64,000 nucleotides of DNA from Clostridia bacterium (lineage in GTDB: Bacteria; Bacillota; Clostridia; Oscillospirales; CAG-272): assembly GCA_017502135.1 (NCBI GenBank), contig JAFVVP010000001.1, positions 220,255-284,254 on the forward strand, read 5' to 3'. The position numbers and the translations under genes were made by a program. Positions 1 through 64,000 of the stretch are shown here, in pieces (positions within the stretch are counted from its first letter, which is position 1; each line of letters opens with the position of its first letter). The notes under the pieces are model-generated. The model saw only the letters and a program-made list of their open reading frames with translations, was not told where the DNA came from and searched no databases.

Positions 1-1026
1 GAGAAAACGGGTGTGTATGCCTCAATTCCGCCGAAAGCGGTACAGGAGGCACTTCGGGCGCATCCGGAGATTCGCCTCGTCATTCTCACATCGCCTACCT
101 ACGAGGGTGTGATTTCCGATATCGCATCTATAGCCGCGATCACGCACGCGGCGGGCGTGCCGCTCTTTGTCGATGAAGCACACGGCGCGCATCTCTCCCT
201 GTCGCCGTATTTTACCGGCGGTGCAGTTGCCGCAGGCGCGGACGTGGTGGTGCACAGCGTACATAAAACGCTTTTGTCTCTCACGCAGACGGCTGTTCTC
301 CACGCACAGGGCGATTTTGTCGATTTTGATCGACTTTCTCATCAGCTGTCCGTCTTTGAGACGAGCAGTCCGTCCTATCTTCTTATGGCGTCGATCGACG
401 GATGTGTAAAACTTCTCACGGAGAAGCCGGAGCTGTTCGCCGATTGGGCGTCGGCACTCGATATGTTTGACGAAAAGATGAAAGGTCTCGCGCATCTCTC
501 TATCCCGTATCACGGGGGTGGGAAGCCCGACGGCGTTTTCGCCTACGATCGCAGTAAGATATACGTTTGTACAAGCGGTACTTCCATGACGGGTGCGGAT
601 CTCGCCGCCGCTTTGCGCGCCTTCGGTATCGAGCCCGAAATGACGGCATCAAACGGCGTTCTTTGCATGACCGGTATGGGAGATACGAAAGAATCGCTCA
701 CCGTTTTGGCGGATGCTCTCGTCGCGATCGACGCTATGTGTACGCTTGTGAACGAATCCGTGTGCGACGCCCGATACGACGTACCGCCTGTGGCTCTATT
801 ACCTGAGGCGGCACTTGAGGGCGAGTGGGAATTCGTTTCGCTCGGTGAAGCGATCGGGCGTGTTGTCGCGGAGTACGTCTGGGCATACCCGCCGGGCATT
901 CCGCTTCTCGTTCCCGGTGAGGAGATTACTGAAGAATTCGTCCGCTATGCGATCGGTGAGACGAAGCGGATCGAGTGGCACAGTACGCGCGGCGGTATGC
1001 CGCGTGAGGTCGCGGTCTTGCGGTAA
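1..1026 (+). CDS. Orn/Lys/Arg decarboxylase family protein (PLP-dependent), 5' end cut by window edge
   Basis: The frame stays open back to base 1. It has a 'VVHSVHKTL' PLP-lysine-type motif and the C-terminal domain typical of large basic-amino-acid decarboxylases. The N-terminal part is missing. Confidence 0.75.
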   Translation, partial: EKTGVYASIPPKAVQEALRAHPEIRLVILTSPTYEGVISDIASIAAITHAAGVPLFVDEAHGAHLSLSPYFTGGAVAAGADVVVHSVHKTLLSLTQTAVLHAQGDFVDFDRLSHQLSVFETSSPSYLLMASIDGCVKLLTEKPELFADWASALDMFDEKMKGLAHLSIPYHGGGKPDGVFAYDRSKIYVCTSGTSMTGADLAAALRAFGIEPEMTASNGVLCMTGMGDTKESLTVLADALVAIDAMCTLVNESVCDARYDVPPVALLPEAALEGEWEFVSLGEAIGRVVAEYVWAYPPGIPLLVPGEEITEEFVRYAIGETKRIEWHSTRGGMPREVAVLR

Positions 1027-1040
1027 GAAAGGGGAATTTT

Positions 1041-1886
1041 ATGCTTTGGGAAAACCTGAGAGAAGAAGAGTTTACAGATGCGATACGGCGATCAAAGGGC
1101 CTATGTATCGTGCCGATCGGGTGTCTTGAAAAGCACGGACAGCACCTGCCCGTGGGCACGGATGTAATCCAGGCGACGGAGATCGCTCGCCTTGCGGCAG
1201 AGGCTGAATCTGCCGTGGTGTTCCCACCGCTCTATTTCGGTGAGAAGACGGGTGCGGGGGAGTTTTACGGCACGGTGATTCTGAGTGAACGTCTTCGAAT
1301 GGATCTCCTCCGTGAGGTGTGCTTTGAGATTCGCCGAAACGGCTTTTCAAAGATCCTCTTTTTCAACGGACACGGCGGAAACACCGCTATGCTCTCGCAG
1401 CTGATGCGCAGCCTTCTTAAGGATAAAAACGATTTCCTTACGTTTTCGTATTCTCTCGGCTCGGATTTTCCCACGCCGAAAAAACTCCTCGCCGGGCAAT
1501 TTGACTACCTGACGAAGGAGGACAGAAACGTGCTCAATTCCTATGTCGAACAAAAGAAGCGCTTCGGGCACGCCTGCTTTATCGAGACGGGCTGGATCTA
1601 CGGAATCCGTCCCGAGACGGTGCGGCTTGATAAGGTCCACGAGGAAAGCGGCACCACCACGCACCGATTTGACAATTTCTCCGCGATGGGGATCGAAACG
1701 CCGTTTTCGTGGATGGCGAATTACCCCAATTCCTACGCCGGCGACGCGCACGACGGAATGAATGAGCGCATCGCCCGTGCGATGGTGGAGTATTCCGTGA
1801 AAAAACTCGCTGGTGTGATCCATTTTCTGAAAAACGAAACGGTGTCGGATACGTACCTCACCGAATGGCGGGAGAAGCAAAAATAA
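1041..1886 (+). CDS. creatininase-family amidohydrolase
   Basis: 281-aa ORF with the RBS-like 'aaagggga' upstream. Motifs 'GCLEKHGQHLPVGTD' and 'FFNGHGGN' are typical of the creatinine amidohydrolase family. Confidence 0.7.
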   Translation: MLWENLREEEFTDAIRRSKGLCIVPIGCLEKHGQHLPVGTDVIQATEIARLAAEAESAVVFPPLYFGEKTGAGEFYGTVILSERLRMDLLREVCFEIRRNGFSKILFFNGHGGNTAMLSQLMRSLLKDKNDFLTFSYSLGSDFPTPKKLLAGQFDYLTKEDRNVLNSYVEQKKRFGHACFIETGWIYGIRPETVRLDKVHEESGTTTHRFDNFSAMGIETPFSWMANYPNSYAGDAHDGMNERIARAMVEYSVKKLAGVIHFLKNETVSDTYLTEWREKQK

Positions 1887-1925
1887 AACAAGCCCGCAGA
1901 TGTAAGTCTGCGGGCTTGTTTTTTA
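1887..1925. terminator. bidirectional rho-independent terminator
   Basis: Perfect hairpin ACAAGCCCGCAGA-N-TCTGCGGGCTTGT flanked by an A-run and a T-run. It sits between the convergent creatininase and DUF975 genes. Confidence 0.8.
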
Positions 1926-2669
1926 AGTTTCCGACGGAGCAGGTTGGGCTACGGTTTCGATCACGGGACGTGTGCCCGAAATCTCTCGGTAGAAATCGGC
2001 GCGAGCTGCTTTTTTGTACGGCGTCAGCCACAGGTAGCCGATTCCAAACGTAAGGATGCAAAGTAGATCCCAGCCGATAAAGCTGAGTTCCAGACAGAAC
2101 AGTCTGAAACGGTTTCCGTTCATCATTTCCTTGGAGCGTGTTACGGCTTCCCCGGCGGTGAGCGTGGGTGTTTCTGCCATCAGGTAGGGAACCATAGCGT
2201 AGCTGTACGAGGCGATGATCCCGGGAATGATGAAAAGAAGCGACCAGAGGAAGATGTACACATTCCTGAGAAGACTCGCAAGCGTTACCTTTCCCCAATA
2301 GCGGAAATAGGCAAATATATGTGCGAGGTCTGTTTGTCTCTCGTCAATCAGGTAAAGATTGAATCGAGCGTCGCCAACCTCAATGATACTGCCGAGGACA
2401 AAGCCTGCAGCGGCGATCACAAGAAAGAGAGGAATAAGAAGTATCAAAAGAAGGCCCACGGCCAAAAAAGCGGCGAGGATTTCTTCCCGCATAGCGTATT
2501 CCTTCACTATTTCCGTGTCTGAGGAGGGCAGGGAAAATTCAAAATTAAAGCTGGGCCCGGCAGATCCGCCGCCCAAAAGAGAGACGATGACGGATGCCAC
2601 GAGTGCCATGCCCCAGTTACCGGCGAGAGCAGCCCGTGCGGCGGTGCGAAAATCGGATGCGTTTTTCAT
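1923..2669 (-). CDS. DUF975-family integral membrane protein
   Basis: 248-aa multi-TM ORF. The N-terminal 'FRTAARAALAGNWG' and the overall layout resemble DUF975 proteins. Confidence 0.55.
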   Translation of the reverse strand: MKNASDFRTAARAALAGNWGMALVASVIVSLLGGGSAGPSFNFEFSLPSSDTEIVKEYAMREEILAAFLAVGLLLILLIPLFLVIAAAGFVLGSIIEVGDARFNLYLIDERQTDLAHIFAYFRYWGKVTLASLLRNVYIFLWSLLFIIPGIIASYSYAMVPYLMAETPTLTAGEAVTRSKEMMNGNRFRLFCLELSFIGWDLLCILTFGIGYLWLTPYKKAARADFYREISGTRPVIETVAQPAPSET

Positions 2670-2700
2670 AAAGGCTCCTTTCGATAGGAAACGGTGTGAA

Positions 2701-3729
2701 TCAGAAGCGCTGCTGGCGCTGACGGGAGATGTTGATCGCGCCCTCGGGGATCACCGAGATGTGATCGAGAGATTTGCCCGTGCCGATCGCCACGCAGGCA
2801 ACCGGTTTGTCGGCCACGCGCGTCTTGATGCCGGTTACGCTCGAGATAAGGCGGTCAAGCCCGTAGAGCAGACTGCCGCCGCCCGTCATGACGATGCCGT
2901 TGTGGAGGATATCGCCGATGAGTTCCGGCGGCGTGCGCTCAATGACATTGCATACCGATTCTACGATCGCGGTGATCGGTTCTTCCAGTGCATCGGGCAT
3001 TTCAAGAGAACTGATCCGTATGACACGGGGAAGTCCCTGCACGAGGCAGCGTCCCTTTACCTCAATCATACGCGGCTCTTCTCTCTGCCATGCACAGCCG
3101 ACCTTTACCTTGATCTGTTCTGCCGTGCGCTCACCGATGAGGACGTTGTGCTTGCGGCGTACGTAGCGGATGATCGCTTCGTCAAATTTATCGCCAGCGA
3201 CCTTGATCGACTCGGAAACGACGACGCCGCCGAGAGAAATGACGGCGATGTCCGTCGTGCCACCGCCGATGTCGACGACCATGTTGCCGTTCGGCATGGA
3301 GATGTCAATCCCCGCACCTATTGCGGCCGCGACCGGTTCTTCAATCAGATACGTGCGGCGCGCGCCCGCCTGCGTGGCGGCGTCGACAACGGCACGTTCT
3401 TCGACTTCCGTGATACCGCTCGGGACGCAGATGATGACCCGCGGCTTAAAGAGTACCGAGCCGCAGGCACGTCTGATAAAATGCTGCAGCATTTTGAGCG
3501 TTACGTCGTACTGGCTGATGACGCCGTCTCTGAGCGGACGGATCGCTGTAATATTTCCGGGGGTGCGACCGAGCATCTGCTGGGCTTCCCGTCCTACCTT
3601 CAAAATCCGATCGGTGTTGGAGTCAATAGCGACAACGGACGGTTCCGTTACCACGATTCCGCGTCCTTTTACGTATACGAGTACCGAGGCTGTTCCCAGA
3701 TCGATACCGATATCTTTACTCATCCACAT
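2701..3729 (-). CDS. mreB: rod-shape-determining actin homologue MreB/Mbl
   Basis: Carries the actin-fold motifs 'IGIDLGTA', 'VDIGGGTTD' and 'VMTGGGS'. 342 aa; the start may be the third codon, at 3723. Confidence 0.9.
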   Translation of the reverse strand: MWMSKDIGIDLGTASVLVYVKGRGIVVTEPSVVAIDSNTDRILKVGREAQQMLGRTPGNITAIRPLRDGVISQYDVTLKMLQHFIRRACGSVLFKPRVIICVPSGITEVEERAVVDAATQAGARRTYLIEEPVAAAIGAGIDISMPNGNMVVDIGGGTTDIAVISLGGVVVSESIKVAGDKFDEAIIRYVRRKHNVLIGERTAEQIKVKVGCAWQREEPRMIEVKGRCLVQGLPRVIRISSLEMPDALEEPITAIVESVCNVIERTPPELIGDILHNGIVMTGGGSLLYGLDRLISSVTGIKTRVADKPVACVAIGTGKSLDHISVIPEGAINISRQRQQRF

Positions 3730-3925
3730 TCTGTATTATCACCGCTTTCATCTGTAATTTCCAAATATCCGGCACGTTTTAAGCCGTGGGTGTGTTTTAA
3801 GAAATGCATATACACAAACATTATAACGGATTTTTTGTCATTTTGCAATGTGGAACGCGCAATTTTTTCGTTTTATTCGGTTTTTTGTGTCTTTTCGTCC
3901 TGAAACATTCGCTGTTGGAGAGCAA

Positions 3926-3967
3926 GCCAATAAAAGGAGTTGTTGCATTCATAAAAGCAACAACTCC
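3926..3967 (-). terminator. second hairpin terminator downstream of the SCIFF operon
   Basis: 11-bp perfect stem GGAGTTGTTGC/GCAACAACTCC, followed on the minus strand by TTTTATT. Confidence 0.5.
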
Positions 3968-4002
3968 ATTCCATTGGAATTTCAAATATTTGCGTCTTTG
4001 TC

Positions 4003-4042
4003 GAAAATATTTGGGGCTGTCGCGTTTAACTGCGACAGCCCC
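4003..4042 (-). terminator. hairpin terminator immediately after the SCIFF maturase stop
   Basis: 11-bp GC-rich stem GGGGCTGTCGC/GCGACAGCCCC lies 5 nt after the stop codon. The minus-strand tail is AAATATTTT. Confidence 0.55.
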
Positions 4043-4047
4043 TTCGT

Positions 4048-5424
4048 TTATTCGGTTTCCATCTCTGCCACTTTTACCATAAGCGCACATTCGATGCGCT
4101 TTTTGAAGAGTTCACAGCCGTAGCGATATACACCGGCAATATCACCCGTAGCGTGGTAGGCGTTGGCGGCGCATCCGCCGGCGCAGTAGAGCTTTGCCCA
4201 GCAATCCTCGCAATCGGGACGCGAATAGGCGTTACAGCGGGCAAACCGATCGCGCATAGCGGTATTCGTGACGCCTTGCCAGATGTCGCCCATGCTGTAC
4301 GCATCGTCACCGACGAACTGATGGCAGGGGAAGAGTTCGCCCCAGGGGGTAACTGCCATATATTCCGTGCCCGAGCCGCAGCCGGAAACGCGCTTATAGA
4401 TGCACGGACCGCCGTCGAGGCTGATCATGTAGTGATAGAACGTAAAGGGGCGTCCCTCTTTTTTGCGGCTGATCATCTCCACCGCGAGTTTTTCGTACTG
4501 ATCGAACAGAACGGGCATATCCTCTTCGGTCAGCTCGCACGGATCACCCGGCGCGCATACGACCGGCTCCATGCTCAGTTCCGTAAATCCGAGATCCGCC
4601 ATATGTAGAATATCGGCGAGGAAATCGGTGTTGTGGTGGGTGTACGTACCACGGACGTAGTAGCTGAGATCGCCGCGCTTCTCGACGAATTTCTTGAAAT
4701 TCGGAACGATCTTATCGTAGCTGCCCTCGCCCGCAAAGTTTTTGCGGAAGCGGTCGTGCACGTCGCGTCTGCCGTCGAGGCTCAAAACTACGTTGTGCAT
4801 CTCACGGTTGCAGAAATCAATCACTTCGTCGTCAAGAAGAACGCCGTTCGTGGTGAGCGTGAAGCGGATGTTCTTGCCGTGTTTCTTTTCTTCTTCACGG
4901 CCGTACGCCACGATTGCTTTGACTACATCCCAGTTCATAAGCGGCTCTCCGCCGAAGAAGTCGATGTCGAGATTTACGTGCGTGCCGGAGTTTTCAATGA
5001 GAAAATCGATCGCGCGCTTACCGGTCTCAAGGCTCATGATCGCCCGCTCGCCGTGGTATTTTCCCTGACTCGCGAAGCAGTACGTGCAGTTGAGATTGCA
5101 GGTGTGCGCCACGTGCAGGCAGAGCGCCTTGATCGTGTAATTAGACGGACGGTACGTTTTCGCAATTTTCTCGTACACATCCTCGGAAAAGAGCTTCTTC
5201 TCTGCTTTGAGTGCTTCGATATCGTCAATACATTCACGGATCTCCGCCTCGTTCACGTCGGGGAGATGACCGTATTTTTCGAGCATTTTCGAGACGATCT
5301 CGTCGGGTGTGGCGGTCTCATACATGGCGATAATGTCGTACGCCACCTCGTCCACGACGTGCACGGATCCGCTGAAGGTATCAAGTACGATATTGTAGCC
5401 GTTCAGTTTATACTGATGGATCAT
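4048..5424 (-). CDS. scfB: radical SAM/SPASM thioether-forming SCIFF peptide maturase
   Basis: Has the 'CNLNCTYC' CxxxCxxC radical-SAM cluster and a Cys-rich C-terminal SPASM region ('CGSGTEY','CEDCWAKLYCAGGC'). It lies directly downstream of the SCIFF precursor ORF. Confidence 0.9.
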   Translation of the reverse strand: MIHQYKLNGYNIVLDTFSGSVHVVDEVAYDIIAMYETATPDEIVSKMLEKYGHLPDVNEAEIRECIDDIEALKAEKKLFSEDVYEKIAKTYRPSNYTIKALCLHVAHTCNLNCTYCFASQGKYHGERAIMSLETGKRAIDFLIENSGTHVNLDIDFFGGEPLMNWDVVKAIVAYGREEEKKHGKNIRFTLTTNGVLLDDEVIDFCNREMHNVVLSLDGRRDVHDRFRKNFAGEGSYDKIVPNFKKFVEKRGDLSYYVRGTYTHHNTDFLADILHMADLGFTELSMEPVVCAPGDPCELTEEDMPVLFDQYEKLAVEMISRKKEGRPFTFYHYMISLDGGPCIYKRVSGCGSGTEYMAVTPWGELFPCHQFVGDDAYSMGDIWQGVTNTAMRDRFARCNAYSRPDCEDCWAKLYCAGGCAANAYHATGDIAGVYRYGCELFKKRIECALMVKVAEMETE

Positions 5425-5497
5425 AAAATCTCCTTAATATGGAAGCGGGGTGTTGCGCGATCGGCACAACACCCCAGTAATCGGTCTTTAATAAAAA

Positions 5498-5644
5498 TTA
5501 CTTGCTGTTCTTCTCGCAGTTCTGGTTAGCAACGCCGCAGGAGGTCTTGCAAGCGGACTGGCAAGAGGTCTGGCATTCGCCGCAGCCGCCGTTCTTAGCG
5601 GAATCCTTCAGATCACGGGTTTTTACAGTAACAATTCTTTTCAT
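5498..5644 (-). CDS. scfA: six-cysteine ranthipeptide precursor SCIFF (48 aa; below the ORF-track cutoff)
   Basis: Hand translation gives MKRIVTVKTRDLKDSAKNGGCGECQTSCQSACKTSCGVANQNCEKNSK. The 'GGCGECQTSCQSACKTSC' core is the SCIFF signature. The RBS 'aaaggag' lies 7 nt upstream of the ATG at 5644. Confidence 0.92.
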   Translation of the reverse strand: MKRIVTVKTRDLKDSAKNGGCGECQTSCQSACKTSCGVANQNCEKNSK

Positions 5645-5684
5645 TGTTGTACTCCTTTGTGTAGATGATTTAGCAGATAGAAAT

Positions 5685-5713
5685 AGTATACACTATTCTT
5701 GAAATTCTGTCAA
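5685..5713 (-). promoter_or_regulatory. sigma-A promoter of the scfA-scfB operon
   Basis: Minus strand reads TTGACA (5713..5708), a 17-nt spacer, then TATACT (5690..5685), about 40 nt upstream of the scfA ATG. Confidence 0.75.
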
Positions 5714-5722
5714 GTATCAGGC

Positions 5723-5746
5723 GGCGAAAAATGCGGTTTTTTCGCC
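5723..5746 (-). terminator. possible hairpin at the end of the polysaccharide operon
   Basis: GGCGAAAAA-N6-TTTTTCGCC hairpin lies 14 nt past the stop of the last locus gene. There is no separate U-tract, so termination function is uncertain. Confidence 0.3.
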
Positions 5747-5759
5747 CAAAGTGCCTGTG

Positions 5760-6497
5760 TCAGCGGGTAATACCGGTGTATTCTGCCTTTACGCGCTCGT
5801 AGCTTTCGAGATTTCCGATGTCGTACCGTTTTCCGGGCATTTCCATCGCGTATACGGGAGTTTTCGTCGAAAGCCATGCGATATAGCTACCCGGCGCATC
5901 CGTGCCGCAGCCGCTGTCGATACCCTTCTGCACCAACTTAGCGTTTTCCTTAGTATAGTAATAGAACGGAGGACAGCACCAATGTGTTGCGGGAGTCGGC
6001 GATTTTTCTGTCATATTGAGTATTTTGTCATTCTCGTCAATGGTCACGACGCCGCATTTCAAGAGTTTCTTTTCATCGGCCTCGTAGTATCGCATGATGG
6101 CGGAGGCGTTTTTTTCTTTCGCGTAGGCGATGAATTCCGTGAGGCTGAAGTCGAGAACATTATCGCCTGCGATGACGAGCATATCGTCGTCCAGACCAAG
6201 CGTAGTTATAGCAAACTGAATGTCTTTTACCGCGCCGAGACGCGTTTCATTTGAGTCCGTCCCGTCATCGACAACGGTGATTTTCTGTGATTTCGTCTTT
6301 GCCCAATTCTCAAAATGGTGTGCGAATTTGTGGTTAGAGATGACCACGTATTCGTCTACCTCGCCCGCCGTGTCGATATCGTCCACGAGCCAGTCAAGGA
6401 TCGTTTTTTCGCCGACGGTGAGCAGGGGCTTCGGGAAGTTCTCCGTTAAAGGATACAGTCTTGTGGCGTATCCCGCCGCCAAGATGACACATTTCAT
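5760..6497 (-). CDS. sugar-1-phosphate nucleotidyltransferase
   Basis: 'MKCVILAAGYATRLYPLTENFPKPLL' carries the GxGTRL NTP-transferase signature. The internal ATG at 6497 is preferred because the track start at 6569 would overlap the upstream kinase. Confidence 0.8.
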   Translation of the reverse strand: MKCVILAAGYATRLYPLTENFPKPLLTVGEKTILDWLVDDIDTAGEVDEYVVISNHKFAHHFENWAKTKSQKITVVDDGTDSNETRLGAVKDIQFAITTLGLDDDMLVIAGDNVLDFSLTEFIAYAKEKNASAIMRYYEADEKKLLKCGVVTIDENDKILNMTEKSPTPATHWCCPPFYYYTKENAKLVQKGIDSGCGTDAPGSYIAWLSTKTPVYAMEMPGKRYDIGNLESYERVKAEYTGITR

Positions 6498-6510
6498 AGT
6501 TATTACCTCG

Positions 6511-7695
6511 TCAGTTGAGACGCACACCGTCTGCGCTCTCGCAGATGTGTGCAGAGTATTTTCCGTCAAGATGCGGGAACGCTTTCATATATTCGCGTGC
6601 GACCGTTTCTTTGATGCTTTCTTCGTATGCGGGGTCAATCAGTGCCATACAGCATCCCTTGAAGCCGGCACCGGAGAAGCGTCCGCCGTAAATGCCGTCG
6701 GTTCTCGTCATGATCTCGTAAAGCGTTTTGAGCTCCGGCGATCCTGTCTCCCAGTTGGAGATAGAGGACATACCGCTCTCAAAGGAAAGCTTGCCGAAAG
6801 ATTCAATGTCGCCCCGACGCCACGCCTCGGCACCTTTTTGAACGCGATCGAATTCGGTATACCAGTGCTCTGCACGTTTTCTCCAGTTTTCCGGGAGTCT
6901 GTCTTTGTATTGATGGAAGACCTCAACGGGAACGTCACGAAGATTGGTTTCTTCAAATTTTCCATACTCCATACCGGCGTACGCTTTAAGAGCGTAGGCG
7001 GCACTGCGGCACTCGTCCACGCGCATATTAAATGCGGAGCCGGCAAGGCTTCTCTCAAGTCCGCTGAAAAAGATCGCGATTTTGTACGGCTTCATGGTGG
7101 AGTGCTGGGGGATCAGTTCATAGGTGTCGTCAAGGAGATCCATATACAGCAGATGATCCTTTTTGCAGTACACCTCGCAACTTTGGTCGAGTTTACCGCA
7201 GGATACGCCAACGTATTTGTTTTCTGCTTCTTTGGAGATGGTGATCAGCTCCTCAGGCGCAAGGGTGATGCCGTTCATCGCGGAGAGCGCGGAGAGGAAG
7301 GTGATGATCACAGCGGCGGACGACGAAAGACCGCCGATGGGGAGTTCACCGTCAATGACGGCACACAGCCCGCGTCGGAGCGGATATCGCTTATAGAGGG
7401 CGATGGTCGCGCCCCGGAGATGGTCTGCCCAGTCGTTTTCTTTGATTTTCGGTGTTGCCTCTACATGCCACTGTGCCCGCTTATCAAACTGAAGGGACTG
7501 AATTTCAATTACGCCGTTTTCCTTCGGACCGTAGGCAATATGAATACCTTTATTGATCGCAAAGCCCGTGATCTTGCCGAGCTGGTGATCGCTGTGCGCA
7601 CCGATCGGGCAAATACGGTAGGGCGTAAAGGCGGTGTTTTGGGGTGCTTTCTTGTAGATCTCTTCGAATCTTTTTGAAACATTCATTGTTTCCAC
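6511..7695 (-). CDS. galactokinase-family (GHMP) sugar-1-kinase, possibly uronate-specific
   Basis: Has the galactokinase-signature-like 'RICPIGAHSDHQLG', the GHMP ATP motif 'PIGGLSSSAAV', and the C-terminal 'GGRFSGAGFKGCCMALI'. Confidence 0.75.
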   Translation of the reverse strand: METMNVSKRFEEIYKKAPQNTAFTPYRICPIGAHSDHQLGKITGFAINKGIHIAYGPKENGVIEIQSLQFDKRAQWHVEATPKIKENDWADHLRGATIALYKRYPLRRGLCAVIDGELPIGGLSSSAAVIITFLSALSAMNGITLAPEELITISKEAENKYVGVSCGKLDQSCEVYCKKDHLLYMDLLDDTYELIPQHSTMKPYKIAIFFSGLERSLAGSAFNMRVDECRSAAYALKAYAGMEYGKFEETNLRDVPVEVFHQYKDRLPENWRKRAEHWYTEFDRVQKGAEAWRRGDIESFGKLSFESGMSSISNWETGSPELKTLYEIMTRTDGIYGGRFSGAGFKGCCMALIDPAYEESIKETVAREYMKAFPHLDGKYSAHICESADGVRLN

Positions 7696-7724
7696 CTCTT
7701 TTATATGATATAGATGGCGAAACC

Positions 7725-8813
7725 TTATGCGTTGTAAAATGTTTTATACCACTCGGCAAATCGGCGAAGTCCTTCGCGAAGAGACGTGGACGGCTTGAAT
7801 CCGAAATCACGCTCCAAAGCAGAGGTGTCGGCATAGGTGATCGGCACGTCGCCCGGCTGCATTGGAACGAGCTTTTTGTGTGCCTCGAAATTGTAATCTG
7901 CGGGAAGAACTTTTGCACGGATCAGTTCTTCCTCAAGGATCGTTACGAAATCGAGCAGGTTTTCGGGACTATTGTTGCCGATGTTATAGACACGGTACGG
8001 CGGGAGGGGTAAGCCGTCCTCGCCCGTCTCTTTTTCGGGAGCGCACTCCATGACGCGTTTCACACCTTCGACGATGTCATCCACGTAGGTAAAGTCGCGT
8101 TTGCAGTTGCCGTAGTTGAAAATCTCAATAGTTTCGCCCTTAAGTAACTTATTGGTGAAACCGAAATATGCCATATCCGGACGTCCTGCAGGACCGTAAA
8201 CGGTGAAGAAGCGAAGTCCCGTGGAGGGAATGTTGTAGAGTTTCGAGTAGGCATGCGCCATCAGCTCGTTCGATTTTTTCGTTGCCGCGTAGAGGCTCAC
8301 GGGGTTGTCTACCTTATCGTCGGTCGAATAAGGGATCTTCTTGTTCGAGCCGTACACCGAGGAGGAGGAGGCGTACACCAGATGCTCAACGGGATGATCG
8401 GTGTTCATTGTCGCACGGCAGGCTTCGAGGATGTTATAGAAACCGATGATATTGGATTCGATATACACGTCGGGATTGGTGATCGAGTAGCGGACACCCG
8501 CCTGCGCGGCGAGGTTGACCACTACGGAGAAGTGATGCTCCGAAAAGAGGCTGTCGATCAGCTTACGGTCAGCGATATTCCCTTTGACGAACGACCACGC
8601 ACAATCCGGATGTGCGGCGGCTGTCTTTTCGATCTCCGAAAGGCGGTACTCTTTAATGGAGACGTCGTAGTAATCGTTCATACTGTCAAGTCCTACGATG
8701 CGGACGCCTTTGACGGATCGGAAAAGTTCCATGACGAGATTGGCGCCAACGAATCCTGCAGCGCCCGTGACAAGGATTGGTTTATTTTTTAAATCTACAT
8801 TTGGTGTAATCAT
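7725..8813 (-). CDS. NAD-dependent nucleotide-sugar epimerase (UDP-glucuronate 4-epimerase-like SDR)
   Basis: Has the 'VTGAAGFVGANL' Rossmann motif and the 'YAATKKSNE' YxxxK catalytic motif. Length (362 aa) and layout match Cap1J/LpsL-type UDP-GlcA 4-epimerases. Confidence 0.7.
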   Translation of the reverse strand: MITPNVDLKNKPILVTGAAGFVGANLVMELFRSVKGVRIVGLDSMNDYYDVSIKEYRLSEIEKTAAAHPDCAWSFVKGNIADRKLIDSLFSEHHFSVVVNLAAQAGVRYSITNPDVYIESNIIGFYNILEACRATMNTDHPVEHLVYASSSSVYGSNKKIPYSTDDKVDNPVSLYAATKKSNELMAHAYSKLYNIPSTGLRFFTVYGPAGRPDMAYFGFTNKLLKGETIEIFNYGNCKRDFTYVDDIVEGVKRVMECAPEKETGEDGLPLPPYRVYNIGNNSPENLLDFVTILEEELIRAKVLPADYNFEAHKKLVPMQPGDVPITYADTSALERDFGFKPSTSLREGLRRFAEWYKTFYNA

Positions 8814-8831
8814 ATATCAGATCCTCATCGA

Positions 8832-10022
8832 TTAATATTTTCTCCAAACCATCTTATTAACAACTCCGGTATAAGACTGAATGATCTTCACAACCTTAGT
8901 GGATACATTTTCCTCCACATAGTTCGGAACAGGGATACCGTAATCCCCGCTGTCGTTCATATCCACCGCAGTAGTCACAGCCTGAAGCAGACTGTGTTCA
9001 TCAATGCCTGCCAGAATGAAGCATGCTTTGTCGAGTGCCTCGGGGCGCTCCGTTGAGGTGCGGATGCAAACCGCAGGGAACGGATGTCCGACGCTCGTGA
9101 AGAAGGAACTTTCCTCGGGGAGCGTGCCGCTGTCGGACACGACGGCGTATGCATTCATCTGCAGCTTGTTGTAATCGTGGAAGCCAAGCGGTTGATTCAT
9201 GCGGACACGTTCATCCAACTTGAAGCCTGTCGCTTCCAAACGCTTTCTGGAACGGGGATGGCAGGAATAGAGTATAGGCATATCGTACTTTTCTGCCAGT
9301 TTATTGATCGCCGTGAAAAGACTGATGAAATTCTTTTCCGTGTCAATATTTTCTTCTCTGTGAGCAGAGAGGAGGATATATTTCTTCGGTTCCAGACCGA
9401 GACGGTCAAGAACATCACTTGCTTCGATTTCGGCAAGGTTCTGATGTAGTACCTCAGCCATCGGAGACCCTGTTACATAGGTGCGCTCTTTGGGAAGCCC
9501 GCACTCATGGAGGTAACGTCGAGCGTGTTCGCTGTATGCCAAATTGACGTCAGAAATAATGTCCACGATGCGGCGGTTTGTCTCTTCGGGCAGACACTCA
9601 TCCTTGCAGCGGTTTCCCGCTTCCATGTGGAAGATCGGAATGTGCAGTCTCTTTGCGGCAATGGCAGAAAGACAGGAGTTTGTGTCACCAAGAATGAGAA
9701 GCGCATCAGGCTTGATCTGGTTCATCAGTTTATACGAGCAGTTGATGATGTTGCCGACCGTGGCGCCGAGATCGTCTCCTACGGCATCCATATATACCTC
9801 GGGATCGGCAAGTTTCAAATCTTTAAAAAATACGCCGTTCAGGTTGTAATCGTAGTTTTGTCCCGTGTGGGCGAGAATCGTATCAAAATACCGGCGGCAC
9901 TTGTTGATCACAGCGGCGAGACGGATGATCTCCGGCCGCGTGCCGACGATGATGAGAAGCTTCAGCTTGCCGTTGTCCTTGAATTTTATATCGCTGTAAT
10001 CAAGTTTTATATTCATTTCCAT
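8832..10022 (-). CDS. fnlC: UDP-N-acetylglucosamine 2-epimerase, non-hydrolysing (FnlC/CapG type)
   Basis: 396-aa ORF with the Epimerase_2 layout ('IVGTRPEIIRL','HMEAGNR'). It is the third gene of a capE-capF-capG-type triad. Confidence 0.85.
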   Translation of the reverse strand: MEMNIKLDYSDIKFKDNGKLKLLIIVGTRPEIIRLAAVINKCRRYFDTILAHTGQNYDYNLNGVFFKDLKLADPEVYMDAVGDDLGATVGNIINCSYKLMNQIKPDALLILGDTNSCLSAIAAKRLHIPIFHMEAGNRCKDECLPEETNRRIVDIISDVNLAYSEHARRYLHECGLPKERTYVTGSPMAEVLHQNLAEIEASDVLDRLGLEPKKYILLSAHREENIDTEKNFISLFTAINKLAEKYDMPILYSCHPRSRKRLEATGFKLDERVRMNQPLGFHDYNKLQMNAYAVVSDSGTLPEESSFFTSVGHPFPAVCIRTSTERPEALDKACFILAGIDEHSLLQAVTTAVDMNDSGDYGIPVPNYVEENVSTKVVKIIQSYTGVVNKMVWRKY

Positions 10023-11224
10023 TATTCCACCACCTCAAAGAATGTGTCGGGATGGTTCGGGTCAAACTGTTCGTTTGCCCACATCACCGTCACAAGATTT
10101 TCCGTTTCGGAAAGATTGATGATATTGTGAGTATATCCTGGAAGCATATGTACAGCCTCAATTTTATCTCCCGAAACTTCAAAGTTCAGCACCTCATCTG
10201 TGCCAATCTTGCGTTGTTGGATCAGTCCATGACCCGCAACAACAATGAAAAACTCCCACTTGGTATGATGCCAATGCTGCCCCTTGATAATGCCGGGTTT
10301 GGATATATTTACGCTGAACTGACCGCATTTGTCGGTTTTCAGGAGTTCGGTAAAGCTGCCTCTTGCATCCTCATTCATCTTCAATGGAAACGATACTTTC
10401 TCTTTCGGAAGATAGCTGAGGTATGTGCTGTACAGCTTCTTTGCAAAGCTGTTATCGGGAATTTCGGGCATAACAAGCGTCGCCGTCTGTGCTTTGAACG
10501 TCTCAAGAAGATCCACGATCTCGCCGAGCGTTACCTTGTGCGTGATCGATGCGGCGCAGTATTTGCCGCTTTCTGCGAGAACGGTACGGATGCCGTCAAA
10601 TTCACAGCGGTGCTCCTTGCCCTCGAGCGCATCCAGCATCTCCGTTACGAGATCGTCAATGTAGAGAAGCTCGAGTTGTACGTTTCTGTCGCTGACCGTG
10701 ATCGGCAGATCGTTTGCGATGTTATGGCAAAAGGTAGCGACGGCGGAGTTGTAATTTGGTCTGCACCACTTGCCGAACAGATTCGGAAAGCGGTAAACGA
10801 GCACTTTTGCGCCGGTTTCTTCTCCGTAGGCGAAGACGAGATCCTCGCCGGCTTTTTTGCTTCTGCCGTAGTCGCTGTCATACCGTCCGATGCACGTCGC
10901 CTGGATGGAGGACGATATCATAAGGGGGCATATGTTCCCGTGCTTTTCCATCGTATCCAGAAGCGTGTTTGTGAAGCCAAAATTCCCCTCCATGAATTCC
11001 TGGGGATTTTGGGGTCGGTTCACGCCTGCCAGATGGAATACGAAATCCGCATCGGCACAGTACCGATCTAAAAGAGCGAGATCGGTGTCGATGTCGTATT
11101 CATAAATCTCGCCGATCGTGAGATCGGGGCGAGTTTTGTCCTTGCCGTCGCGTACGTTTTTCAAAGCGGCACAAAGGTTTTTTCCGACGAATCCCTTGGC
11201 GCCCGTAACAAGAATGTTCATCAT
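10022..11224 (-). CDS. fnlB: bifunctional SDR-cupin reductase/epimerase of the UDP-L-FucNAc pathway (FnlB/CapF type)
   Basis: Has the N-terminal 'ILVTGAKGFVGKNL' SDR domain and a C-terminal cupin ('KGQHWHHTKWEFF'). It shares 1 nt with fnlC and 4 nt with fnlA. Confidence 0.85.
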   Translation of the reverse strand: MMNILVTGAKGFVGKNLCAALKNVRDGKDKTRPDLTIGEIYEYDIDTDLALLDRYCADADFVFHLAGVNRPQNPQEFMEGNFGFTNTLLDTMEKHGNICPLMISSSIQATCIGRYDSDYGRSKKAGEDLVFAYGEETGAKVLVYRFPNLFGKWCRPNYNSAVATFCHNIANDLPITVSDRNVQLELLYIDDLVTEMLDALEGKEHRCEFDGIRTVLAESGKYCAASITHKVTLGEIVDLLETFKAQTATLVMPEIPDNSFAKKLYSTYLSYLPKEKVSFPLKMNEDARGSFTELLKTDKCGQFSVNISKPGIIKGQHWHHTKWEFFIVVAGHGLIQQRKIGTDEVLNFEVSGDKIEAVHMLPGYTHNIINLSETENLVTVMWANEQFDPNHPDTFFEVVE

Positions 11225-12264
11225 CGCTTTGTATCCTTGTTCAGCTCATCCTGAATGTATTGGAGACTTGCGATTTTTGCTTTCGTTTCCTCTACCGTGA
11301 GAAGTTTCGTATTGTTGGAGTTGAACTCCGTGAGCGTGTTGCGCTCGGTATCCCCTTTGTTGAAATACTTATCATAGTTCAGCCCGCGTTTGTCGCAGGG
11401 GACGCGGTAGAAGTTGCCCATATCCTCGGCGTTGGCGCACTCTTCATTGGTGAGAAGCGTTTCATACATCTTCTCGCCGTGGCGGATACCGATGACCTTG
11501 ATATCCTTCTTGTTGCCGCCGAACAACTCACAAACTGCTTCAGCCTGCGTCTGAATCGTGCAGGCGGGTGCTTTCTGCACAAGGATATCGCCCGGCTCGC
11601 CGTTCTCGAATGCGAACAGGACCAAATCGACCGCCTCGTCGAGCGACATAATGAATCGCGTCATAGCGGGATCGGTAAGAGTGATTGGGCTTCCGCTTTG
11701 GATCTGCTGGATCCAGAGTGGGATAACCGAGCCGCGTGAGCACATAACGTTTCCGTAACGGGTACAACAGATCTTGGTCTTGTCTGTCGTTCTTGCCTTC
11801 GCTACGACGACCTTTTCCATCATCGCCTTGGAGGTGCCCATCGCGTTTACAGGATAGGCGGCCTTGTCGGTCGAGAGACACACGACATTCTTGACGCCCG
11901 CTTCGATGGCGGCTGTCAGCACGTTCTCCGTGCCGAGGACGTTCGTTTTAACCGCCTCGATCGGGAAGAACTCGCAGGAAGGAACCTGCTTCAGCGCCGC
12001 CGCGTGGAATATGTAGTCGACGCCGTGCATGGCGTTCTTGACGGAGGCAATATCCCGCACATCGCCGATGTAAAACTTGATCTTATCGGCAACTTCGGGC
12101 ATTTTCACCTGAAACTCGTGGCGCATATCGTCCTGCTTTTTTTCGTCGCGGGAGAAAATGCGGATCTCGCCGATATCGGTTTTGAGAAAGCGATTCAGTA
12201 CGGCGTTTCCGAACGATCCCGTACCGCCGGTGATGAGAAGGGTTTTGTTAGTGAATAAAGACAT
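11221..12264 (-). CDS. fnlA: UDP-GlcNAc 4,6-dehydratase/5-epimerase, inverting (FnlA/CapE type)
   Basis: 'LLITGGTGSFGNAVLNRFL...IRIFSRDEKKQ' is the characteristic CapE/FnlA N-terminus. 347 aa. Confidence 0.9.
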   Translation of the reverse strand: MSLFTNKTLLITGGTGSFGNAVLNRFLKTDIGEIRIFSRDEKKQDDMRHEFQVKMPEVADKIKFYIGDVRDIASVKNAMHGVDYIFHAAALKQVPSCEFFPIEAVKTNVLGTENVLTAAIEAGVKNVVCLSTDKAAYPVNAMGTSKAMMEKVVVAKARTTDKTKICCTRYGNVMCSRGSVIPLWIQQIQSGSPITLTDPAMTRFIMSLDEAVDLVLFAFENGEPGDILVQKAPACTIQTQAEAVCELFGGNKKDIKVIGIRHGEKMYETLLTNEECANAEDMGNFYRVPCDKRGLNYDKYFNKGDTERNTLTEFNSNNTKLLTVEETKAKIASLQYIQDELNKDTKR

Positions 12265-12282
12265 GGTGTTTTTCCTCTGCTC

Positions 12283-13731
12283 TTAAATTTGTTTTCTTTT
12301 CAGTTTTCCTTTGATCAGATTCAAAAGGAAAAAGAAACTCTCATTTTTGAGGATGTACGAAAGTCCGACGAATAGGATAACTCCCAAAAGAACCTGTGCG
12401 ATAAGGAGTGTGAGGGGGGCTTTGATAAGAAATCCCACACAGTATACGCATACGCCCATAACAAGGCTGATCGAAAGGTTTTCTATAATATCTTTTGCCT
12501 GCTCGCTGAACGAATAGTCAAGTAGTTTTCGGTTGGCGGCAACGTCCAGCGCCATATTGAACACGGACGCGGCAGCCGCGCCTATGGCAATAGCCAAGAC
12601 GCCGAACTTCATAGATACGATCAGTATGAGAATACCGACGACTCTTTTTGTGATTTCAAGTTTTAACAATATACCACTGCGTCCCGTGGATTTGATCACC
12701 TGCAAATGAGCGCTTGACACGGGAATGCACAACTGATACAGACATACGATCTGCAAGAAGGGAACACACTCCAGCCATTTGTCTGTCAGAAGAATTTCTA
12801 TAAAGGGATTTGCGCAAGCGGCCAGTCCCAAAAGGAACGGACTGAGTACGTAGGTGGCGAGCTTTATGGCCTGGCGGAGTTTGTTTTTCAGTTCAGGAAG
12901 ATTGTCCTGATATTTTGCAAATGCGGGAAAAAGCACGGAGCAGAGGGAAGTGTTTAAGTTGGAAACGAGCAGATTGGGGTACTGCTTCCCTTTTGAATAA
13001 TATGCCAGATCGGAGCTGCCGTATTTTTTTCCGATGACGAGGCTGTAAATGTCGTCATACAGCGTTCTTACGAGGTATGTCAGGAGTACTTTCCAACCGT
13101 AACTGTAAAGAACCTTGAAGCGTTTTACGGAAAAGGTGCGCCGCGGCCGCCATTTGATGATGAACCACAGCATAACGGTATCGATAAAACCGTTTGTTAA
13201 ATACTGACCCACCAACGCAAAGACGCCAAAGCCTTGATATGCCATGTAAATTCCAACGAACGCTGATGCGACCGTGCCGCCGAGCGTTGCCCAGAACAGT
13301 TTACGGAACATCATGTGCTTGGCAACGTAAGCCTGCTGAATGGAGTTAAACGCCGTAATCGGGATCTTAAGGCCGAGAATACGTAAAGCGAGGCTGAGGT
13401 CCGGCATCGAGAAGTACCTCTCCACAAGCGGCGCGCCTACGAATATAACGCCGTATAAAGCCGCGGAAAAAAGAATGTTGAAATAGAATATCGTGGAGAA
13501 ATCCACGTCGTCAGAATCTTTTTTCTGGATCAAAGAAGAGGTGAATCCGCTCGCGACGAATACGTTGGCGATATTGATGAAAATCAGTATGATCGATATG
13601 CTGCCGTAATGTTCCGGATTCAGTATGCGTGCCAATACGATGGACACGATAAGGGTAACGAGCTGCGCGCCGATGCGCTCGGCAAATTTCCAGAACAGGT
13701 TTACCAAAACGCTTTGTTTTTTGTTATTCAT
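12283..13731 (-). CDS. wzx: Wzx-type oligosaccharide flippase (MOP superfamily)
   Basis: 482-aa AT-rich ORF predicted as a polytopic membrane protein with the typical polysaccharide-biosynthesis-protein N-terminus. Confidence 0.8.
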   Translation of the reverse strand: MNNKKQSVLVNLFWKFAERIGAQLVTLIVSIVLARILNPEHYGSISIILIFINIANVFVASGFTSSLIQKKDSDDVDFSTIFYFNILFSAALYGVIFVGAPLVERYFSMPDLSLALRILGLKIPITAFNSIQQAYVAKHMMFRKLFWATLGGTVASAFVGIYMAYQGFGVFALVGQYLTNGFIDTVMLWFIIKWRPRRTFSVKRFKVLYSYGWKVLLTYLVRTLYDDIYSLVIGKKYGSSDLAYYSKGKQYPNLLVSNLNTSLCSVLFPAFAKYQDNLPELKNKLRQAIKLATYVLSPFLLGLAACANPFIEILLTDKWLECVPFLQIVCLYQLCIPVSSAHLQVIKSTGRSGILLKLEITKRVVGILILIVSMKFGVLAIAIGAAAASVFNMALDVAANRKLLDYSFSEQAKDIIENLSISLVMGVCVYCVGFLIKAPLTLLIAQVLLGVILFVGLSYILKNESFFFLLNLIKGKLKRKQI

Positions 13732-13821
13732 AAAAAAACCTTTGCTGTTGTGAAATTACAGTTAACGGAAACATGCATCAAACCTTGTGTTTAGTCGCTT
13801 GCCAAAAATATTCTCCGGGAA

Positions 13822-14160
13822 TTAAGATATCGTTTCGTATCCGGCGAGGCGGATGGCTTCGATGGCTAAGAGATGTGCCGGATCCACCATATCGGTGTTC
13901 TCGAGAGAGAGGAAGGCGAGCGGCAATTCCGCGCCCGCGTGCACCAATCGGTTTGCCGCCTCCAGTATATAAGGGACGGGGCTTTCGGCTCCTTTTAATA
14001 TAGCCGCGGCGCGGTCTGGAATCTGTGGATAATTGTCTATAAGGATATGTATATGCTCGCTGTCTTTGTCCGCTTTCGTAAGCAGAATTAGCTTTCTAAA
14101 GAGTTCAGCCGTAGCAAGTGGTCCCATGCCGCCTACAATTCCGATTGTTTTCCTTATCAT
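13822..14160 (-). pseudogene. internally deleted Asp/Glu-racemase family relic (112 aa)
   Basis: The N-terminus 'IGIVGGMGPLATAELFRKL...IPDR' matches aspartate racemase. After '...HAGAE' it joins directly to a C-terminal-like 'LPLAFL...DPAHLLAIEAIRLAG'. The region that normally holds both catalytic Cys motifs is absent. Confidence 0.6.
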
Positions 14161-14226
14161 TTATTGAATTCTCAACGGTTTTTCGTACTCGATGTGCGGT
14201 TTTTTTGGCTGTACGGTGTTTATTCC

Positions 14227-15366
14227 TTATTCTGCCTGTATCGCTTCGAGCAACAGTTCTCTCCATGATTCACTCTCGATTGTGTTTTGGAGAACAAGCA
14301 ACGCGTTTTTATCGTAGGAATGTGTAAGATAATAGTTTAGAAATTTCTCCCCGAACAAACGCATACATACACGGAAGATGAACGAATGGCAGAGGCGTCC
14401 GTTCACGCGCAGAAGCAACTGCTTTCGGGACGCTTTCGCAAATTCCGCATATTTTGCTTTCCACGTTTCATCCGAGAGAAGTTCCTGTGAGCGTGCGTAG
14501 AAGGCTTCAAGGATGGTGCGTGCATCCTCCGTGTCGGCCAGGCGGACTTTGTTCCCGTGTTTTCTTAGGGGGTGGTAGGAAACTGTAACACCCGCATCAG
14601 AAATATCGCATTCGACCAACAGTCCGGTTTGCCATTCTTCTTTTTCTGAATGGTCAAAGAGGAAATTGCCTTGACCATATACGATCTTTTTGTCTTTGTA
14701 GTCTTCCTCGCAGCCAATACAGTGCGTGTGCTGACAAAGAACGATATCTGCGCCGCAGTCCACAAATTTTCGGCACAGTTTTCGTACGCCGGGTGACGGA
14801 TAACGACAGTATTCCTTGCCGCCGTGGTACAGTACGATGAGATAATCGCATTGTTCGCGCAGAGAGCGAACGTGGTCGAAACTTTCAAGCGGATCGTACG
14901 GATTGGCGCCTGCGGCATCTTCTGTGGCTATGGAGAATTCATGCTCCGCACAGCAATAGATGCCTAAGATTTTTCCGTCAACCGCAACTAAATGAGGGCG
15001 GGAGGCTTTTGCCAAGGTTTTACCTACCCCGGCGTATGCGATCCCGGCAGTATCCAATACATCCAAAGTGAAGGTAAGCCCTTCTTCTCCGTGATCGAGA
15101 ATGTGATTGTTAGCGAGCGTAAAGAAGTCTACACCAAAACGTTTGATTGCCGCCACTGTGGCGGTTTCGGCGCGCAAAGCGGGACCGCATTTGGCGATCG
15201 GTGTTTCTCTGTCTGTTAGAGGGGTTTCTAAATTAAATATACGGTAAGAGGCATTCTCCAGCAATGCTTTGAGGGGGGCGCCCAGTAGTTCTTCAACGTT
15301 TGCTTCGGCAAACAGCGCCATATTTCTTTTCGTTGGCACCAAATCAGCGCCGATCAATATTTTCAT
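14227..15366 (-). CDS. CapA/PGA_cap-family metallophosphatase-like protein (no signal peptide or TM seen)
   Basis: The motifs 'NLETPLT','LANNHILDHGEEG','VLYHGGKEY' and 'LCQHTHC' fit the CapA (poly-gamma-glutamate capsule) domain family. Confidence 0.7.
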   Translation of the reverse strand: MKILIGADLVPTKRNMALFAEANVEELLGAPLKALLENASYRIFNLETPLTDRETPIAKCGPALRAETATVAAIKRFGVDFFTLANNHILDHGEEGLTFTLDVLDTAGIAYAGVGKTLAKASRPHLVAVDGKILGIYCCAEHEFSIATEDAAGANPYDPLESFDHVRSLREQCDYLIVLYHGGKEYCRYPSPGVRKLCRKFVDCGADIVLCQHTHCIGCEEDYKDKKIVYGQGNFLFDHSEKEEWQTGLLVECDISDAGVTVSYHPLRKHGNKVRLADTEDARTILEAFYARSQELLSDETWKAKYAEFAKASRKQLLLRVNGRLCHSFIFRVCMRLFGEKFLNYYLTHSYDKNALLVLQNTIESESWRELLLEAIQAE

Positions 15367-15428
15367 AAAACCGAACCTCTCGTGTACGTTGCGTCTATTG
15401 GGAAAATATTTAGAGCAGTGAAGGGGAT

Positions 15429-16370
15429 TTACAGATTTTTCTTTGGAAGAGTAAACTGTTCACCGAGCGTTTTATCAAACTCTGCGGGATGATATGGTGT
15501 GTGTCCGCCACCGGGATAGAATGTGAGCTCTGCAACATACAACTTTTCGTCTGTGTCAAAGAAATCCACTCTGACAAACGGGAAATCTTTTGCGAGAACT
15601 TTGCATATTTGCAGCATTTGCTCCAGATGTGGGGGCTTCGGAACATCGCCGTTTTCGTGATCACCGTATTTAACGTTCATGCGATTCCAAGCCATGTCGT
15701 AAAACGAAATGGGGTATCGTTTTGTATTTTCGCCGCTTTTGAAGTGATCCATAGCGGCGTATACGCAGTACGGCTCACCGCTGAAACAGAAGAATTTGTA
15801 ATCGTAGAGCTGCTCGCCGAGCCATTCCACATATTCTTCAGCAATGATCCGAGGCGTTGCATTATGATATGCACAGCAATAGGAGTCGATCAGCGTATTT
15901 TTCACTTTAAGCCATGGTTTTAATTCTTTGAACAGTTGCTTTTTGTCTACGAGATCTTTGTTTTTGATAAATTTGATATTTTTACCATCGCTCTGCAGGG
16001 TGGATTTCAAAACGAAAGATTGCGGCAATTTATCAAAATCTCGCTCAAGTGATTTTATGTCTGTCCATGCACCGAAATAGGGGATTACGAATCCTTCGCC
16101 CAGTTTTTCGGTTATGTATCCCTTAAACAAAAACTTGTCAACAGCGCGTTCCATATCCTCCGTCCTATAATTCACCTTATACCACTGGAGTTTCTCGGTG
16201 AAAAGTTCGGGAGCATCTATGTTCAACTCTCTCTTGTGAAATGCAAGATAGCTTTGCTTCAAATTTTTAATCAAAGCTTTTTTGGACCATTTGTTTTTCG
16301 TCGGTGCCAGTGCTGCACGTACTTTGCGATATGTACGGATAAATTTATTTTTCAGCATATTCTTCCTCAC
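15429..16370 (-). CDS. TupA-like ATP-grasp amidoligase (copy 2)
   Basis: Family motifs 'FTEKLQWYK','FVLKSTL','YDYKFFCFSGEP','FPFVRVDFF' and 'AELTFYPGGG'. A 4-nt start/stop overlap links it to the upstream dehydrogenase. Confidence 0.8.
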   Translation of the reverse strand: MRKNMLKNKFIRTYRKVRAALAPTKNKWSKKALIKNLKQSYLAFHKRELNIDAPELFTEKLQWYKVNYRTEDMERAVDKFLFKGYITEKLGEGFVIPYFGAWTDIKSLERDFDKLPQSFVLKSTLQSDGKNIKFIKNKDLVDKKQLFKELKPWLKVKNTLIDSYCCAYHNATPRIIAEEYVEWLGEQLYDYKFFCFSGEPYCVYAAMDHFKSGENTKRYPISFYDMAWNRMNVKYGDHENGDVPKPPHLEQMLQICKVLAKDFPFVRVDFFDTDEKLYVAELTFYPGGGHTPYHPAEFDKTLGEQFTLPKKNL

Positions 16371-17350
16371 TTACAGAAGCATCCGTGTTCTGTTCTGAAG
16401 GCTGTAATCCGTTTATCCTCTATATGTCCTTCTTTTATTACAGTTGCTTCCTTTAAATTTTCGGGCAATTCGTCAAGGGTATTTTCGACTATTACGTCTA
16501 TGTATCTCGAAATTCCTTCACTGAGCGTCTTCGTTACTGTAACGGGATACATCGCCGGAGTATTATCTACGGCATAATGTATTACTCCGTCCACTTCGTA
16601 AACGGGGTTATCAATCGTGGTGGGGTGAGATGTTTCTATCTCCAAATGTGGATCGCAGCTTATGTCGATGATCAGTGTTCCTTTTTTCATCTTTTTAAGA
16701 TCTTCTTTATAAATGATTCGATCTTTGCGGGTTGTGTCCCACATGACACAGTTTACAAGTACATCATATTCAAACATTTTCTTTTTGAAAAGTTGCTCGA
16801 GTTTTCTACCGTAAACATCGACCGTTGCGCCTAAACCATGCAGAATTCTCAAAGCGCCTTTGGCGGTTTGTCCGTTTCCTAAAATAGCTATTCTGCTATC
16901 ATAAGGCATTCTGCCGCAGTAACGGAAAGCATGCAAAATAGCTGCTTCTCCGGCAACCTCTCTGTTGCGGTAGAAAATGTATCTGCCGTCCTCAAAGATT
17001 TCCTCCCAGGCGATCACGGTATGATTCCCGTTAAGGATTTTGCTCGTGAAATCGATTCCTTGAACAGCATGTGCCCATCCAAAAAATATCTTCGGAGTTT
17101 TGATTTCATCCAAATAATCTGCATCACCGAGCTTCACATCCGTGATGATATCGCACGAAAGAACTTCTTCACGGGAAACAACATGGGCGCCTGTTTTTTC
17201 ATATTCGGAATCTTTATAGCCTACGGACTGACCATATCCTTTTTCAAAATACAAGCAATCAACGTTCTTAACCTTGATTAAATCAGGTGGCAAAATTGCT
17301 CGTCTCATTTCATTGTTTTTGTGGCTGATCAAAAAACCGATTGTGTTCAT
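16367..17350 (-). CDS. short AlaDH/PNT-fold NAD(P) dehydrogenase, N5-(1-carboxyethyl)ornithine-synthase-like
   Basis: 327 aa with the 'IAILGNGQTAKGA' dinucleotide loop, 'KKGTLIIDISCD' and 'YAVDNTPAMYP'. Size and layout resemble opine-type (carboxyethyl)ornithine/lysine synthases rather than full-length alanine dehydrogenase. Confidence 0.55.
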   Translation of the reverse strand: MNTIGFLISHKNNEMRRAILPPDLIKVKNVDCLYFEKGYGQSVGYKDSEYEKTGAHVVSREEVLSCDIITDVKLGDADYLDEIKTPKIFFGWAHAVQGIDFTSKILNGNHTVIAWEEIFEDGRYIFYRNREVAGEAAILHAFRYCGRMPYDSRIAILGNGQTAKGALRILHGLGATVDVYGRKLEQLFKKKMFEYDVLVNCVMWDTTRKDRIIYKEDLKKMKKGTLIIDISCDPHLEIETSHPTTIDNPVYEVDGVIHYAVDNTPAMYPVTVTKTLSEGISRYIDVIVENTLDELPENLKEATVIKEGHIEDKRITAFRTEHGCFCK

Positions 17351-18279
17351 TTTTTCCTCGATTCTATATTAAGCATATTCCCGAATAAAATATCCGTTTC
17401 CGGAAGTCTGGCTGAATCCAGACCTGCCGCGGGCGTAAACGTTAATTCCCCGAAATAGGGTTTTTCATCAATGGAATACAAGTCAACGCGGACAAACGGG
17501 AAAGGTGCGGCCAACTTCTCAGCGTATTCGAATATTTTGTCAATACACGCGGGCTTCGGTAAGGTAAATCCCTCGGGTGCCGCTTTGCTGTCTCTGTTGA
17601 CTCTGTACAACTGCCAGTCCCGATCAAAGAAATAGAACTTAGGCCGACCGTACTCTCGACCTATGCAAACAAAAACGCATTTGGCTTTGCCATTGAAGCA
17701 GTATACTTTATAATCCAAAGGCAAAAGTCCGTTTCCGTCGGACATATACTTTTCGCAAACGATTTTCTTCGGCGCGTATTTATACTGCATTTCGGAGTTT
17801 CTCAGCCAGTATTTGCGCTTGCCCCATTTTTGCAGTTGTTTGATCGTGGCATCTTTGTCCATTTTGGATTTATCGGCGCATATAATATTCATCCCTGCAC
17901 CGAAATTCCACTTGAGTACGAACTGCTGCGGTAATTCATCCCAATTAATGTCTTCTGCGCGGTCGAAAGCGCTGTACATATCAATCAGCAGTTCTTCACA
18001 GCCGCAATCCTTTATATATTCTCTGACGGCGTATTTGTCCGCGCATTGAATGACCAAAGGATTTTTTAAATATGTATTGAGTTTCAGCCACAAAATTTTT
18101 TCGTTTAAGGTTTGGGGATCGTTAAGGTTGAGCTTGCGCCCGAAATTCATTTTATATCTGAATTTGGTATTCAGCGTCGGTGAAATAATTGTGAGCACCG
18201 ATGCATACAAATCCACACATTTGGTACATACGCCTGGCACCCAGGGGAGTACTCTTTTTACCGATTGTTTTATGCTCAT
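17347..18279 (-). CDS. TupA-like ATP-grasp amidoligase (copy 1)
   Basis: Motifs 'LNEKILWLKL','QFVLKWNF','LDYKVYCFNGKA','FPFVRVDLY' and 'GELTFTPAAG'. It is a paralogue of 15429..16370. Confidence 0.8.
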   Translation of the reverse strand: MSIKQSVKRVLPWVPGVCTKCVDLYASVLTIISPTLNTKFRYKMNFGRKLNLNDPQTLNEKILWLKLNTYLKNPLVIQCADKYAVREYIKDCGCEELLIDMYSAFDRAEDINWDELPQQFVLKWNFGAGMNIICADKSKMDKDATIKQLQKWGKRKYWLRNSEMQYKYAPKKIVCEKYMSDGNGLLPLDYKVYCFNGKAKCVFVCIGREYGRPKFYFFDRDWQLYRVNRDSKAAPEGFTLPKPACIDKIFEYAEKLAAPFPFVRVDLYSIDEKPYFGELTFTPAAGLDSARLPETDILFGNMLNIESRKK

Positions 18280-18379
18280 TTATAGTCTCCTTTGTGCGTT
18301 TATACTTTTGTCATATAAGTGAATGGCAGGTATGCAAGAATAGGGGGAGCCGCAATTTTCAAAAAGAACTGTTGTGTTT

Positions 18380-19078
18380 TTATCTTTCCCACTTAATATC
18401 TTCTTTGAGAATTTTCGCCGGGGTCCCACCGATTAATAAATGATCGCCTTCGAATGATTTGACAACCAAGCTTCCGTAGGATACTACGCAGTCGTTGCCG
18501 ATGGTGACACCTTTTAAAATGTCGCTTTTGTTGCAAATCCAGACGTGATCCCCGATGAGGACCGGCTTGCGATCGGGTTGTGCAGTAAAATCCGCATCCT
18601 CCGTACGGCTGAAAACCGTATGTCCGTCGGAGTCTCTCACAACCACATCACCACCGAGCAAGCAATTTTCTCCGAAGGTAATTCCCGAAACGCAGGATAG
18701 TTTACATCCGTTGTTGCATGAGAATCCATTTCCGATAGTCATCGTGGCACCGTGCTTCACTAACAGGTTAAAGTGAGGAGCAAAGTGTGCTTTTCCGGCA
18801 AATACCAAACGGCAATCCGTATCTACTTCCAAAATGCTGGTTTTCGGATTATACGCTATGAGATCGGAAGAACCTCCGAAGCCGAGTGAAATCATAAACG
18901 TGTGCACAGGTCCGTTAATGATAACAGATCCGCGGCTGCACCCGCGTATCTTCACCCGTCTTGATACAGCAAAAGGCATACGGATTGCAGATTTAAAAGG
19001 GAGCAAGCGGAAGTTCAAATACAGAGTTTTGATAAAACTGAACCGTCCGGTCCATAAGAGAGATATTTTTTTAAACAT
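18380..19078 (-). CDS. hexapeptide-repeat (left-handed beta-helix) acyltransferase
   Basis: Hexapeptide repeats such as 'IGNGFSCNNGCKL','FGENCLLGGDVVV' and 'IGDHVWICNKSDI'. The ATG at 19078 is preferred because it abuts the upstream GT4 stop, whereas the track start at 19096 would overlap that gene by 16 nt. Confidence 0.75.
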   Translation of the reverse strand: MFKKISLLWTGRFSFIKTLYLNFRLLPFKSAIRMPFAVSRRVKIRGCSRGSVIINGPVHTFMISLGFGGSSDLIAYNPKTSILEVDTDCRLVFAGKAHFAPHFNLLVKHGATMTIGNGFSCNNGCKLSCVSGITFGENCLLGGDVVVRDSDGHTVFSRTEDADFTAQPDRKPVLIGDHVWICNKSDILKGVTIGNDCVVSYGSLVVKSFEGDHLLIGGTPAKILKEDIKWER

Positions 19079-19080
19079 AC

Positions 19081-20175
19081 CTATTCCCTCGAACAATCAA
19101 ATTGTGAAAGATCGCTGCAGAACGAGAGTATGTACGAGCGCCATTGCTCGGCGATGACTGATTTATCCAAAACGCCGTTCAGTTTCACGGCGTTTTCGCT
19201 CATGCGGGCGGCCAAAGAAGGATCGCTCAGTATCCGACGCATCGCATCTTCAAGTTGCTTTTGATCATCCAAATCCACCAGTATGCCGTTTTTGTTGCTT
19301 TGGATCATGTCCGTAGCACCCGATACGGAGGTGGAGACACAGGGGAGGCCGAGACACATGGCTTCGGCCAGGGCATTCGGCATGCCCTCATAATTAGAGG
19401 AGAGCACGAAAAGCCGTGCGGGACAAATTTTATCGAATACCATTTTTTCGCTTCCCGGAAGAAGTACGTAGTCTTCGAGCGACAAAGATGCGATAAGTTC
19501 TTCCAGTTCTTTTCTTGCAGGGCCCTCTCCGAAAATGGCCAAACGGAAATCCGGATATTCCTTATGTATCCCGGCAAACGCACGGATCAGCATGGCCTGG
19601 TTCTTCTGCGGCATCAGACGTCCGACCGAAACGATCAGATCCTCTTTGGAGGTGCGGAGCGCCTCGCCCTTGCGTTCGCCCAAAGAGAGCGGATTGTAGA
19701 TGACGGTGCTTTTCTTTTGTACCGCTTTGGAAAAATACTGTTTGTTGTGGTTGGTTTGAATGATGATCCCGTCCGCAAAACGGTACAGAAAATCGCGTGC
19801 TTTACGTATGAGCGGGTTTGCGGGAACAAAATGCGGGTCGTTTCGATCAGCTACAAGGACAGGGATCGGCAATCCTCGGGTGGAAAGGATCGCCATCATG
19901 TTGAAGACGGCGAGAAACGATACAACAACCGAAGAATTTCGGCGGAAAAATTTCCGCAGCCACAGAAGCCTTTTTAACAGACCGCCGTTTTCGGTCTCCT
20001 TACCTGCGCTTACGATCTCCACGCGGGGATCCGGCGGATAAAACAACTCTCGGTCATGGTATAAAACGAGCAAAACCTCGTGTCCTTTGTCTGCCAAATA
20101 TGAGGTCAGGTGAGAGACGACTCTCTCAGCACCGCCTTCCTCCAGGCTTCCGATAAAAAAAGTAATTTTTTTCAT
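19081..20175 (-). CDS. GT4-family (GT-B fold) glycosyltransferase
   Basis: Has 'KITFFIGSLEEGGAERV' at the N-terminus and the EX7E-type 'SNYEGMPNALAEAMCLGLP' motif. Confidence 0.85.
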   Translation of the reverse strand: MKKITFFIGSLEEGGAERVVSHLTSYLADKGHEVLLVLYHDRELFYPPDPRVEIVSAGKETENGGLLKRLLWLRKFFRRNSSVVVSFLAVFNMMAILSTRGLPIPVLVADRNDPHFVPANPLIRKARDFLYRFADGIIIQTNHNKQYFSKAVQKKSTVIYNPLSLGERKGEALRTSKEDLIVSVGRLMPQKNQAMLIRAFAGIHKEYPDFRLAIFGEGPARKELEELIASLSLEDYVLLPGSEKMVFDKICPARLFVLSSNYEGMPNALAEAMCLGLPCVSTSVSGATDMIQSNKNGILVDLDDQKQLEDAMRRILSDPSLAARMSENAVKLNGVLDKSVIAEQWRSYILSFCSDLSQFDCSRE

Positions 20176-20203
20176 GCTCCTACCTCACAATGGCGTACTG
20201 TTT

Positions 20204-21490
20204 TTATACTATACATTTCTTTTGCCCGAGGAGACGGGGGGGATGTTCTTTTTCGTCTGAAAATCGCAGAATATAGCCGATGATAAAGAAGTACAGCATC
20301 ATACCGAAGTAGGATTGCACAAAAGTGTTTGATATTGCAGCAATCATAAAAGGGAACAGCATGCATATGCCGACCTTAGTTACGGCTGTTTTGATGATTC
20401 TTATCCACAAAAGGAATCCTAAAATGCCCGTAGCACCCAAAATCAAAAAGAAATCGTTGTGGTAGCCGGTCGTTCCTTTATAAAAGTCCTCGGTCCTACC
20501 GTTTCCGCTTATGCCGGTTCCCCATAAAGGAGAGTGCCGGAAGCGATTCCAGAACACGTCTGCTCTCAGAAACGGTCTGGAGATACTTTCCGTGCCCGTA
20601 TCGTCGTGTTCGGCGTCGAAGATATCTGTGATCGTATCCATTCTGTCAAGGCTGATCTGGATATTTGGGTAACGTTGTACGAGTGAGCCCCACAACAGTC
20701 CCACTGCGAGAACGATGATGACGGCGATTGGAATGATTTTTTTGAGTAACTTTATATTGGTGTTGTTTTTCTTTACGATCCAAACAGTCAGATACGCCAA
20801 TATGAGCAGAGAGTGCAATAACTCACCGCGGCTGCTTACGATAATATCCGCAGCGATTGACAAAAGATACAACGAAGCCAACTTCAGGTTGGAAAGCTTG
20901 AGTTTGTCATATCGGTATAAAAGTACTACCAGTAAAAGAATCATATTGGTGATCAAAAGCGATGAGTTGGGGTTGCCGATGATGCCGCCGTTCCGGTAAT
21001 ATCCGTCAATAAACGTATCAACGGAAACGCTGTACAGCTTTACCATAAAGGACGGCGCTGAACGGCCGAGGAGTGCCAGCGTGCAGTTTATAACGACGTT
21101 GGCAACAAAACTCCAATAGGCGGCCATTCGTGCTCTTCCGCGGCAGGTGTAGCCATAATGTACACTGCCGATCATGAGAATCGTGCCGATAAGGATTTTG
21201 AAAAAGGTGGTTCTTGCGGATACACCGTATATGAGTGCTGACCAAAACTCACCAAAGCAAAGCAGGGCAGTGTAGGCAAACAGGCTTGTAAGTACTGGTT
21301 GAGCACCACCCAGTGTCAATCTTTTTCTGCTTATCCAATCCATAAGCATGAACAGAATGGACAAAAAGGCGATACCGTATGAGATTTTTATCGAAAACCC
21401 CAAAATTTTTACTACGGGCATTACCGCACAGTCGAAAATAAATATGGCGCACGGCCAGTTGGTCGGCCGCATTTTCAGTTTTATGTTCAT
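20204..21490 (-). CDS. wzy: Wzy-type repeat-unit polymerase / O-antigen-ligase-family membrane protein
   Basis: 428-aa AT-rich polytopic membrane ORF with a large loop before the last helices ('RPFLRADVFWNRFRHSPLWGTG'). Confidence 0.7.
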   Translation of the reverse strand: MNIKLKMRPTNWPCAIFIFDCAVMPVVKILGFSIKISYGIAFLSILFMLMDWISRKRLTLGGAQPVLTSLFAYTALLCFGEFWSALIYGVSARTTFFKILIGTILMIGSVHYGYTCRGRARMAAYWSFVANVVINCTLALLGRSAPSFMVKLYSVSVDTFIDGYYRNGGIIGNPNSSLLITNMILLLVVLLYRYDKLKLSNLKLASLYLLSIAADIIVSSRGELLHSLLILAYLTVWIVKKNNTNIKLLKKIIPIAVIIVLAVGLLWGSLVQRYPNIQISLDRMDTITDIFDAEHDDTGTESISRPFLRADVFWNRFRHSPLWGTGISGNGRTEDFYKGTTGYHNDFFLILGATGILGFLLWIRIIKTAVTKVGICMLFPFMIAAISNTFVQSYFGMMLYFFIIGYILRFSDEKEHPPRLLGQKKCIV

Positions 21491-21491
21491 G

Positions 21492-22646
21492 TTATTTTCT
21501 GCCTTTTAATCTTTTGCTCAGGGCCTTTATGGCGCCACGTGCACCGTGCCTTAATGTTTTTTTCCAGTGCAGGTAACCTATATCGAAATCAACAATCCGG
21601 TTTTCATTGCTTGGCGGTGGAGCATCTGTTTTTGTATGAAGATCGTATAAAAAGATTCCGGTTCCCCGTTCCCCATGAACGAGATTATTCTCGTGCGGCT
21701 TTACGGCAAGGGCGTATTCTTCGAACACTTTATACGGCAGTCTTCTCGTTGAAAAGAGGAGATCGGCTCCCTCGTACGTTTTTTTCTTGCCGTACAGGTC
21801 CAGGCATATTTTCTTCCCGGTACAAAAGGGTGTTTGGATATTCATATCTTTCCGCTCGAAAAACAGATCGTATTTTACCGAACCGTCAAGCGGACAGAAA
21901 GCGAACGTATCCTTCTCGCCTTCCTGCATAACGACGTGGTAGTCAGACACGTCGGCTTTGCAGTGCTCTCCGGCTATCGTGTAATTGGTCGTATAAGAAT
22001 AATAGGGGTAAATTACATATTTATCGGAGTCGGCGATGTAGTTCGTGAAATTCTTTTTCCAAGAGGTATCTTTCCATTTATTCACGTTATCCGGGATATG
22101 TTCTCTCGGCGCGATGAGTGCACACGAATAATATGGCGACGCTTTGAATGCCGCCCACATTTTTTTTGACCAGCATTCGCCCCACGATTGCGTAACCTGC
22201 ATGGCGTATACGTCATACTGTGTTTTTGCGGGATAAAACGGACGGGAAATGAATTCGTTTACCCCGTAGGCATAAAGGGAGATCTGTGCTACCCGTTCAT
22301 CGTTATCGTAATAATGCATTGCGGCTTTGGCATACCGGTAAAAATCCGGTGCTACCGTCAGATCGTCCTCAAGAACGATCACCCCGTCATACTGTTCGGA
22401 GAGTTCCCCGCAGGCGAGTATGTGGGGGCGCAGGCCCATACGGCTCTCGCGCATAATGATATTATAATTGCCGTGTTTCCAAACGGCATCCGCGCAGGCA
22501 TCGTATACCTCTTTTTGACAGTGGCTTTTATCGATACTGACGATAAGATCCACCGTGTCGCCGTCAAATCGGGCACGGATGATGGAGTCAACTAAACGAC
22601 GTGTTTCTTTGGGACGGCTGTAAGCAACAACGACCACTGCAATCAT
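21492..22646 (-). CDS. GT-A-fold glycosyltransferase
   Basis: Has 'IAVVVVAYSRPKETRRLVDSI' and the DxD-like 'VLEDDL' motif. 384 aa. Confidence 0.65.
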   Translation of the reverse strand: MIAVVVVAYSRPKETRRLVDSIIRARFDGDTVDLIVSIDKSHCQKEVYDACADAVWKHGNYNIIMRESRMGLRPHILACGELSEQYDGVIVLEDDLTVAPDFYRYAKAAMHYYDNDERVAQISLYAYGVNEFISRPFYPAKTQYDVYAMQVTQSWGECWSKKMWAAFKASPYYSCALIAPREHIPDNVNKWKDTSWKKNFTNYIADSDKYVIYPYYSYTTNYTIAGEHCKADVSDYHVVMQEGEKDTFAFCPLDGSVKYDLFFERKDMNIQTPFCTGKKICLDLYGKKKTYEGADLLFSTRRLPYKVFEEYALAVKPHENNLVHGERGTGIFLYDLHTKTDAPPPSNENRIVDFDIGYLHWKKTLRHGARGAIKALSKRLKGRK

Positions 22647-22649
22647 GGC

Positions 22650-23165
22650 TTAACCTCTTCCTATAAAAATCTCTCTGAGGGCTTTATCTTTTTCCTTGGA
22701 CGACAAGTGTCCCACGTGGAGAGATTGTTTTTGCAGCTTTTCAAAATAGGAATCTGTGTCTCGGATTATTCTTGCCGGATTACCGGCAACAACACTATTA
22801 TCGGGGATGTCTTTGGTGATGACGGAACAAGCCCCTACAACAACATTGTTTCCGATGGTAACACCGGGGAGGATGGTCACATTCACGCCGATATATACAT
22901 TGTCACCGATCGTTATGGGTTTTGTGATCTCTAAATCCGGGACTCTGTCGCGGAACAAAAGCGTGCCGCCGTCATGCGTAATGAAGCATATATTATTGGT
23001 CAAATAAACATTGCTTCCAATGGAAATAATCCACGGCTCGGAGCCATAATGCATTGTGCCGTATATCTTCACGTTGTTTCCCAGATGAACTCCCATTTTA
23101 CGGGCGTACTTTATGGGTTTGAAGAGCTGAAGATATTTCATAAAAACTGTTTTCACCAAGTTCAT
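22650..23165 (-). CDS. hexapeptide-repeat acetyltransferase (tandem copy B)
   Basis: Has '[48 protein letters not shown]'. The ATG at 23165 avoids the 19-nt overlap implied by the track start at 23186. Confidence 0.8.
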
Positions 23166-23167
23166 AC

Positions 23168-23689
23168 TCAAAATACCTTTGACCAAATTTGTTGTTTTTG
23201 TCTGCTCGACATTCCTTTTGTATCCAGCACGGAGTCTCTTTTGTCTGCCAAGTACGCCTCAACCGTTTTAATCGGTTTTGCAGGCACTCCGACCGCTACA
23301 AAGCCGGAGGGAATATCTTTGTTTACAACGGAGCCGGCACCGATAATGACGTTATCGCCTATAGTCACACCGCCGAGAATCGTGGTGTTGGTGCCAACGA
23401 ACACATTGTTGCCGATCGTTACTTTTTGAATGATATCCGCTTTTTCGAGTGTTTTGTCCAGCGAGCGGGCTACCCACAGTGCGCCATCGTGCGTGATGAT
23501 TTGCACACCGTTGGTAAGCTCTACATGATCGCCGATATGAATGGCCCATGGTTCGGAACCGAACAGTTCGAGCGGGTTGCCGATGAATTTGCAGTTTTTA
23601 CCGAACGTTACGCCTAAAATTTTAGCGGCGGCAATATTATTGCGCAAAATAGCATGGAAACCACGAGCTGCTAATCTTCTGATATTCAC
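23168..23689 (-). CDS. hexapeptide-repeat acetyltransferase (tandem copy A)
   Basis: Has '[49 protein letters not shown]'. It aligns along its whole length with 22650..23165. Confidence 0.8.
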
Positions 23690-24834
23690 TGGGATAACTC
23701 TCCTACGTTACACTTTGTGAGACTGATAAAAAATTGGCTGAGTTTTTCCTCGTAATTTCGTCGGGAATATTTTTTCTCACCATAAGCAAAGGATTCTTTT
23801 TTCATAGTCCGGATTTCTTCTTCGGACATTTCGGTGATGCGGAGCAGTGCTTCTTTTACCGTGTCGGTGTCGTAAGAGCCGATTTTTATGCCGTTGACAC
23901 CGTCCTTAACATCTTCATCCGCGCCGCCAATCGCATTACAGAATACCGGAGTTCCGGTGTAAAGGGCTTCTGCTACTTTCGTGGAATAACCGGCCTTTGC
24001 ATACCGCGCTTCACGGCGGAGGAGTACGGTAAAATCGTGCTCCCGCAGCGCGGCCAGCACTTCTTCCCGGGACATTCTGGGGCAATAGTGAATACCTTTC
24101 TGTTTTAAGGATTCGCTATCCTCGGGAATAGGCGCTCCGATCAGAGTCATCTCAACGCGCACGCTGTCGCGGTTGATTTCTTTGACAGCTGCAAGGAAGT
24201 TGTACAACTCGTCCTTTTTGGAGGGGCTGCCTGCGTAAAAAAAGCGAGGGTGGGAATTACGGGACGTATTGGGAATCGGGTCTTCAAGGAAAACAGGCGG
24301 TACGGTAATGGTAGGGACCTTATCCTTGTAATAGTTTTCAAGATACGGACTTATGGCGATAATACCGTCGAATTTGGGATCCAAAAACCGTATGCGGCGA
24401 TCGACCAGCCATGCGAACACGGAAGCTGCAAGGTTTTTTGCCGGATGAATCTCATACCATTCGGTAACGTCGCCGATTACTGCGATTTCGTGTTTTCGGC
24501 AGAACTTAAGCACTTTTTTTGCCGTTAGGGCGGAGGCGTTGTACAGAATCACGCCGTCATAACGTTCTTTTTTTAAAAGCGTTTTCAGCCGTCCGACAGC
24601 AAGACGCCCAAAAAACCATTCGAGCCACATGGAGATCTTGCCCGTATTGTCATCAAACACGCCGTAGTATGTGCTGCCGTCTCGGGTGAGTTTTCCGTCG
24701 GGGCACGTCCCCTCTTGGCAGATATAGTCCACAGTATGTCCTTCTGCGCGCAGTGCTTCGCCCACATTATATACGCGGATGCTTGCCGCATCCGTCAAAA
24801 AGCAGTTCACTCTGCCGAGATAGACAAGTTTCAT
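23686..24834 (-). CDS. GT4-family glycosyltransferase
   Basis: GT-B layout with the C-terminal 'GYSTKVAEALYTGTPVF' EX7E-like motif. A 4-nt overlap links it to the downstream acetyltransferase. Confidence 0.75.
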   Translation of the reverse strand: MKLVYLGRVNCFLTDAASIRVYNVGEALRAEGHTVDYICQEGTCPDGKLTRDGSTYYGVFDDNTGKISMWLEWFFGRLAVGRLKTLLKKERYDGVILYNASALTAKKVLKFCRKHEIAVIGDVTEWYEIHPAKNLAASVFAWLVDRRIRFLDPKFDGIIAISPYLENYYKDKVPTITVPPVFLEDPIPNTSRNSHPRFFYAGSPSKKDELYNFLAAVKEINRDSVRVEMTLIGAPIPEDSESLKQKGIHYCPRMSREEVLAALREHDFTVLLRREARYAKAGYSTKVAEALYTGTPVFCNAIGGADEDVKDGVNGIKIGSYDTDTVKEALLRITEMSEEEIRTMKKESFAYGEKKYSRRNYEEKLSQFFISLTKCNVGELSQ

Positions 24835-24852
24835 GCTGTTCTCCTCTGTCAG

Positions 24853-25977
24853 TTAAATAGTGTCGCTTTTTACGAGGTCATTTACCGTATCCACATATGC
24901 ACGTACTACTCTTTCTCGCGAATAGGATCTCTCCACCAGTTCGCGGGAACGCACGCCCATGGCGGTGCGTTCTTCTTCGGGAAGAGCTAAAAACTGTTCA
25001 ATGCATTGTACAAGACCGTCGGTGTCGCCTGGCTTGCACACGTAGCCGTTTGCGTTTTCCGTGAGGCATGCACAGCCCGGGATCGCGGTGGTGATCAGTG
25101 CACGTCCGATCGCAGCGGTTTCGAGCAGAACGTTGGACATTCCCTCGCCGTATTTGGACGGCAGAATAATCGCGTCGGAGGCGACGATCCACGGGAGTAC
25201 GTCACTTTGCGGTCCCCGATAGAGGACATGCCCCTTTTCCTCTTCGGTGCGGAGCAGTTCAATGAGTTCCGTCTCGTCGTTTTCGACGAAGCCCAGGATG
25301 TTAAATTCGCACTGGGGGTGGTTTTCCTTGATCCGACCGGCTGCCTCTACATATTCGAGGATGCCTTTGGTGCGCATAACGCGGCCTATGTAGTTGAACA
25401 CAACTTTGTCCGACGGCTTTGGCGGATGGTAGGAAAATCTGTTAAGGTCCACGCCGGAGCCGGGAATCAGTGAGGAATTGTATTCCGTGCAGATCTTTTT
25501 TTCTAAAAACAGTTCACGGTTTTCCTTGTTCTGGAAGAATACCCGCGTCGTTTTTCTAAGGGAAATTTTGTACAGGAGAGTGACGAATTTCTCAAGCAGA
25601 GTTTCTTTTTCGTGCATGCTGCTTCCGATGCCGGTAATGTTGTTAACGAAAGGAACTTTGAGAAAGGATGCTGCCATGCCGCCGTAGATGTTCGGCTTGA
25701 TGGTGTAAAGAAGTACCACGGATGGCTTGTGCTTTTTGATCGCTTTTACATAACGAAGCAAAAGTCCAAAATCCTTGAATGGGTTACAGCCGTGGCGATC
25801 CATTTCTATATCTTCGGCAATAATGTTTTCGCTTGTTATTTCCGCCGTTCTGTCTCCTAACGGATACAGCAGTACGACTCGGTATCCTTCTTTCTCCAGC
25901 CCCAAAATGACTTGCTTTCTGAAACAAAGAACGTCGTCCTCGTGGACGTTGATCATTAAAATGGTTTTCTTGCTCAT
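24853..25977 (-). CDS. GT4-family glycosyltransferase
   Basis: Has 'KYGEGMSNVLLETAAIGRALITT'. This type commonly follows PglC-like initiating transferases. Confidence 0.8.
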   Translation of the reverse strand: MSKKTILMINVHEDDVLCFRKQVILGLEKEGYRVVLLYPLGDRTAEITSENIIAEDIEMDRHGCNPFKDFGLLLRYVKAIKKHKPSVVLLYTIKPNIYGGMAASFLKVPFVNNITGIGSSMHEKETLLEKFVTLLYKISLRKTTRVFFQNKENRELFLEKKICTEYNSSLIPGSGVDLNRFSYHPPKPSDKVVFNYIGRVMRTKGILEYVEAAGRIKENHPQCEFNILGFVENDETELIELLRTEEEKGHVLYRGPQSDVLPWIVASDAIILPSKYGEGMSNVLLETAAIGRALITTAIPGCACLTENANGYVCKPGDTDGLVQCIEQFLALPEEERTAMGVRSRELVERSYSRERVVRAYVDTVNDLVKSDTI

Positions 25978-26049
25978 CGTTCAGTCTCCGTATTTCTTTA
26001 CATATTAAAGATTGTCCGTTTGTAAGCCGGTATAGGGTGTTGTTCAAAA

Positions 26050-26745
26050 TCAAACTTTAAGCAGTTCTTTCGCCTCGGCTTGCTTTTCGTCGTACGTTTC
26101 TTTATCCACTTTGCCTTCCAGCATCAGCCAATCCCCAAAATCCATATCCGAGGCGGTACCTTCTCGGACCGTGTCGCTTCTTTTGAGAACCTTGCCGACC
26201 GTTTGGAGAATAATCTTAACGTCTCCCCAAAAGGTAATTTTTGCGTCTATGTACAGAAGATCGTACTCCATTTTCTGTTCCCATGTAATATTATTGCGGC
26301 CGTTCACCTGCGCGAGGCCGGTCAGTCCCGGACGTACGTCATGGCGGCGGCGCTGTTCGTCGGTCATGAATACGCAGTCGCGAACGAGAAAGGGGCGGGG
26401 GCCCACGATCGAAAGATCACCGAGGAGAATATTCCAAAGTTCCGGCAGCTCATCAAGCGAGGTGGAGCGGAGGAGCTTGCCGTATGTATTGAGACGGATC
26501 TCGTCGGGTAAAAGATTGCCGTCTTTGTCTTTTGCCGAGGACATGGTGCGAAACTTTACAAGCTTGAAGATCTTTTCATTTCCGTCATCGCCTTTTTTTC
26601 CGGGTCTCAACTGTGTAAAAAAGGGGTTTCCCTGCATGGCAATTGCACCGATTACCGTCAGGATGAGAAGAAGCGGAGACAGAACGATCAGTGCCATGAG
26701 GGAGAGGAAAAAGTCGAGCGGTCTTTTGAAAAATTTAGCGTACAT
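26050..26745 (-). CDS. small (PglC-type) initiating undecaprenyl-phosphate sugar-phosphate transferase
   Basis: Single N-terminal reentrant helix with the bacterial sugar transferase motifs 'DELPELWNILLGDLSIVGPRP' and 'RPGLTGLAQVNGR'. 231 aa. Confidence 0.85.
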   Translation of the reverse strand: MYAKFFKRPLDFFLSLMALIVLSPLLLILTVIGAIAMQGNPFFTQLRPGKKGDDGNEKIFKLVKFRTMSSAKDKDGNLLPDEIRLNTYGKLLRSTSLDELPELWNILLGDLSIVGPRPFLVRDCVFMTDEQRRRHDVRPGLTGLAQVNGRNNITWEQKMEYDLLYIDAKITFWGDVKIILQTVGKVLKRSDTVREGTASDMDFGDWLMLEGKVDKETYDEKQAEAKELLKV

Positions 26746-26764
26746 ATGTAATCCTCGTCAAAGT

Positions 26765-27991
26765 TCAGCAAAAACAGCTTTTGATGATTTCAATGACCTT
26801 TGCCTGCTCTTCAGCGGTCATCTTGTTGTCGCTGGGTAGGCAGAGTCCGCGCTCAAAAATATCCGCACCGACGTCTGCACCTGCGCCTGCGATATACGCG
26901 TTCGTTCTGCCGCGGCCGTTGCCCTCTTTCGTGATAAACGGATGCATGCGATATATCGGCTGCATATGCATCGGCTTCCAGATCGGCCTGCCTTCGGCAT
27001 TATACTTCGCAAGCGTTTCAAGAATTTCGCTCGGACAGGTCTTTCCTGATTCCTTGATAAAGCAGGCATCCTTGTCGCTTCTTACTTGACGGCACATAGC
27101 ATCCTTGTCGATGAGAAGACAGGAGAGCCAGAAGTTCGGTTCCATGATTGCTTCATCGTACGGATTCATCGTAACGGGCAGGTCTTTGAAACCCTGTTTG
27201 TATCTTTCGTAGATAGCTTTTTTCTGGGCAATGTGTTCTTCCAGATGCGGCATCTGGCCACGGACAACACCGGCTATGACGTTGCTCATGCGGTAGTTGT
27301 AGCCGACTTCTTCGTGTTCGTACCAGGGCGCATTCTCTCGGCTTTGCGTTGACCACTTGCGCGCCTTGTTTGCCGCCTCGCCGTCGTCGGTCAGAAGCAT
27401 GCCGCCCGAGGATCCCGTGATGATCTTGTTGCCGTTGAAGGAGATCGCGTTATATGTACCGAACGTGCCGGTCTGGCTTCCTTTATAAGTGGCGCCGAGC
27501 GATTCTGCGGCATCTTCGATAAGGATAGCGCCGTGCTCCTCTGCGATCGCACAGATCTCGTCAAACTTGGCGGGCGTTCCGTAAAGGTTCGCAACGACGA
27601 TCACCTTGGTGTCCGGGTACAGTTCGAACGCTTTTCGGAGTGCTGCGGGATCCATATTCCAGGTGTCGTATTCCGTGTCAATGAAGATGGGGTTTGCTTT
27701 TTCATAGAGCACCGGATTCACCGTGGCTGCGAATGTCATATCGGTGCAGAACACGTTATCTCCCGGCTTCACCCCCGCGAGCTTTACGGCAAGGTGAAGT
27801 GAAGCCGTGCCTGAGGAAAGCGCCACCGCGTGTTTTACGCCGACCTTCTGGGCGGCCAGCTGTTCGATTTTGTTTATGTTTTCCCCGACGGTGCTCATCC
27901 AGTTCGTTCTGTACGCTTCTTCAACGTACAAGATTTCGTCGCCGTGCATGGTGGGGGTGGAAAGCCATATCTTCTTTTCAAACTTTTCCAT
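26765..27991 (-). CDS. DegT/DnrJ/EryC1/StrS-family nucleotide-sugar 4-aminotransferase
   Basis: Fold-type-I sugar aminotransferase layout ('SSGTASLHLA','DAAESLGATYKG','ISFNGNKIIT'). The ATG at 27991 ('MEKFEKKIWLSTPTMHG') is preferred because the operon promoter lies inside the track's N-terminal extension. Confidence 0.85.
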   Translation of the reverse strand: MEKFEKKIWLSTPTMHGDEILYVEEAYRTNWMSTVGENINKIEQLAAQKVGVKHAVALSSGTASLHLAVKLAGVKPGDNVFCTDMTFAATVNPVLYEKANPIFIDTEYDTWNMDPAALRKAFELYPDTKVIVVANLYGTPAKFDEICAIAEEHGAILIEDAAESLGATYKGSQTGTFGTYNAISFNGNKIITGSSGGMLLTDDGEAANKARKWSTQSRENAPWYEHEEVGYNYRMSNVIAGVVRGQMPHLEEHIAQKKAIYERYKQGFKDLPVTMNPYDEAIMEPNFWLSCLLIDKDAMCRQVRSDKDACFIKESGKTCPSEILETLAKYNAEGRPIWKPMHMQPIYRMHPFITKEGNGRGRTNAYIAGAGADVGADIFERGLCLPSDNKMTAEEQAKVIEIIKSCFC

Positions 27992-28091
27992 ATTCAGTAC
28001 CCCTTGTCCGATAAGATGTTTCAAGTTTTTCTCAAATACCGTAACAGTATATTCCCGAAAGCAAAAGAGCATTCTAATCCCAATTATATTT

Positions 28092-28120
28092 ATTATATCA
28101 TATCTTGATAAGTAATTCAA
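28092..28120 (-). promoter_or_regulatory. sigma-A promoter of the polysaccharide operon
   Basis: Minus strand reads TTGAAT (28120..28115), a 17-nt spacer, then an extended -10 TGaTATAAT (-10 at 28097..28092), about 95 nt upstream of the ATG at 27991. Confidence 0.7.
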
Positions 28121-28372
28121 TATGTTGAAGAAGAAAAATGATTAAAATGCATAAAAATTGCATTTTTTGTCAAGCGGATTTGAACAAAACAAAAACGTGG
28201 ATGGAGTTCCATCATCGTTTTACTTTGAGTGTGTTTCGCTTTTTCTTTTCCTTCATTGATCGTATGCTGTTTGCAGCACTGCGGATACAAAAAGTAAAAC
28301 CTACAGTATAAATCTCCTTTCTTTGCAGACACTAACATAGCAAATCTGTGCAAAACAAGGAGATTTTCATAT

Positions 28373-28921
28373 ATGAAAGCAACCGGAATCGTACGCCGCA
28401 TCGACGACCTCGGCCGTGTCGTGATCCCAAAGGAGATCCGCCGCACTATGCGGATCAGAGAGGGTGACCCGCTCGAGATCTACACCGACCGCGAGGGCGA
28501 GGTCATCTTCAAAAAATATTCACCCATCGGTGAGATGGCAAATTTTGCGGCGCAGTATGCGGAAACGCTCTTTAAAACGTGCGGTATGTCCGTCGTGATC
28601 TGTGACAGAGACGCGGTAATCGCGTGCGCGGGCATTCCGAAGAAGGAATACACCGATCGAAAGCTGTCCCAGGAACTCGAGAAAATCATCGAGGGACGCA
28701 CGCTCTACACGGCGGACGGACAGGATGACGTCGCGGTTGTGGACGGCGCCTCGTGCTTCGTCAGCTGTGCGATGCCGATCATCACCGAAGGGGATATCAC
28801 GGGATGCGTTGCATCCGTGTTCAGCCGATCGGGCGAGGTGGCTCAGCTTATGAACGCGGAGCTGGAGAGCAAACTCATCCAGACGGCGGCAGGATTTTTG
28901 GGAAGACAACTCGAAGGATAA
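28373..28921 (+). CDS. spoVT: stage V sporulation protein T (AbrB-family regulator)
   Basis: 'MKATGIVRRIDDLGRVVIPKEIRRTMRIREGDPLEI' is the SpoVT/AbrB swapped-hairpin N-terminus, followed by a GAF-like C-terminal domain ending 'AAGFLGRQLE'. The RBS is 'aaggag'. Confidence 0.92.
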   Translation: MKATGIVRRIDDLGRVVIPKEIRRTMRIREGDPLEIYTDREGEVIFKKYSPIGEMANFAAQYAETLFKTCGMSVVICDRDAVIACAGIPKKEYTDRKLSQELEKIIEGRTLYTADGQDDVAVVDGASCFVSCAMPIITEGDITGCVASVFSRSGEVAQLMNAELESKLIQTAAGFLGRQLEG

Positions 28922-28924
28922 AGA

Positions 28925-28958
28925 AAGGCGCGCGGAAATTTCTCCGTGCGCCTTTTTA
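28925..28958 (+). terminator. rho-independent terminator of spoVT
   Basis: GGCGCGCGGA-N-TCCGTGCGCC stem followed by TTTTT. Confidence 0.75.
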
Positions 28959-28959
28959 C

Positions 28960-28988
28960 TTGACGAATCCTTTTATGTGTGATATAAT
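28960..28988 (+). promoter_or_regulatory. sigma-A promoter of tRNA-Leu
   Basis: TTGACG (28960..28965), a 17-nt spacer, then TATAAT (28983..28988), 30 nt upstream of the tRNA 5' end. Confidence 0.75.
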
Positions 28989-29018
28989 AAGTTTTGCCGA
29001 GCGGTACGGTAAAAATAT

Positions 29019-29101
29019 GCTCCTGTGGTGGAATTGGCAGACACGATGGATTTAGGATCCATTGCTAAGGCGTGCAGGTTCGACCCCTGTCAGGAGCACC
29101 A
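29019..29101 (+). tRNA. tRNA-Leu (anticodon UAG), CCA encoded
   Basis: Hand fold: acceptor GCTCCTG/CAGGAGC; D-arm 'GTGGAATTGGCAGACAC'; anticodon stem ATGGA/TCCAT with loop TTTAGGA; an 11-nt extra arm; T-arm GCAGG-TTCGACC-CCTGT; discriminator A followed by CCA. Confidence 0.85.
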
Positions 29102-29166
29102 GCCGACCGTGTCGGCATCCTTTCGTTTTTCGCTTTTCTGAAAACAGAAGCAAAGGCGGTGGCAGT

Positions 29167-29928
29167 ATGGAATGTACGCTGCTCGTATGCAAGCCGGTCA
29201 TGCGGCACGAGTTTGAAAAGCAGGAGTATCTCGGCGAGGACGATATTTTCACTCTGGTGGAAAAAGGGAGCTTTTGCTTTGACGACGGGAGCGGTACGAC
29301 GACCGTCGGCGCGCTTGAGGGCGTGAATTTTAAGCGGGGCGTGTACTACAAAAGACACATTCTTGAGCCGACGGAGATGTACCTTTTCCGATACCGATCG
29401 GAGGGGGATATATTCGGGAGCGGCAAGGTGATCTTTTCCGACACCGAGCGCATCCGATCAACGCTTTCGCTTCTCCATATGACGGACGATATTATCCGTC
29501 CCGACGAATTTCAGTTAAAGCGGGCGCTGTTTTTGGATATCGTCAATCAGTACCGTTTGGAGAACGCCGTCAAGGAGAGCACGTTTACCGACGAGGTCAT
29601 CCGCTCCGCGATGACATATATCCACGCGAATCTGCATTTTAAACTGGATCTTGCCGAGCTTTCGAAACAGCATTATCTATCTTACGTGCAGTTTGTGAGG
29701 CGCTTCAAGAGCGCTGTCGGTACGACACCGCAGGACTATATTACGGCGCTCCGTCTGAAGCGCGCCCAAACACTGCTGACGGAATCCGAGCTTTCGGTGA
29801 AAGAGATCGCCGCGAATTGCGGCTTTGCGAACGAATATTATTTCAGCAATTTCTTCCGTAATCACTGTCGGATGTCCCCGACGAAATATCGGAAGATGAT
29901 CCAAAGTACAGATGCAATCGTGAAATAA
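29167..29928 (+). CDS. AraC-family transcriptional regulator
   Basis: C-terminal double HTH ('LSYVQFVRRFKSAVGTTPQDYI','IAANCGFANEYYFSNFFRNHCRMSPTKYR'). The ATG at 29167 is preferred because the track's longer ORF runs through the tRNA. Confidence 0.85.
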   Translation: MECTLLVCKPVMRHEFEKQEYLGEDDIFTLVEKGSFCFDDGSGTTTVGALEGVNFKRGVYYKRHILEPTEMYLFRYRSEGDIFGSGKVIFSDTERIRSTLSLLHMTDDIIRPDEFQLKRALFLDIVNQYRLENAVKESTFTDEVIRSAMTYIHANLHFKLDLAELSKQHYLSYVQFVRRFKSAVGTTPQDYITALRLKRAQTLLTESELSVKEIAANCGFANEYYFSNFFRNHCRMSPTKYRKMIQSTDAIVK

Positions 29929-29951
29929 AAACCGCCCGAGAGGGCGGTTTT
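29927..29951. terminator. bidirectional terminator between araC-like gene and alpha-galactosidase
   Basis: AAAACCGCCC-gaga-GGGCGGTTTTT. Confidence 0.8.
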
Positions 29952-29956
29952 TCGTT

Positions 29957-32203
29957 TTATTTGATTTTCTCTATCATAATTACTTCGCTCTGCGCGTCGC
30001 CCCTTATGACGATCGGAAGCCCTGCGTTCATAAGGCCGCGGCCGGTGTACACGCCGTAATCCTTCGTTCTTTCGGGGATTTCCTCGTAGTAGTACGGCTG
30101 TGTAGGCTCGTAACGGCAGTAAGGCTTTTGGTAATAGGTCCCATGTCCTGTAACCTGATACTGCGCATCCGGCTTCAAGGCCTTCAGACAGACACGGTCC
30201 GGCATCTCGGCGAAATGCATATGCTGACCCATAATGAACACCACCGATTGCGTAGCGTCCTCGCTGACAAACTGGTAAGCGCCGTAGGGGTTATCCAAAA
30301 CGGAAACGATCCGGTACATTTCGCCCATCTGCACCACTTCCCGAACTTGCTTGGCCAGAGCGATTACCCGTTTGATCTCGCTTAAGCACTCAGCCGATAC
30401 TTCCTGCAGTCCCAAGGAGACGGACAGAGAGCTCATCATTCCCATATGGCCCTGATACTGGACGGGTGTTCTGCGGCTATTAAACCAACCGGAGAAGGCG
30501 TTGGATACAAAGCAGGCGCCACCGTGGAACTTGGGCGGGATGAAATAGGACAGTGTGTCGAACATGGTAACCGAATCCAACGGATCCTGGTTGTCGCTGC
30601 GATGCATCCGTCCGGCGAAGGTCAGCATACCTAAATCCAGCCGCTTACCGCCGCTGGCAGAGTTCTCGAAGATCAGATCCGGGAAGGCTTCCTTTAAGCT
30701 CCGGTAGCACTTCCACATATTTCGGGTGTATTTATCGTTACCTTCCTTTTTATGCTCTAAAGCAACACCACGGCGGCCCATGTGGGAAATAAAGCGGTTG
30801 AAATCGTTTTTGATATAGTCGATCTCGTTTTCCCCAACCAACTTAATAAGCAGGTTGGTAATGTACTCACAAGCCTCATCATTGGCCATATCCAAGGAAT
30901 AGCAGCCCATAGCGCCGGATATCTCCAGAGGTCGGTTATCATAACCAATGATCCAATCCGGGTGCTCCTGTACGATCCTGCTTGTATGGAATACCGCTTC
31001 CGGTTCGATCCAAAGACCGAATTTCATACCGTAACCGTGAAGCTTGTCGGCAATAGGCTTCAATCCGTTGGGGAAACGCTTGGGATTGACCTCCCACGTG
31101 CCGAAGCCAAGACGGTGGGAATGATAGTTATTGACCGGGCTATCCAGATCATCCCAACCTGACCAGCCGCCCTCCAAAATAAACAGCTCGATACCGGCTT
31201 CATGGGCAGCATCGATCTCTGCCATGACGATGCTTTCATCTACCCGGTTGTAAAAACTGTTGTGGGTGTTGTAAATAATGGGAAGAACGCGATCCCGCTC
31301 TGTGGGATGGATGATATATTCTCTTTCATACCGGTGCATCCGACGGGAAACGCCGCCAAAGCCGCCTTCTGTCAGATAACCGGCAAAGAAGACCGGGGTC
31401 TCATAGACCTGACCGGGTTCCAGATAATAGGAAAATTCAAAATCGTTGATGCCGCCGGCAATAACATTTTGCTCGCTCCAGTCACGCTCGGCAACAATCT
31501 TCCAGTTTCCGCTCCAGATCACTGAACCGAAAAACACATCGCCAAATTCCTCCGTAGCGTCGCCGGAGTCAACCATAAAGAAAGGGGCGCAGTCGAAGCC
31601 GGAGAGACCTCTGCGGGATTCCAGTACTCTTTTCGCACTGCCGAAGGTTTCCCGAGACATTTGGAACTCGTGGCCGTATGCGCCGGTGAAATAGGTCAGC
31701 CGGTACTGGCTGTGCTTGGGCAGCGTCCAGTTGGCAGAGCCTGCCATTTCCAGGGTGAAGGCTTCGCTGCCGATATTGTGAATCTCGGCAGAACGCTCGA
31801 TGATATCCATTTCCGGACGAACCTCATAGCGCAGAGTCACTTCTACGGGGTATTGGGTATCTTCCAGAGTAACTGTCAGTAATTCATCTTGGATTTCGTG
31901 GTGTTTGTATACTAAGAATAAGCTTCTTGTGCCGTCGGGGAAAGTGATCTTCAAGCTGGGCTCCAGCACACATTCACCGCCCCAGGTGCGGTATTCCAGC
32001 AGCTCGATCTCAGAAATATGCGAACCGATCATCGAACGGCGGTGGGTCAACTCATGAAGCGTAGGAAGGTCGGAGACCAGCTCCACCTTTTTGCCCCAGT
32101 ACAGATGGCACAGCCAACCGTTATTATTGACTGTCATTGCATAGGTTGTTTCCTTACCTTGCAGAAGAAAAGTCTTTTCCTTCTCAAAATATTGAATGGA
32201 CAT
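29957..32203 (-). CDS. GH36-family alpha-galactosidase
   Basis: 748 aa with the N-terminal 'FLLQGKETTYAMTVNNNGWLCHLYWG' and a catalytic-domain layout ('FILEGGW','KNDFNR') typical of AgaA/GH36. Confidence 0.85.
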   Translation of the reverse strand: MSIQYFEKEKTFLLQGKETTYAMTVNNNGWLCHLYWGKKVELVSDLPTLHELTHRRSMIGSHISEIELLEYRTWGGECVLEPSLKITFPDGTRSLFLVYKHHEIQDELLTVTLEDTQYPVEVTLRYEVRPEMDIIERSAEIHNIGSEAFTLEMAGSANWTLPKHSQYRLTYFTGAYGHEFQMSRETFGSAKRVLESRRGLSGFDCAPFFMVDSGDATEEFGDVFFGSVIWSGNWKIVAERDWSEQNVIAGGINDFEFSYYLEPGQVYETPVFFAGYLTEGGFGGVSRRMHRYEREYIIHPTERDRVLPIIYNTHNSFYNRVDESIVMAEIDAAHEAGIELFILEGGWSGWDDLDSPVNNYHSHRLGFGTWEVNPKRFPNGLKPIADKLHGYGMKFGLWIEPEAVFHTSRIVQEHPDWIIGYDNRPLEISGAMGCYSLDMANDEACEYITNLLIKLVGENEIDYIKNDFNRFISHMGRRGVALEHKKEGNDKYTRNMWKCYRSLKEAFPDLIFENSASGGKRLDLGMLTFAGRMHRSDNQDPLDSVTMFDTLSYFIPPKFHGGACFVSNAFSGWFNSRRTPVQYQGHMGMMSSLSVSLGLQEVSAECLSEIKRVIALAKQVREVVQMGEMYRIVSVLDNPYGAYQFVSEDATQSVVFIMGQHMHFAEMPDRVCLKALKPDAQYQVTGHGTYYQKPYCRYEPTQPYYYEEIPERTKDYGVYTGRGLMNAGLPIVIRGDAQSEVIMIEKIK

Positions 32204-32217
32204 AGAAAAGCCTCCTG

Positions 32218-32853
32218 TTATGAAATAGCATCCACATGCTTCTTTGCATTTTCGCGGATCGTTTCATAGTCGTCCCGCTCGACGAGATCGCCGGTTACGA
32301 TCGTTGCGCCCGCCGCGACGGCAACGGGGCCTGTCGCGAGGAATTTTTCAATCGTGTCGGGATTGATGCCGCCCGTCACGATAAATGGAATATGTGAAAG
32401 CGGCGAGATGACGTTTTTGAGATACGCCTCGCCGTCGGGCAGGATGGGGAAAATCTTTACGGCGTCCGCGCCCAATGCATACGCGTTCATGATCTCCGTG
32501 GGGGTGTAGGCGCCGGGGATAGAAAGCATACCGTTCTTTTTTGTATAGTCGATAACGGCGGGATCCGTGTTCGGTGCGACGATAAACTGTGCACCCGCTT
32601 CTTTTGCGGCCTTGGCAAATTCCACGGAGAGCACCGTGCCCGCACCGACGCTCACGTCGGAAAAGCGATCCTTGATTGCGCGGATGATCGCGGCGGTCTC
32701 TTCTTTGGTATCCGCACGGCTCGGATCGAAGGTGATCTCGAAGATGCGGATGCCGCCCTCGTACATAGCCTCAGCGGCACGGAGCGCTTTATCCGCGGGG
32801 ATGTGGCGCATAATACCGATAAAACGGTGTTTTTGTAAAAGTGCAAGACTCAT
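32218..32853 (-). CDS. eda: KDPG / 4-hydroxy-2-oxoglutarate aldolase (Eda family)
   Basis: 211 aa with 'GGIRIFEITF','GAGTVL' and 'VKIFP' class-I aldolase motifs. Confidence 0.8.
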   Translation of the reverse strand: MSLALLQKHRFIGIMRHIPADKALRAAEAMYEGGIRIFEITFDPSRADTKEETAAIIRAIKDRFSDVSVGAGTVLSVEFAKAAKEAGAQFIVAPNTDPAVIDYTKKNGMLSIPGAYTPTEIMNAYALGADAVKIFPILPDGEAYLKNVISPLSHIPFIVTGGINPDTIEKFLATGPVAVAAGATIVTGDLVERDDYETIRENAKKHVDAIS

Positions 32854-34034
32854 TTGTTCTCACCGATCCCTTTGAAATAGAAGATAGTATCGTCCTTCGG
32901 ACGGATCTCCGTGAGAGTGCCCGTGTAGTGGCGGAGATTAATGGGGTGGTAGGGACGCTCCTCGACGGCTTCGATGTTTACGTCAATGCCGAGACCCGGC
33001 TTGTCGCCTATCAGAATGGATCCGTCTTCAAAGACCACCTCTTCGTTTGTGATCTTTTTACGGAACGATCCGTCGTTGATCATGATCTCGTGAATGAGGA
33101 AGTTGGGCGTTGCCGCGGCGAGCTGCAGGATGGCGGCGTTGGAGATCGGTCCCGACGGATTGTGGAAGGAGATCGGAATGTGCTTTGCTTCTGCCATGCC
33201 GGCGATCTTTTTACATTCCATCATACCGCCTGTATGGAACATATCCGGCTGTACGATATCGACCGCGTCCTTCGAGAAGAGATCCTCAAAGCCGTAAATG
33301 CTGTACACACGCTCACCCGCGGCGATCGGCACGAGGGATTTTCTCTTTACCTTCGCGATCGCCTCGATGTTGTCGGGCGGGCAGGGCTCTTCGAGGAACA
33401 TCGGCTTGAACGGGGCCAGCTCGCGCGAGATCTCAATCGCGGTGTACGGATTGAAGCGGCCGTGGCATTCGATCAGCAGCTCCACGTTATCACCGACCGC
33501 CTCACGGACGGCGCCCACGATCTCGACGGCGGTGTGCATTTCCTCCTTCGTGAGCGTCATATGCGCTTTGCCGAACGGATCCCATTTGAGTGCTTTCACG
33601 CCGAGCGCCACAGTTTCCTTTGCCTTCTTTGCAAAATTTTCCGGTGTCTTTGATCCCGAGAACCAGCCGTTGGCGTACATCTTCACGCGATCGCGCATTT
33701 TGCCGCCGAAAAGGTTATAGACGGGTGTGTTGAAATACTTGCCTACGATGTCCCACATCGCCATCTCAATACCGCTGATGGCGGACATGAGAACGGGGCC
33801 GCCCTTCCAGTAGATATCGCGGTAGACCTCGAAACGCATTTTCTCGATCTCGCGGGGATCTCTGCCTACGATGAGACGTTTGAGGTCCTCCACACAGCCC
33901 TTGAGCGCCATTTCCTGCGTGCCGAGCGACGCCTCACCCCAGCCGTAGAGACCCTCGTCAGTCTCGACCTTGATAAACGTCCAGTTGGTGCGGTAGGCGT
34001 CCATAATGTACACTTTGATGTCTGTGATTTTCAT
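32850..34034 (-). CDS. enolase-superfamily sugar-acid dehydratase (D-galactonate dehydratase-like)
   Basis: 'MKITDIKVY...FIKVETDEGLYGWGEA' and the overall 394-aa layout resemble the DgoD/ManD subgroup. Overlaps eda by 4 nt. Confidence 0.7.
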   Translation of the reverse strand: MKITDIKVYIMDAYRTNWTFIKVETDEGLYGWGEASLGTQEMALKGCVEDLKRLIVGRDPREIEKMRFEVYRDIYWKGGPVLMSAISGIEMAMWDIVGKYFNTPVYNLFGGKMRDRVKMYANGWFSGSKTPENFAKKAKETVALGVKALKWDPFGKAHMTLTKEEMHTAVEIVGAVREAVGDNVELLIECHGRFNPYTAIEISRELAPFKPMFLEEPCPPDNIEAIAKVKRKSLVPIAAGERVYSIYGFEDLFSKDAVDIVQPDMFHTGGMMECKKIAGMAEAKHIPISFHNPSGPISNAAILQLAAATPNFLIHEIMINDGSFRKKITNEEVVFEDGSILIGDKPGLGIDVNIEAVEERPYHPINLRHYTGTLTEIRPKDDTIFYFKGIGENK

Positions 34035-34035
34035 T

Positions 34036-34803
34036 TCAATTCTCCTTTTTCTTATAGGGTAGTAAGCAGACGGATATGCCGGAATCGACCGTTAGATCCG
34101 TGCCGGTTATCGTTTTCGACAGATCCGTTCCGAGGAACCAGACCGCGTTTGAGATCTCTTCTTCGGTGGATTCCCGACCGGCGGGGTAGCGGCTTCGGCG
34201 GGCGGCGAGCTCCTCGGGGGAGAGAGAGTCCCAACGATCCGAATGGATAGCGCCCGCCACGATATTGTTGGCGCGGATGCCGTACTCACCGAGTTCAAAC
34301 GCCATTGAACGGACGAGTTGGGAGATGGCGGCTTTGGTGATGCCGTAAACCGTTCTGCCGGCGACCGCGCCCGTGCCCTGCACGGAGCCGATCGTAACGA
34401 TACTGCCACCGTTCTCCTTCATCAGTTCCGCCGCAGATTGGCAGCAGAAAAACGTGCCTTTGAGGTTTACGTCGACGATGCTGTCAAAGTCGGCTTCCTC
34501 TGTGCCCAGAAGATCAACGCCTATGCCCAGCGCCGCGCTGTTCGCGACGAAGGTGTCGAGACCGCCGAAATCTTCTTTGACTTTTTGAAACGTGTTTCGT
34601 ATGTCCGAGATGCTGTTGTACGACATACTGTACCCGCGTGCTTTGATGCCGTACTCCTTTTCAAGATCGAATACGGTTTTTCGTGCTTGTTCACTTTCGC
34701 TGTCGCGGCTCGTTATGGCAACCTGCCAGCCTTCGCTCGCAAACCTACGGGCGATAGCAAGTCCCGTGTTGCGGACGGCGCCTGTGATGAGAACCGTTTT
34801 CAT
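34036..34803 (-). CDS. short-chain dehydrogenase/reductase
   Basis: Has the 'VLITGAVRNTGLAIARRF' motif and a 'YGITKAA' YxxxK motif. The ATG at 34803 has a perfect 'aggagg' RBS; the track start at 34896 is an unsupported extension. Confidence 0.8.
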   Translation of the reverse strand: MKTVLITGAVRNTGLAIARRFASEGWQVAITSRDSESEQARKTVFDLEKEYGIKARGYSMSYNSISDIRNTFQKVKEDFGGLDTFVANSAALGIGVDLLGTEEADFDSIVDVNLKGTFFCCQSAAELMKENGGSIVTIGSVQGTGAVAGRTVYGITKAAISQLVRSMAFELGEYGIRANNIVAGAIHSDRWDSLSPEELAARRSRYPAGRESTEEEISNAVWFLGTDLSKTITGTDLTVDSGISVCLLPYKKKEN

Positions 34804-34962
34804 AGTAAACCTCCTGTGCGTTTTTATATATTTTAACATCCGAAAAAATCCCTGTGAATACAAGATTTTGTCCTTGTGTTTATAATATTCTATCATGATC
34901 TCGGCGCGCGCCGGATTTCGTTGGGTGACGAGAACGATTTTTTGAAAATTTCTCTTTCACTA

Positions 34963-34991
34963 TTGACTAAATTTTGAAAAATTGGTATACT
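34963..34991 (+). promoter_or_regulatory. sigma-A promoter of glnA
   Basis: TTGACT (34963..34968), a 17-nt spacer, then TATACT (34986..34991), 39 nt before the glnA ATG. Confidence 0.75.
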
Positions 34992-35029
34992 AAATTGTAA
35001 ATCCATTTTTGTAATTTAGGAGAAGATTT

Positions 35030-36454
35030 ATGGCAAAGAGCATAAAGGACGTACTCGCTTTTATTAAAGCAAACGGCATCAAAATGGTCGATTTCAAGAT
35101 GGTGGATATAAACGGTCAGTACCGCCACGTAACGATCCCCGCAGAGAATTTCTCCGAGGATACGATGAAGAGCGGTATCGGCTTTGACGCCTCCAACTAC
35201 GGCTACGCCGTCGTTGAGAAGAGCGACATGGTATTTATCCCCGATCCGGATACGGCTGTGGTCGATCCCTTCTGCGAGATTCCCACGCTTTCGATGACCG
35301 GTAATGCCATGATCATCGACAGTCCCGAAAACCGTCCTCTGGCGCAGTATCCCCGCAATATCGTCCGTGCCGCCGTACAGCATATGAAGGATAGCGGCGT
35401 TGCAGATATGATGCTCATTCTGCCGGAATTTGAATTCTATCTGTTTGACGAGGTTACCTGGGGTGTTGATGGAAGCTACATCGGTGCGACTGTTGACGCA
35501 AAGCAGTCTTACTGGAACAGCGCCGTCGAAGGCAAGGGCGTTATCGTTCCGAAACAGAAGAACTATCATATCGCAAAACCGTTTGACGTTTCTTACGAAT
35601 GCCGCAGTGAGATGTGCCTTCTCATGAAGGAGATGGGCATCGACATCAACTATCATCATCCCGAGGTGGCGGCTTCCGGCCAGTTCGAGATCGAACCGCA
35701 GCTCGGTGAGATGGTGCACATGGCAGACGCTACGATGATGATTAAGTATATCATCCACAATACCGCGCTCAAGTACGGCAAAACCGCTACGTTTATGCCG
35801 AAGCCGATCTACGGCGAGGCGGGAAGCGGCATGCACGTGCATATGCTTCTCATGAAGGACGGTAAGCCCGTGTTCTCCGACGATAACGGCTATGCAAACC
35901 TCAGCGAGACGGCGCATTATTTCATGGGCGGACTTCTCAAACACATCGCTTCTCTTTGCGCTCTCACGAACCCGAGCACCAACTCCTTCAAGCGTCTCGT
36001 GCCCGGCTTTGAGGCACCGGTAACGGTCGGTTACGCAACGTCCAACAGAAGCGCGGTCATCCGTATCCCCGCGTATGCGAAATCTCCCAACAAGCGCCGC
36101 TTTGAACTGCGCAACCCCGACGCTACCTGTAACCCGTACTTCTGCTATGCCGCGATCCTTATGGCAGGCCTTGACGGCGTGAAGAATAAGATCGATCCGC
36201 ACGCGAACGGCTGGGGTCCGTATGATGTGAACCTCTATCACCTCAGCGATGAGGAGAAGGCAAAGCTCCATCACCTGCCGGTTTCTCTCGATGCCGCTCT
36301 CGATGCGCTGGAGGCCGACCACGAGTACCTGACCGCCGGCGGCGTATTCCCCGAGGAACTCATCAAAAACTTTATCAAATCGAAGCGCGAGGAGTGCCGT
36401 GAGCTCTCGAAGATCCCGCATCCCGCAGAATTCGAAAAATACTACAATCTCTGA
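35030..36454 (+). CDS. glnA: glutamine synthetase, type I
   Basis: 474 aa with the beta-grasp N-domain ('VDFKMVDINGQYRHVTIP') and catalytic motifs 'HHPEVAASGQFEI' and 'NPSTNSFKRLVPGFEAP'. Confidence 0.92.
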   Translation: MAKSIKDVLAFIKANGIKMVDFKMVDINGQYRHVTIPAENFSEDTMKSGIGFDASNYGYAVVEKSDMVFIPDPDTAVVDPFCEIPTLSMTGNAMIIDSPENRPLAQYPRNIVRAAVQHMKDSGVADMMLILPEFEFYLFDEVTWGVDGSYIGATVDAKQSYWNSAVEGKGVIVPKQKNYHIAKPFDVSYECRSEMCLLMKEMGIDINYHHPEVAASGQFEIEPQLGEMVHMADATMMIKYIIHNTALKYGKTATFMPKPIYGEAGSGMHVHMLLMKDGKPVFSDDNGYANLSETAHYFMGGLLKHIASLCALTNPSTNSFKRLVPGFEAPVTVGYATSNRSAVIRIPAYAKSPNKRRFELRNPDATCNPYFCYAAILMAGLDGVKNKIDPHANGWGPYDVNLYHLSDEEKAKLHHLPVSLDAALDALEADHEYLTAGGVFPEELIKNFIKSKREECRELSKIPHPAEFEKYYNL

Positions 36455-36462
36455 TAATCCGA

Positions 36463-36495
36463 GAGACGGTCTGCCGAGGCAGACCGTCTTTTTAT
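36463..36495 (+). terminator. rho-independent terminator of glnA
   Basis: GACGGTCTGCC/GGCAGACCGTC stem followed by TTTTTAT. Confidence 0.8.
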
Positions 36496-36589
36496 CCCAA
36501 AACTGCGTTGCCGCTATTGAAAACAGACGAAAAATATGGTATAATATACGTGCAGACGGAAAAACATCTGCAGAAAGGCGGGCTTGCGT

Positions 36590-37594
36590 ATGAACGGCCA
36601 ATTCACTTTCAAGCCGGACGGAAATTCCCCGAAGCGTCCGGTAAAAGACATTCCTTTCAAAAAGATCATCCCGACCGTGCTTCTCTTCTTCGTGGTCATA
36701 GCGATTGCGAGCACATGCTGGTACACGGTGGATGAAAAGCAACAGGCGGTTGTAACGACGTTCGGGCGCGTTACCGCCACGGCCGATGCCGGCATCCATT
36801 TCAAACTTCCTTTCGGCATCCAACGGGTGGAGCTGGTAGACGTGAACGTGTACCAGAAGATAGAGATCGGTTATCGTACGGATCCGAAATCTCCTACTCT
36901 CCCGGCGGATTCTGTTATTAAAGAGAGCAAGATGATCACCGGCGACTACAACATCGTAAACGTGGACTTTTTCGTGGAATACAAAGTCTCCGATCCGGTG
37001 AAGTATCTGTACAGTTCCAAAGAACCGGAGCTCATTCTCAAAAATCTCGTGCAGAGCCAGATCCGCAACGTGATCGGTTCTTCGAGGGTAGATGCCGTTC
37101 TGACGGACGGTAAGGCAGAGATCCAGCAGCAGGTGAAAACGCTTATTACGACAGAACTTCTGGAGTACGATATCGGACTTACGCTGACGGATATCAAGAT
37201 TCAGGACAGCGAACCGCCGACCACCTCGGTTATGGAAGCGTTCAAAAACGTAGAAACCGCCAAGCAGTCGGCAGAGACCGTCATCAACCAGGCGAAGGCA
37301 TACCAGAACTCGGAGATCCCGAAGGCACAGGCAACGGCTGATAAGCTTATTCAGAATGCGGAATATCTGAAACAGAACCGCATCAACGAAGCCACGCAGC
37401 AGATCGCCATGTTTGAGGCTATGTATACGCAGTACGCGCAGAATCCGGACATCACGAAGGTAAGAATGTACTTTGAGGCGCTCACAGAGGCTTTGCCGGG
37501 CGTGAAACTGTACATAAACGTCTCTGAGAACGGAACGAATACCGACCTGCTTTTGCCGCTTGAAAGCTTCGTAACGGACGGAGGGGTGAACTGA
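36590..37594 (+). CDS. hflK: SPFH/band-7 protein, HflK-type FtsH modulator
   Basis: N-terminal TM helix followed by an SPFH domain ('MITGDYNIVNVDFFVEYKVSDP'). The ATG at 36590 follows the RBS 'aaggcgg'. Confidence 0.8.
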   Translation: MNGQFTFKPDGNSPKRPVKDIPFKKIIPTVLLFFVVIAIASTCWYTVDEKQQAVVTTFGRVTATADAGIHFKLPFGIQRVELVDVNVYQKIEIGYRTDPKSPTLPADSVIKESKMITGDYNIVNVDFFVEYKVSDPVKYLYSSKEPELILKNLVQSQIRNVIGSSRVDAVLTDGKAEIQQQVKTLITTELLEYDIGLTLTDIKIQDSEPPTTSVMEAFKNVETAKQSAETVINQAKAYQNSEIPKAQATADKLIQNAEYLKQNRINEATQQIAMFEAMYTQYAQNPDITKVRMYFEALTEALPGVKLYINVSENGTNTDLLLPLESFVTDGGVN

Positions 37595-37595
37595 T

Positions 37596-38480
37596 ATGAA
37601 AAAGACGAAAATTATTATCATTGCCGCACTGCTCGTCGTAGTTTTCGTGGCGATGGGGTCGCTCTATACCGTAAAGGAAAATGAATACGCCTGCGTTATG
37701 CGCTTCAACAAGATCGAAAACGTGCAGAGCGAGGCAGGTATTTACGTGAAGGTGCCGTTCATCGACAACATTATGACGTTCCCGAAAACAGTACTTCTGT
37801 ACGATATCCCCGAGTCGGAGGTGCTGACTGCCGATAAGAAAAATATGACGGTAGACAGTTACATCACGTGGGAGATCTCCGATCCTCGCACGTTCTATCA
37901 GACGCTCGGAACGATTGCCGAGGCGGAAACCCGTCTTGACGCTCTGACGTACAACTCGCTCAAAAACCTTATGGGTACGCTCGAGCAGAACGATATTATC
38001 AACGAAGAAGACGCCGCAGAGCGCAACGATATTTATTCCGGCATCACCGCCGAGGTACAGGCGCTCGCCGACACGTACGGTATTCATGTCCTTGATGTAA
38101 AGGTAAAACGGCTCGATCTGCCTGCAGACAACGAGCAGGCTGTTTATGCACGTATGATCTCCGACCGTAACCAGATCGCAGAGAAGTACACCGCAGACGG
38201 TGAGTACGAGGCGTCCATTATCCGTAACGACGTGGATAAGCAGGTCAACATCCTCATTTCCAACGCACAGGCACAGGCGGCAAAACTTGAAGCCGAGGGC
38301 GAAGCGGAATATATGCGCATGCTCGCCGAGGCGTACGATACCGCCGACAAAAAGGAATTTTATGAGTTTACGCTCGGACTTGACGCGCTCAAGGCATCTC
38401 TTGCCACGGACGAGAACACCAAAACGGTAATCATCGACGGAAACTCGCTGCTCGGTCAGCTTCTCATTGGACCGCAGTAA
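37596..38480 (+). CDS. hflC: SPFH/band-7 protein, HflC-type
   Basis: N-terminal TM helix plus an SPFH domain ('VLTADKKNMTVDSYITWEISDP'). It starts 2 nt after the hflK stop. Confidence 0.8.
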   Translation: MKKTKIIIIAALLVVVFVAMGSLYTVKENEYACVMRFNKIENVQSEAGIYVKVPFIDNIMTFPKTVLLYDIPESEVLTADKKNMTVDSYITWEISDPRTFYQTLGTIAEAETRLDALTYNSLKNLMGTLEQNDIINEEDAAERNDIYSGITAEVQALADTYGIHVLDVKVKRLDLPADNEQAVYARMISDRNQIAEKYTADGEYEASIIRNDVDKQVNILISNAQAQAAKLEAEGEAEYMRMLAEAYDTADKKEFYEFTLGLDALKASLATDENTKTVIIDGNSLLGQLLIGPQ

Positions 38481-38505
38481 AAACATACTTATTTAGACAA
38501 GCGCC

Positions 38506-38540
38506 AAAAGCCTGCCGCGAAATCGCGGCAGGCTTTTTTT
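38506..38540 (+). terminator. rho-independent terminator of hflKC
   Basis: AAAAGCCTGCCGCG-aaat-CGCGGCAGGCTTTTTTT. Confidence 0.85.
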
Positions 38541-38635
38541 GTTACCATGGACGAGCGCTTCGCATAGGATAATGAACAGAGAGAAGAAATCATCGGGAAA
38601 ACGAAACGAAATCGCTGTAATTTTGGAGGTGTTCC

Positions 38636-39766
38636 TTGAAAAATCTTCTGACGAATATGAGAATGTTGTCCGGTCTGTATCCCGAGACGTATTTTGCGGG
38701 CGCCAATACGAAGCGTGGGTTTGTGAGCGCCTATCCTGCGTTCATTGACGAGACGGTGCTCACAAGGGTGTATGTGCTCAAAGGGGGAAGCGGCACGGGA
38801 AAGAGTTCCCTTATGAAAAAATGCGCCGAGCGTGCGGTGGCGAATGGGTCATCTGTAACGATGCTCCTTTGTTCCTCCGATCCTTCCTCGGCGGACGCTG
38901 TGATTCTTAAAGGGGAGCACGGTGCGGCGGCGATTCTCGACGGGACGGCACCGCATATCACAGATCCCCTTTTCCCGGGTGCGGTGAGCGAGATCGTGAA
39001 TCTGGGGGAATTCTGGCGTCCGGACGCGCTTCGAAACGCGCGGTGCGAGATCACGGCACACGGCGAGGGAAAGCGCGCAGCGTACGGGCGCGCGTATCGC
39101 TATCTTTCGGCGTACGGGGAGATCACGAAAGCGGCAGAGGCGCTCCTTTCCGATTGCATTCTCAAGGAAAAAATGTACGCCGCTGCAACGAGGGTTCTGT
39201 CATCGGTGCCGAAAGGGAAGACTTACGGGGAGATGCTAAGGCATACTGCCGCGATCTCTATGGAGGGGATGTACCGACTGAGTACGTTTTCCGCCAAAGC
39301 GAAGAAAAAGTACGCTGTCGTCGATTCGTACGGATGCGGGTCATTCTTCCTCGATGCACTGCGGTCGGCAGCCGCAGAAAGACGCTGCATGCTATGGTAT
39401 GCGCCGGCACCGGGTGAAACGGAAACACCGTATGAACTGTATTTTCCGACGTCGGAAATCTCCTTCTCCCTTGTGGGGGAGCGCGACTTTTCGGCGGACG
39501 GTTCGTCGTGTGAGCCCGGTGAGTATTCCGTCGTCAACATGGGGCGGTTTCTTGACCGACGTTCGCTTTCATCGTGCCGTGCGCGGCTTCGCTTTGCGGC
39601 TCGGTGCCGCGAGATGCTCCTTGACGGTGCTCTGGAATCCCTCGCTGATGCACGCCTGCATCATTTCAGGCTTGAGGAGATCTACAAGTCAGCGATGGAT
39701 TTCGACGGTGTCTCTGAGACAGGTGAACGGATCGAAAACGAGATCTCAAAGATACTCTGCCCGTGA
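38636..39766 (+). CDS. P-loop NTPase of unknown function
   Basis: 376-aa ORF with a TTG start 5 nt after the 'ggaggtg' RBS. It has the Walker A motif 'GGSGTGKSS'. No other recognisable domain was found by eye. Confidence 0.6.
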   Translation: MKNLLTNMRMLSGLYPETYFAGANTKRGFVSAYPAFIDETVLTRVYVLKGGSGTGKSSLMKKCAERAVANGSSVTMLLCSSDPSSADAVILKGEHGAAAILDGTAPHITDPLFPGAVSEIVNLGEFWRPDALRNARCEITAHGEGKRAAYGRAYRYLSAYGEITKAAEALLSDCILKEKMYAAATRVLSSVPKGKTYGEMLRHTAAISMEGMYRLSTFSAKAKKKYAVVDSYGCGSFFLDALRSAAAERRCMLWYAPAPGETETPYELYFPTSEISFSLVGERDFSADGSSCEPGEYSVVNMGRFLDRRSLSSCRARLRFAARCREMLLDGALESLADARLHHFRLEEIYKSAMDFDGVSETGERIENEISKILCP

Positions 39767-39812
39767 TGGGCAAAAGGGAAGGGGAACGGACGAAACGTCC
39801 GTTCCCCTTTTA

Positions 39813-40160
39813 TCAACTTTCCAGCTTTCGCCAATATTTGTAGTATGCGACGATGCTTCGTACCGTGCCGTCGTGCTCCAGATCGGGTGCCGTGATGACG
39901 ACACCTTCGAGCGAAAGCAGCTCCCACGCCGAAAGATCGGCGATCTTCGTGCGCAGCACGACGTCCAGGCTGGCGTAGACGAGCAACTCGTCGTCCTTTA
40001 CGATGATCGAGCCGTCGTGTGCGATGACCTCCTCGATGCCGTCCTCTTTCTTTTCGAGAACGCATTTGAGGGCTTTTCCGTTGAGATGCATTGCCATCTC
40101 CCGTTTGTACCGTTTGCTGTCCGGATTTTTGCTTTTGAACATTTTTTTGAAAAGATTCAT
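39813..40160 (-). CDS. hypothetical small protein (115 aa)
   Basis: The ATG at 40160 is preceded by the 'aggaga' RBS, with a basic N-terminus 'MNLFKKMFKSKNPDSKRYKR'. No family was recognised. Confidence 0.45.
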   Translation of the reverse strand: MNLFKKMFKSKNPDSKRYKREMAMHLNGKALKCVLEKKEDGIEEVIAHDGSIIVKDDELLVYASLDVVLRTKIADLSAWELLSLEGVVITAPDLEHDGTVRSIVAYYKYWRKLES

Positions 40161-40201
40161 CTTACTTTCTCCTGGGCGTTGGTTTTGAGGGTGCGGGAGA
40201 A

Positions 40202-41023
40202 TTATTTTCGCTTGCCGATCGCGCCGATGCATGAAAAGAGAAGCATCGCACCGAGATTTACGAGCACGACGGTGGCACCGCCCGGCGCATCAAACAGGTA
40301 CGAGAGCGTGATGCCGACGGCAAAGGAGACGATCGCAATGAGGGCGGCGGCAATCGTTACCGCCCGGAACGTTTTGAAGACGCGCATAGCCGTGAGCGCA
40401 GGGAAAATAATGAGCGCGGAGATCAGCATAGCACCCATCATCCGCATGCCGAGAACGATCGTTATGGCGGTGAGGACGGCGGTGAGCATCGTGTATGCGT
40501 TTACGCGGATGCCGCCGGCGCGGGCGAACGTTTCGTCAAACGTTACGGAGAAAATGCGGTTGTAGAAAAGGATAAACAGAACGAGAACGATAAAGGAGAG
40601 TGAGAGGCTCAGTACTACGTCGTCTTCGCTCATGGCGTAGATACTGCCGAACATATAGTTGTAGACGTCTGTATTGACGCCGCCGCCTACCGAGAGAATG
40701 AGAACGCCGAAGGCAAGAGCGGACGTTGAGATGACCGCGATGGCGGAATCGCCTTTGAGTCGGCTATCCTCGCTCAGGCGAAGAAGGAAGAATGCCGCGA
40801 TTACCACTACGGGTATCGCTACTTTGAGCGGAGCGAGATTGGCTACTGCCGCTATGGCGAGGGCACCAAATCCTACGTGGGAGAGGCCGTCGCCGATCAT
40901 GGAATAGCGTCTGAGAACAAGACTTACGCCAAGGAGCGCGGCGCAGAGCGAGACGAGTATGCCGACGGCAAGCGCTCTCTGCATAAACGGATAGGAAAGC
41001 ATATCAAAAATGGCGTTAAACAT
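40202..41023 (-). CDS. znuB: metal (Zn/Mn) ABC transporter permease, ABC-3 family
   Basis: 273-aa polytopic membrane ORF with the typical 'YPFMQRALAVGILVS' N-terminus. Confidence 0.75.
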   Translation of the reverse strand: MFNAIFDMLSYPFMQRALAVGILVSLCAALLGVSLVLRRYSMIGDGLSHVGFGALAIAAVANLAPLKVAIPVVVIAAFFLLRLSEDSRLKGDSAIAVISTSALAFGVLILSVGGGVNTDVYNYMFGSIYAMSEDDVVLSLSLSFIVLVLFILFYNRIFSVTFDETFARAGGIRVNAYTMLTAVLTAITIVLGMRMMGAMLISALIIFPALTAMRVFKTFRAVTIAAALIAIVSFAVGITLSYLFDAPGGATVVLVNLGAMLLFSCIGAIGKRK

Positions 41024-41726
41024 CGGAAAGGCCTCCCAAAAAGGATTTTCCCGCCTCGGAGGCGAGGTAATCCTCCCGCGTGCCGAAAAACAGCTGACTG
41101 TGTTTCAAATGCAGTACGTGAGAGGCGGCGTAGAAGGGTGCACCGGTATCGTGGGACACCATAACGACGGTGATCCCCTCGGTTTTGTTGAGGTGCTCGA
41201 TCATGGCGTAGAGTTCACGGCTGACGATCGGATCGAGTCCCGCCGTCGGCTCGTCAAGAAGGAGGAGCTCACCCGTGGCACAAAGTGCCCGCGCGAGACG
41301 GACTCTCTGCTGCTGACCGCCGGAGAGCTCGCGATAGCACCTGCCGGCTAGATCGGAGATGCCCATTTTCTCCATGTGGTACGCTGCGAGTTGTTTTTCT
41401 TTCTTCGTGTAGAACAGTCCGTTCCCAAATCGGCCGATGCAGCCGCTCAGAACGACCTCTCTCACACTGGCGGGGAAGTCCTTTTGGAGATGGGTCTGCT
41501 GAGGAAGGTATCCGATCCCGCGGGCGAAAAGTCCGTCGCCGAAGGTGATCGTGCCCGCGGCGGGGGCTTTCAGTCCTAATAGGCCGCGAACGAGAGTGCT
41601 TTTCCCCGATCCGTTCTCGCCGACGATGCAGAGATAATCGCCTTTTTTGAGGGTAAAGTTTATCCCCTCGGCGACGGTTACGCCGTCGTAGGTGAAACTA
41701 AGATCCGTACATTGTATTTGTGCCAT
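41016..41726 (-). CDS. znuC: metal ABC transporter ATP-binding protein
   Basis: Has Walker A 'GENGSGKST', the signature 'LSGGQQQR' and Walker B 'LLLLDEP'. Confidence 0.85.
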   Translation of the reverse strand: MAQIQCTDLSFTYDGVTVAEGINFTLKKGDYLCIVGENGSGKSTLVRGLLGLKAPAAGTITFGDGLFARGIGYLPQQTHLQKDFPASVREVVLSGCIGRFGNGLFYTKKEKQLAAYHMEKMGISDLAGRCYRELSGGQQQRVRLARALCATGELLLLDEPTAGLDPIVSRELYAMIEHLNKTEGITVVMVSHDTGAPFYAASHVLHLKHSQLFFGTREDYLASEAGKSFLGGLSDV

Positions 41727-42655
41727 CAGGATAACGCCTTTCGGAGATTGTGGAGATTTTGCTGCATCAGCGACACGTACGTAACACCCGCATCGAATTC
41801 GGCGCGGGTAACGTTGTGGCAGGAATGAAAGAGAAGCGTCTCACAGCCTGTCGCCTCGGCGATGGTGTTTGCCAGTCTCCTGTCGGAGAATTCGATATAG
41901 AACACGGCAGGAATGTTTTCCTCTTTTACAAGATCAATAAGTGCCGCGATCGTTTGCGCGCCGGGCTCCGTTTCGTGGGCGCATCCGGCAAATGCGGCTG
42001 TGTACCGGAGTCCGAACGCTTCGGAAAAATAGAAAAACGGATATCGGTCTGCAAACACGATCCGATCGCGTTTGCTGTTTTCTGCCGTCTCGGCAAAGTC
42101 TTCAGCCAAAACCATGATTTCCGCGGTGTAGGCGGCGGCGTTTTCCGTGTATACGTCTGCGTTGGTCGGGTCAATTTCTCGGAGCGCATCGCGGATCGCT
42201 TCTACGATCGTTATCGCGTGATAGGGGGACGTCCAAACGTGTTCGTCGTAGATCCCGTCTTCGTGCTCGTGATCTTCGTGCACGTGCTCCTCCATCCGAT
42301 GCGGGGGGATGAGGTCTGTCATAGCGATCACGGTAACCTTATCCGTATCGATCGAGGAGAGGATATTGTCCATCCACGCGTCGGATTCACCGCCGCCGTA
42401 GAGGAACAGATCGGCATTTTGGATTTTTCGGATATCCTTCGGCGACGGATCGTAGGAGTGCGTTTCCGTGCCGGGATCAATGAGCATCGTAACGTCGCAA
42501 AAATCGCCCGCGACTGCACGCGCAAAATCGTAAGGCGGAAACGTGGTGGTGACGATGGAGAGAGAGTCGGGGTCATCACTTGGGGAGAAGGCGCATCCGC
42601 TGACGGCAGTGGACAAAAAGAGAAGAGAAAGTATAAGACAACAGATTTTTTTCAT
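41726..42655 (-). CDS. znuA: metal ABC transporter substrate-binding lipoprotein (cluster A-I), His/Asp/Glu-rich loop
   Basis: Has the lipobox 'AVSGC' and an acidic His-rich loop, 'HVHEDHEHEDGIYDEH', typical of zinc-specific ZnuA/AdcA proteins. Confidence 0.75.
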   Translation of the reverse strand: MKKICCLILSLLFLSTAVSGCAFSPSDDPDSLSIVTTTFPPYDFARAVAGDFCDVTMLIDPGTETHSYDPSPKDIRKIQNADLFLYGGGESDAWMDNILSSIDTDKVTVIAMTDLIPPHRMEEHVHEDHEHEDGIYDEHVWTSPYHAITIVEAIRDALREIDPTNADVYTENAAAYTAEIMVLAEDFAETAENSKRDRIVFADRYPFFYFSEAFGLRYTAAFAGCAHETEPGAQTIAALIDLVKEENIPAVFYIEFSDRRLANTIAEATGCETLLFHSCHNVTRAEFDAGVTYVSLMQQNLHNLRKALS

Positions 42656-42676
42656 AACGTATTCCTGTAAACTCGG

Positions 42677-43078
42677 TTATTCGGCACAGCCGGCACACAC
42701 GCCGTAGATAACGGACGAGCCGCCGATGAGAAAGCCGTGATCTTTTAAAATGTGCTCACGTACGTCGTGGAGCTTGTCGCATTCCATATGGATAAGCTTG
42801 CCGCAGCGGGCGCATTTCAGATGGAAGTGATGATCGCATCCCTCACCGACCGCGTACTGATAGACGAAGCTGTCCGTGTCGGGCGATTCAAATCGGCGGA
42901 TTACGCCGTCCTCCCACAGACGGGCGACCTGGCGGTAAACGGTACTCTTTCCGGGGCTTGTCTCCCCCGCGGACAATGCGGAGACGATCTCCTCCACCGT
43001 ATAGTGTTTATCTTTGTGGGCGATGAAAAAGTCGAGAATCTGTTTTTTGTGTCCGGTCATATACGCGTTTCGTTTCAT
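42677..43078 (-). CDS. zur: Fur-family metalloregulator, probably Zur
   Basis: Has the winged-helix motif 'TVYRQVARL' and CxxC pairs 'CARCG' and 'CAGC'. The ATG at 43078 is preferred because the promoter and operator lie inside the track's longer ORF. Confidence 0.75.
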   Translation of the reverse strand: MKRNAYMTGHKKQILDFFIAHKDKHYTVEEIVSALSAGETSPGKSTVYRQVARLWEDGVIRRFESPDTDSFVYQYAVGEGCDHHFHLKCARCGKLIHMECDKLHDVREHILKDHGFLIGGSSVIYGVCAGCAE

Positions 43079-43104
43079 ATGGGTGCAAATCCTCTCCGAC
43101 GCGA

Positions 43105-43126
43105 AAATGAGAATCATTCTTGATTT
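43105..43126 (-). promoter_or_regulatory. Fur/Zur-box-like operator
   Basis: AAATGAGAATCATTCTTGATTT has a perfect AGAAT-C-ATTCT inverted-repeat core (43110..43120) with A/T flanks. It lies immediately downstream of the -10 element. Confidence 0.6.
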
Positions 43127-43130
43127 CAAT

Positions 43131-43159
43131 AGTATACCACAACGGGCGGCAGTTGTCAA
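43131..43159 (-). promoter_or_regulatory. sigma-A promoter of zur-znuACB
   Basis: Minus strand reads TTGACA (43159..43154), a 17-nt spacer, then TGgTATACT (-10 at 43136..43131). Confidence 0.75.
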
Positions 43160-43219
43160 TGCAAAAAAGAAAACCGATCCGGCGAGACGGCCGAATCGGT
43201 TTCGTTATACCAAGGCGAA

Positions 43220-44101
43220 TCAGCCGACCGTGCGGCACACGGCGGCAAAGAAGCCCATTTTGCGAATAGCGGCGGCACAGACTTCTGCCCGCACGTCCGA
43301 TACGAAAATGCCGAACACGGACGGGCCGCTGCCGCTCATGAGCGCGGTTACCGCACCGCGGTCAAGAAGAAACGTCTTGAGTTTTGCGGCTTCGGGGTGG
43401 ATCGGCAAAATCACGTCCTCGAACGCGTTGTACGCGGCGTGCGAGAGCGCATGGACGTTCCCGCCGGCGAGCGCTTTATAGATCTTCTCCGCGTCGTGCG
43501 GCGTATAATGGGCGAAATCACCGTGCAGATCATCAAGAAGGCGAAATGCCTCGGGGGTGGATACGCCGCCGTCCGCTTTGGCGATCAGAACCGTGTAATC
43601 CGGGCCGGTCGTAACGGGCGTCAGAATATCGCCCACGCCTTCACAGCGGCACGTGCCGCCTGTGAGGCAGAACGGGACGTCAGCACCCAGTTTCCCGCCG
43701 ATACGGGAGAGCTCTTCGTGGGAGAGCCGGTTTTTAAAGTAGCGGTTCAAAAGACGCAGAACAGCCGCCGCATCCGCGCTGCCGCCGCCAAGACCGGCGG
43801 AGAGGGGAATGCGTTTTTCTACGTGGAGCTTTACGCGCACGTTCGTGATGCCCGCAGTTTCAAGATACAAAGCGGCGGCACGGTAAGCGAGGTTCTTTTC
43901 ATCTGCAGCAAGGTTTTTGTCAGAGCAGGTGAGAAGGATCTCCGTCTCGGGTACGTCCTCAGTGATCTCCGCTGAGATCGTGTCGGAGAGGCTGACTGTC
44001 TGCATACAGCTTTTAAGATCGTGATAACCGTCTTCCCGACGTCCCACAACGTCTAAAAACAGATTGATTTTCGCGTTAGCGTTTTCGTAAATCATAAGCA
44101 T
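43220..44101 (-). CDS. ispE: 4-diphosphocytidyl-2-C-methyl-D-erythritol kinase
   Basis: Has 'NAKINLFLDVVGRREDGYH' and the GHMP motif 'PLSAGLGGGSADAAA'. Confidence 0.9.
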   Translation of the reverse strand: MLMIYENANAKINLFLDVVGRREDGYHDLKSCMQTVSLSDTISAEITEDVPETEILLTCSDKNLAADEKNLAYRAAALYLETAGITNVRVKLHVEKRIPLSAGLGGGSADAAAVLRLLNRYFKNRLSHEELSRIGGKLGADVPFCLTGGTCRCEGVGDILTPVTTGPDYTVLIAKADGGVSTPEAFRLLDDLHGDFAHYTPHDAEKIYKALAGGNVHALSHAAYNAFEDVILPIHPEAAKLKTFLLDRGAVTALMSGSGPSVFGIFVSDVRAEVCAAAIRKMGFFAAVCRTVG

Positions 44102-44127
44102 ATCATCCGTATATCGTTAGAATCGTT

Positions 44128-45309
44128 TCAGTGGAGAAGCTTCGTGATCGGGTTTTGTCGGATGTCGATCACGTGAATGGGGCAAAGCTCCTGACAGCAG
44201 AAGCAGCGGATGCAATCAGCGTGGCGGATGGCCGCACGTTTTTTGCCTGCGTGCTCTATCATATCAATTGCTCGGCGGGGGCAGGAGTTTTGGCATACGC
44301 CGCATCCCATACATTTCTTTTTGTTGACGAGCGGATGCGGGGCGAAGAAATCGGCAAGTTTTCCGCCAAAGAGGGTGGATAGACTGCCGAGAAACGTTTT
44401 TCTTGTGGCGTCCGGCTCACGGAAATCCGAAAGCGCGATCTCTCGTGGATCGGTACCGCGGATGTCCAGATCCTTTACGGAGGAGGGGCAGAGCCCGCGT
44501 GCTTTTGCCGCGTTCGTCGTGGAGACGGTGTTCTCAAAGCCGACGATCGTTTCTGCCGCGAGATCGAGGCAGAACGGATCCTGACTCATGAGAACGGCAC
44601 CGATCTTTCTGGGATCGCCACCCGTGGGACCGTTTCCCTCCATGCCGACAATGCCGTCGCAGATGGCGAGGATCTCGTGCCTTCGGCAGAGCATATCGGC
44701 GAGATCCACGAGCATTTCCGCGAAAACGGGCAGGGTAGGATAGGCGGAGTGCATCTCAAACTTCTGTATGCCGGGCACGACGCCGAAAAAGTTTTTGACG
44801 GCGGCGCTCATTTTGGTAAGGGAATGCGATTTGAGCCGGCAAAGATCCACGATCACGTCCGCCTGAGAGATAGGTGTGATAACGGAGAACGCGCGGCACG
44901 CTTTAGCGTTCTTTGCGTTCACGTTTTTGGATGAGGTGTCGTAACTCAGTGGCAGATCACACGATGCCGCCGCGTCAAGAATGCCGCATGTTTTGTAGTT
45001 CAGCCGAAGCGCCGTCTCGGTGAAAAGCCCGCCGGGGCTTTCGGCGAGGAGAATATTCTCGGCACCGTGTGCGCGAAGGAAAGAAACGACTGCTTTGAGA
45101 AAAATCGGATTGGTGGTCGCCGCGCCGTCCGGTTTTGTGGGTGCCACGAGATTCGGCTTTATGACGACGCGTTTCCCTTTATATGCATCATCGGCGATGC
45201 CGATGTTATCCGCTTCTTCCATTAGACAGGCGAGGATTTTATCCTCGTCGTATTCCGTCAGTCTTGATACGGCAACAGGCTCGAACGTGTTTGTTTTATT
45301 CTCCGACAT
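44128..45309 (-). CDS. DUF362-domain protein with C-terminal 2x[4Fe-4S] ferredoxin domain
   Basis: Has 'KRVVIKPNLV' of the DUF362 core and C-terminal 'CMGCGVCQNSCP' / 'CIRCFCCQELCP'. Only the part from the ATG at 45309 is credible, because the rest of the 691-aa track ORF is antisense to the PHP gene. Confidence 0.75.
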   Translation of the reverse strand: MSENKTNTFEPVAVSRLTEYDEDKILACLMEEADNIGIADDAYKGKRVVIKPNLVAPTKPDGAATTNPIFLKAVVSFLRAHGAENILLAESPGGLFTETALRLNYKTCGILDAAASCDLPLSYDTSSKNVNAKNAKACRAFSVITPISQADVIVDLCRLKSHSLTKMSAAVKNFFGVVPGIQKFEMHSAYPTLPVFAEMLVDLADMLCRRHEILAICDGIVGMEGNGPTGGDPRKIGAVLMSQDPFCLDLAAETIVGFENTVSTTNAAKARGLCPSSVKDLDIRGTDPREIALSDFREPDATRKTFLGSLSTLFGGKLADFFAPHPLVNKKKCMGCGVCQNSCPRRAIDMIEHAGKKRAAIRHADCIRCFCCQELCPIHVIDIRQNPITKLLH

Positions 45310-45339
45310 CGCATACCCCTCTACCTTAATTACGATATT

Positions 45340-45368
45340 AGTATACCACACCGTGAAGACATTTGCAA
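45340..45368 (-). promoter_or_regulatory. sigma-A promoter of the DUF362 gene
   Basis: Minus strand reads TTGCAA (45368..45363), a 17-nt spacer, then TGgTATACT (-10 at 45345..45340). Confidence 0.65.
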
Positions 45369-45396
45369 GAGGCCGGGGAGAATTCCGGCTTTGGGG

Positions 45397-45425
45397 TCGA
45401 CAAACGGGAAAAACTGTGGTATAAT
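45397..45425 (+). promoter_or_regulatory. sigma-A promoter of the PHP-domain gene
   Basis: TCGACA (45397..45402), a 17-nt spacer, then TGgTATAAT (-10 at 45420..45425). Confidence 0.65.
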
Positions 45426-45456
45426 ACGGGAAGAATAAAGAGGGGAGGACAGAGAA

Positions 45457-46320
45457 ATGTACACGGACAAACACGGAAATACCTGGTTCAAGGGTAATCT
45501 TCATATGCACACCACAGATTCCGACGGTGCCATGTCGCCCGAGGATGCGATCGCGCTCTACCGTGAGAACGGATACGATTTTGTCGCCGTAACCGATCAC
45601 AGACAGTTTTGTCCGCCGCGTGATGCGGAGGGAATTCTCGTTCTCTCCGGCGGCGAGTACAACACGGGCATCACCCCCGCCGAGGGACTCGTCCATATCG
45701 TTGGTGTCGGCATGACGGCGGATCCCAAGGGCTCCACGGAGGATTCGACGCAGGTGTTGATTGACAAGGTGCACAGGGCGGGCGGCATTGCTATCTGGGC
45801 GCATCCCGCGTGGTCGCTCAACGCGCCCGATTTTATAGAGAAATATGAAGGCATAGACGCGACGGAGATCTACAACTCCGTATCGGGTTTCCCCCGCAAC
45901 GTGCGCCCCGATTCGTCCCTTATCACCGATATGTTGGCGATGCGCGGAAAGCCGCTCAAACTCGCCGCCGCGGATGACACGCACTTTTACGAATGCGAGA
46001 CGTGTAAAAGCTACATTTGGGTGAAAGCGGAAAACTGTACCCGCGAGGCCATTCTTGATGCTATCCGCGCCGGTGATTTTTACGCATCGCAGGGACCGCG
46101 GATCGAGGCCTTCCATGAGGGAGACACGATCACGGTGGAGACGACGCCCGCCGCGTCGATCGCGTTTTTCAGCGATACCGTGTGGGTGGAGGATCGCGTG
46201 CATATCGAGGACGGCATAACGAAAGCCGTTTATACGATCGGTGAAAAAGACACCTTCGTTCGTGCGGAGGTCATTGACGCCGACGGCAACAAGGCGTGGA
46301 CACAGTATTTTAGCGTATAA
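45457..46320 (+). CDS. PHP-domain metal-dependent phosphoesterase (CehA/McbA-like)
   Basis: Has 'FKGNLHMHTTDSDG' and 'DFVAVTDH' PHP His/Asp motifs. The RBS is 'gaggggagg'. Confidence 0.75.
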   Translation: MYTDKHGNTWFKGNLHMHTTDSDGAMSPEDAIALYRENGYDFVAVTDHRQFCPPRDAEGILVLSGGEYNTGITPAEGLVHIVGVGMTADPKGSTEDSTQVLIDKVHRAGGIAIWAHPAWSLNAPDFIEKYEGIDATEIYNSVSGFPRNVRPDSSLITDMLAMRGKPLKLAAADDTHFYECETCKSYIWVKAENCTREAILDAIRAGDFYASQGPRIEAFHEGDTITVETTPAASIAFFSDTVWVEDRVHIEDGITKAVYTIGEKDTFVRAEVIDADGNKAWTQYFSV

Positions 46321-46326
46321 ATGAAA

Positions 46327-46364
46327 GCCTCCCGCATCGGCTTGATGCAGGAGGCAGTTTTTTA
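46327..46364. terminator. bidirectional terminator
   Basis: GCCTCCCGCATC...GATGCAGGAGGC hairpin followed by TTTTTTATTTT, between convergent genes. Confidence 0.7.
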
Positions 46365-47201
46365 TTTTGTTTTTTCTATATGTGCTAAAAAGAAGTCTTT
46401 ACCCGCGCGGATGATCATACGGTCGTTTACGATCGGGGATGCGTAGTCAAACTCGGTGCCGAAAACGTTGTTGCCGCCCCAGTCGAGCGTTACGTATTTT
46501 TTGATGATAGAATTGTAGGTTGTATTGATCTCGGACAGCGGCTTTTCTACCGCATCGTTTACGAAGAAAATATGCTCTTCCACGGTTCCGTCTTCAGCGA
46601 CGTAGTAGCCTTTGTATCCTTCCGCGCACTCTTTAATGTAAATGTAAATACATTCCGAAAGTTTTTCCGTATAGCGGTAGAGTGCGAACAGTTCGGGTTT
46701 TACGTCCTTATCTTCGGGCGTCAGTGCATCGTAATCGGTCATAAACGCATCGTTGAAGGCGAAGTATCGGCCGCCGTCGAGTGCGTATCCGTCGTAAAGA
46801 GAGGGAATCTCTTTGATCTGTGTCCAGTCTTCATCGCAGATGACCGTTTTGCCCTTGTCGTCGGTTATGATGAACTCATTTTCATCCGTTCCCATAATGA
46901 GTCGGAAGTACTCTGCACTGCTTGAGAGGGGAGATGCGGATCCGTCTTCGTTCAGAAGATAAAAGTGGTAGTAGTCCGCGTTATTTCCCTTTACCACAAA
47001 GCGGCCGAGAACGATCGCGTTATTCCCGAGAAGATACGGCGTGTCCGAAGGATTCGGCTCGAGTCCTGATTCTTTGAAGTTGAGAACCTCGGTCTCCATA
47101 GTGTAACCGAAGTCGGTTTTGATTCCCGGATGCTCTTCGGTATGGCAGGCGGTAAGCGCCAGAGCGCAAAGAAAGAAGAGACAAAGGATTCTGTGTTTCA
47201 T
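46362..47201 (-). CDS. hypothetical lipoprotein
   Basis: The ATG at 47201 gives 'MKHRILCLFFLCALALTAC', a signal peptide with a lipobox. No family was recognised. Confidence 0.6.
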   Translation of the reverse strand: MKHRILCLFFLCALALTACHTEEHPGIKTDFGYTMETEVLNFKESGLEPNPSDTPYLLGNNAIVLGRFVVKGNNADYYHFYLLNEDGSASPLSSSAEYFRLIMGTDENEFIITDDKGKTVICDEDWTQIKEIPSLYDGYALDGGRYFAFNDAFMTDYDALTPEDKDVKPELFALYRYTEKLSECIYIYIKECAEGYKGYYVAEDGTVEEHIFFVNDAVEKPLSEINTTYNSIIKKYVTLDWGGNNVFGTEFDYASPIVNDRMIIRAGKDFFLAHIEKTK

Positions 47202-47230
47202 GCAGCACCTCGTACGTTTTGTTGAAAGGA

Positions 47231-48148
47231 TTATTCGATCGCGCCGATGTTGTACGGCGTCGTCTGGTAGACGAAATAGTTGAGCCAGTTGGAGAAGAGA
47301 AGACTGGCGTGTGAGCGCCACGTAACCCGCGGGGCTTTCGTATCGTCATCATCGGGGTAATAGTTTTTCGGCACTTCGATCGGGAGGCCCGCGTTTTTGT
47401 CGCGGAGGTATTCTTTCTCGAGGGTGCGCGCGTCGTACTCGGAGTGTCCCATGACGAAGACCTGCTTTGATTCATCCGATTTCACGGCGTACACGCCGGC
47501 CTCGTCGGAGGAGGCAATGATCTTCAGCCCCGGCACAGCCGCAATGTCCTCACGGCGAACGGTCGTGTGTCGGGAGTGAGGTGCCATAAACGTGTCGTCA
47601 AAGCCGCGCAGAAGCGTACATTCTCTGTAATCCACGTTGTGCTCGAATACGCCGAATACTTTTTTGTCCAGCGGGTATTTTTGTACACCGTAGTGGTAGT
47701 AGAGTCCTGCCTGTGCGCCCCAGCAGATGTGGAACGTGGAGTGGACGTTGTGACGGCTCCATTCCATGATTTCGCAAAGCTCGTCCCAGTAGTTGACTTC
47801 TTCAAAAGGCATAGTTTCCACGGGCGCACCGGTGATGATGAGTCCGTCGAATTTCTGATCCTTTACCTGATCGAAGGTTTTGTAGAAGGCCAGAAGATGC
47901 TCTTCTGACGTGTTTTTGGACTTGTGTGTGCTCGTGTGGATCAGTTCGAGTTCCACCTGCAAAGGGGAGTTGCTGAGCAGTCGGGAGATCTGTGTCTCCG
48001 TGTCGATCTTCGTCGGCATGAGATTAAGCAGAAGAATCCGGAGAGGACGGATATCCTGCGTGATCGCGCGGGTTTCCGTCATTACGAAAATATTTTCGTC
48101 CGTCAGCGTTTGTACGGCGGGCAATTCGTTTGGAATTTTGATGGGCAT
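47231..48148 (-). CDS. metA: homoserine O-acyltransferase (MetA family)
   Basis: '[11 protein letters not shown]...[12 protein letters not shown]' is the MetA N-terminus and the active-site region is '[10 protein letters not shown]'. The ATG at 48148 has a 'ggagg' RBS. Confidence 0.9.
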
Positions 48149-48179
48149 GAGAGCCTCCGTGTTGTGTGGTGATGGGGGA

Positions 48180-49463
48180 TCAGACGTGGGAGAGAGCTTG
48201 TTCAATATCAGCGATCAGATCCTCTTTCGATTCGATACCGCAGGAGAAGCGGACGAGATCGGACGGAACGCCGGCGGCGAGAAGCTCTTCGTCGTTCATC
48301 TGGCGGTGGGTTGCGCTCGCGGGATGCAGACAGCAGGTGCGTGCATCGGCGACGTGCGTTTCAATGGCGGCAACGCGGAGATGCTTCATAAACGTCTCGG
48401 CTGCCGTTCGCCCGCCTTTCACGCCAAAACTGACGACGCCGCAGGAGCCGTTTGGCAGATATTTTTGTGCAAGCTCGTAGTACTTCGAGGAGGGAAGGGA
48501 CGGGTAGTTTACCCATGCGATCTTGGCGTTGCTTTCAAGATACTGTGCGACGGCAAGACCGTTCTCGCAGTGGCGCGCCATACGCACGTGCAGGCTTTCA
48601 AGGCCAAGGTTCAGATAGAACGCGCTCTGCGGGGACTGTACCGCGCCGAAATCGCGCATCAGCTGTGCGGTTGCTTTCGTGATAAACGCGCCCTCAAGGC
48701 CGAAGCGCTCGGCATAGGTTACGCCGTGGTAACTGTCGTCGGGCGTGGTCAGTCCGGGGAATTTGTCCGCATGAGCAAACCAATCGAACTTACCGGAGTC
48801 CACGATGCATCCGCCGACGGCGGCACCGTGTCCGTCCATGTATTTCGTCGTGGAGTGGGTAACGATATCCGCACCCCACTCGAACGGACGGCAGTTGACG
48901 GGCGTTGCAAACGTGTTGTCAATAATGAGCGGTACGCCGTGTGCGTGTGCTGCCTTGGCGAATTTTTCAATATCCAGTACGGTGAGCGCGGGGTTGGCGA
49001 TCGTCTCGCCGAATACCGCTTTCGTGTTCGGGCGGAAAGCCGCGTTCAGTTCATCCTCCGTGCAGTCGGGGGAGACGAACGTAAACTCGATGCCCATACG
49101 CTTCATAGTAACGGCGAAGAGGTTGTACGTGCCGCCGTAAATGGAGGAAGACGATACCACGTGATCGCCGCACGATGCGAGATTGAAAATACTGAAGAAG
49201 GAAGCCGCCTGGCCGGAACTGAGCAGCATAGCCGCCGTGCCGCCCTCGAGAGCCGCGATCTTTGCGGCAACGGTATCGCACGTCGGGTTTTGCAGGCGGG
49301 AGTAGAAATAGCCGCTGGCTTCTAGATCAAACAGCTTTCCCATATCTTCGCTGGTTTCGTATTTGAAGGTGGTACTCTGGATGATCGGGATCTGACGGGG
49401 TTCACCGTTGCCCGGCGTGTAGCCGCCCTGTACGCATTTCGTTTCAATTCTAAAATCGCTCAT
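48180..49463 (-). CDS. metY: O-acetylhomoserine aminocarboxypropyltransferase (sulfhydrylase)
   Basis: Cys/Met-metabolism PLP family with '[11 protein letters not shown]' (PLP-Lys). 427 aa. Confidence 0.9.
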
Positions 49464-49497
49464 AGTATATCTCCTTTGTTTGGCTCTTTTCGGTGAT

Positions 49498-50700
49498 TTA
49501 TGATTCTACACCGGCGTAACCGGTTTTTTCAATGATTTCCTGCCCCTCGGGGGAGAGGATCCAATCGAGAAGGATCTGCACGTTCGGGTTCGTTTCACCC
49601 TCGTACGTTACGGCGTAAAGCGGCCCCGTGATCGGATACGCACCGCTTTTGATGTTTTCGAGAGTGGGGGCCACGCCATCTATGCTCAAAAGCTTGATGT
49701 CCGGATTTTTAATAATGCCTTCCATGTAGTAGCGGTAGGAAAAGCCGATCGCGGCGGTGGTGCTCCTGTATTTCGATACCCGCTCCACGATGCCGGACAT
49801 AAGATCGTTCACAAGCTCGGTCGGCGGATCCATAAGCGGTGTGTCGGCCATAAAGCGAACGAGCATGCTCTGACTGCCGCTGCCCTCGTTTCGCTGGAAT
49901 GCGGCGATCCTTTCGTTTTTGCCGCCAAGCTCTTTCCAGTTTGTGATCTCGCCGGAGTAGATCTTGCGGATCTGCTCCGTTGTCAGATTGTCAATCGGAT
50001 TGTCCTTATGTACAAAGAACACGAATGCATCCGCGCCGATAGGCGTGAATACGAAGGTGGTGTTATTTTCTTTCGCGTAGGCGATCTGTTCTTCGGAGGG
50101 ATAGGCACCGAAGAAGATGTCCGTTACCTTTCGTGCAAGCCGCTGGTACCCCTGCGGCGTGTTGTTGTACTGGAAAACGCCCTCCGAATCAAGTTTTTGC
50201 GGGGCGGGATACACGGTGTTCACGAACGCGGAATAGACGGGGAATACCGCCGCCGCGCCGTCGAGGACGGGGAGAACGTCCGCTTCGGTAAAGCGGAGAG
50301 ACGCTTCGTTTTCAAGCGTTACGATTTTCGAGTTCTCGTCAAAGGGAAGATACTCATATACATTGATATTGGGCGAGGTATCGACGGTGATGGATTCATT
50401 GTAGGCGTTCACACCGAGATTGATACCGAGCGCCAAGACGAAAACGGCGCCAAAAATGCTCCATCCCAGAAGAACGCGCATACGGCGCTTCACCCAAATG
50501 AGCGGGAGTGCCAGAGCGGGGAAGAGGAGCATGGACCCGTAGGCGATGACCGGATGTACGCCCTCTGCGCTCATAAAGATAAACGAAAGAAAGCCGAGAA
50601 AGAAGCCGCCATATAAAACGGCTGCAGTCAAAACGATCTTGCCGATAACGACGATCGGACCGCCTTTCAGAAACTTCGGAATCTTTTCAAACTTTGCCAT
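49498..50700 (-). CDS. membrane-anchored PstS-like (type-2 periplasmic-binding-fold) substrate-binding protein
   Basis: The ATG at 50700 has a 'gaaggagg' RBS. Three to four N-terminal TM helices are followed by a PBP domain with the PstS-family-like 'FQRNEGSGSQSM' and 'IGFSYRYY'. Confidence 0.65.
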   Translation of the reverse strand: MAKFEKIPKFLKGGPIVVIGKIVLTAAVLYGGFFLGFLSFIFMSAEGVHPVIAYGSMLLFPALALPLIWVKRRMRVLLGWSIFGAVFVLALGINLGVNAYNESITVDTSPNINVYEYLPFDENSKIVTLENEASLRFTEADVLPVLDGAAAVFPVYSAFVNTVYPAPQKLDSEGVFQYNNTPQGYQRLARKVTDIFFGAYPSEEQIAYAKENNTTFVFTPIGADAFVFFVHKDNPIDNLTTEQIRKIYSGEITNWKELGGKNERIAAFQRNEGSGSQSMLVRFMADTPLMDPPTELVNDLMSGIVERVSKYRSTTAAIGFSYRYYMEGIIKNPDIKLLSIDGVAPTLENIKSGAYPITGPLYAVTYEGETNPNVQILLDWILSPEGQEIIEKTGYAGVES

Positions 50701-50722
50701 CTGAAACCTCCTTCTATGAAAA

Positions 50723-50995
50723 CAAAAAACGCCCCAAAGAAAACCGATTTCTTTGAGACGAGCAGCAAAATGCACCCGCGGTACCACTCAAATTGCATCG
50801 TAAGATGCCCCTTCGGACTCCGACAAGCCCTATGCCTTTACGCGGCAGATACGGGAAACGCCTACCTCGTGTATATCCGGGATATGCACGCATCGGATTT
50901 CCGGCTCGGAAGCCATAGATACAGTATCCGTTCTCGCCGGCTCACACCAACCGCCGGTTCTCTTTGGGGACGCGGATACGATCCTCTTCGTCATA
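50723..50995 (-). promoter_or_regulatory. T-box riboswitch leader, probable Met (AUG) specifier
   Basis: Read on the minus strand. Stem I has 'GACGAAGAGG' (K-turn/base), 'CAAAGAGAACCGGCGGTTGGTGTGAGCCGG' (AG bulge plus distal loop), and a specifier loop ending 'AUG-G-CUUC' (ATG at 50916..50914). The T-box core 'AATTTGAGTGGTACCGCG' is at 50794..50777. A 13-bp terminator stem CGTCTCAAAGAAA/TTTCTTTGGGGCG plus TTTTTT is at 50760..50723. Confidence 0.85.
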
Positions 50996-51036
50996 GCCTT
51001 TATAGGTTTTATTCATGTTACAAAACAACTGCTCTT

Positions 51037-51065
51037 ATTATACAGTAGGAACTTCTTTGTGTCAA
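51037..51065 (-). promoter_or_regulatory. consensus sigma-A promoter driving the T-box leader
   Basis: Minus strand reads TTGACA (51065..51060), a 17-nt spacer, then TGTATAAT (-10 at 51042..51037). Confidence 0.8.
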
Positions 51066-51284
51066 GAGTGAGACGGAATTTTTTTGCTTTCAAGGCGAAG
51101 TTATCACTCGCTTTGAAACTCTTTCAAGTTTGTACATAAAAACTTAACCGAAAGTTAAAGAATCTGTGTTATAATCTGTGTTGATATGCTGGAATCTTGC
51201 CGGCTGCAACCCACGTAATACCGTTTTTTTCTCTGATTTTGCTTACAAATATTGCCGAAGGGCAACGAGGAGATATTTTAAGTT

Positions 51285-53006
51285 ATGTACAATCTAAAAA
51301 ATAAGCACAAAAACTATCCCCTTTACGAGACGAGACATTTCAGTGATATCCGTGAAATGGTGGAAAATTCCGCTGATTTGTACGGGGACAATACAGCTGT
51401 GTCCTACCGTATTACCCCGAAGGACGAAGAGTCCGTGCGTGTTTCGTACATCGAAGCGCGTGACCGTATCCGTGCTCTCGGCACGGGTATGATCGAGGCG
51501 GGCTGCCGCGATGCGCACGTCGCGCTCATCGGTGAGGCGTCGTACAACTGGCTTTGCACGTATTACGGCCTTATGGCTGTGGGCGCCGTAACCGTTCCGA
51601 TTGATAAGGAACTGCCGGCGGACGATATTCTCGGCATCATGGACAAAGCGGAATGTACGCATATCTTCTACAGCAGCGTAGCGGAAGAAAAAATTGCAGA
51701 GATCCGCGACCGTCTCCGGTTCACAAAGAACTTTATCTGCTTTGATGAGCCGAAGATGGAGGGCGCGAGTATTCTTTCCGATATGATCGCTCGCGGTGAA
51801 GAACTGTATAACGGCGGCGACAACGGTTACTACGATTATAAACTCGATCCCGACCGTATGGCGACGATCGTGTTCACTTCGGGTACGACCGGCAAGGGCA
51901 AGGGCGTTATGCTTTCCCAGCGCAATATCTGCTCGGATATGCAGCAGGGTATGTATAATTTCCACGTGGAAGGCAAGACGATGTTCGTTCTGCCGCCGCA
52001 TCATACGTTTGGCTCCACGGTCAATTTCGTCGGACACTACGCGCTCGGCGTAGAGGTGTACATCTCCAGCGGCACGCGCTATCTTCTGAACGAGCTGAAA
52101 GCGGAGAAGCCCAATCACCTCGTGCTTGTTCCTCTGTTTGTGGAGACGCTTTATAAGCGCATCTGGCAGACGGCAGAGAAGAGCGGCAAGGCAGATCTTC
52201 TCAGAAAAGCGCTGAAAATTTCCGACGGACTGCGCAAGGTCGGCATTGATATGCGTAAAAAACTGTTCGGTGACGTGCTCTCGGCATTCGGCGGCAATCT
52301 TGAAATGATCATCTGCGGCGGTGCGGCACTGAATCAGGAACTCATCGACGTGTTTGAATCCATGGGCATCGTGATTCTGAACGGCTACGGTATCACGGAA
52401 TGTGCGCCGCTTATCTCCTGCAACAGAAACCAGTACAGAAAGAACGGCAGTGTTGGTATTCCGATCCACGGCGCCGAGGTGAAGATCGCAGACCCCGATG
52501 AAAACGGTGAGGGCGAGATCTGCTACAGAGGTCCCAACGTGATGCTCGGTTACTACAAGGAGCCGGAGGCGACTGCCGCCGTCATCGATGAGGACGGATT
52601 CTTCCATACCGGCGACTGGGGTAAACTCGATGAGGAGGGCTGGATCTACATCACCGGCCGTCTTAAGAACATCATCATTCTTGCCAACGGCAAAAACGTA
52701 TATCCCGAAGAGATCGAGTACGAGATCAGAAACGTGCCCGGTGTCAGCGAGGTCGTCGTGTACGCCGGTGAGAGCAAGAATGAAAAGAGAGAGATCATCG
52801 TGGCGGAGATCTTCCCCGATGCGGAGGAAATAGAGAAACGCGGTATTACCGACGTGAAGGCGTATTTCTCCGGCGAGATCAAAAAGATCAACGACCGTAT
52901 GCCGCCGTACAAAACGGTAGGACATATCAAGATCCGCAAAGAGGAGTTTGTGAAGAACACCTCGAGAAAGATCACTCGATTCAATATCGACAAGTCCATC
53001 GACTGA
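51285..53006 (+). CDS. AMP-forming long-chain acyl-CoA ligase
   Basis: Has the AMP-binding motif 'IVFTSGTTGKGKGVML' and 'TGDWGKLDEEGWIYITGRLKN'. 573 aa. Confidence 0.85.
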   Translation: MYNLKNKHKNYPLYETRHFSDIREMVENSADLYGDNTAVSYRITPKDEESVRVSYIEARDRIRALGTGMIEAGCRDAHVALIGEASYNWLCTYYGLMAVGAVTVPIDKELPADDILGIMDKAECTHIFYSSVAEEKIAEIRDRLRFTKNFICFDEPKMEGASILSDMIARGEELYNGGDNGYYDYKLDPDRMATIVFTSGTTGKGKGVMLSQRNICSDMQQGMYNFHVEGKTMFVLPPHHTFGSTVNFVGHYALGVEVYISSGTRYLLNELKAEKPNHLVLVPLFVETLYKRIWQTAEKSGKADLLRKALKISDGLRKVGIDMRKKLFGDVLSAFGGNLEMIICGGAALNQELIDVFESMGIVILNGYGITECAPLISCNRNQYRKNGSVGIPIHGAEVKIADPDENGEGEICYRGPNVMLGYYKEPEATAAVIDEDGFFHTGDWGKLDEEGWIYITGRLKNIIILANGKNVYPEEIEYEIRNVPGVSEVVVYAGESKNEKREIIVAEIFPDAEEIEKRGITDVKAYFSGEIKKINDRMPPYKTVGHIKIRKEEFVKNTSRKITRFNIDKSID

Positions 53007-53013
53007 TAAAAAA

Positions 53014-53044
53014 CGGGGCGTCTGCTTTTTGCAGACGCCCTTTT
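53014..53044. terminator. bidirectional terminator
   Basis: GGGGCGTCTGC-ttttt-GCAGACGCCC followed by TTTT, between convergent genes. Confidence 0.8.
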
Positions 53045-53047
53045 CCG

Positions 53048-55384
53048 TTACAGACGAATGAGATTTGCACCGCCCGCCTCGGCGGCAATTTCCGCTTCGA
53101 TTTTGTGGCAGGTGAGAAGAATGCTCTGGTGGGACGCGCCGTCTTTCGCGGAAAGAAGCGCCAGAACTCTTCTAAGGCGCGCCTCGTCCAGCCGTGAGAA
53201 ACTTTCATCGTAGATGAGAGGCGGATACGTGCCGCCGAACAGTACGCCGGTGAGAGCACGGCGGAGACTGATGTAGGAAAGATCCTTCGTTCCCTCGGAC
53301 AGGTATTCTACCTCTCTCGTCTGACCGCCCCGCGTAAAACTCATAGAGAGCGTTTCGTCCACGCCGATCGCTTCGAACGTGCCGCCGGCGATGCGGTTGA
53401 CGGACGCACACGCTTCACTTACGATTTTCGGCAGTACGCTTGCCCGCATGGAATCAGAGGCGGCTTTCAGCGTATCAATGGCGAGGCAGTACGCCTCGTG
53501 GCGCTTGGACAGTTCTTCAATCTCGGTGTCAAGCGCTGAGATCTTGTCCGCGATCTCGGCGGGAGAGACGGTAACCGCCCGCGCCGCCGCGATGCCCGTT
53601 TCAAGCCGGTGCATCCGATCGCCTGCCTCCAGAAAGGCTTCCTTCAGTTTTTCCAGTTCCTCCTTCGCCGCTTCAAGTCGCGGCGCGTCGATGCCGGAGG
53701 CGATCCTGCCCTCCACCGTGTTCATATTCCGATTGAACGCTTCGCGGATCGCGGCTTCGTCTTCCTTTTGCAGGTGCTCGCGGAGGAAGCAGAGCCGTCC
53801 GTAGTATGTGTCCGTTTCTCGGCGGAGTTCTTCCGTTTGTTCTGAAAGGCGCAGCCCGATCTCGCGGGCAACGACAATGGCGGCAAGAGCGCCGGTGATA
53901 AAGTCCTCGTCAACCTCGTCTTCGGCTTGCCGTCTGTCTGCGACCGATGCATCCGCGAGGGAGGCAAGCTTATATCCGTTCGCTGCTTCTTCGCGGCGTG
54001 CGGTTATCGCTTCCGAAAGCGCCGCTTCGAGTTGGCGCTTTTCCGCACGCAGCGTTTCCGGAGATGCGACCTCGCCGTGTTTCTTCAGAATAGCGGCGGG
54101 AATTGTCTCAGCGGAGAGCGCGCCCCACTCGGCGAGGTGCTCGGAAAGCTTCCGTTTCGCTTTCTGGCGCAGGGTGAGACAGACTACCCCCAGTGCCGCT
54201 AAAATGGCGGCGCCGACGACGGGCACGGTATAAAGATGCACCTTAAAGGAATACAAAAACCATGCGGCAACGCCCGCGATCACGGAAAGGAAGAACAGAC
54301 AGATCGCCGCGGTCGTCATGCTCCGCATCTGCATCCCGATCGCGGAGGCAACGGTGGATGCTTCCTCCGTTTCCCTCTCGATGGCGCACACCTTTTCCGA
54401 AGCAAGTTTCAGTTGTGCACCCGCTTCGGTTTTGGCGGCGGTCAGCTGTTTTATTTTTCTCGAGGTATCTTCGATGCGTTTTTCTGCCTCGTCAAGTTTT
54501 GCGAGATAGGATTGATCCATGCCGGTGGCGGTAAGCTCTGCAAGCTGTTGGCGCATTTCCGCCACCTTTTTCTCAAGAGAGGCAGCCTTGTCAAAGTTTC
54601 TCTTTATGAGATTCACAGCGCCGTATCGGCAGATGAGTTGTTGGCGGTGCATCTTTTCCTTGAGAAGCCCGTACTCTTTTTTTGCTTTCTCAAAATCCGT
54701 TTCCGATCCGATAAGAGAGCCTGTTTTCGTCTCCGCTTCGCGGAGTGCCGCGATCGCTTCGCTCCGTTCGAGACGGAGATCGCCGAGCAGGCCGCCGCCT
54801 CCGTTCTTATGCAGAATCTGCCTGCGGGCATCATCCAGCCGTTCGAGCGCTTTTTTTGTCCCGACCGTTTCGTCTGCCGTGAAGAGAAGGTTTTCGATCG
54901 CACTCAGTATGCCCGCACTGTTTATCCGCGTGCCGTCGATCTGACGGATGAATACGGTGTTCATAAAAATGTTTTCCGGTACGCCGAAGAGCGCCTCACC
55001 GGGCACTTCGCCTTTGTGAACGATAGCGCCCGTGGCGGTGTCGATGATGCGTACGCTCTCTCGGAGCGTTTCGCGGCTTCTCGCGCCGTCGTCGGTGAGG
55101 GAGACGGACAAGGTCCTCTCAATGCGGTATTCTTTCCCATCCACAAAGAGGAGCATATAGCCGGATGCCGTGCCCGTGTGCCAGTTCACGTAGCGGCGCC
55201 GTTCTGTCAGTTCACCGCCCGTCGATTTGCCCGACAGGCCGTAGAGCATAAATTTAATGAACATGGCGGTGGCGCTTTTGCCCGATTCGTTCGCGCCCTC
55301 AATGATGTTGAGCCCCTCGGTGAGATCAATCTCACGGTTCTGAAGCGTACCGAAGGCGTCGATTTTCAGTTTTTTAATATACAT
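53048..55384 (-). CDS. SbcC/Rad50-like ATPase with central membrane hairpin (B. subtilis YhaN-like)
   Basis: Has N-terminal Walker A 'GANESGKS' and C-terminal Walker B 'PLIYDESFSRLD'. Long coiled-coil segments are interrupted by two hydrophobic helices ('AAICLFFLSVIAGVAAWFLY','VPVVGAAILAALGVVCLTL'). Confidence 0.75.
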   Translation of the reverse strand: MYIKKLKIDAFGTLQNREIDLTEGLNIIEGANESGKSATAMFIKFMLYGLSGKSTGGELTERRRYVNWHTGTASGYMLLFVDGKEYRIERTLSVSLTDDGARSRETLRESVRIIDTATGAIVHKGEVPGEALFGVPENIFMNTVFIRQIDGTRINSAGILSAIENLLFTADETVGTKKALERLDDARRQILHKNGGGGLLGDLRLERSEAIAALREAETKTGSLIGSETDFEKAKKEYGLLKEKMHRQQLICRYGAVNLIKRNFDKAASLEKKVAEMRQQLAELTATGMDQSYLAKLDEAEKRIEDTSRKIKQLTAAKTEAGAQLKLASEKVCAIERETEEASTVASAIGMQMRSMTTAAICLFFLSVIAGVAAWFLYSFKVHLYTVPVVGAAILAALGVVCLTLRQKAKRKLSEHLAEWGALSAETIPAAILKKHGEVASPETLRAEKRQLEAALSEAITARREEAANGYKLASLADASVADRRQAEDEVDEDFITGALAAIVVAREIGLRLSEQTEELRRETDTYYGRLCFLREHLQKEDEAAIREAFNRNMNTVEGRIASGIDAPRLEAAKEELEKLKEAFLEAGDRMHRLETGIAAARAVTVSPAEIADKISALDTEIEELSKRHEAYCLAIDTLKAASDSMRASVLPKIVSEACASVNRIAGGTFEAIGVDETLSMSFTRGGQTREVEYLSEGTKDLSYISLRRALTGVLFGGTYPPLIYDESFSRLDEARLRRVLALLSAKDGASHQSILLTCHKIEAEIAAEAGGANLIRL

Positions 55385-55399
55385 TTTTGGACACCTCCG

Positions 55400-56527
55400 T
55401 TAAAGATCGCTTACGTTTTCGCCCGCGATGGCGGCAAGGCCGTAGCGGAGCGCCAAAACGGCGATCTCGCGCTCTCTCGGGGAACCGCTCTCGATTTTTT
55501 CGAGCATCGCGCGGTAGAACGCGCCGCGCACCGTGCGGTCATTTTCGAACTCTCCGGGGTCGAGAAAGGGGACGGTGTTGTCACGGATCTCAACGGAAAA
55601 GAGATCGGAAAAACGTGACTGAAGCGCACGCGTATCCACGATGAGGGAAGGGGAGACGGCACCGGTGAGCACAGCGCGTAAAAGTGTGTCTTCCCCAAAG
55701 CCGCGCCGTTCAATCTCATCGGCCATTGCAGATTCGACTGCGGTCAGCGTCTCGGCACCGGTGCAGTCGATCTGTGCTTCTTCATACCGCCTTTTAGAGA
55801 ACCGGATACGGCGTGCGTGTACCTCAGCCTCGGTGCCGACCTTGTCGATCTCTAAAAGGACCGCGCCTTTTGGACCGATCTCATCGGGCCCGCGCCCCTC
55901 CAGACAGCCCGAGTAGCCGTACACGGCGCCCGCTTCCTTCGTGATTGCGCCGGGGTTGTGGATATGGCCGAGCGCTGTATAGTCCGCGCCGAACGATACG
56001 ATATCGGATCGGGAGATGGGAGAGTAGCGGGAGAGCGGCGAGGCAAGATCTCCGTGCGCGCAGACGAGATTGATGCGCGTGGGATCGTTTACCTCAGCGC
56101 CCGACAGCGGGCAATCCGTTCGCTCGGGGGAGGTGAACGCATAGCCGTACACATCCGCGCCGAGAGTATCGAAGGAGAAACAGGAAAGCGTCGGCTCAGT
56201 GAAAATGTAAACGTTATCCGAAAAAGCGGTTCTCTCCCAGACAGAGCCTGGCGCGTAGCAATCGTGGTTGCCGGGGGAGATGACGATCGATCCCTCAAAC
56301 AGCGAGAACTCCCTTGTGATGAGCGCCATCGTTTCCCGCGTTACGAATTCCGTATCGAAAAGATCGCCCGCTATGAGAATCAGATCGACGGCGTTTTTCC
56401 GTGCGTACTGCATCATGGAGATGAACGACGTGCGAAGCTCTCCGCGGCGGATCTCCGCGCGGCGGGCATCCAGTTTGGAGAAGGGACTGTCCAGATGAAT
56501 ATCGCCGGTGTGCAGAATTTTCAGCAT
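55400..56527 (-). CDS. SbcD/Mre11-like metallophosphoesterase (YhaO-like)
   Basis: Calcineurin-like nuclease motifs 'LHTGDIHLD','LIAGDLFD','GNHD' and 'GHIH'. Confidence 0.8.
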   Translation of the reverse strand: MLKILHTGDIHLDSPFSKLDARRAEIRRGELRTSFISMMQYARKNAVDLILIAGDLFDTEFVTRETMALITREFSLFEGSIVISPGNHDCYAPGSVWERTAFSDNVYIFTEPTLSCFSFDTLGADVYGYAFTSPERTDCPLSGAEVNDPTRINLVCAHGDLASPLSRYSPISRSDIVSFGADYTALGHIHNPGAITKEAGAVYGYSGCLEGRGPDEIGPKGAVLLEIDKVGTEAEVHARRIRFSKRRYEEAQIDCTGAETLTAVESAMADEIERRGFGEDTLLRAVLTGAVSPSLIVDTRALQSRFSDLFSVEIRDNTVPFLDPGEFENDRTVRGAFYRAMLEKIESGSPREREIAVLALRYGLAAIAGENVSDL

Positions 56528-56642
56528 AATAATTCCCCATAGTTCAAATTATGTTTATATAATATTATAACACGCCCGCCCGTGCTCGGCAAGGAAAAAA
56601 AGAGATTTTTAAAAAGCCTATGATGCGGGCAGAGAAAAAAGA

Positions 56643-56671
56643 TTGTAATTTCTTCACCGATGTGCTATACT
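56643..56671 (+). promoter_or_regulatory. sigma-A promoter of rbfA-nrnA-truB
   Basis: TTGTAA (56643..56648), a 17-nt spacer, then TGcTATACT (-10 at 56666..56671). Confidence 0.65.
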
Positions 56672-56727
56672 ATTTCTGTAATATAACGCTTTATCCCGAT
56701 AAAAAGAAAATCGACAGGAGGCAAGGC

Positions 56728-57099
56728 ATGCCGAAATATAAACGTCAGCGTGTAAACGATTCCGTTATGCAGGAGATTTCCCTCATCGTAAGAGAAGTCA
56801 AGGACCCGCGCGTCGGAATGATCACCGTAACCGGCGCTGAGGTCAGCGGCGATCTAAAATACGCGAAGATCTTTTTCTCCGCTTTTGACGGAGATGTTAA
56901 GGAAACGATGAAAGGGCTAAAATCCGCCTCGGGATTCATCCGTTCCCAGTTGGCAAGACGTCTGAATCTCCGTGCAACGCCGGAGCTTACGTTCGTGCAC
57001 GATAATTCCGTCAGCCACGGCGCGGAGATTGCCGCAATCTTAAGTACGCTCGATATCCACGACGACGAGGGGACAGAGAATGAGGACGGCGATGTCTGA
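56728..57099 (+). CDS. rbfA: ribosome-binding factor A
   Basis: 'RVNDSVMQEISLIVREVKDPRVGMITVTGAEVSGDLKYAKIFFS' is typical of RbfA. The ATG at 56728 follows the 'aggagg' RBS. Confidence 0.9.
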   Translation: MPKYKRQRVNDSVMQEISLIVREVKDPRVGMITVTGAEVSGDLKYAKIFFSAFDGDVKETMKGLKSASGFIRSQLARRLNLRATPELTFVHDNSVSHGAEIAAILSTLDIHDDEGTENEDGDV

Positions 57100-58129
57100 T
57101 TTTCTTGAAATCCCGCTTGCCGAGGCGGCACATCGCCTCCTTGAGAGCGAGCGTGTTCTTATCTTCGTTCATCAGAATCCGGATGGGGACTGCGTCGGCA
57201 GCGGCTTTGCGCTGGCCGAGATGCTCAGAAACATGGGAAAGAGCGCCTACGTCGTTTGCGCAGACGAGATTCCCAAACGGCTCCGTTTTCTTATGCGCGG
57301 ACAGGATGACTGCCGCTACACGGAGGGAATGGAGGACGGCTGCGATCTTCTCTGCGCGGTCGATACGGCATCCGTCTCCCAGCTTGGCGCTCTCGGCGCG
57401 CTTGCCCCGAAGATAACGCTCAGCCTCGATCATCACGAATCAAACGCTGCGTTCTCGGATAACTGCACGTGCCCTGATGCTGCTGCCTGTGGTGAACTCT
57501 TATTCGATCTGTACGGCATCTTTCAAGACATGGGGCATCTTCAGCATTTGGCGGACGTATGCCGTCTTCTCTACGCCGCGATCGTATCCGATACGGGCAG
57601 TTTTAAGTTCGCCAATACTACGAGAGATACGCTTTTGAAAGCGGCTGATCTCGTGGACGCGATCCGCAAGGCCGAGGACGGCGGGGACGATCTTCCGATG
57701 ATCAATCACCGCCTTTTTGAGAACCGCACCATGACGGAACTGTACGCACAGCGCGCGGGCATTGACGCGCTCCGCTTTGCGCACAGCGGCGAAGTGGGCG
57801 TCGTCGTATTCACAGCCGAAATGCTCCGTGAAAACGGCATCACTCTTGAAGATATCGGCAATATCGTTTCTCTTCCGCGCGCGGTGGAGGGTGTGAAGAT
57901 CGCTGTCTCCGTAAAACAGTCGCTCGAAGATCCTACCGTCTGGCGTGTCAGCTCCCGTGCCTCGGTTGACGTGGATGTAGCCGCGGTATGTGCCGCATTC
58001 GGCGGCGGCGGACACCGCCGCGCGGCGGGATGCACCGTTTCAGCCCCCGACGCGGATACTGCCTTCTCGATCGTAGCGGAAGCATTTGGTGCGGTGCTCG
58101 ATCGGAGTGCTATGGAGGTAAAACAGTGA
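57080..58129 (+). CDS. nrnA: DHH/DHHA1 phosphoesterase (NrnA-type oligoribonuclease/pAp phosphatase)
   Basis: Has 'HQNPDGDCVGS','DHH' and the DHHA1 motif 'GGGGHRRAAG'. Confidence 0.8.
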   Translation: MRTAMSDFLEIPLAEAAHRLLESERVLIFVHQNPDGDCVGSGFALAEMLRNMGKSAYVVCADEIPKRLRFLMRGQDDCRYTEGMEDGCDLLCAVDTASVSQLGALGALAPKITLSLDHHESNAAFSDNCTCPDAAACGELLFDLYGIFQDMGHLQHLADVCRLLYAAIVSDTGSFKFANTTRDTLLKAADLVDAIRKAEDGGDDLPMINHRLFENRTMTELYAQRAGIDALRFAHSGEVGVVVFTAEMLRENGITLEDIGNIVSLPRAVEGVKIAVSVKQSLEDPTVWRVSSRASVDVDVAAVCAAFGGGGHRRAAGCTVSAPDADTAFSIVAEAFGAVLDRSAMEVKQ

Positions 58130-59046
58130 AGGCGCCTGCATCCGTATCCGGTATCCTGATCGTAAATAAGCACGCGGGTGTTACCTCGGCAGATATCGTA
58201 AACCGTCTCCGCCGCCTCTACGGCACAAGGCAGGTGGGGCATACCGGCACGCTGGATCCCATGGCGACGGGCGTTCTGCCCGTGCTTATCGGCAGAGCGG
58301 TCAAGGCCGCCGATTTTATCGTTTCGGAAAATAAGCGCTATACCGCTGAGATGAGACTCGGCATCACGACGGACACCGAGGACACGACGGGCACGGTTCT
58401 GACGACGTCCGAAGAACTTCCCGGACAGGCGGAGGTGCTTGACGCCGCCGCACGGTTCGTAGGTGATATTTTGCAGATTCCGCCCATGTACAGTGCGCTC
58501 AAAGTAAACGGCAAGAAACTCGTAGACCTCGCCCGTGAGGGCATCACGATAGAGCGCGAGGCGCGCCCGATCCGTATTGAATCGCTCGCGGCGGTGCGGC
58601 TTTCGGACAATCTGTACCGACTCGACGTGCGTTGTTCGAAGGGTACATATATCCGCACGCTTTGCGCCGATATCGGTGCATCTCTCGGGTGCGGTGCCGC
58701 TATGGCATCGCTCATCCGTACGGAAAGCGGCCCTTTTTCACTGGAGGATGCGATCACCGTCGCACAACTCGAGGAAATGACGAGCGAAGAACGTGCTGCG
58801 TGCATCATTCCGCTCGACCGTTTTTTTGCCGACTGTCCATCCGTTCATCTTTCGGATTTTTACGCCCGCCTTGCTCACAACGGCTGTGAGGTGTATCAGA
58901 AAAAGATCGGCACGACGCTCCCCGACGGGGCGCTTGTCCGACTCTACCGATCCATCTCGGAGGGGGACGAATTCTTTGCTCTCGGGCGTGTTATGAAATA
59001 CGCGGACGGCTCTGCCGTAAAGCCCGTGAAACTGTTCGTTTTGTAA
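58126..59046 (+). CDS. truB: tRNA pseudouridine(55) synthase
   Basis: Has 'GILIVNKHAGVTSADIV','GHTGTLDPMATGVLPV' (catalytic Asp) and 'PPMYSALKVNGKKL'. The GTG at 58126 follows the 'ggaggt' RBS and overlaps the nrnA stop (GTGA). Confidence 0.9.
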   Translation: MKAPASVSGILIVNKHAGVTSADIVNRLRRLYGTRQVGHTGTLDPMATGVLPVLIGRAVKAADFIVSENKRYTAEMRLGITTDTEDTTGTVLTTSEELPGQAEVLDAAARFVGDILQIPPMYSALKVNGKKLVDLAREGITIEREARPIRIESLAAVRLSDNLYRLDVRCSKGTYIRTLCADIGASLGCGAAMASLIRTESGPFSLEDAITVAQLEEMTSEERAACIIPLDRFFADCPSVHLSDFYARLAHNGCEVYQKKIGTTLPDGALVRLYRSISEGDEFFALGRVMKYADGSAVKPVKLFVL

Positions 59047-59069
59047 TTTTGCATCCATCGGAGGTTAAT

Positions 59070-59648
59070 ATGGGGATCTACGATCTCGTTCTCAAAAACA
59101 GAAGTTATCGCTCTTTCGATGCGGCACATGCCGTAACGGAGGAGGAACTTCGTACTTTCGTTGAGGCTGCCCGCATTTGCCCATCTGCCGCGAACCGTCA
59201 GCCTCTCCGTTACCGTCCCTGCTGTACGCCTGAGGATATGAAAAAGGTGCTCCCGCACACGAAATGGGCGGCGGCGCTCCCGAAATGGCATTTCCCGCCT
59301 GAGGGACACGAGCCGACTGCGGCTATCGTGATCTGCCATGACAAAACCGTCAATCCGGCAGAGAATACGTCTGCGACGGACGTAGGAATCGCCGCGCAGA
59401 CGATCCTCCTTCTCGCTGCCGAGTTTGGTCTCGGCGGCTGTATGATCGGAAGTTTTGATCGTGCGGGGATAGCGAAGGATCTTGGCCTGGCCGAGCATCT
59501 CGCGCCGGTTCTCATTCTGGCGATCGGTAAGCCTGATGAAACAGTCGTTCTCGAAACGGCGGGGAAGGGTGAAAGCACCACATATTTTAGGGACGATAAG
59601 GGCGTTCATCACGTCCCAAAGCGCGCTCTCACAGATATTCTCATCTGA
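59070..59648 (+). CDS. nitroreductase-family protein
   Basis: Has 'NRSYRSF...' and 'ARICPSAANRQPLRY', typical of the FMN nitroreductase fold. The ATG at 59070 follows the 'ggagg' RBS. Confidence 0.75.
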   Translation: MGIYDLVLKNRSYRSFDAAHAVTEEELRTFVEAARICPSAANRQPLRYRPCCTPEDMKKVLPHTKWAAALPKWHFPPEGHEPTAAIVICHDKTVNPAENTSATDVGIAAQTILLLAAEFGLGGCMIGSFDRAGIAKDLGLAEHLAPVLILAIGKPDETVVLETAGKGESTTYFRDDKGVHHVPKRALTDILI

Positions 59649-59654
59649 AAAAAG

Positions 59655-59686
59655 AAAACCGGAATCCGATCGGATTCCGGTTTTTT
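59655..59686. terminator. bidirectional terminator
   Basis: AAAACCGGAATCCGATCGGATTCCGGTTTTTT, a perfect palindrome. Confidence 0.85.
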
Positions 59687-59707
59687 GCGTTTGCAGAAGA
59701 AACGAGA

Positions 59708-61120
59708 TTATTTGGCGTTTGCATAAGCTGAGCGCGAATCGGTCTTTTTCGCGTCTCCGAGGAGCATAAGCGCATCATAGATGCCTGAGAGCGAGAGGAG
59801 CGACGCATCGGATGTTTTCGTGAGAGAGTCGTTTATGCACCGCTTCGGCAAGGCGATCTTCGTGAAGCCGAGGCGCGAAGCTTCTTTTACTCTTTGGGCG
59901 GCAGACGTAACGGTACGGAACTCGCCCGCAAGGCCGATCTCGCCCATGGCGATGAGATTCGGCGGAATCACGATGTCTCTGAGGCTCGAGATGAGAGCGA
60001 GCGCGACTGCCGCGTCCGCGCCCGGGTCGTCAATGCGAAGTCCGCCGATGACGTTCAGATACACGTCGCAGGCAGAAAAGCGTAGTCCGAGCCGTTTTTC
60101 CAAAACGGCAAGGAGAAGACACATCCGGTTGTAATCAATGCCGTTCGAGGTGCGGCGGGGCGCAGGAAAGGTCGTCGGTGTTACGAGCGCCTGAATTTCC
60201 GCGATGATGGGGCGCGAGCCTTCCATTGTGCATACGGCGCAGCTGCCTGATACGTTAAGCGGACGTTCGAGAAGGAGCATGGCAGATGGATTTTCTACCT
60301 CGGTAAGCCCCTTGTCGTCCATCTGGAAAACGCCGATCTCGTTGGTCGAACCGTAGCGGTTTTTCGCCGCCCGTACGATACGGTGCGGCTGCGTGCGGTC
60401 GCCTTCGAAATACAGAACCGCATCCACCATATGTTCGAGCACCTTCGGGCCGGCGATTCCGCCCTCTTTGTTTACGTGTCCGACGATAATGATCGACGTG
60501 CCGTCGGCTTTTGCCCGCCCCATAAGAGCACCTGCACACTCGCGCACCTGCGTTATACTGCCGGGTGCGGAGGCGGCGTTTGCCGAGTAGATCGTCTGGA
60601 TAGAATCGGCGATAAGAATTTCGGGCTGTACGCGATCGTATTCATTCAGGATCGTGTCAAGATCCGTTTCGGTGAGAAGCATGATCTTCGCGCCTTCGGT
60701 TCCGAGCCGCTGGGCGCGCATTTTGAGCTGCGGGCGCGATTCCTCGCCGGAGACGTACAGAATCTTTTTCTCGTTTCCGAGCGCCCCGCACAGCTGCATA
60801 AGGAGCGTAGATTTGCCGATACCCGGCTCGCCCGCCAAAAGAACGACGGATCCTTCGACAAGGCCGCCGCCCAGTACGCGGTCCAGTTCCATTATGCCTG
60901 TTACCGTGCGGGTGCAGTCTTCTTTTGCGAGCTCGTCGATGGGGACGGCATGGGAGCGCACGCCGGACGGACGAGATGCGCCTCCCCTGCCCGGAGCGGG
61001 CGCTGAGTACGTTTCCTCAACGAGCGTATTCCACATGCCGCAGGCAGGACAGACGCCGTACCATTTCGGGCTTTGCGCATCACATTCCGTGCATACAAAA
61101 ACTTTTTTCGGTGCTTTCAT
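59708..61120 (-). CDS. radA: DNA repair protein RadA/Sms
   Basis: Has the zinc ribbon 'FVCTECDAQSPKWYGVCPACGMWNT', Walker A 'GEPGIGKST', the 'KNRYG' motif and a Lon-like C-terminal domain. The start at 61120 was chosen by alignment logic and a 'gaaggt' RBS; upstream ATGs exist at 61150 and 61180. Confidence 0.9.
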   Translation of the reverse strand: MKAPKKVFVCTECDAQSPKWYGVCPACGMWNTLVEETYSAPAPGRGGASRPSGVRSHAVPIDELAKEDCTRTVTGIMELDRVLGGGLVEGSVVLLAGEPGIGKSTLLMQLCGALGNEKKILYVSGEESRPQLKMRAQRLGTEGAKIMLLTETDLDTILNEYDRVQPEILIADSIQTIYSANAASAPGSITQVRECAGALMGRAKADGTSIIIVGHVNKEGGIAGPKVLEHMVDAVLYFEGDRTQPHRIVRAAKNRYGSTNEIGVFQMDDKGLTEVENPSAMLLLERPLNVSGSCAVCTMEGSRPIIAEIQALVTPTTFPAPRRTSNGIDYNRMCLLLAVLEKRLGLRFSACDVYLNVIGGLRIDDPGADAAVALALISSLRDIVIPPNLIAMGEIGLAGEFRTVTSAAQRVKEASRLGFTKIALPKRCINDSLTKTSDASLLSLSGIYDALMLLGDAKKTDSRSAYANAK

Positions 61121-61202
61121 CTTTACCTTCGTCCTTTTGATCTTCTTCATCAAAATTCTCTTTTTATCATTATACACCAATCCCTAAAATAAAGCAAGGG
61201 GA

Positions 61203-61961
61203 CTACGCGCCTATTTCTCCCGTGCTCTCCGCGATCGCCGCGGCGATCGTAAGCGCCAACTGTTTTTGATAGATGGAATCGGTGAGGTTTTGCAGTTCCG
61301 CCTCGTTTGAGAGGAAGCCGCATTCGATCATGATTGCGGGCATTTCGGCGCGTGAGAGCAGATAAATAGCCGATGAAGAGCGCTTCGTTACGCGGGTGTT
61401 GTCTTTTTGGAGATACAGCTTTGCGTAATTTTGTACCGTGTCGGCAATCGTTTGGCTCTCCGCCGCCCCGGGAGAGTAATACACCTGGAGCCCCTTGTAT
61501 TTTTCCTCGGGGAATTTGTTCATATGGATGCTGACGAAGAGATCTGCATCTGCCTCTCTTGCAAAACGGAGCCGGTTTCTCAGATCGTACGTTTTCTTGT
61601 GACCCGTATAATCGGAAAGATCACCGTACAGATCGTAGAGAAGTCTGTCGTCCGTACGGGTAAGTCGTACGTCGTAGCCGGCGGCGGTGAGAATGTCGCC
61701 CACGGCTTTGGCAACCGTGAGGTTAAGATCCTTCTCGACGGTGCCGTCCGCCCCCGACGCACCGCCGTCCTCACCGCCGTGTCCGGGATCGAGCACAATG
61801 ACGAGGGGGGAAGTCTCTACGGTGTCAGCGGCCGTGTGCACTGCCGTAAATCCCGTGATACGCAAAGCGGCGGCGAAAACGAAAACGGATGACATGGCGA
61901 ATATGAGCGCGAAAAAGAAAAAATCCGACAGATAACGGCGCCTTGCAGCCGAGGCTTTCAT
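61203..61961 (-). CDS. cwlD: N-acetylmuramoyl-L-alanine amidase (CwlD-like, Amidase_3)
   Basis: N-terminal membrane anchor followed by 'LDPGHGGEDGGA','NLTVA','SIHMN' and 'IECGFLSN' Amidase_3 motifs. Confidence 0.7.
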   Translation of the reverse strand: MKASAARRRYLSDFFFFALIFAMSSVFVFAAALRITGFTAVHTAADTVETSPLVIVLDPGHGGEDGGASGADGTVEKDLNLTVAKAVGDILTAAGYDVRLTRTDDRLLYDLYGDLSDYTGHKKTYDLRNRLRFAREADADLFVSIHMNKFPEEKYKGLQVYYSPGAAESQTIADTVQNYAKLYLQKDNTRVTKRSSSAIYLLSRAEMPAIMIECGFLSNEAELQNLTDSIYQKQLALTIAAAIAESTGEIGA

Positions 61962-62026
61962 AAAACACCTCCGAGAGATAAATCGTACGTTTTATTCCAT
62001 CTATACGCCGATGCCGTCGTGAATAT

Positions 62027-62055
62027 GAAAAAGCACGCCGAGAGGCGTGCTTTTT
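62027..62055. terminator. rho-independent terminator
   Basis: AAAAAGCACGCC-gaga-GGCGTGCTTTTT lies immediately after the stop of the 62061..62636 gene. Confidence 0.8.
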
Positions 62056-62060
62056 GTGCG

Positions 62061-62636
62061 TCATTTTTTGTCGGCGGTTTTCTTTTTCTGCTTTATGAGC
62101 CGCCACTGGCGAAGTCCCATCCAGTAGCTCGCAAAACAGCCGAGGATAACGGGGATCGGGACGGCGAGGTAGATGTATGTGCTCGTGGGGAAGATGTAGC
62201 GGATGATACCGATATACATACCCTGCCAGAGGAACGCAATCGCTCCCGTGATGTCGGATAGTTTTGCGGCAAAGGACCAGCCGAGAAGGCCTTCGGGATT
62301 ACCGAGAAAGAAGCCGACGGCGGTGAGCACGCCGAGGATGATGTTCGGGAGAGACGCGATGATGCCTATCCAGAGACCGGTCAGGGGATTGTACCTTTCA
62401 CGGCCGGCATCCACACGGATACGGCTTTTTGCGCCTTCTTCCCACACGACCGTGTGATTGAGATACAGAATGAAGCCGACGGAGAAGATACTCGTCCAGA
62501 AAAGCAGCTGCATATTCTCACTGGGGACGGCAAGTCCGAGCGCAATCGCTAAAAAGGCTGCGCCGAACTGATTAGACGTAAGGCGTATAATGGTACGGGA
62601 ATGTTCGCGGAAAAAATTCAGCATAGAGGTGTGCAC
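62061..62636 (-). CDS. hypothetical integral membrane protein
   Basis: 191-aa ORF with about 5 hydrophobic helices and a Lys-rich tail. No family was recognised. Confidence 0.5.
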   Translation of the reverse strand: MHTSMLNFFREHSRTIIRLTSNQFGAAFLAIALGLAVPSENMQLLFWTSIFSVGFILYLNHTVVWEEGAKSRIRVDAGRERYNPLTGLWIGIIASLPNIILGVLTAVGFFLGNPEGLLGWSFAAKLSDITGAIAFLWQGMYIGIIRYIFPTSTYIYLAVPIPVILGCFASYWMGLRQWRLIKQKKKTADKK

Positions 62637-62835
62637 GGTCGGATACCGCGCGTTCCTTTCACGTTCATCGTAAAATAGGGGAGCGTCGTCTGCTCCGATA
62701 CCTATATTGTATATAAAAAATCCCCGTAATACAAGCGATGGGAGTGAAAATTTACAATCTATCCATTAAAAACATAATATTCGTTGTATAATAGAAGATA
62801 GAAAATATGAAAACATCGGGAAAGGAAACGTTGAT

Positions 62836-63885
62836 ATGGCACAGGTTATCAGCGAATATCCGCCGCTCGTGCGGGAGTTTGCCGCGTATAAGCAGTCGAT
62901 CCAAGGGTGCTCACCGAAAACGGTCAGCGAATATCTGTTTGATCTCAGAACATTCTGCCGTTACCTGATCGTCACGCGTGAGGGAGGAAAGCCGACTGCC
63001 GAAACTTTGAAGGACGTTCCGTTCTCCCATCTTGATCTCGCGTTTTTTAAATCCGTTACAACGCTTGAGATTTATGAATTCCTCTTTTACGCGGGAGAGG
63101 GACGCGGCAACGAGAACAGCGCCAAATCCCGTAAGCTTTGCGCGATACGGATGTTTTATAAGTATCTCACGGTGAAGCGGGGGCTTATGGAAAACAGCCC
63201 TGCGGCCAATATCGAATCCCCGAAACAGAAACGGCAGCTTCCAAAGCATCTGTCCGTGGATGAGAGCGTGTCGCTTCTGACTGCCGTGCAGTCGGATACG
63301 GATTCGACCTCACGTGCCCGCGATTATGCGATCCTCACCTTGTTCCTCAACTGCGGGCTCCGCCTTTCGGAGCTCTGCGGAATCCGTTTTGCGGATATCG
63401 ATCCGGATCTTCGTTCTATGCGCGTTATCGGTAAAGGTGCGAAGGAGCGCGTCGTTTACCTAAACGATGCGTGCAAAGAAGCACTTACGGCGTATCTGCC
63501 GATCCGCCGTGCAATCGTAACGAAACCGGGAGAGGGCGATATGCTGTTCGTCAGCCGCCAAGGGAAGGGAATCAGTGTCAAGACCGTCCAGTGGATGGTG
63601 AAAAAATATCTCCGCGCCGCAGGACTTGAATACAAAAATTACTCTACCCATAAACTCCGTCATACGGCGGCAACGCTCATGTACCAGACGGGCAAGGTGG
63701 ATATCCGTGTTCTGAAGGATATCCTCGGGCACGAGCAGCTGACCACCACCCAGATCTACACGCACGTGAGCGATAAAGGCATGGAAGACGCCATGTCGGA
63801 AAATCCGCTGGCGGCGGTGTCAATCCAGCCGAAAAAGAAACGGCTCGCCGAGGTGGACGAGCCGTCAAAGGATTCCGATTACTGA
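62836..63885 (+). CDS. tyrosine site-specific recombinase (XerC/XerD family)
   Basis: N-terminal SAM-like core-binding domain, catalytic 'GLRLSEL' (Arg), 'HKLRHTAAT' (HxxR) and 'LGHEQLTTTQIYTHV' (His...Tyr). It has an unusual ~35-aa acidic C-terminal tail. Confidence 0.8.
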   Translation: MAQVISEYPPLVREFAAYKQSIQGCSPKTVSEYLFDLRTFCRYLIVTREGGKPTAETLKDVPFSHLDLAFFKSVTTLEIYEFLFYAGEGRGNENSAKSRKLCAIRMFYKYLTVKRGLMENSPAANIESPKQKRQLPKHLSVDESVSLLTAVQSDTDSTSRARDYAILTLFLNCGLRLSELCGIRFADIDPDLRSMRVIGKGAKERVVYLNDACKEALTAYLPIRRAIVTKPGEGDMLFVSRQGKGISVKTVQWMVKKYLRAAGLEYKNYSTHKLRHTAATLMYQTGKVDIRVLKDILGHEQLTTTQIYTHVSDKGMEDAMSENPLAAVSIQPKKKRLAEVDEPSKDSDY

Positions 63886-64000
63886 TTTTTCAACATACGC
63901 GCCGCCGCGAGAAGCGCATCCCGATCGTTGGGAAGCTCGCCGGCAATTACGCGCTCGGTTAGGGATTTAAGAATCTGACCGATGAGGGGACCGGCGGGGA
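63879..64000 (-). CDS. 3' end of a gene continuing beyond the window (last 39 codons)
   Basis: Hand translation gives ...PAGPLIGQILKSLTERVIAGELPNDRDALLAAARMLKNQ*. It resembles the C-terminal helix of CCA-adding/poly(A) polymerase-family enzymes, but too little sequence is present to be sure. Its stop overlaps the recombinase 3' end by 7 nt. Confidence 0.3.
   Translation of the reverse strand, partial: PAGPLIGQILKSLTERVIAGELPNDRDALLAAARMLKNQ

Follow-up and report, generated by a model that had tools for sequence, protein, structure and literature searches.

The window, the whole stretch of 64,000 nucleotides analyzed here, comes from a Clostridia bacterium and contains a glycan locus whose last three genes are encoded in the same direction on the minus strand, where the first-pass annotation had reported three ORFs. 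These include an SDR of the UDP-glucuronate/UDP-galacturonate 4-epimerase type (7725-8813, 362 aa, PF01370 and PF16363), a GHMP sugar-1-kinase of the GalAK clade (6511-7686, 391 aa from its ATG, PF00288, PF10509, and PF08544), and a sugar-1-phosphate nucleotidyltransferase (5760-6497, 245 aa, full-length PF00483). The kinase ORF reaches a GTG at 7695 (6511-7695), but translation is almost certain to begin at the ATG at 7686, since AAGAGGTGG is found 5 nt upstream and the database homologues have 390-391 aa. The ORF of the transferase covers 5760-6569, and its start was assigned to the ATG at 6497 (MKCVILAAGYATRL), which is preceded by a GAGGT ribosome-binding site, lies 13 nt past the kinase stop and matches the 245 aa of the homologues. 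The three genes close the locus, as previously described, because a strong promoter-like site (5713-5685) opens the next unit, a radical-SAM operon.

Directly upstream of this cassette, the minus strand has FnlC/FnlB/FnlA-like genes (8832-12264; PF02350, PF01370 with PF14667, and PF02719 with PF08485, respectively), whose product would presumably be UDP-L-FucNAc and which also adjoin the cassette in several relatives. Further upstream on the same strand, two TupA-like ATP-grasp ligases are found on either side of an AlaDH-like dehydrogenase (15429-18279; PF14305 twice, PF01262, and PF05222). The TupA-like ligases recur in cassette-bearing loci and are predicted to be the users of a uronic-acid carboxyl group.

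The best solved relative of the SDR is an NAD-dependent epimerase of Klebsiella pneumoniae (5u4q, E 6e-112), BcUGAepi (6zl6) and MoeE5 (6kv9), both UDP-GlcA 4-epimerases, come next, and its scores are far under the equivalog cut-offs for GalE, RmlB, and TviC. The motifs GAAGFVG (GxxGxxG) and YAATK (YxxxK) are those of an extended SDR. Its GRPDMA segment aligns with RPDMA of BcUGAepi (residues 185-189), conserving the equivalent of Arg185, which binds the substrate carboxylate in that enzyme (PMC12338863). As judged from these features, the SDR is of the UDP-glucuronate 4-epimerase type, in agreement with its earlier description as UDP-GlcA 4-epimerase-like.

The kinase exceeds the cut-offs of PF10509, PF00288, and PF08544, which gives it the GHMP architecture with a GalK-type N-terminal sugar-binding segment, and its best solved relatives are galactokinases (E about 1e-36). 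The strings quoted for it in the first-pass annotation (RICPIGAHSDHQLG, KRAEHWYTEF, ESFGKLSFESGMSS, and GGRFSGAGFKGCC) were all found in the translation. Classical galactokinase was rejected as its identity, as the kinase falls under every NCBIfam galK equivalog cut-off (TIGR00131 and PRK05322; 206.7 against 226.65 and 209.8 against 385 bits, respectively) and its signature reads YRICPIGAHSDH instead of GR-x-N-[LIV]-I-G-E-H-x-D-Y. In the alignment with human GALK1, Arg37, His44, Asp46, and Asp186 are kept, Ala33 is found at Glu43, Phe222 at Tyr236, and Lys168 at Ile184, and motif III reads GAGFKGC. From the GALK1 and L. lactis structures, we take Glu43, Asp46, and Tyr236 to be sugar-contact residues, with Tyr236 presumably contacting sugar hydroxyls.

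The PLGAHxDHQ segment, with Ala at the position of the GalK Glu43, is common to the kinase and the plant galacturonokinases in columns taken over 83 relatives, including the Camellia GalAK (P0229). The longer pattern [SAC]PYR[IV]CPLGAH[IV]DHQ hardly varies across about 70 diverse relatives, including the galacturonokinases of Camellia sinensis and Tetracentron, and columns A33, H34, D36, and H37 are invariant in the alignment of relatives (A1). Two further residues, K/R168 and K346, are basic, conserved within the close group and both located in active-site motifs. The Camellia sinensis galacturonokinase is 41% identical to the kinase and matches it at 221 bits, against about 125-150 bits for the classical GalKs. 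In the tree, the kinase and the plant GalAKs, the latter named by homology to the Arabidopsis GalAK, form one clade of 72 rows (SH-aLRT 99, stem 0.96) apart from classical GalK, and the kinase belongs to a bacterial subclade that is sister to the plant enzymes. The kinase phylogeny, which had been suggested as a check, together with the missed galK cut-offs and the shared PLGAHxDHQ, thus supports the earlier view that this protein is nearer to the galacturonate-1-kinase branch than to classical GalK. Its specificity may nevertheless have shifted from that of the plant GalAK, considering that it sits in a sister subclade at 41% identity. The bacterial branch that holds the kinase has 951 clusters at 50% identity (E < 1e-30); for the kinase, the Protein Atlas returned only generic 'galactokinase' clusters, and in a literature search over a limited collection, neither a galacturonokinase from bacteria nor a bacterial GalA-1-P pathway came up.

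The third protein matches PF00483 with 92.8 bits over positions 2-242 of its 245 and has the motifs GYATRL...PKPL, GDN, EKS, and YDIG. Its NTP loop carries Ala where most PF00483 members have the second Gly, so that the motif given earlier as GxGTRL has to be corrected to G-Y-A-T-R-L. The nearest curated families, both far under cut-off, are the archaeal UDP-Glc pyrophosphorylase AglF and the GlmU N-terminal domain. A choline- or glycerol-phosphate cytidylyltransferase (LicC/TagD), named in the first-pass annotation as the case that would speak against it, was discarded, having no PF01467 and a match to LicC (1jyk) confined to residues 2-55 (E 9e-7), well below the matches to sugar-1-P transferases; the protein is therefore considered a nucleotidyltransferase of the sugar-1-P type. 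The plant-type UDP-sugar pyrophosphorylase (USP) was also rejected, as PF01704 was found in none of the three proteins. A 570-aa kinase-transferase fusion (P0180) has a truncated kinase without the C-terminal domain and is not counted as evidence.

Here it is proposed, at about even chances, that the three genes are a hexuronate salvage cassette supplying UDP-uronic acids to the capsule pathway. Free hexuronate would enter the cell and be phosphorylated at C1 by the GalAK-clade GHMP kinase, with alpha-D-galacturonate as the most likely substrate, and the PF00483 nucleotidyltransferase would convert the uronate-1-phosphate to an NDP-sugar, most likely with UTP to give UDP-GalA. The Gla/Cap1J-type SDR could then equilibrate UDP-GalA and UDP-GlcA, either or both of which would reach the glycosyltransferases, and the TupA-like ligases encoded upstream may amidate the uronate carboxyl group. 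That the sugar is GalA rather than GlcA and the nucleotide UTP, as well as the direction of the flux and the capsule use of the product, is what we infer for this route. The window's genome encodes the uronate isomerase UxaC and thus handles free uronates; UxaC is present in 15 of 18 kinase-positive genomes of the family versus 63 of 102, an association among related genomes that is too weak to carry weight.

The linkage of the genes was followed in 80 species genomes, 47 of which have fully flanked loci. The transferase follows the kinase in 75 of the 80, down to 36% kinase identity, which makes the kinase and nucleotidyltransferase, earlier regarded as a pair, a fixed one. A Gla-type SDR is found within 5 kb in 29/47 fully flanked loci and is adjacent in 50/80 loci (about 60%), and the gene order of the trio varies among relatives with the genes still together. 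Ugd genes lie within 5 kb in 10/47 fully flanked loci (about 20%) and no more than about 3 kb from the cassette in 24/80; those beside cassettes are PRK15057-like (518-635 bits). For the predicted interconversion of UDP-GlcA and UDP-GalA by the SDR, its adjacency to Ugd in relatives offers indirect support. The same counts also include arrangements that go against a salvage cassette for uronates, as the pair has neither epimerase nor Ugd nearby in 16/47 fully flanked loci, and a true GalE (465 bits) is immediately upstream of it in two Bacteroidales loci (2/80). These arrangements would fit a pair whose substrate is a neutral sugar (galactose, L-arabinose, xylose, or GalNAc) and whose product is the corresponding UDP-sugar, where the link to the epimerase would come from co-residence in capsule loci or from a promiscuous 4-epimerase. 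For such a role there is also the GalK-family membership of the kinase, with its solved galactokinase relatives, and the documented salvage by promiscuous bacterial GalK and uridylyltransferase (PMC11267548). This explanation is considered unlikely, given the clade-wide Ala at the Glu43 equivalent, as in plant GalAK, the basic residues added and conserved in the two active-site motifs, and a neighborhood in which the Gla-type epimerase far outnumbers GalE and Ugd itself recurs. Furthermore, all five relatives tested (G053, G058, G056, G120, and G116) have another gene of the GalK family and thus need not rely on the cassette kinase to phosphorylate galactose; no such gene was found in the window's MAG, which is 64.6% complete.

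Acidic capsules are normally thought to take their uronic acids from UDP-glucose via Ugd. As noted in the first-pass annotation, the locus lacks ugd, none being detected by the Pfam scan among the genes at 8832-23689, and the genome-wide search that it called for found no PF03721 or TIGR03026 gene in the whole 64.6% complete MAG. Likewise, no Ugd or other nucleotide-sugar dehydrogenase was found in two same-genus genomes (96-99% complete), which gave only chance-level N-terminal matches, or in four relatives carrying the same trio (93-96% complete). The genomes in which this dehydrogenase was not found include G000, G053, G058, G056, and G120, all of them with the epimerase. From the MAG, the same-genus genomes and the trio-bearing relatives, it follows that the epimerase is more likely downstream of the salvage pair, and the dual supply that had been read into the window's genome is not upheld. 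A Ugd gene in the unassembled third of the genome, with the epimerase serving the de novo route and the pair a parallel salvage, would restore it; the incompleteness of the MAG leaves room for this, and Ugd, epimerase, kinase, and transferase occur together in 17/80 loci of relatives (8 of these among the 47 fully flanked). Because no such gene was found in the MAG, the same-genus genomes, or those four relatives, this is considered very unlikely for the window's genome, and a true dual route is encoded only in those relatives that also carry Ugd. Compared with the de novo route through Ugd and a UDP-GlcA 4-epimerase (BcUGAepi and MoeE5, of which we take Cap1J and GlaKP to be further examples), the SDR is of the same family, with the Arg185-equivalent carboxylate gripper; unlike that route, Ugd was found neither in the window's genome at its 64.6% completeness nor in several near-complete relatives. 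The three genes thus look like one linear route rather than a second route beside the de novo one, and in the window's genome the cassette seems to stand in for UDP-glucose dehydrogenase.

Within the same salvage logic, the kinase could act instead on D-glucuronate, a possible source of which would be host glucuronides or glycosaminoglycans, with the pair producing UDP-GlcA and the epimerase UDP-GalA. The epimerase is kept beside the pair in Ugd-less genomes, the most economical arrangement for a pair that supplies one epimer to a glycan requiring the other, and as a gut nutrient GlcA is no less plausible than GalA, with UxaC acting on both. Also, the kinase has Phe222 where plant GalAK and GalK share a conserved Tyr, a change that could relax the C4 selectivity (GalA versus GlcA). 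However, the characterised plant and animal glucuronokinases belong to another GHMP branch, nearest to fucokinase and with almost no identity to GalAK (PMC2823444), and the GalK-family N-terminal signature of the kinase, with the Asp46 equivalent kept, argues against membership in the GlcAK group. The galacturonokinases are, in addition, the sole named relatives in the clade of the kinase, and D-glucuronate is thus considered a rather unlikely substrate, with galacturonate remaining the one proposed.

Proposed salvage of galacturonate in this bacterium has its closest parallel in plants, where the Arabidopsis GalAK (At3g10700, EC 2.7.1.44) and the UDP-sugar pyrophosphorylase 'Sloppy' carry it out, according to Yang et al. 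(2009) as cited in PMC8636097. The two systems have in common a kinase of the same GalK-family clade, with PLGAHxDHQ and a motif III that contains a basic residue, as well as the two steps from free uronate to uronate-1-P and UDP-uronate. They differ in the second enzyme, here a 245-aa PF00483 transferase and not a PF01704 UDP-sugar pyrophosphorylase; in the kinase itself, about 41% identical to the plant enzymes and with Phe at the conserved Tyr; and in the genetic context, here a bacterial capsule locus in which the genes share an operon with a UDP-GlcA 4-epimerase and the cassette apparently substitutes for Ugd instead of backing it up.

Among gut symbionts, the FKP of Bacteroides fragilis (L-fucokinase/GDP-fucose pyrophosphorylase; structure in PMC11982464) salvages host fucose for the capsule, as described by Coyne et al. 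(2005) in the citation of PMC11267548. As in the cassette proposed here, a GHMP sugar-1-kinase and a nucleotidyltransferase put an environmental sugar straight into the surface glycans; FKP, however, is one fused protein of another GHMP branch with a GDP-sugar product and a neutral deoxy sugar, whereas the cassette has two separate coupled genes and predicted uronate substrates. The zebrafish DrGKUP, a glucuronokinase and putative UDP-GlcA pyrophosphorylase whose pyrophosphorylase activity is barely detectable (PMC3938481), also joins a GHMP kinase with a short bacterial-type nucleotidyltransferase domain for uronate salvage, but it is fused and its kinase is of the GlcAK branch, unrelated in sequence to GalAK (PMC2823444). 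The GalK/GPUT xylose salvage of Solitalea canadensis (PMC11267548), compared by its description only, likewise has two steps with a GalK-family kinase and a nucleotidyltransferase; unlike the cassette, it is a promiscuous housekeeping-type pair acting on neutral sugars.

More broadly, and only tentatively, at somewhat less than even chances, the uronate-1-kinase and uridylyltransferase, with or without the 4-epimerase, may be a mobile cassette that spreads horizontally among gut bacteria, allowing Ugd-less hosts to build uronic-acid capsules from free GalA or GlcA of dietary pectin or host glucuronides. If true, many gut Clostridia and Bacteroidales would make UDP-uronates from the free uronic acids that surround them, and their surface-glycan synthesis would be tied to dietary pectin or host glucuronides, making capsule synthesis diet-dependent. 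Such a galacturonokinase pathway would be the first in bacteria and would parallel, for uronates, the salvage of fucose in Bacteroides, and it would provide compact bacterial enzymes for the production of UDP-GalA and UDP-GlcA. It would also give a function to a large bacterial branch, widely annotated as galactokinase-family, for which no assayed member was found.

The surface-glycan locus, which is large, ends with three co-directional minus-strand genes encoding an SDR (7725-8813, 362 aa), a GHMP kinase (ORF 6511-7695) and a nucleotidyltransferase (245 aa, ORF extending to 6569). An ATG at 7686 is very probably the kinase start: it is preceded at 5 nt by AAGAGGTGG and gives a length in line with the 390-391 aa of database homologues; this leaves a gap of 38 bases after the SDR stop. 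The likely transferase start, an ATG at 6497, fits all 245-aa homologues, lies 13 nt past the kinase stop and has a GAGGT site ahead. Between 5400 and 9000, a simple scan gave no terminator-like site on the minus strand, and the separate radical-SAM unit downstream of the trio opens with a strong promoter-like site at 5713-5685. Directly upstream of this cassette, on the same strand, are FnlC-, FnlB- and FnlA-like genes (8832-12264), which suggest UDP-L-FucNAc synthesis. The same strand also carries upstream a flippase, a PGA_cap protein, two TupA-like ATP-grasp ligases flanking an AlaDH-like dehydrogenase, glycosyltransferases, a Wzy polymerase and acetyltransferases. The TupA-like ligases recur in cassette-bearing loci, and the FnlC/FnlB/FnlA-like trio also adjoins the cassette in several relatives (loci L023, L058, L059, L090, L099 and L113). 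Metagenomes of animal guts from several studies contain the DNA of the window.

In the kinase, Pfam recognizes the N-terminal signature of galactokinases as well as two GHMP domains, yet no curated galactokinase model reaches its cut-off (TIGR00131, 206.7 bits against 226.65; PRK05322, 209.8 bits against 385), and the match to solved galactokinases is no better than about E 1e-36. Aligned to human GALK1, its Arg27, His34, Asp36 and Gly167-Lys168-Leu169-Asp170 correspond to Arg37, His44, Asp46 and Gly183-Ile184-Met185-Asp186, whereas Ala33, His37 and Phe222 stand at Glu43, Tyr47 and Tyr236, and motif III reads GAGFKGC instead of GGGFGGC. In the structures of GALK1 and L. lactis GalK, the C6 hydroxyl of the sugar is held by Glu43 and His44, and the ring hydroxyls by Asp46 and Tyr236.

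When 1.84 billion cluster representatives were searched exhaustively with the kinase, 951 matched at E < 1e-30. In the key columns of 83 near-full-length matches, [SAC]PYR[IV]CPLGAH[IV]DHQ is almost universal, the sole classical-looking sequence being P0244, with GRINVIGGHTDYN and GGGFGGC. The two name-bearing matches are P0229, 'Galacturonokinase, Camellia sinensis' (UniRef100_V9QNR1, AHC32019.1; 41% identity and 221 bits to the window kinase; motifs SPYRICPLGAHIDHQ and GAGFRGC), and P0233, by source name its Tetracentron sinense orthologue. The kinase tree (IQ-TREE, SH-aLRT support, 81 rows) also included P0244, four sequences of a third GalK class and four classical galactokinases (GalK), which come from the bacterial order of the window and score 335-353 bits against TIGR00131. 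In it, a single 72-row clade (SH-aLRT 99, stem length 0.96) unites the window kinase with the plant galacturonokinases, apart from classical GalK (support 95) and the third class (support 100). The first-pass annotation had suggested a closer resemblance to galacturonokinases than to classical GalK; the tree now gives this a computed basis, with the plant names assigned by homology to the assayed Arabidopsis enzyme and a deep split within the clade between the 20-row subclade of the window kinase (87) and its sister, the plant-containing 52-row subclade (85). Because of this clade membership, galacturonate (GalA) is favored as the kinase substrate. Glucuronate (GlcA) instead would accord with the Phe at the position of the conserved Tyr and with the retention of an epimerase beside the kinase-transferase pair, and is considered an unlikely substrate.

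For the SDR, the best solved relative is the NAD-dependent epimerase 5u4q of Klebsiella pneumoniae (E 6e-112), and the next solved matches include the proven UDP-GlcA 4-epimerases BcUGAepi (6zl6) and MoeE5 (6kv9), while the GalE, RmlB and TviC models all score far under their cut-offs. The R185-P-D-M-A of BcUGAepi, whose Arg185 binds the carboxylate (PMC12338863), aligns with G-R-P-D-M-A in the window SDR, which also retains the Ser/Thr-rich SSSSVYG segment. The transferase matches PF00483 over its full length; its nearest curated families, archaeal UDP-Glc pyrophosphorylase AglF and the GlmU N-terminal domain, score about 81 bits, far below cut-off, and among solved structures it comes closest to UDP-Glc and dTDP-Glc pyrophosphorylases. 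It carries the NTP loop and GDN, EKS and YDIG motifs. The peptide strings quoted in the first-pass annotation were all found in the sequence; the transferase loop, given there as GxGTRL, actually reads G-Y-A-T-R-L. A phosphocholine enzyme (LicC) was rejected, the match being confined to residues 2-55, as was a TagD-type enzyme, no such domain being found.

The kinase occurs in 18 of 120 genomes of the bacterial family, each at least 90% complete. The transferase adjoins it in 12 of the 14 kinase-positive genomes with a close transferase homologue (about 5 kb away in G001 and on a different contig in G077), and the epimerase clusters with it in 11 of 12 genomes with a close epimerase homologue, in varying orders (SDR-kinase-transferase, kinase-transferase-SDR and transferase-SDR-kinase). 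Among 80 loci fetched from GTDB species genomes, with kinases 69-88% identical to that of the window, kinase is followed by transferase in 75; of the other five, three break off at a contig end. On both sides of the kinase, 47 loci extend for at least 5 kb, and they comprise 20 with kinase, transferase and epimerase, eight with these plus UDP-glucose dehydrogenase (Ugd), 16 with the pair only, one with the pair plus Ugd and two with other combinations; the dehydrogenases near the cassette have PRK15057 as their best match (518-635 bits), which identifies them as UDP-glucose 6-dehydrogenases. Even a 36%-identical kinase on an unrelated 1.5-Mb contig has an overlapping PF00483 gene beside it. 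Behind another homologue (P0210, 39% identical), an overlapping gene (L047:8221-9276, 351 aa) that matches no Pfam family takes the place of the transferase. P0180 (570 aa) joins kinase-homologue residues 1-319, without the kinase C-terminal domain, to a full transferase homologue; the fusion may be genuine or may be an artefact of assembly or a frameshift.

The 16 pair-only loci would suit a neutral-sugar substrate for the pair, as would the genuine GalE found directly upstream of it, replacing the uronate epimerase, in two Bacteroidales loci only among the 80 (L116:8923-9936, 465 bits to TIGR01179; L118, about 8966-9973); such a substrate is judged distinctly unlikely. A second GalK-family gene, of the third class (about 425-440 aa, signature SGRSEISGNHTDHNHG, 90-155 bits to TIGR00131), is present in all five relatives tested (G053, at L131:4140-5423, G058, G056, G120 and G116; class members also in L040-L045), so the cassette kinase need not be their galactokinase. 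This class occurs in most genomes of the order, away from galT in the one locus inspected, and was not found in the incomplete window MAG; classical GalK is present in only 4/60 other genomes sampled from the order.

The 69-88% identical kinases (L048-L127) come from MAGs labelled as Clostridia (Acutalibacteraceae, Oscillospiraceae and Christensenellaceae) and also Bacteroidales/Prevotellaceae, Abditibacteriota and Opitutales, each of them from rumen or an animal gut. Such high identity between phyla suggests that the cassette was recently transferred horizontally. In an Acutalibacteraceae locus (L050:8205-9890), the pair lies directly behind a large serine recombinase with no obvious glycan locus around it, which fits a mobile cassette. 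In the literature searched, GalA kinase and GalA-1-P are mentioned only for plants and chemoenzymatic synthesis; close homologues carry the JGI label 'galactokinase/galacturonokinase', so the idea already exists at the annotation level. Unlike the closest known systems (plant GalAK and USP, Bacteroides FKP, zebrafish GKUP and Solitalea GalK/GPUT), the cassette has a PF00483 partner, lies within capsule loci in one operon with a uronate epimerase, apparently replaces Ugd and is spread across phyla at 70-88% identity.

No PF03721/TIGR03026 gene was found in the MAG of the window (64.6% complete), in the two same-genus genomes (99% and 96% complete) or in four full-trio relatives (G053, G058, G056 and G120; 93-96% complete). 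A UDP-GlcA 4-epimerase would then lack a de novo substrate in these organisms, making the adjacent pair the obvious supplier. The dual supply of UDP-galacturonate, by epimerase and by salvage, proposed in the first-pass annotation thus applies to relatives with Ugd beside the cassette, but not to the genome of the window as recovered, where it would require a Ugd within the missing third of the MAG and is very improbable. The MAG encodes uronate isomerase (UxaC), so free hexuronates would reach the cytoplasm; UxaC is present in 15/18 kinase-positive and 63/102 kinase-negative family genomes, a weak trend among related genomes. The three kinase-positive genomes without UxaC (G045, G066 and G113) each have a strong PF03721 match, which is Ugd by best NCBIfam match in G045 and G066 and a PF03721 match only in G113; all seven kinase-positive genomes without a PF03721 dehydrogenase have UxaC, in small numbers of related genomes. 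With no Ugd found in the MAG or in these same-genus and full-trio relatives, the dual route becomes a single linear one here. We give roughly even weight to its being a salvage cassette, in which free hexuronate would be phosphorylated at C1, the phosphorylated hexuronate would be converted to a UDP-sugar, and the GalA and GlcA forms of the latter would be equilibrated for capsule assembly.

What the first reader, a model, noticed from the sequence alone, without database searches (positions are those of the whole stretch)
13822..18279. Two TupA-like ATP-grasp amidoligases bracketing an opine-synthase-like dehydrogenase inside a glycan locus: predicted amino-acid- or opine-amidated uronic-acid polysaccharide
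Seen in the sequence: ORFs 17347..18279 and 15429..16370 are clear paralogues. They share the motifs NEK-x-x-W-x-K, (Q)FVLK, DYK-x-(Y/F)CF-x-G, FPFVRVD and ELTF-x-P. Each is joined by a 4-nt start/stop overlap to 16367..17350, a 327-aa AlaDH/PNT-fold dehydrogenase (ILGNGQTAKGA, YAVDNTPAMYP). That protein's short format resembles N5-(1-carboxyethyl)ornithine / N6-(1-carboxyethyl)lysine synthase rather than alanine dehydrogenase. Directly downstream are a cytoplasmic CapA (PGA_cap)-like protein and a gutted Asp/Glu racemase.

Established knowledge: the TupA-like ATP-grasp family is named for a teichuronopeptide (uronic acid plus amino acid polymer) gene and is associated with amide bond formation on uronate carboxyls. 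Opine-type N-(1-carboxyethyl)lysine amide-linked to GalA is a known decoration of some Gram-negative O-antigens.

Inference: together with the UDP-GlcA 4-epimerase and uronate-kinase-like genes in the same operon, this module would make an opine-type amino acid from pyruvate plus Orn/Lys. It would then ligate that product, or a dipeptide built in two ATP-grasp steps, to a GalA/GlcA residue. An alternative is a short peptide side chain as in teichuronopeptide. I am not aware of a characterised tightly coupled ligase-dehydrogenase-ligase cassette of this kind in Clostridia.
Basis: partly seen in the sequence, partly recalled or inferred. Interest (0 to 1): 0.8.

Follow-up and report, generated by a model that had tools for sequence, protein, structure and literature searches.

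The report
Opine-adding ligase cassette in glycan locus
A surface-polysaccharide gene cluster of a gut Clostridia-type bacterium carries two amide-forming ligases wrapped around a small dehydrogenase that most likely makes an unusual "opine" amino acid, so the sugar chain is probably decorated with that compound; the same ligase-dehydrogenase pairing recurs widely in gut bacteria and has not been characterised.

Summary
On the minus strand lie two TupA-like ATP-grasp ligases (AGA 17347-18279; AGB 15429-16358/16370; 30% identical). They flank a 327-aa AlaDH/PNT-fold dehydrogenase (16367-17350). A PGA_cap protein and a dead racemase fragment follow, all inside a Wzx/Wzy glycan locus.

The dehydrogenase is not a true alanine dehydrogenase. 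It scores 98 bits against a cut-off of 392, and a 99.5% bootstrap split excludes it. It shares both deletions, an [R/K]-N motif and a basic NADP-type motif with Lactococcus CEOS-annotated proteins. Orthology to CEOS is unresolved (30% identity).

The main new evidence is comparative. Of 21 informative AGA-like ligase lineages, 11 carry this dehydrogenase. Four carry a non-homologous octopine-family opine dehydrogenase in its place. A UDP-sugar 6-dehydrogenase often sits next to the module. The characterised TupA enzyme Cj1438C amidates glucuronate C6.

Best model (about 0.55): the DH makes an N-(1-carboxyethyl) amino acid. AGA amide-links it to a GalA/GlcA residue. AGB adds a second amide, and PGA_cap may epimerise.

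The window has no Ugd, and the "uronate kinase" is only GalK-like. No biochemistry exists. I rate it a new variant of a known kind, interest about 0.6.

The parts
17347..18279 (-). AGA: TupA-like ATP-grasp amidoligase (310 aa). It belongs to the subfamily that is habitually coupled to an opine-type dehydrogenase. Predicted to join the DH product to a uronate C6 carboxyl.
   Evidence: PF14305 at 137.7 bits against a cut-off of 25. ATGA overlap with the DH start. 5369 homologues. In 15 of 21 informative lineages a DH or ODH lies in the locus.
16367..17350 (-). DH: 327-aa short-form AlaDH/PNT-fold dehydrogenase. Predicted NADPH-dependent N-(1-carboxyalkyl) amino acid (opine) synthase, CEOS-like.
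   Evidence: Pfam. AlaDH equivalog at 97.9 bits against a cut-off of 391.85. Excluded from the AlaDH clade in 99.5% of bootstraps. Shares two deletions, the R-N motif and the Y-x-R-K motif with Lactococcus CEOS-annotated proteins. AF2 model at pLDDT 85.9, TM 0.8 to AlaDH.
15429..16358 (-). AGB: second TupA-like ATP-grasp amidoligase (309 aa from ATG 16358; alternative GTG start at 16370). A distinct subfamily, 30% identical to AGA. Predicted second amide-bond step.
   Evidence: PF14305 at 149.7 bits. Comparison with AGA. Start-site analysis. 2491 homologues. Part of the same triplet in L044-L047, L053-L057, L064 and L144.
14227..15366 (-). PGA_cap (CapA/MslH-type calcineurin-like fold) protein of 379 aa, with no N-terminal membrane anchor seen by eye. 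A possible epimerase of the appended residue.
   Evidence: PF09587 at 173.5 bits. The only solved relatives are MslH, 8GQ9, E 2.9e-16. Seven of eight MslH catalytic or metal residues are kept: D8, E47, N87, H88, D91, H181, H215 (PMC10406935). It co-occurs with the DH in L011, L013, L022, L023, L026 and L062.
13822..14160 (-). Remnant of an Asp-racemase-type gene (112 aa). An internal deletion removed both catalytic cysteines, so it is non-functional.
   Evidence: Only profile positions 1-69 of 211 match. asp_race/CuyB-type N-terminus. Sequence inspection, and absence from the relatives L053 and L055.
12283..13731 (-). Wzx-type flippase of the locus.
   Evidence: Polysacc_synt_3 at 311.9 bits.
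8832..12264 (-). FnlA/FnlB/FnlC-type genes (UDP-L-FucNAc pathway type). Context only.
   Evidence: Pfam families listed for the identical genes in L044. Translations. The pathway assignment comes from established knowledge of Cap5E/F/G-FnlABC and was not tested.
7725..8813 (-). SDR epimerase, UDP-GlcA/UDP-GalA 4-epimerase type. The only uronic-acid pathway gene in the window.
   Evidence: 48% identity, E 9e-120, to the epimerase paired with ugd in L048. PDB relatives BcUGAepi 6ZL6 and MoeE5. Has SSSSVYG where a dehydratase would have the DE motif.
5760..7695 (-). GalK-like GHMP sugar-1-kinase (6511-7695) and sugar-1-phosphate nucleotidyltransferase (5760-6569). Specificity unknown; this is the distal end of the locus.
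   Evidence: TIGR00131 at 206.7 bits, below its cut-off of 226.65. NTP_transferase Pfam match.
18380..28120 (-). Upstream part of the same-strand glycan locus: hexapeptide acyltransferase, GT4, Wzy, GT2/GNT-I-like, two hexapeptide acyltransferases, two GT4, a Bac_transf initiating transferase, and a DegT/LegC-type aminotransferase.
   Evidence: Pfam and NCBIfam. Identical gene order in L044.

Best explanation
The three tightly packed genes form a tailoring module of a Wzx/Wzy-type surface polysaccharide locus.

Step 1 (inferred): the short AlaDH/PNT-fold dehydrogenase carries out an NADPH-dependent reductive condensation of pyruvate, or another 2-oxo acid, with the amino group of a free amino acid. 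By analogy with CEOS the amino acid is a diamino acid such as Lys or Orn. The product is an N-(1-carboxyethyl) amino acid, that is, an opine.

Step 2 (inferred from family precedent and gene context): AGA uses ATP to activate the C6 carboxyl of a GalA/GlcA residue that is already glycosidically bound. It then forms an amide with the free amine of the opine.

Step 3 (speculative): AGB, a different TupA subfamily, forms a second amide. It either adds a further amino acid to a free carboxyl of the side chain or amidates another carboxyl.

Step 4 (speculative): the MslH-like PGA_cap protein epimerises the residue that carries the free alpha-carboxylate. This would replace the need for the now-dead racemase.

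What is shown: gene identities, family memberships, exclusion from AlaDH, the conserved module, and its partners in other genomes. What is not shown: every catalytic step and the substrates.
For: Family calls: PF14305 twice, AlaDh_PNT_N plus C, and PGA_cap.

The DH is not an AlaDH:
- 97.9 bits against the 391.85 cut-off.
- The AlaDH clade split has 99.5% support and never contains it.

Characters the DH shares with Lactococcus CEOS-annotated proteins and other short forms:
- Both deletions relative to AlaDH.
- [R/K]-N in place of P-M-S before the AG motif.
- A basic Y-x-R-K at the end of beta-2 where AlaDH has an acidic residue.
- The catalytic R16, K73, H94 and D233 are retained.

Annotation pipelines name 42%-identical relatives CEOS.

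Translational coupling: ATGA overlap for AGA/DH and an 8-nt gap for DH/AGB.

The triplet is conserved in relatives with DHs 83-87% identical. One of these sits in a different glycan locus. It also occurs in L064 in permuted order and in L144.

AGA-centred survey of 80 metagenome loci. Of 21 informative lineages at 70% clustering:
- 8 have the DH adjacent and 3 have it nearby.
- 3 have an octopine-family dehydrogenase adjacent and 1 has it nearby.
- The ODH call was verified: PF02317, E 3.8e-31, and full-length match to N-(1-D-carboxyethyl)-L-norvaline dehydrogenase 1BG6, E 2.5e-28.
- DH-linked and ODH-linked ligases interleave in one clade far from AGB.

Uronic-acid link:
- Ugd lies next to the module in L057, L058, L062, L068, L132, L138/L141 and L147.
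- The window has a Gla-type 4-epimerase.
- Cj1438C, a TupA-like ATP-grasp, amidates C6 of glycosidic GlcA but not UDP-GlcA (PMC11800397, PMC11800379).

Chemical precedent: N-epsilon-(1-carboxyethyl)-L-lysine amide-linked to GalA in Providencia rustigianii O14 (PMC10609480).

Free-substrate inference: stand-alone and ligase-linked DHs interleave in the tree.
Against: - No enzyme of this module or of its close relatives has been assayed.
- The DH is only 30% identical to the Lactococcus CEOS-annotated protein, against 27-28% to AlaDHs.
- In 33% of bootstrap replicates its clade is sister to the AlaDH clade.
- The closest solved structures and folds are AlaDHs.
- The R/K/H/D catalytic set is common to AlaDH, saccharopine dehydrogenase and CEOS, so it does not discriminate ammonia from an amine.
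- 14 of 29 species-level DH loci have no ligase nearby, so the enzyme has a life outside glycan tailoring.
- The window has no Ugd.
- 6 of 21 AGA-like lineages have no DH or ODH within 6 kb.
- Octopine-family enzymes usually alkylate the alpha-amine. Unless the substrate is a diamino acid, this leaves no primary amine for a uronamide.
- The roles proposed for AGB and PGA_cap rest on analogy only.
Confidence: 0.55

Rival explanations
1. The opine or amino acid is attached through its own carboxyl to an amino sugar, rather than through its amine to a uronic acid. This would be an N-acyl decoration like the alanopine on Qui4N in Providencia alcalifaciens O35. One or both TupA ligases would then activate the side-chain carboxylate, and the sugar amine would be the nucleophile.
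For: The window locus encodes a DegT/LegC-type aminotransferase and three hexapeptide acyltransferases, so it makes amino sugars. It has no Ugd. Octopine-family enzymes normally yield alpha-N-alkylated imino diacids that lack a primary amine. None of the 34 ODH-linked loci showed a Ugd within 6 kb. The alanopine-Qui4N structure is known (PMC10609480).
Against: The only characterised TupA-type enzyme activates the uronate carboxyl (PMC11800397). Ugd lies immediately beside the DH-ligase module in at least seven independent loci. A Gla-type UDP-GlcA 4-epimerase is kept in the window and its relatives.
Confidence: 0.15
2. The dehydrogenase is a divergent amino-acid dehydrogenase. It makes an ordinary or rare amino acid from a 2-oxo acid plus ammonia, and the ligases then attach that amino acid. 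The decoration would be a simple amino-acid uronamide or a short peptide, as in teichuronopeptide, with no opine involved.
For: The closest solved relatives and folds are AlaDHs. The pyruvate-binding and catalytic residues are conserved. The tree position relative to AlaDH is unresolved in a third of replicates. Related cassettes carry glutamate racemase, a MurF-like ligase and many ATPgrasp_ST ligases, which suggests peptide building. Teichuronopeptide is poly-gamma-glutamate plus polyglucuronate (PMC8153356).
Against: It fails the AlaDH equivalog by a wide margin and is excluded from the AlaDH clade. It shares deletions and motifs with CEOS-type proteins. Replacement by a bona fide opine-dehydrogenase family member beside the same ligase subfamily is hard to explain if the job is ammonia fixation. 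A dedicated alanine supply would be redundant.
Confidence: 0.12
3. The chemistry is the same but the order differs. AGA first amide-links Lys or Orn to the uronate. The dehydrogenase then reductively alkylates the free side-chain amine of the glycan-bound (lipid-linked) residue with pyruvate.
For: Cj1438C shows that TupA-type amidation occurs on the growing glycan, so later tailoring on the glycan is conceivable (PMC11800397). The tight coupling of AGA and the DH fits either order.
Against: Stand-alone orthologues at 70-75% identity in non-glycan contexts interleave with ligase-linked ones. This argues that the enzyme uses soluble substrates. Characterised CEOS, by established knowledge, acts on free Orn/Lys.
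Confidence: 0.1
4. The dehydrogenase has a housekeeping role unrelated to the glycan and is only a passenger between two ligases.
For: About half of the species-level DH loci are stand-alone, for example between murB/tilS and holA, or next to AzlD.
Against: There is a start/stop overlap with AGA. The triplet is conserved across different locus backgrounds and gene orders. The DH is adjacent to AGA-like ligases in 8 independent lineages. Five different ligase families flank it elsewhere. The triplet has the lowest GC in the window, which suggests a mobile module.
Confidence: 0.05

Closest known systems
Cj1438 C-terminal domain of Campylobacter jejuni HS:2 (TupA-like ATP-grasp glucuronate amidoligase; PMC11800397, PMC11800379)
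   Same: Same Pfam family (PF14305) and a capsule or glycan locus context. It performs ATP-dependent amide formation on the C6 carboxyl of a glycosidically bound uronic acid, which is the reaction proposed for AGA.
   Different: Cj1438C is a domain of a multidomain glycosyltransferase. Its amines are serinol phosphate or ethanolamine phosphate, supplied by an aminotransferase or a decarboxylase. Here there are two stand-alone ligases, and the amine supplier is a dehydrogenase.
N5-(1-carboxyethyl)-L-ornithine synthase (CEOS, EC 1.5.1.24) of Lactococcus lactis, represented here by the PGAP-annotated plasmid gene in L049
   Same: AlaDH/PNT fold and short format (310 against 327 aa). It has the same two deletions relative to AlaDH, the [R/K]-N motif and a basic beta-2 end that suggests NADPH use. 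Pipelines give relatives of the window DH this name.
   Different: Only 30-32% identity. The Lactococcus clade is separate, with 99.5% support. The tree position of the window family is unresolved. Lactococcus ceo is a stand-alone gene with no known physiological role and is not in a glycan locus.
Octopine/nopaline-family opine dehydrogenases, e.g. N-(1-D-carboxyethyl)-L-norvaline dehydrogenase (PDB 1BG6)
   Same: They occupy the same slot next to AGA-like ligases in Bacteroidaceae and other gut loci. They are therefore probably functional analogues of the window DH.
   Different: An unrelated fold and family (PF02317), not present in the window.
O-antigens with N-epsilon-(1-carboxyethyl)-L-lysine amide-linked to GalA (Providencia rustigianii O14; PMC10609480)
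   Same: This is the product class predicted here: a uronamide of an opine-type amino acid.
   Different: A Gram-negative LPS. I could not find its genetic basis in the searchable literature. No structure is known for the organism of the window.
MslH, lasso-peptide C-terminal Trp epimerase (PDB 8GQ9; PMC10406935), and CapA/PgsA of poly-gamma-glutamate synthesis
   Same: PGA_cap family with a calcineurin-like fold. Seven of eight MslH catalytic or metal residues are conserved in the window protein. MslH acts on a residue with a free alpha-carboxylate, which is what a uronamide-linked amino acid presents.
   Different: The NCBIfam MslH equivalog scores 70.7 bits against a cut-off of 700. The position of His261 holds Gly. 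The substrate would be a glycan side chain, not a peptide. No membrane anchor like that of CapA was seen by eye.
Teichuronopeptide (TupA) of Bacillus halodurans C-125
   Same: The namesake of the ligase family. It is a polymer that combines polyglucuronate with poly-gamma-glutamate (PMC8153356). Related cassettes (L144, L022, L062) carry glutamate racemase, Mur-type ligase, PGA_cap and many ATP-grasp ligases.
   Different: No dehydrogenase is described for it. The window has only two ligases and no intact racemase.

Membership tests
TupA-like ATP-grasp amidoligases (PF14305) | Match to the family HMM above the gathering score over nearly the full profile | tested here: met
   AGA scores 137.7 bits (profile 1-239 of 241) and AGB 149.7 bits (1-240 of 241), against a cut-off of 25.
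TupA-like ATP-grasp amidoligases (PF14305) | Conserved ATP-grasp catalytic positions: Lys of FVLK, DYK, Arg/Asp of FVRVD, Glu of ELTF | tested here: met
   Present in both proteins. K123, D189/Y190/K191, R264, D266 and E278 are invariant in 26 AGA-type sequences.
TupA-like ATP-grasp amidoligases (PF14305) | ATP-dependent amidation of a uronate C6 carboxyl, as shown for Cj1438C | not testable with these tools
   Only gene context is available: Ugd adjacency in related loci and a Gla-type epimerase in the window.
N5-(carboxyethyl)ornithine synthase (CEOS) type opine synthases of the AlaDH/PNT superfamily | AlaDh_PNT N- and C-terminal domains and fold | tested here: met
   Pfam at 48.5 and 85.6 bits. 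AF2 model at pLDDT 85.9, TM 0.8 to AlaDH structures.
N5-(carboxyethyl)ornithine synthase (CEOS) type opine synthases of the AlaDH/PNT superfamily | Short format with the two deletions relative to AlaDH, and the [R/K]-N motif | tested here: met
   Alignment against the Lactococcus CEOS-annotated protein and three ald proteins.
N5-(carboxyethyl)ornithine synthase (CEOS) type opine synthases of the AlaDH/PNT superfamily | Monophyly or orthology with the Lactococcus enzyme | tested here: inconclusive
   30% identity. The window clade (100% support) and the Lactococcus clade (99.5%) are separate. The window clade is sister to AlaDH in 33% of NJ bootstraps. The reference is a PGAP-annotated plasmid gene, not the assayed K1 protein.
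N5-(carboxyethyl)ornithine synthase (CEOS) type opine synthases of the AlaDH/PNT superfamily | NADPH dependence | tested here: inconclusive
   The end of beta-2 reads VDVYGRK, like RMYYRK of the Lactococcus protein. AlaDHs have ILE/IID there. This is a sequence inference only.
N5-(carboxyethyl)ornithine synthase (CEOS) type opine synthases of the AlaDH/PNT superfamily | Reductive condensation of pyruvate with the side-chain amine of Orn/Lys | not testable with these tools
   Indirect support comes from displacement by octopine-family dehydrogenases next to the same ligase subfamily.
L-alanine dehydrogenase (TIGR00518 equivalog) | Score above the curated equivalog cut-off | tested here: not met
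   97.9 bits against a cut-off of 391.85.
L-alanine dehydrogenase (TIGR00518 equivalog) | Placement inside the clade of annotated ald genes | tested here: not met
   The AlaDH split has 99.5% support and excludes the window DH.
PGA_cap / MslH-type metallo-epimerases | PGA_cap HMM match | tested here: met
   173.5 bits against a cut-off of 27.
PGA_cap / MslH-type metallo-epimerases | MslH equivalog score, and the full catalytic set Asp11, Glu44, Asn87, His88, Asp91, His259, His261, His295 | tested here: inconclusive
   The equivalog scores 70.7 bits against a cut-off of 700, so it is not met. Seven of eight residues are conserved, with Gly at the His261 position (PMC10406935).
Asp/Glu racemases (PF01177) | Full-length two-domain protein with two catalytic cysteines | tested here: not met
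   Only profile positions 1-69 of 211 are matched in a 112-aa ORF. No Cys is present at either catalytic position.

The most novel reading that the evidence does not exclude
The short AlaDH/PNT 'CEOS-like' enzymes have had no known physiological purpose. In many gut Firmicutes, Bacteroidota, Fibrobacter and Actinobacteria they may act as building-block suppliers for a widespread, combinatorial system. That system would decorate surface glycans, and perhaps other polymers, with opines and short opine-containing pseudo-peptides. One TupA ligase subfamily would be hard-wired to either of two non-homologous opine synthases. In the window version, a second ligase and an MslH-like epimerase would extend and stereo-invert the side chain on the glycan. 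This would be the first case of a PGA_cap epimerase working on a glycoconjugate.
Probability: 0.35. Interest if true: 0.75.

Novelty: new variant of a known kind. Interest (0 to 1): 0.62.

Why it matters
- Amino-acid and opine amides change the charge and antigenicity of bacterial surface glycans. The genes that install opine-type decorations have not been characterised.
- If the model is right, it gives a genetic signature: an AGA-type TupA ligase plus either a CEOS-like or an octopine-type dehydrogenase. That signature would predict such decorations from sequence in gut commensals.
- It would supply a physiological role for the long-puzzling CEOS enzyme family.
- It would provide candidate enzymes for chemoenzymatic glycan modification.
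- It would also explain part of the capsule diversity that phages and host immunity see in gut Clostridia and Bacteroidales.

Tried and rejected
- Fold search of the DH model against the PDB. It returns only AlaDH and transhydrogenase dI and cannot separate AlaDH from CEOS, because no CEOS structure exists.
- Sequence search of AGB against the PDB found no hits.
- Literature searches found no paper on the genetics. The queries covered CEOS, AlaLys/carboxyethyl-lysine genetics, and opine dehydrogenase in polysaccharide clusters. The Riegert 2022 paper was not held.
- The E. coli plasmid 'hypothetical' next to its CEOS-like gene is not TupA-like by BLASTP or hhalign. It gives only faint hits to ATP-grasp enzymes, although PGAP calls the identical gene 'ATP-grasp domain-containing'.
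- The window racemase fragment is not homologous to the intact glutamate racemase of L144. The idea that it is a remnant of that same gene was dropped.
- My first reading of gene cluster 'c2' as glycosyltransferases was wrong. They are ATPgrasp_ST ligases.
- Promoter and terminator scans across the cassette were at chance level or intragenic.
- A search for Ugd and for a CapD/PglF-type dehydratase in the window found none.
- The first Biopython bootstrap run timed out and was replaced by a numpy implementation.

Full report
**Observation.** The region lies in a long run of minus-strand genes.
- ORF 16367-17350 (DH, 327 aa) has AlaDh_PNT N- and C-terminal domains.
- ORF 14227-15366 is a PGA_cap protein.
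- ORF 13822-14160 matches only the first third of the Asp/Glu racemase profile.

AGA and AGB are 30% identical (E 1e-33), so they are old paralogues and not a recent duplication. The AGA stop and DH start form an ATGA overlap. For DH/AGB, the GTG start gives a GTGA overlap. However, an ATG 12 nt further on has a GAGGAAG ribosome-binding site and is the start used by gene callers on every related contig, which leaves an 8-nt gap. No convincing internal promoter or terminator was found. The triplet has the lowest GC content of the whole window, 41.9% against about 50-55% in the flanks.

**The surrounding locus.**
- Upstream lie a hexapeptide acyltransferase, GT4, Wzy, a GT2/GNT-I-like protein, two more hexapeptide acyltransferases, two GT4, a Bac_transf initiating transferase and a DegT/LegC-type aminotransferase.
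- Downstream lie Wzx, FnlA/B/C-type genes, an SDR epimerase, a GalK-like kinase and a nucleotidyltransferase.
- The locus is bounded by a SpoVT/AbrB-like gene on one side and by a SCIFF maturase and MreB on the other. This fits a spore-forming member of the Clostridia.
- The SDR at 7725-8813 carries SSSSVYG where a dehydratase would have the Asp-Glu motif. Its characterised solved relatives are UDP-GlcA 4-epimerases. It is 48% identical (E 9e-120) to the epimerase that sits next to ugd in an E. coli capsule locus. A UDP-GlcA/GalA 4-epimerase role is therefore well supported.
- The kinase scores below the galactokinase cut-off (206.7 against 226.65 bits). Nothing shows that it is a uronate kinase.
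- No UDP-glucose 6-dehydrogenase is encoded anywhere in the 64 kb.

**What the dehydrogenase is.**
- It fails the alanine dehydrogenase equivalog model by a wide margin, 97.9 against 391.85 bits.
- Its closest solved relatives by sequence and by fold are AlaDHs (E 7.5e-25; TM about 0.8 with a model of pLDDT 85.9). No CEOS structure exists, so this does not discriminate.
- I obtained reference sequences from annotated plasmids: Lactococcus genes annotated N(5)-(carboxyethyl)ornithine synthase, and ald genes of Bacillus, Staphylococcus and Mesorhizobium.
- In a 53-sequence alignment, the window protein shares several characters with the Lactococcus protein and other 310-330-aa forms. These are both deletions relative to AlaDH, an [R/K]-N motif where AlaDH has P-M-S, and a basic Y-x-R-K at the end of beta-2 where NAD-dependent AlaDHs carry Glu or Asp.
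- The R16/K73/H94/D233 positions common to the superfamily are kept.
- In neighbour-joining trees with 200 bootstraps, the AlaDH clade is a 99.5% split that never contains the window protein. The window family (100%) and the Lactococcus clade (99.5%) are separate, and in 33% of replicates the window family is sister to AlaDH.
- So it is not an AlaDH. It carries CEOS-type derived characters, but orthology with CEOS is not established at 30% identity.
- Annotation pipelines already call relatives CEOS.

**Where the dehydrogenase family lives.** It is large (1959 hits) and strongly conserved, at 60-75% identity across Oscillospiraceae, Fibrobacter, Paludibacteraceae, Tidjanibacter, Eggerthella and Merdibacter.
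- Of 29 species-level loci, 15 have at least one ATP-dependent amide ligase within 7 kb. The ligase types are TupA, ATPgrasp_ST, PylC-like, L-amino-acid-ligase type, other ATP-grasp, and CapK-like adenylate-forming enzymes. PGA_cap is often present too.
- The other 14 loci are stand-alone, for example between murB/tilS and holA, or beside AzlD.
- Ligase-linked and stand-alone members interleave in the tree. This suggests one reaction on soluble substrates.

**The key comparative result.** The exact window DH is always found in the AGA-DH-AGB-PGA_cap arrangement.
- Relatives with DHs 83-87% identical keep the triplet. Two have PGA_cap but no racemase remnant. One sits in a different glycan locus, where the triplet is followed directly by a UDP-sugar dehydrogenase.
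- The triplet also occurs in permuted order (L064).
- In L144 it is followed by a MurF-like ligase, an ATPgrasp_ST ligase and a bona fide glutamate racemase, ahead of the same Fnl genes.
- I sampled AGA-like ligases at 48-63% identity. The neighbour is either the same short DH (L058, L062, L147) or, in Bacteroidaceae, an octopine-family dehydrogenase (L060/L061).
- That protein matches PF02317 (E 3.8e-31). It aligns over its full length with N-(1-D-carboxyethyl)-L-norvaline dehydrogenase 1BG6 (E 2.5e-28).
- In 80 AGA-centred metagenome loci, clustered at 70% identity, 21 lineages were informative. Of these, 8 have the DH adjacent and 3 nearby, 3 have the octopine-type enzyme adjacent and 1 nearby, and 6 have neither.
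- The ligases with either partner interleave in one tight clade far from AGB.
- Replacement of one enzyme by a non-homologous enzyme whose family is known only for opine formation, at the same position beside the same ligase subfamily, is the strongest available argument that the window DH makes an opine-type amino acid.

**The acceptor.** A UDP-sugar 6-dehydrogenase lies immediately beside the ligase-DH module in L057, L058, L062/63, L068, L132, L138/141 and L147, and within a few kb in L131 and L015. An E. coli plasmid capsule locus pairs an ATP-grasp gene with an overlapping CEOS-annotated gene next to gla-like and ugd genes. The one biochemically characterised TupA-type enzyme, the C-terminal domain of Cj1438, forms an amide on the C6 carboxyl of glucuronate after the sugar has been added to the chain. 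It does not accept UDP-GlcA (PMC11800397, PMC11800379). Uronamides of N-epsilon-(1-carboxyethyl)-lysine are known in Providencia rustigianii O14 (PMC10609480). Together these support a uronic-acid acceptor, probably GalA, given the epimerase in the window. The absence of Ugd from the window and the presence of amino-sugar genes keep open the alternative of N-acylation of an amino sugar, as with alanopine on Qui4N (PMC10609480).

**The accessory genes.** The PGA_cap protein's only solved relatives are the MslH structures (E 2.9e-16). MslH epimerises the C-terminal residue of a peptide using Asp11, Glu44, Asn87, His88, Asp91, His259, His261 and His295 (PMC10406935). The window protein has D8, E47, N87, H88, D91, H181 and H215, with Gly at the His261 position. 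Most of these are invariant in nine cassette-linked PGA_cap proteins. A uronamide-linked amino acid presents a free alpha-carboxylate, like a peptide C-terminus, so an epimerase role is plausible but speculative. It fails the MslH equivalog model, 70.7 against 700 bits. The racemase ORF is an Asp-racemase-type N-terminus fused to a C-terminal tail. It lacks both catalytic cysteines, is decaying further in a sister contig, and is absent from the 85% relatives. It is unrelated to the glutamate racemase at the equivalent place in L144.

**Model and confidence.** I put about 0.55 on this sequence of steps:
1. The DH makes an N-(1-carboxyalkyl) amino acid from a 2-oxo acid and a free amino acid.
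2. AGA amide-links it to a GalA/GlcA residue of the growing repeat unit.
3. AGB forms a second amide.
4. PGA_cap possibly epimerises.

Steps 1 and 2 rest on family characters, precedent and strong gene-context evidence. Steps 3 and 4 rest on analogy. The rivals are:
- the opine or amino acid N-acylating an amino sugar (0.15);
- a divergent ammonia-using amino-acid dehydrogenase feeding a plain amino-acid or peptide decoration (0.12);
- alkylation of an already attached Lys (0.10);
- a passenger housekeeping gene (0.05).

**Novelty.** All protein families are known, and the predicted product class is known from Gram-negative O-antigens. I found no description of the ligase-dehydrogenase coupling, of the displacement between two opine-synthase families, or of such decorations in Clostridia or Bacteroidales. 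The searchable library is incomplete, however. I rate it a new variant of a known kind, with interest about 0.6.

Noticed in passing
window 16001-18000: The ligase-DH part of the cassette has the lowest GC content of the window (41.9%). The rest of the glycan locus is about 46-47% and the flanks are 50-57%. This suggests the module was acquired horizontally.
   Followed up: partly
window 4048-5424 (-): A SCIFF thioether-forming radical SAM maturase (TIGR03974, 745 bits against a cut-off of 425) lies just beyond the distal end of the glycan locus. MreB is at 2701-3729. I did not look for the SCIFF precursor peptide.
   Followed up: no
window 28373-28921 (+) and 29062-37621: A SpoVT/AbrB-like regulator bounds the locus upstream. 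Beyond it, judged by eye from the translations, lie an AraC-type regulator, a large glycoside hydrolase with weak similarity to a beta-L-arabinopyranosidase, a KDPG-aldolase-like protein, an enolase-superfamily dehydratase and an SDR. Together they look like a sugar-acid catabolic cluster.
   Followed up: no
L048 (E. coli plasmid NZ_AP027746.1, 163124-180185): A Wza/Wzb/Wzc capsule locus flanked by IS91 carries an ATP-grasp gene. That gene is unrelated to TupA, has no Pfam hit, and overlaps a 371-aa CEOS-annotated gene. A gla-like epimerase and ugd are also present. The locus occurs in only 2 of 5426 complete E. coli genomes, both on plasmids.
   Followed up: partly
L144 8911-13783: In a relative, the same TupA-DH-TupA triplet is followed by a MurF-like Mur ligase (232.9 bits, below cut-off), a 400-aa protein with no family, an ATPgrasp_ST ligase and a bona fide glutamate racemase. 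This suggests a peptidoglycan-stem-like peptide side chain containing D-Glu.
   Followed up: partly
L145 3234-13545 (Prevotella-type contig): An AGB-like ligase sits after Wzx and a 405-aa protein that has only the AlaDh_PNT_N domain. An ATPgrasp_ST ligase follows it, together with ACP, KAS III and ketoreductase genes. This may be an acylated amino-acid decoration.
   Followed up: no
L008 (Eggerthella sinensis DSM 16107), L013, L022, L026: Here the DH is embedded in arrays of three to six ATPgrasp_ST ligases, some fused in tandem (740 aa), often with PGA_cap and with few or no glycosyltransferases nearby. These may build opine-containing oligopeptides or polymers rather than glycan decorations.
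   Followed up: partly
L007 4936-6267, L011 7993-9258, L006 4588-6093: Proteins of 420-500 aa with no Pfam match recur directly beside the DH in ligase-rich cassettes. Two of them are 35% identical to each other. Their function is unknown.
   Followed up: no
L009/L010 (Tidjanibacter) and L012: Stand-alone DH copies sit among cell-envelope housekeeping genes (murB, tilS, holA). In L012 the upstream genes look, by eye, like MurT/GatD-type genes. That reading was not verified.
   Followed up: no
L058 9242-10726: The UDP-sugar dehydrogenase next to the ligase-DH pair is fused to an N-terminal HTH_3 DNA-binding domain.
   Followed up: no
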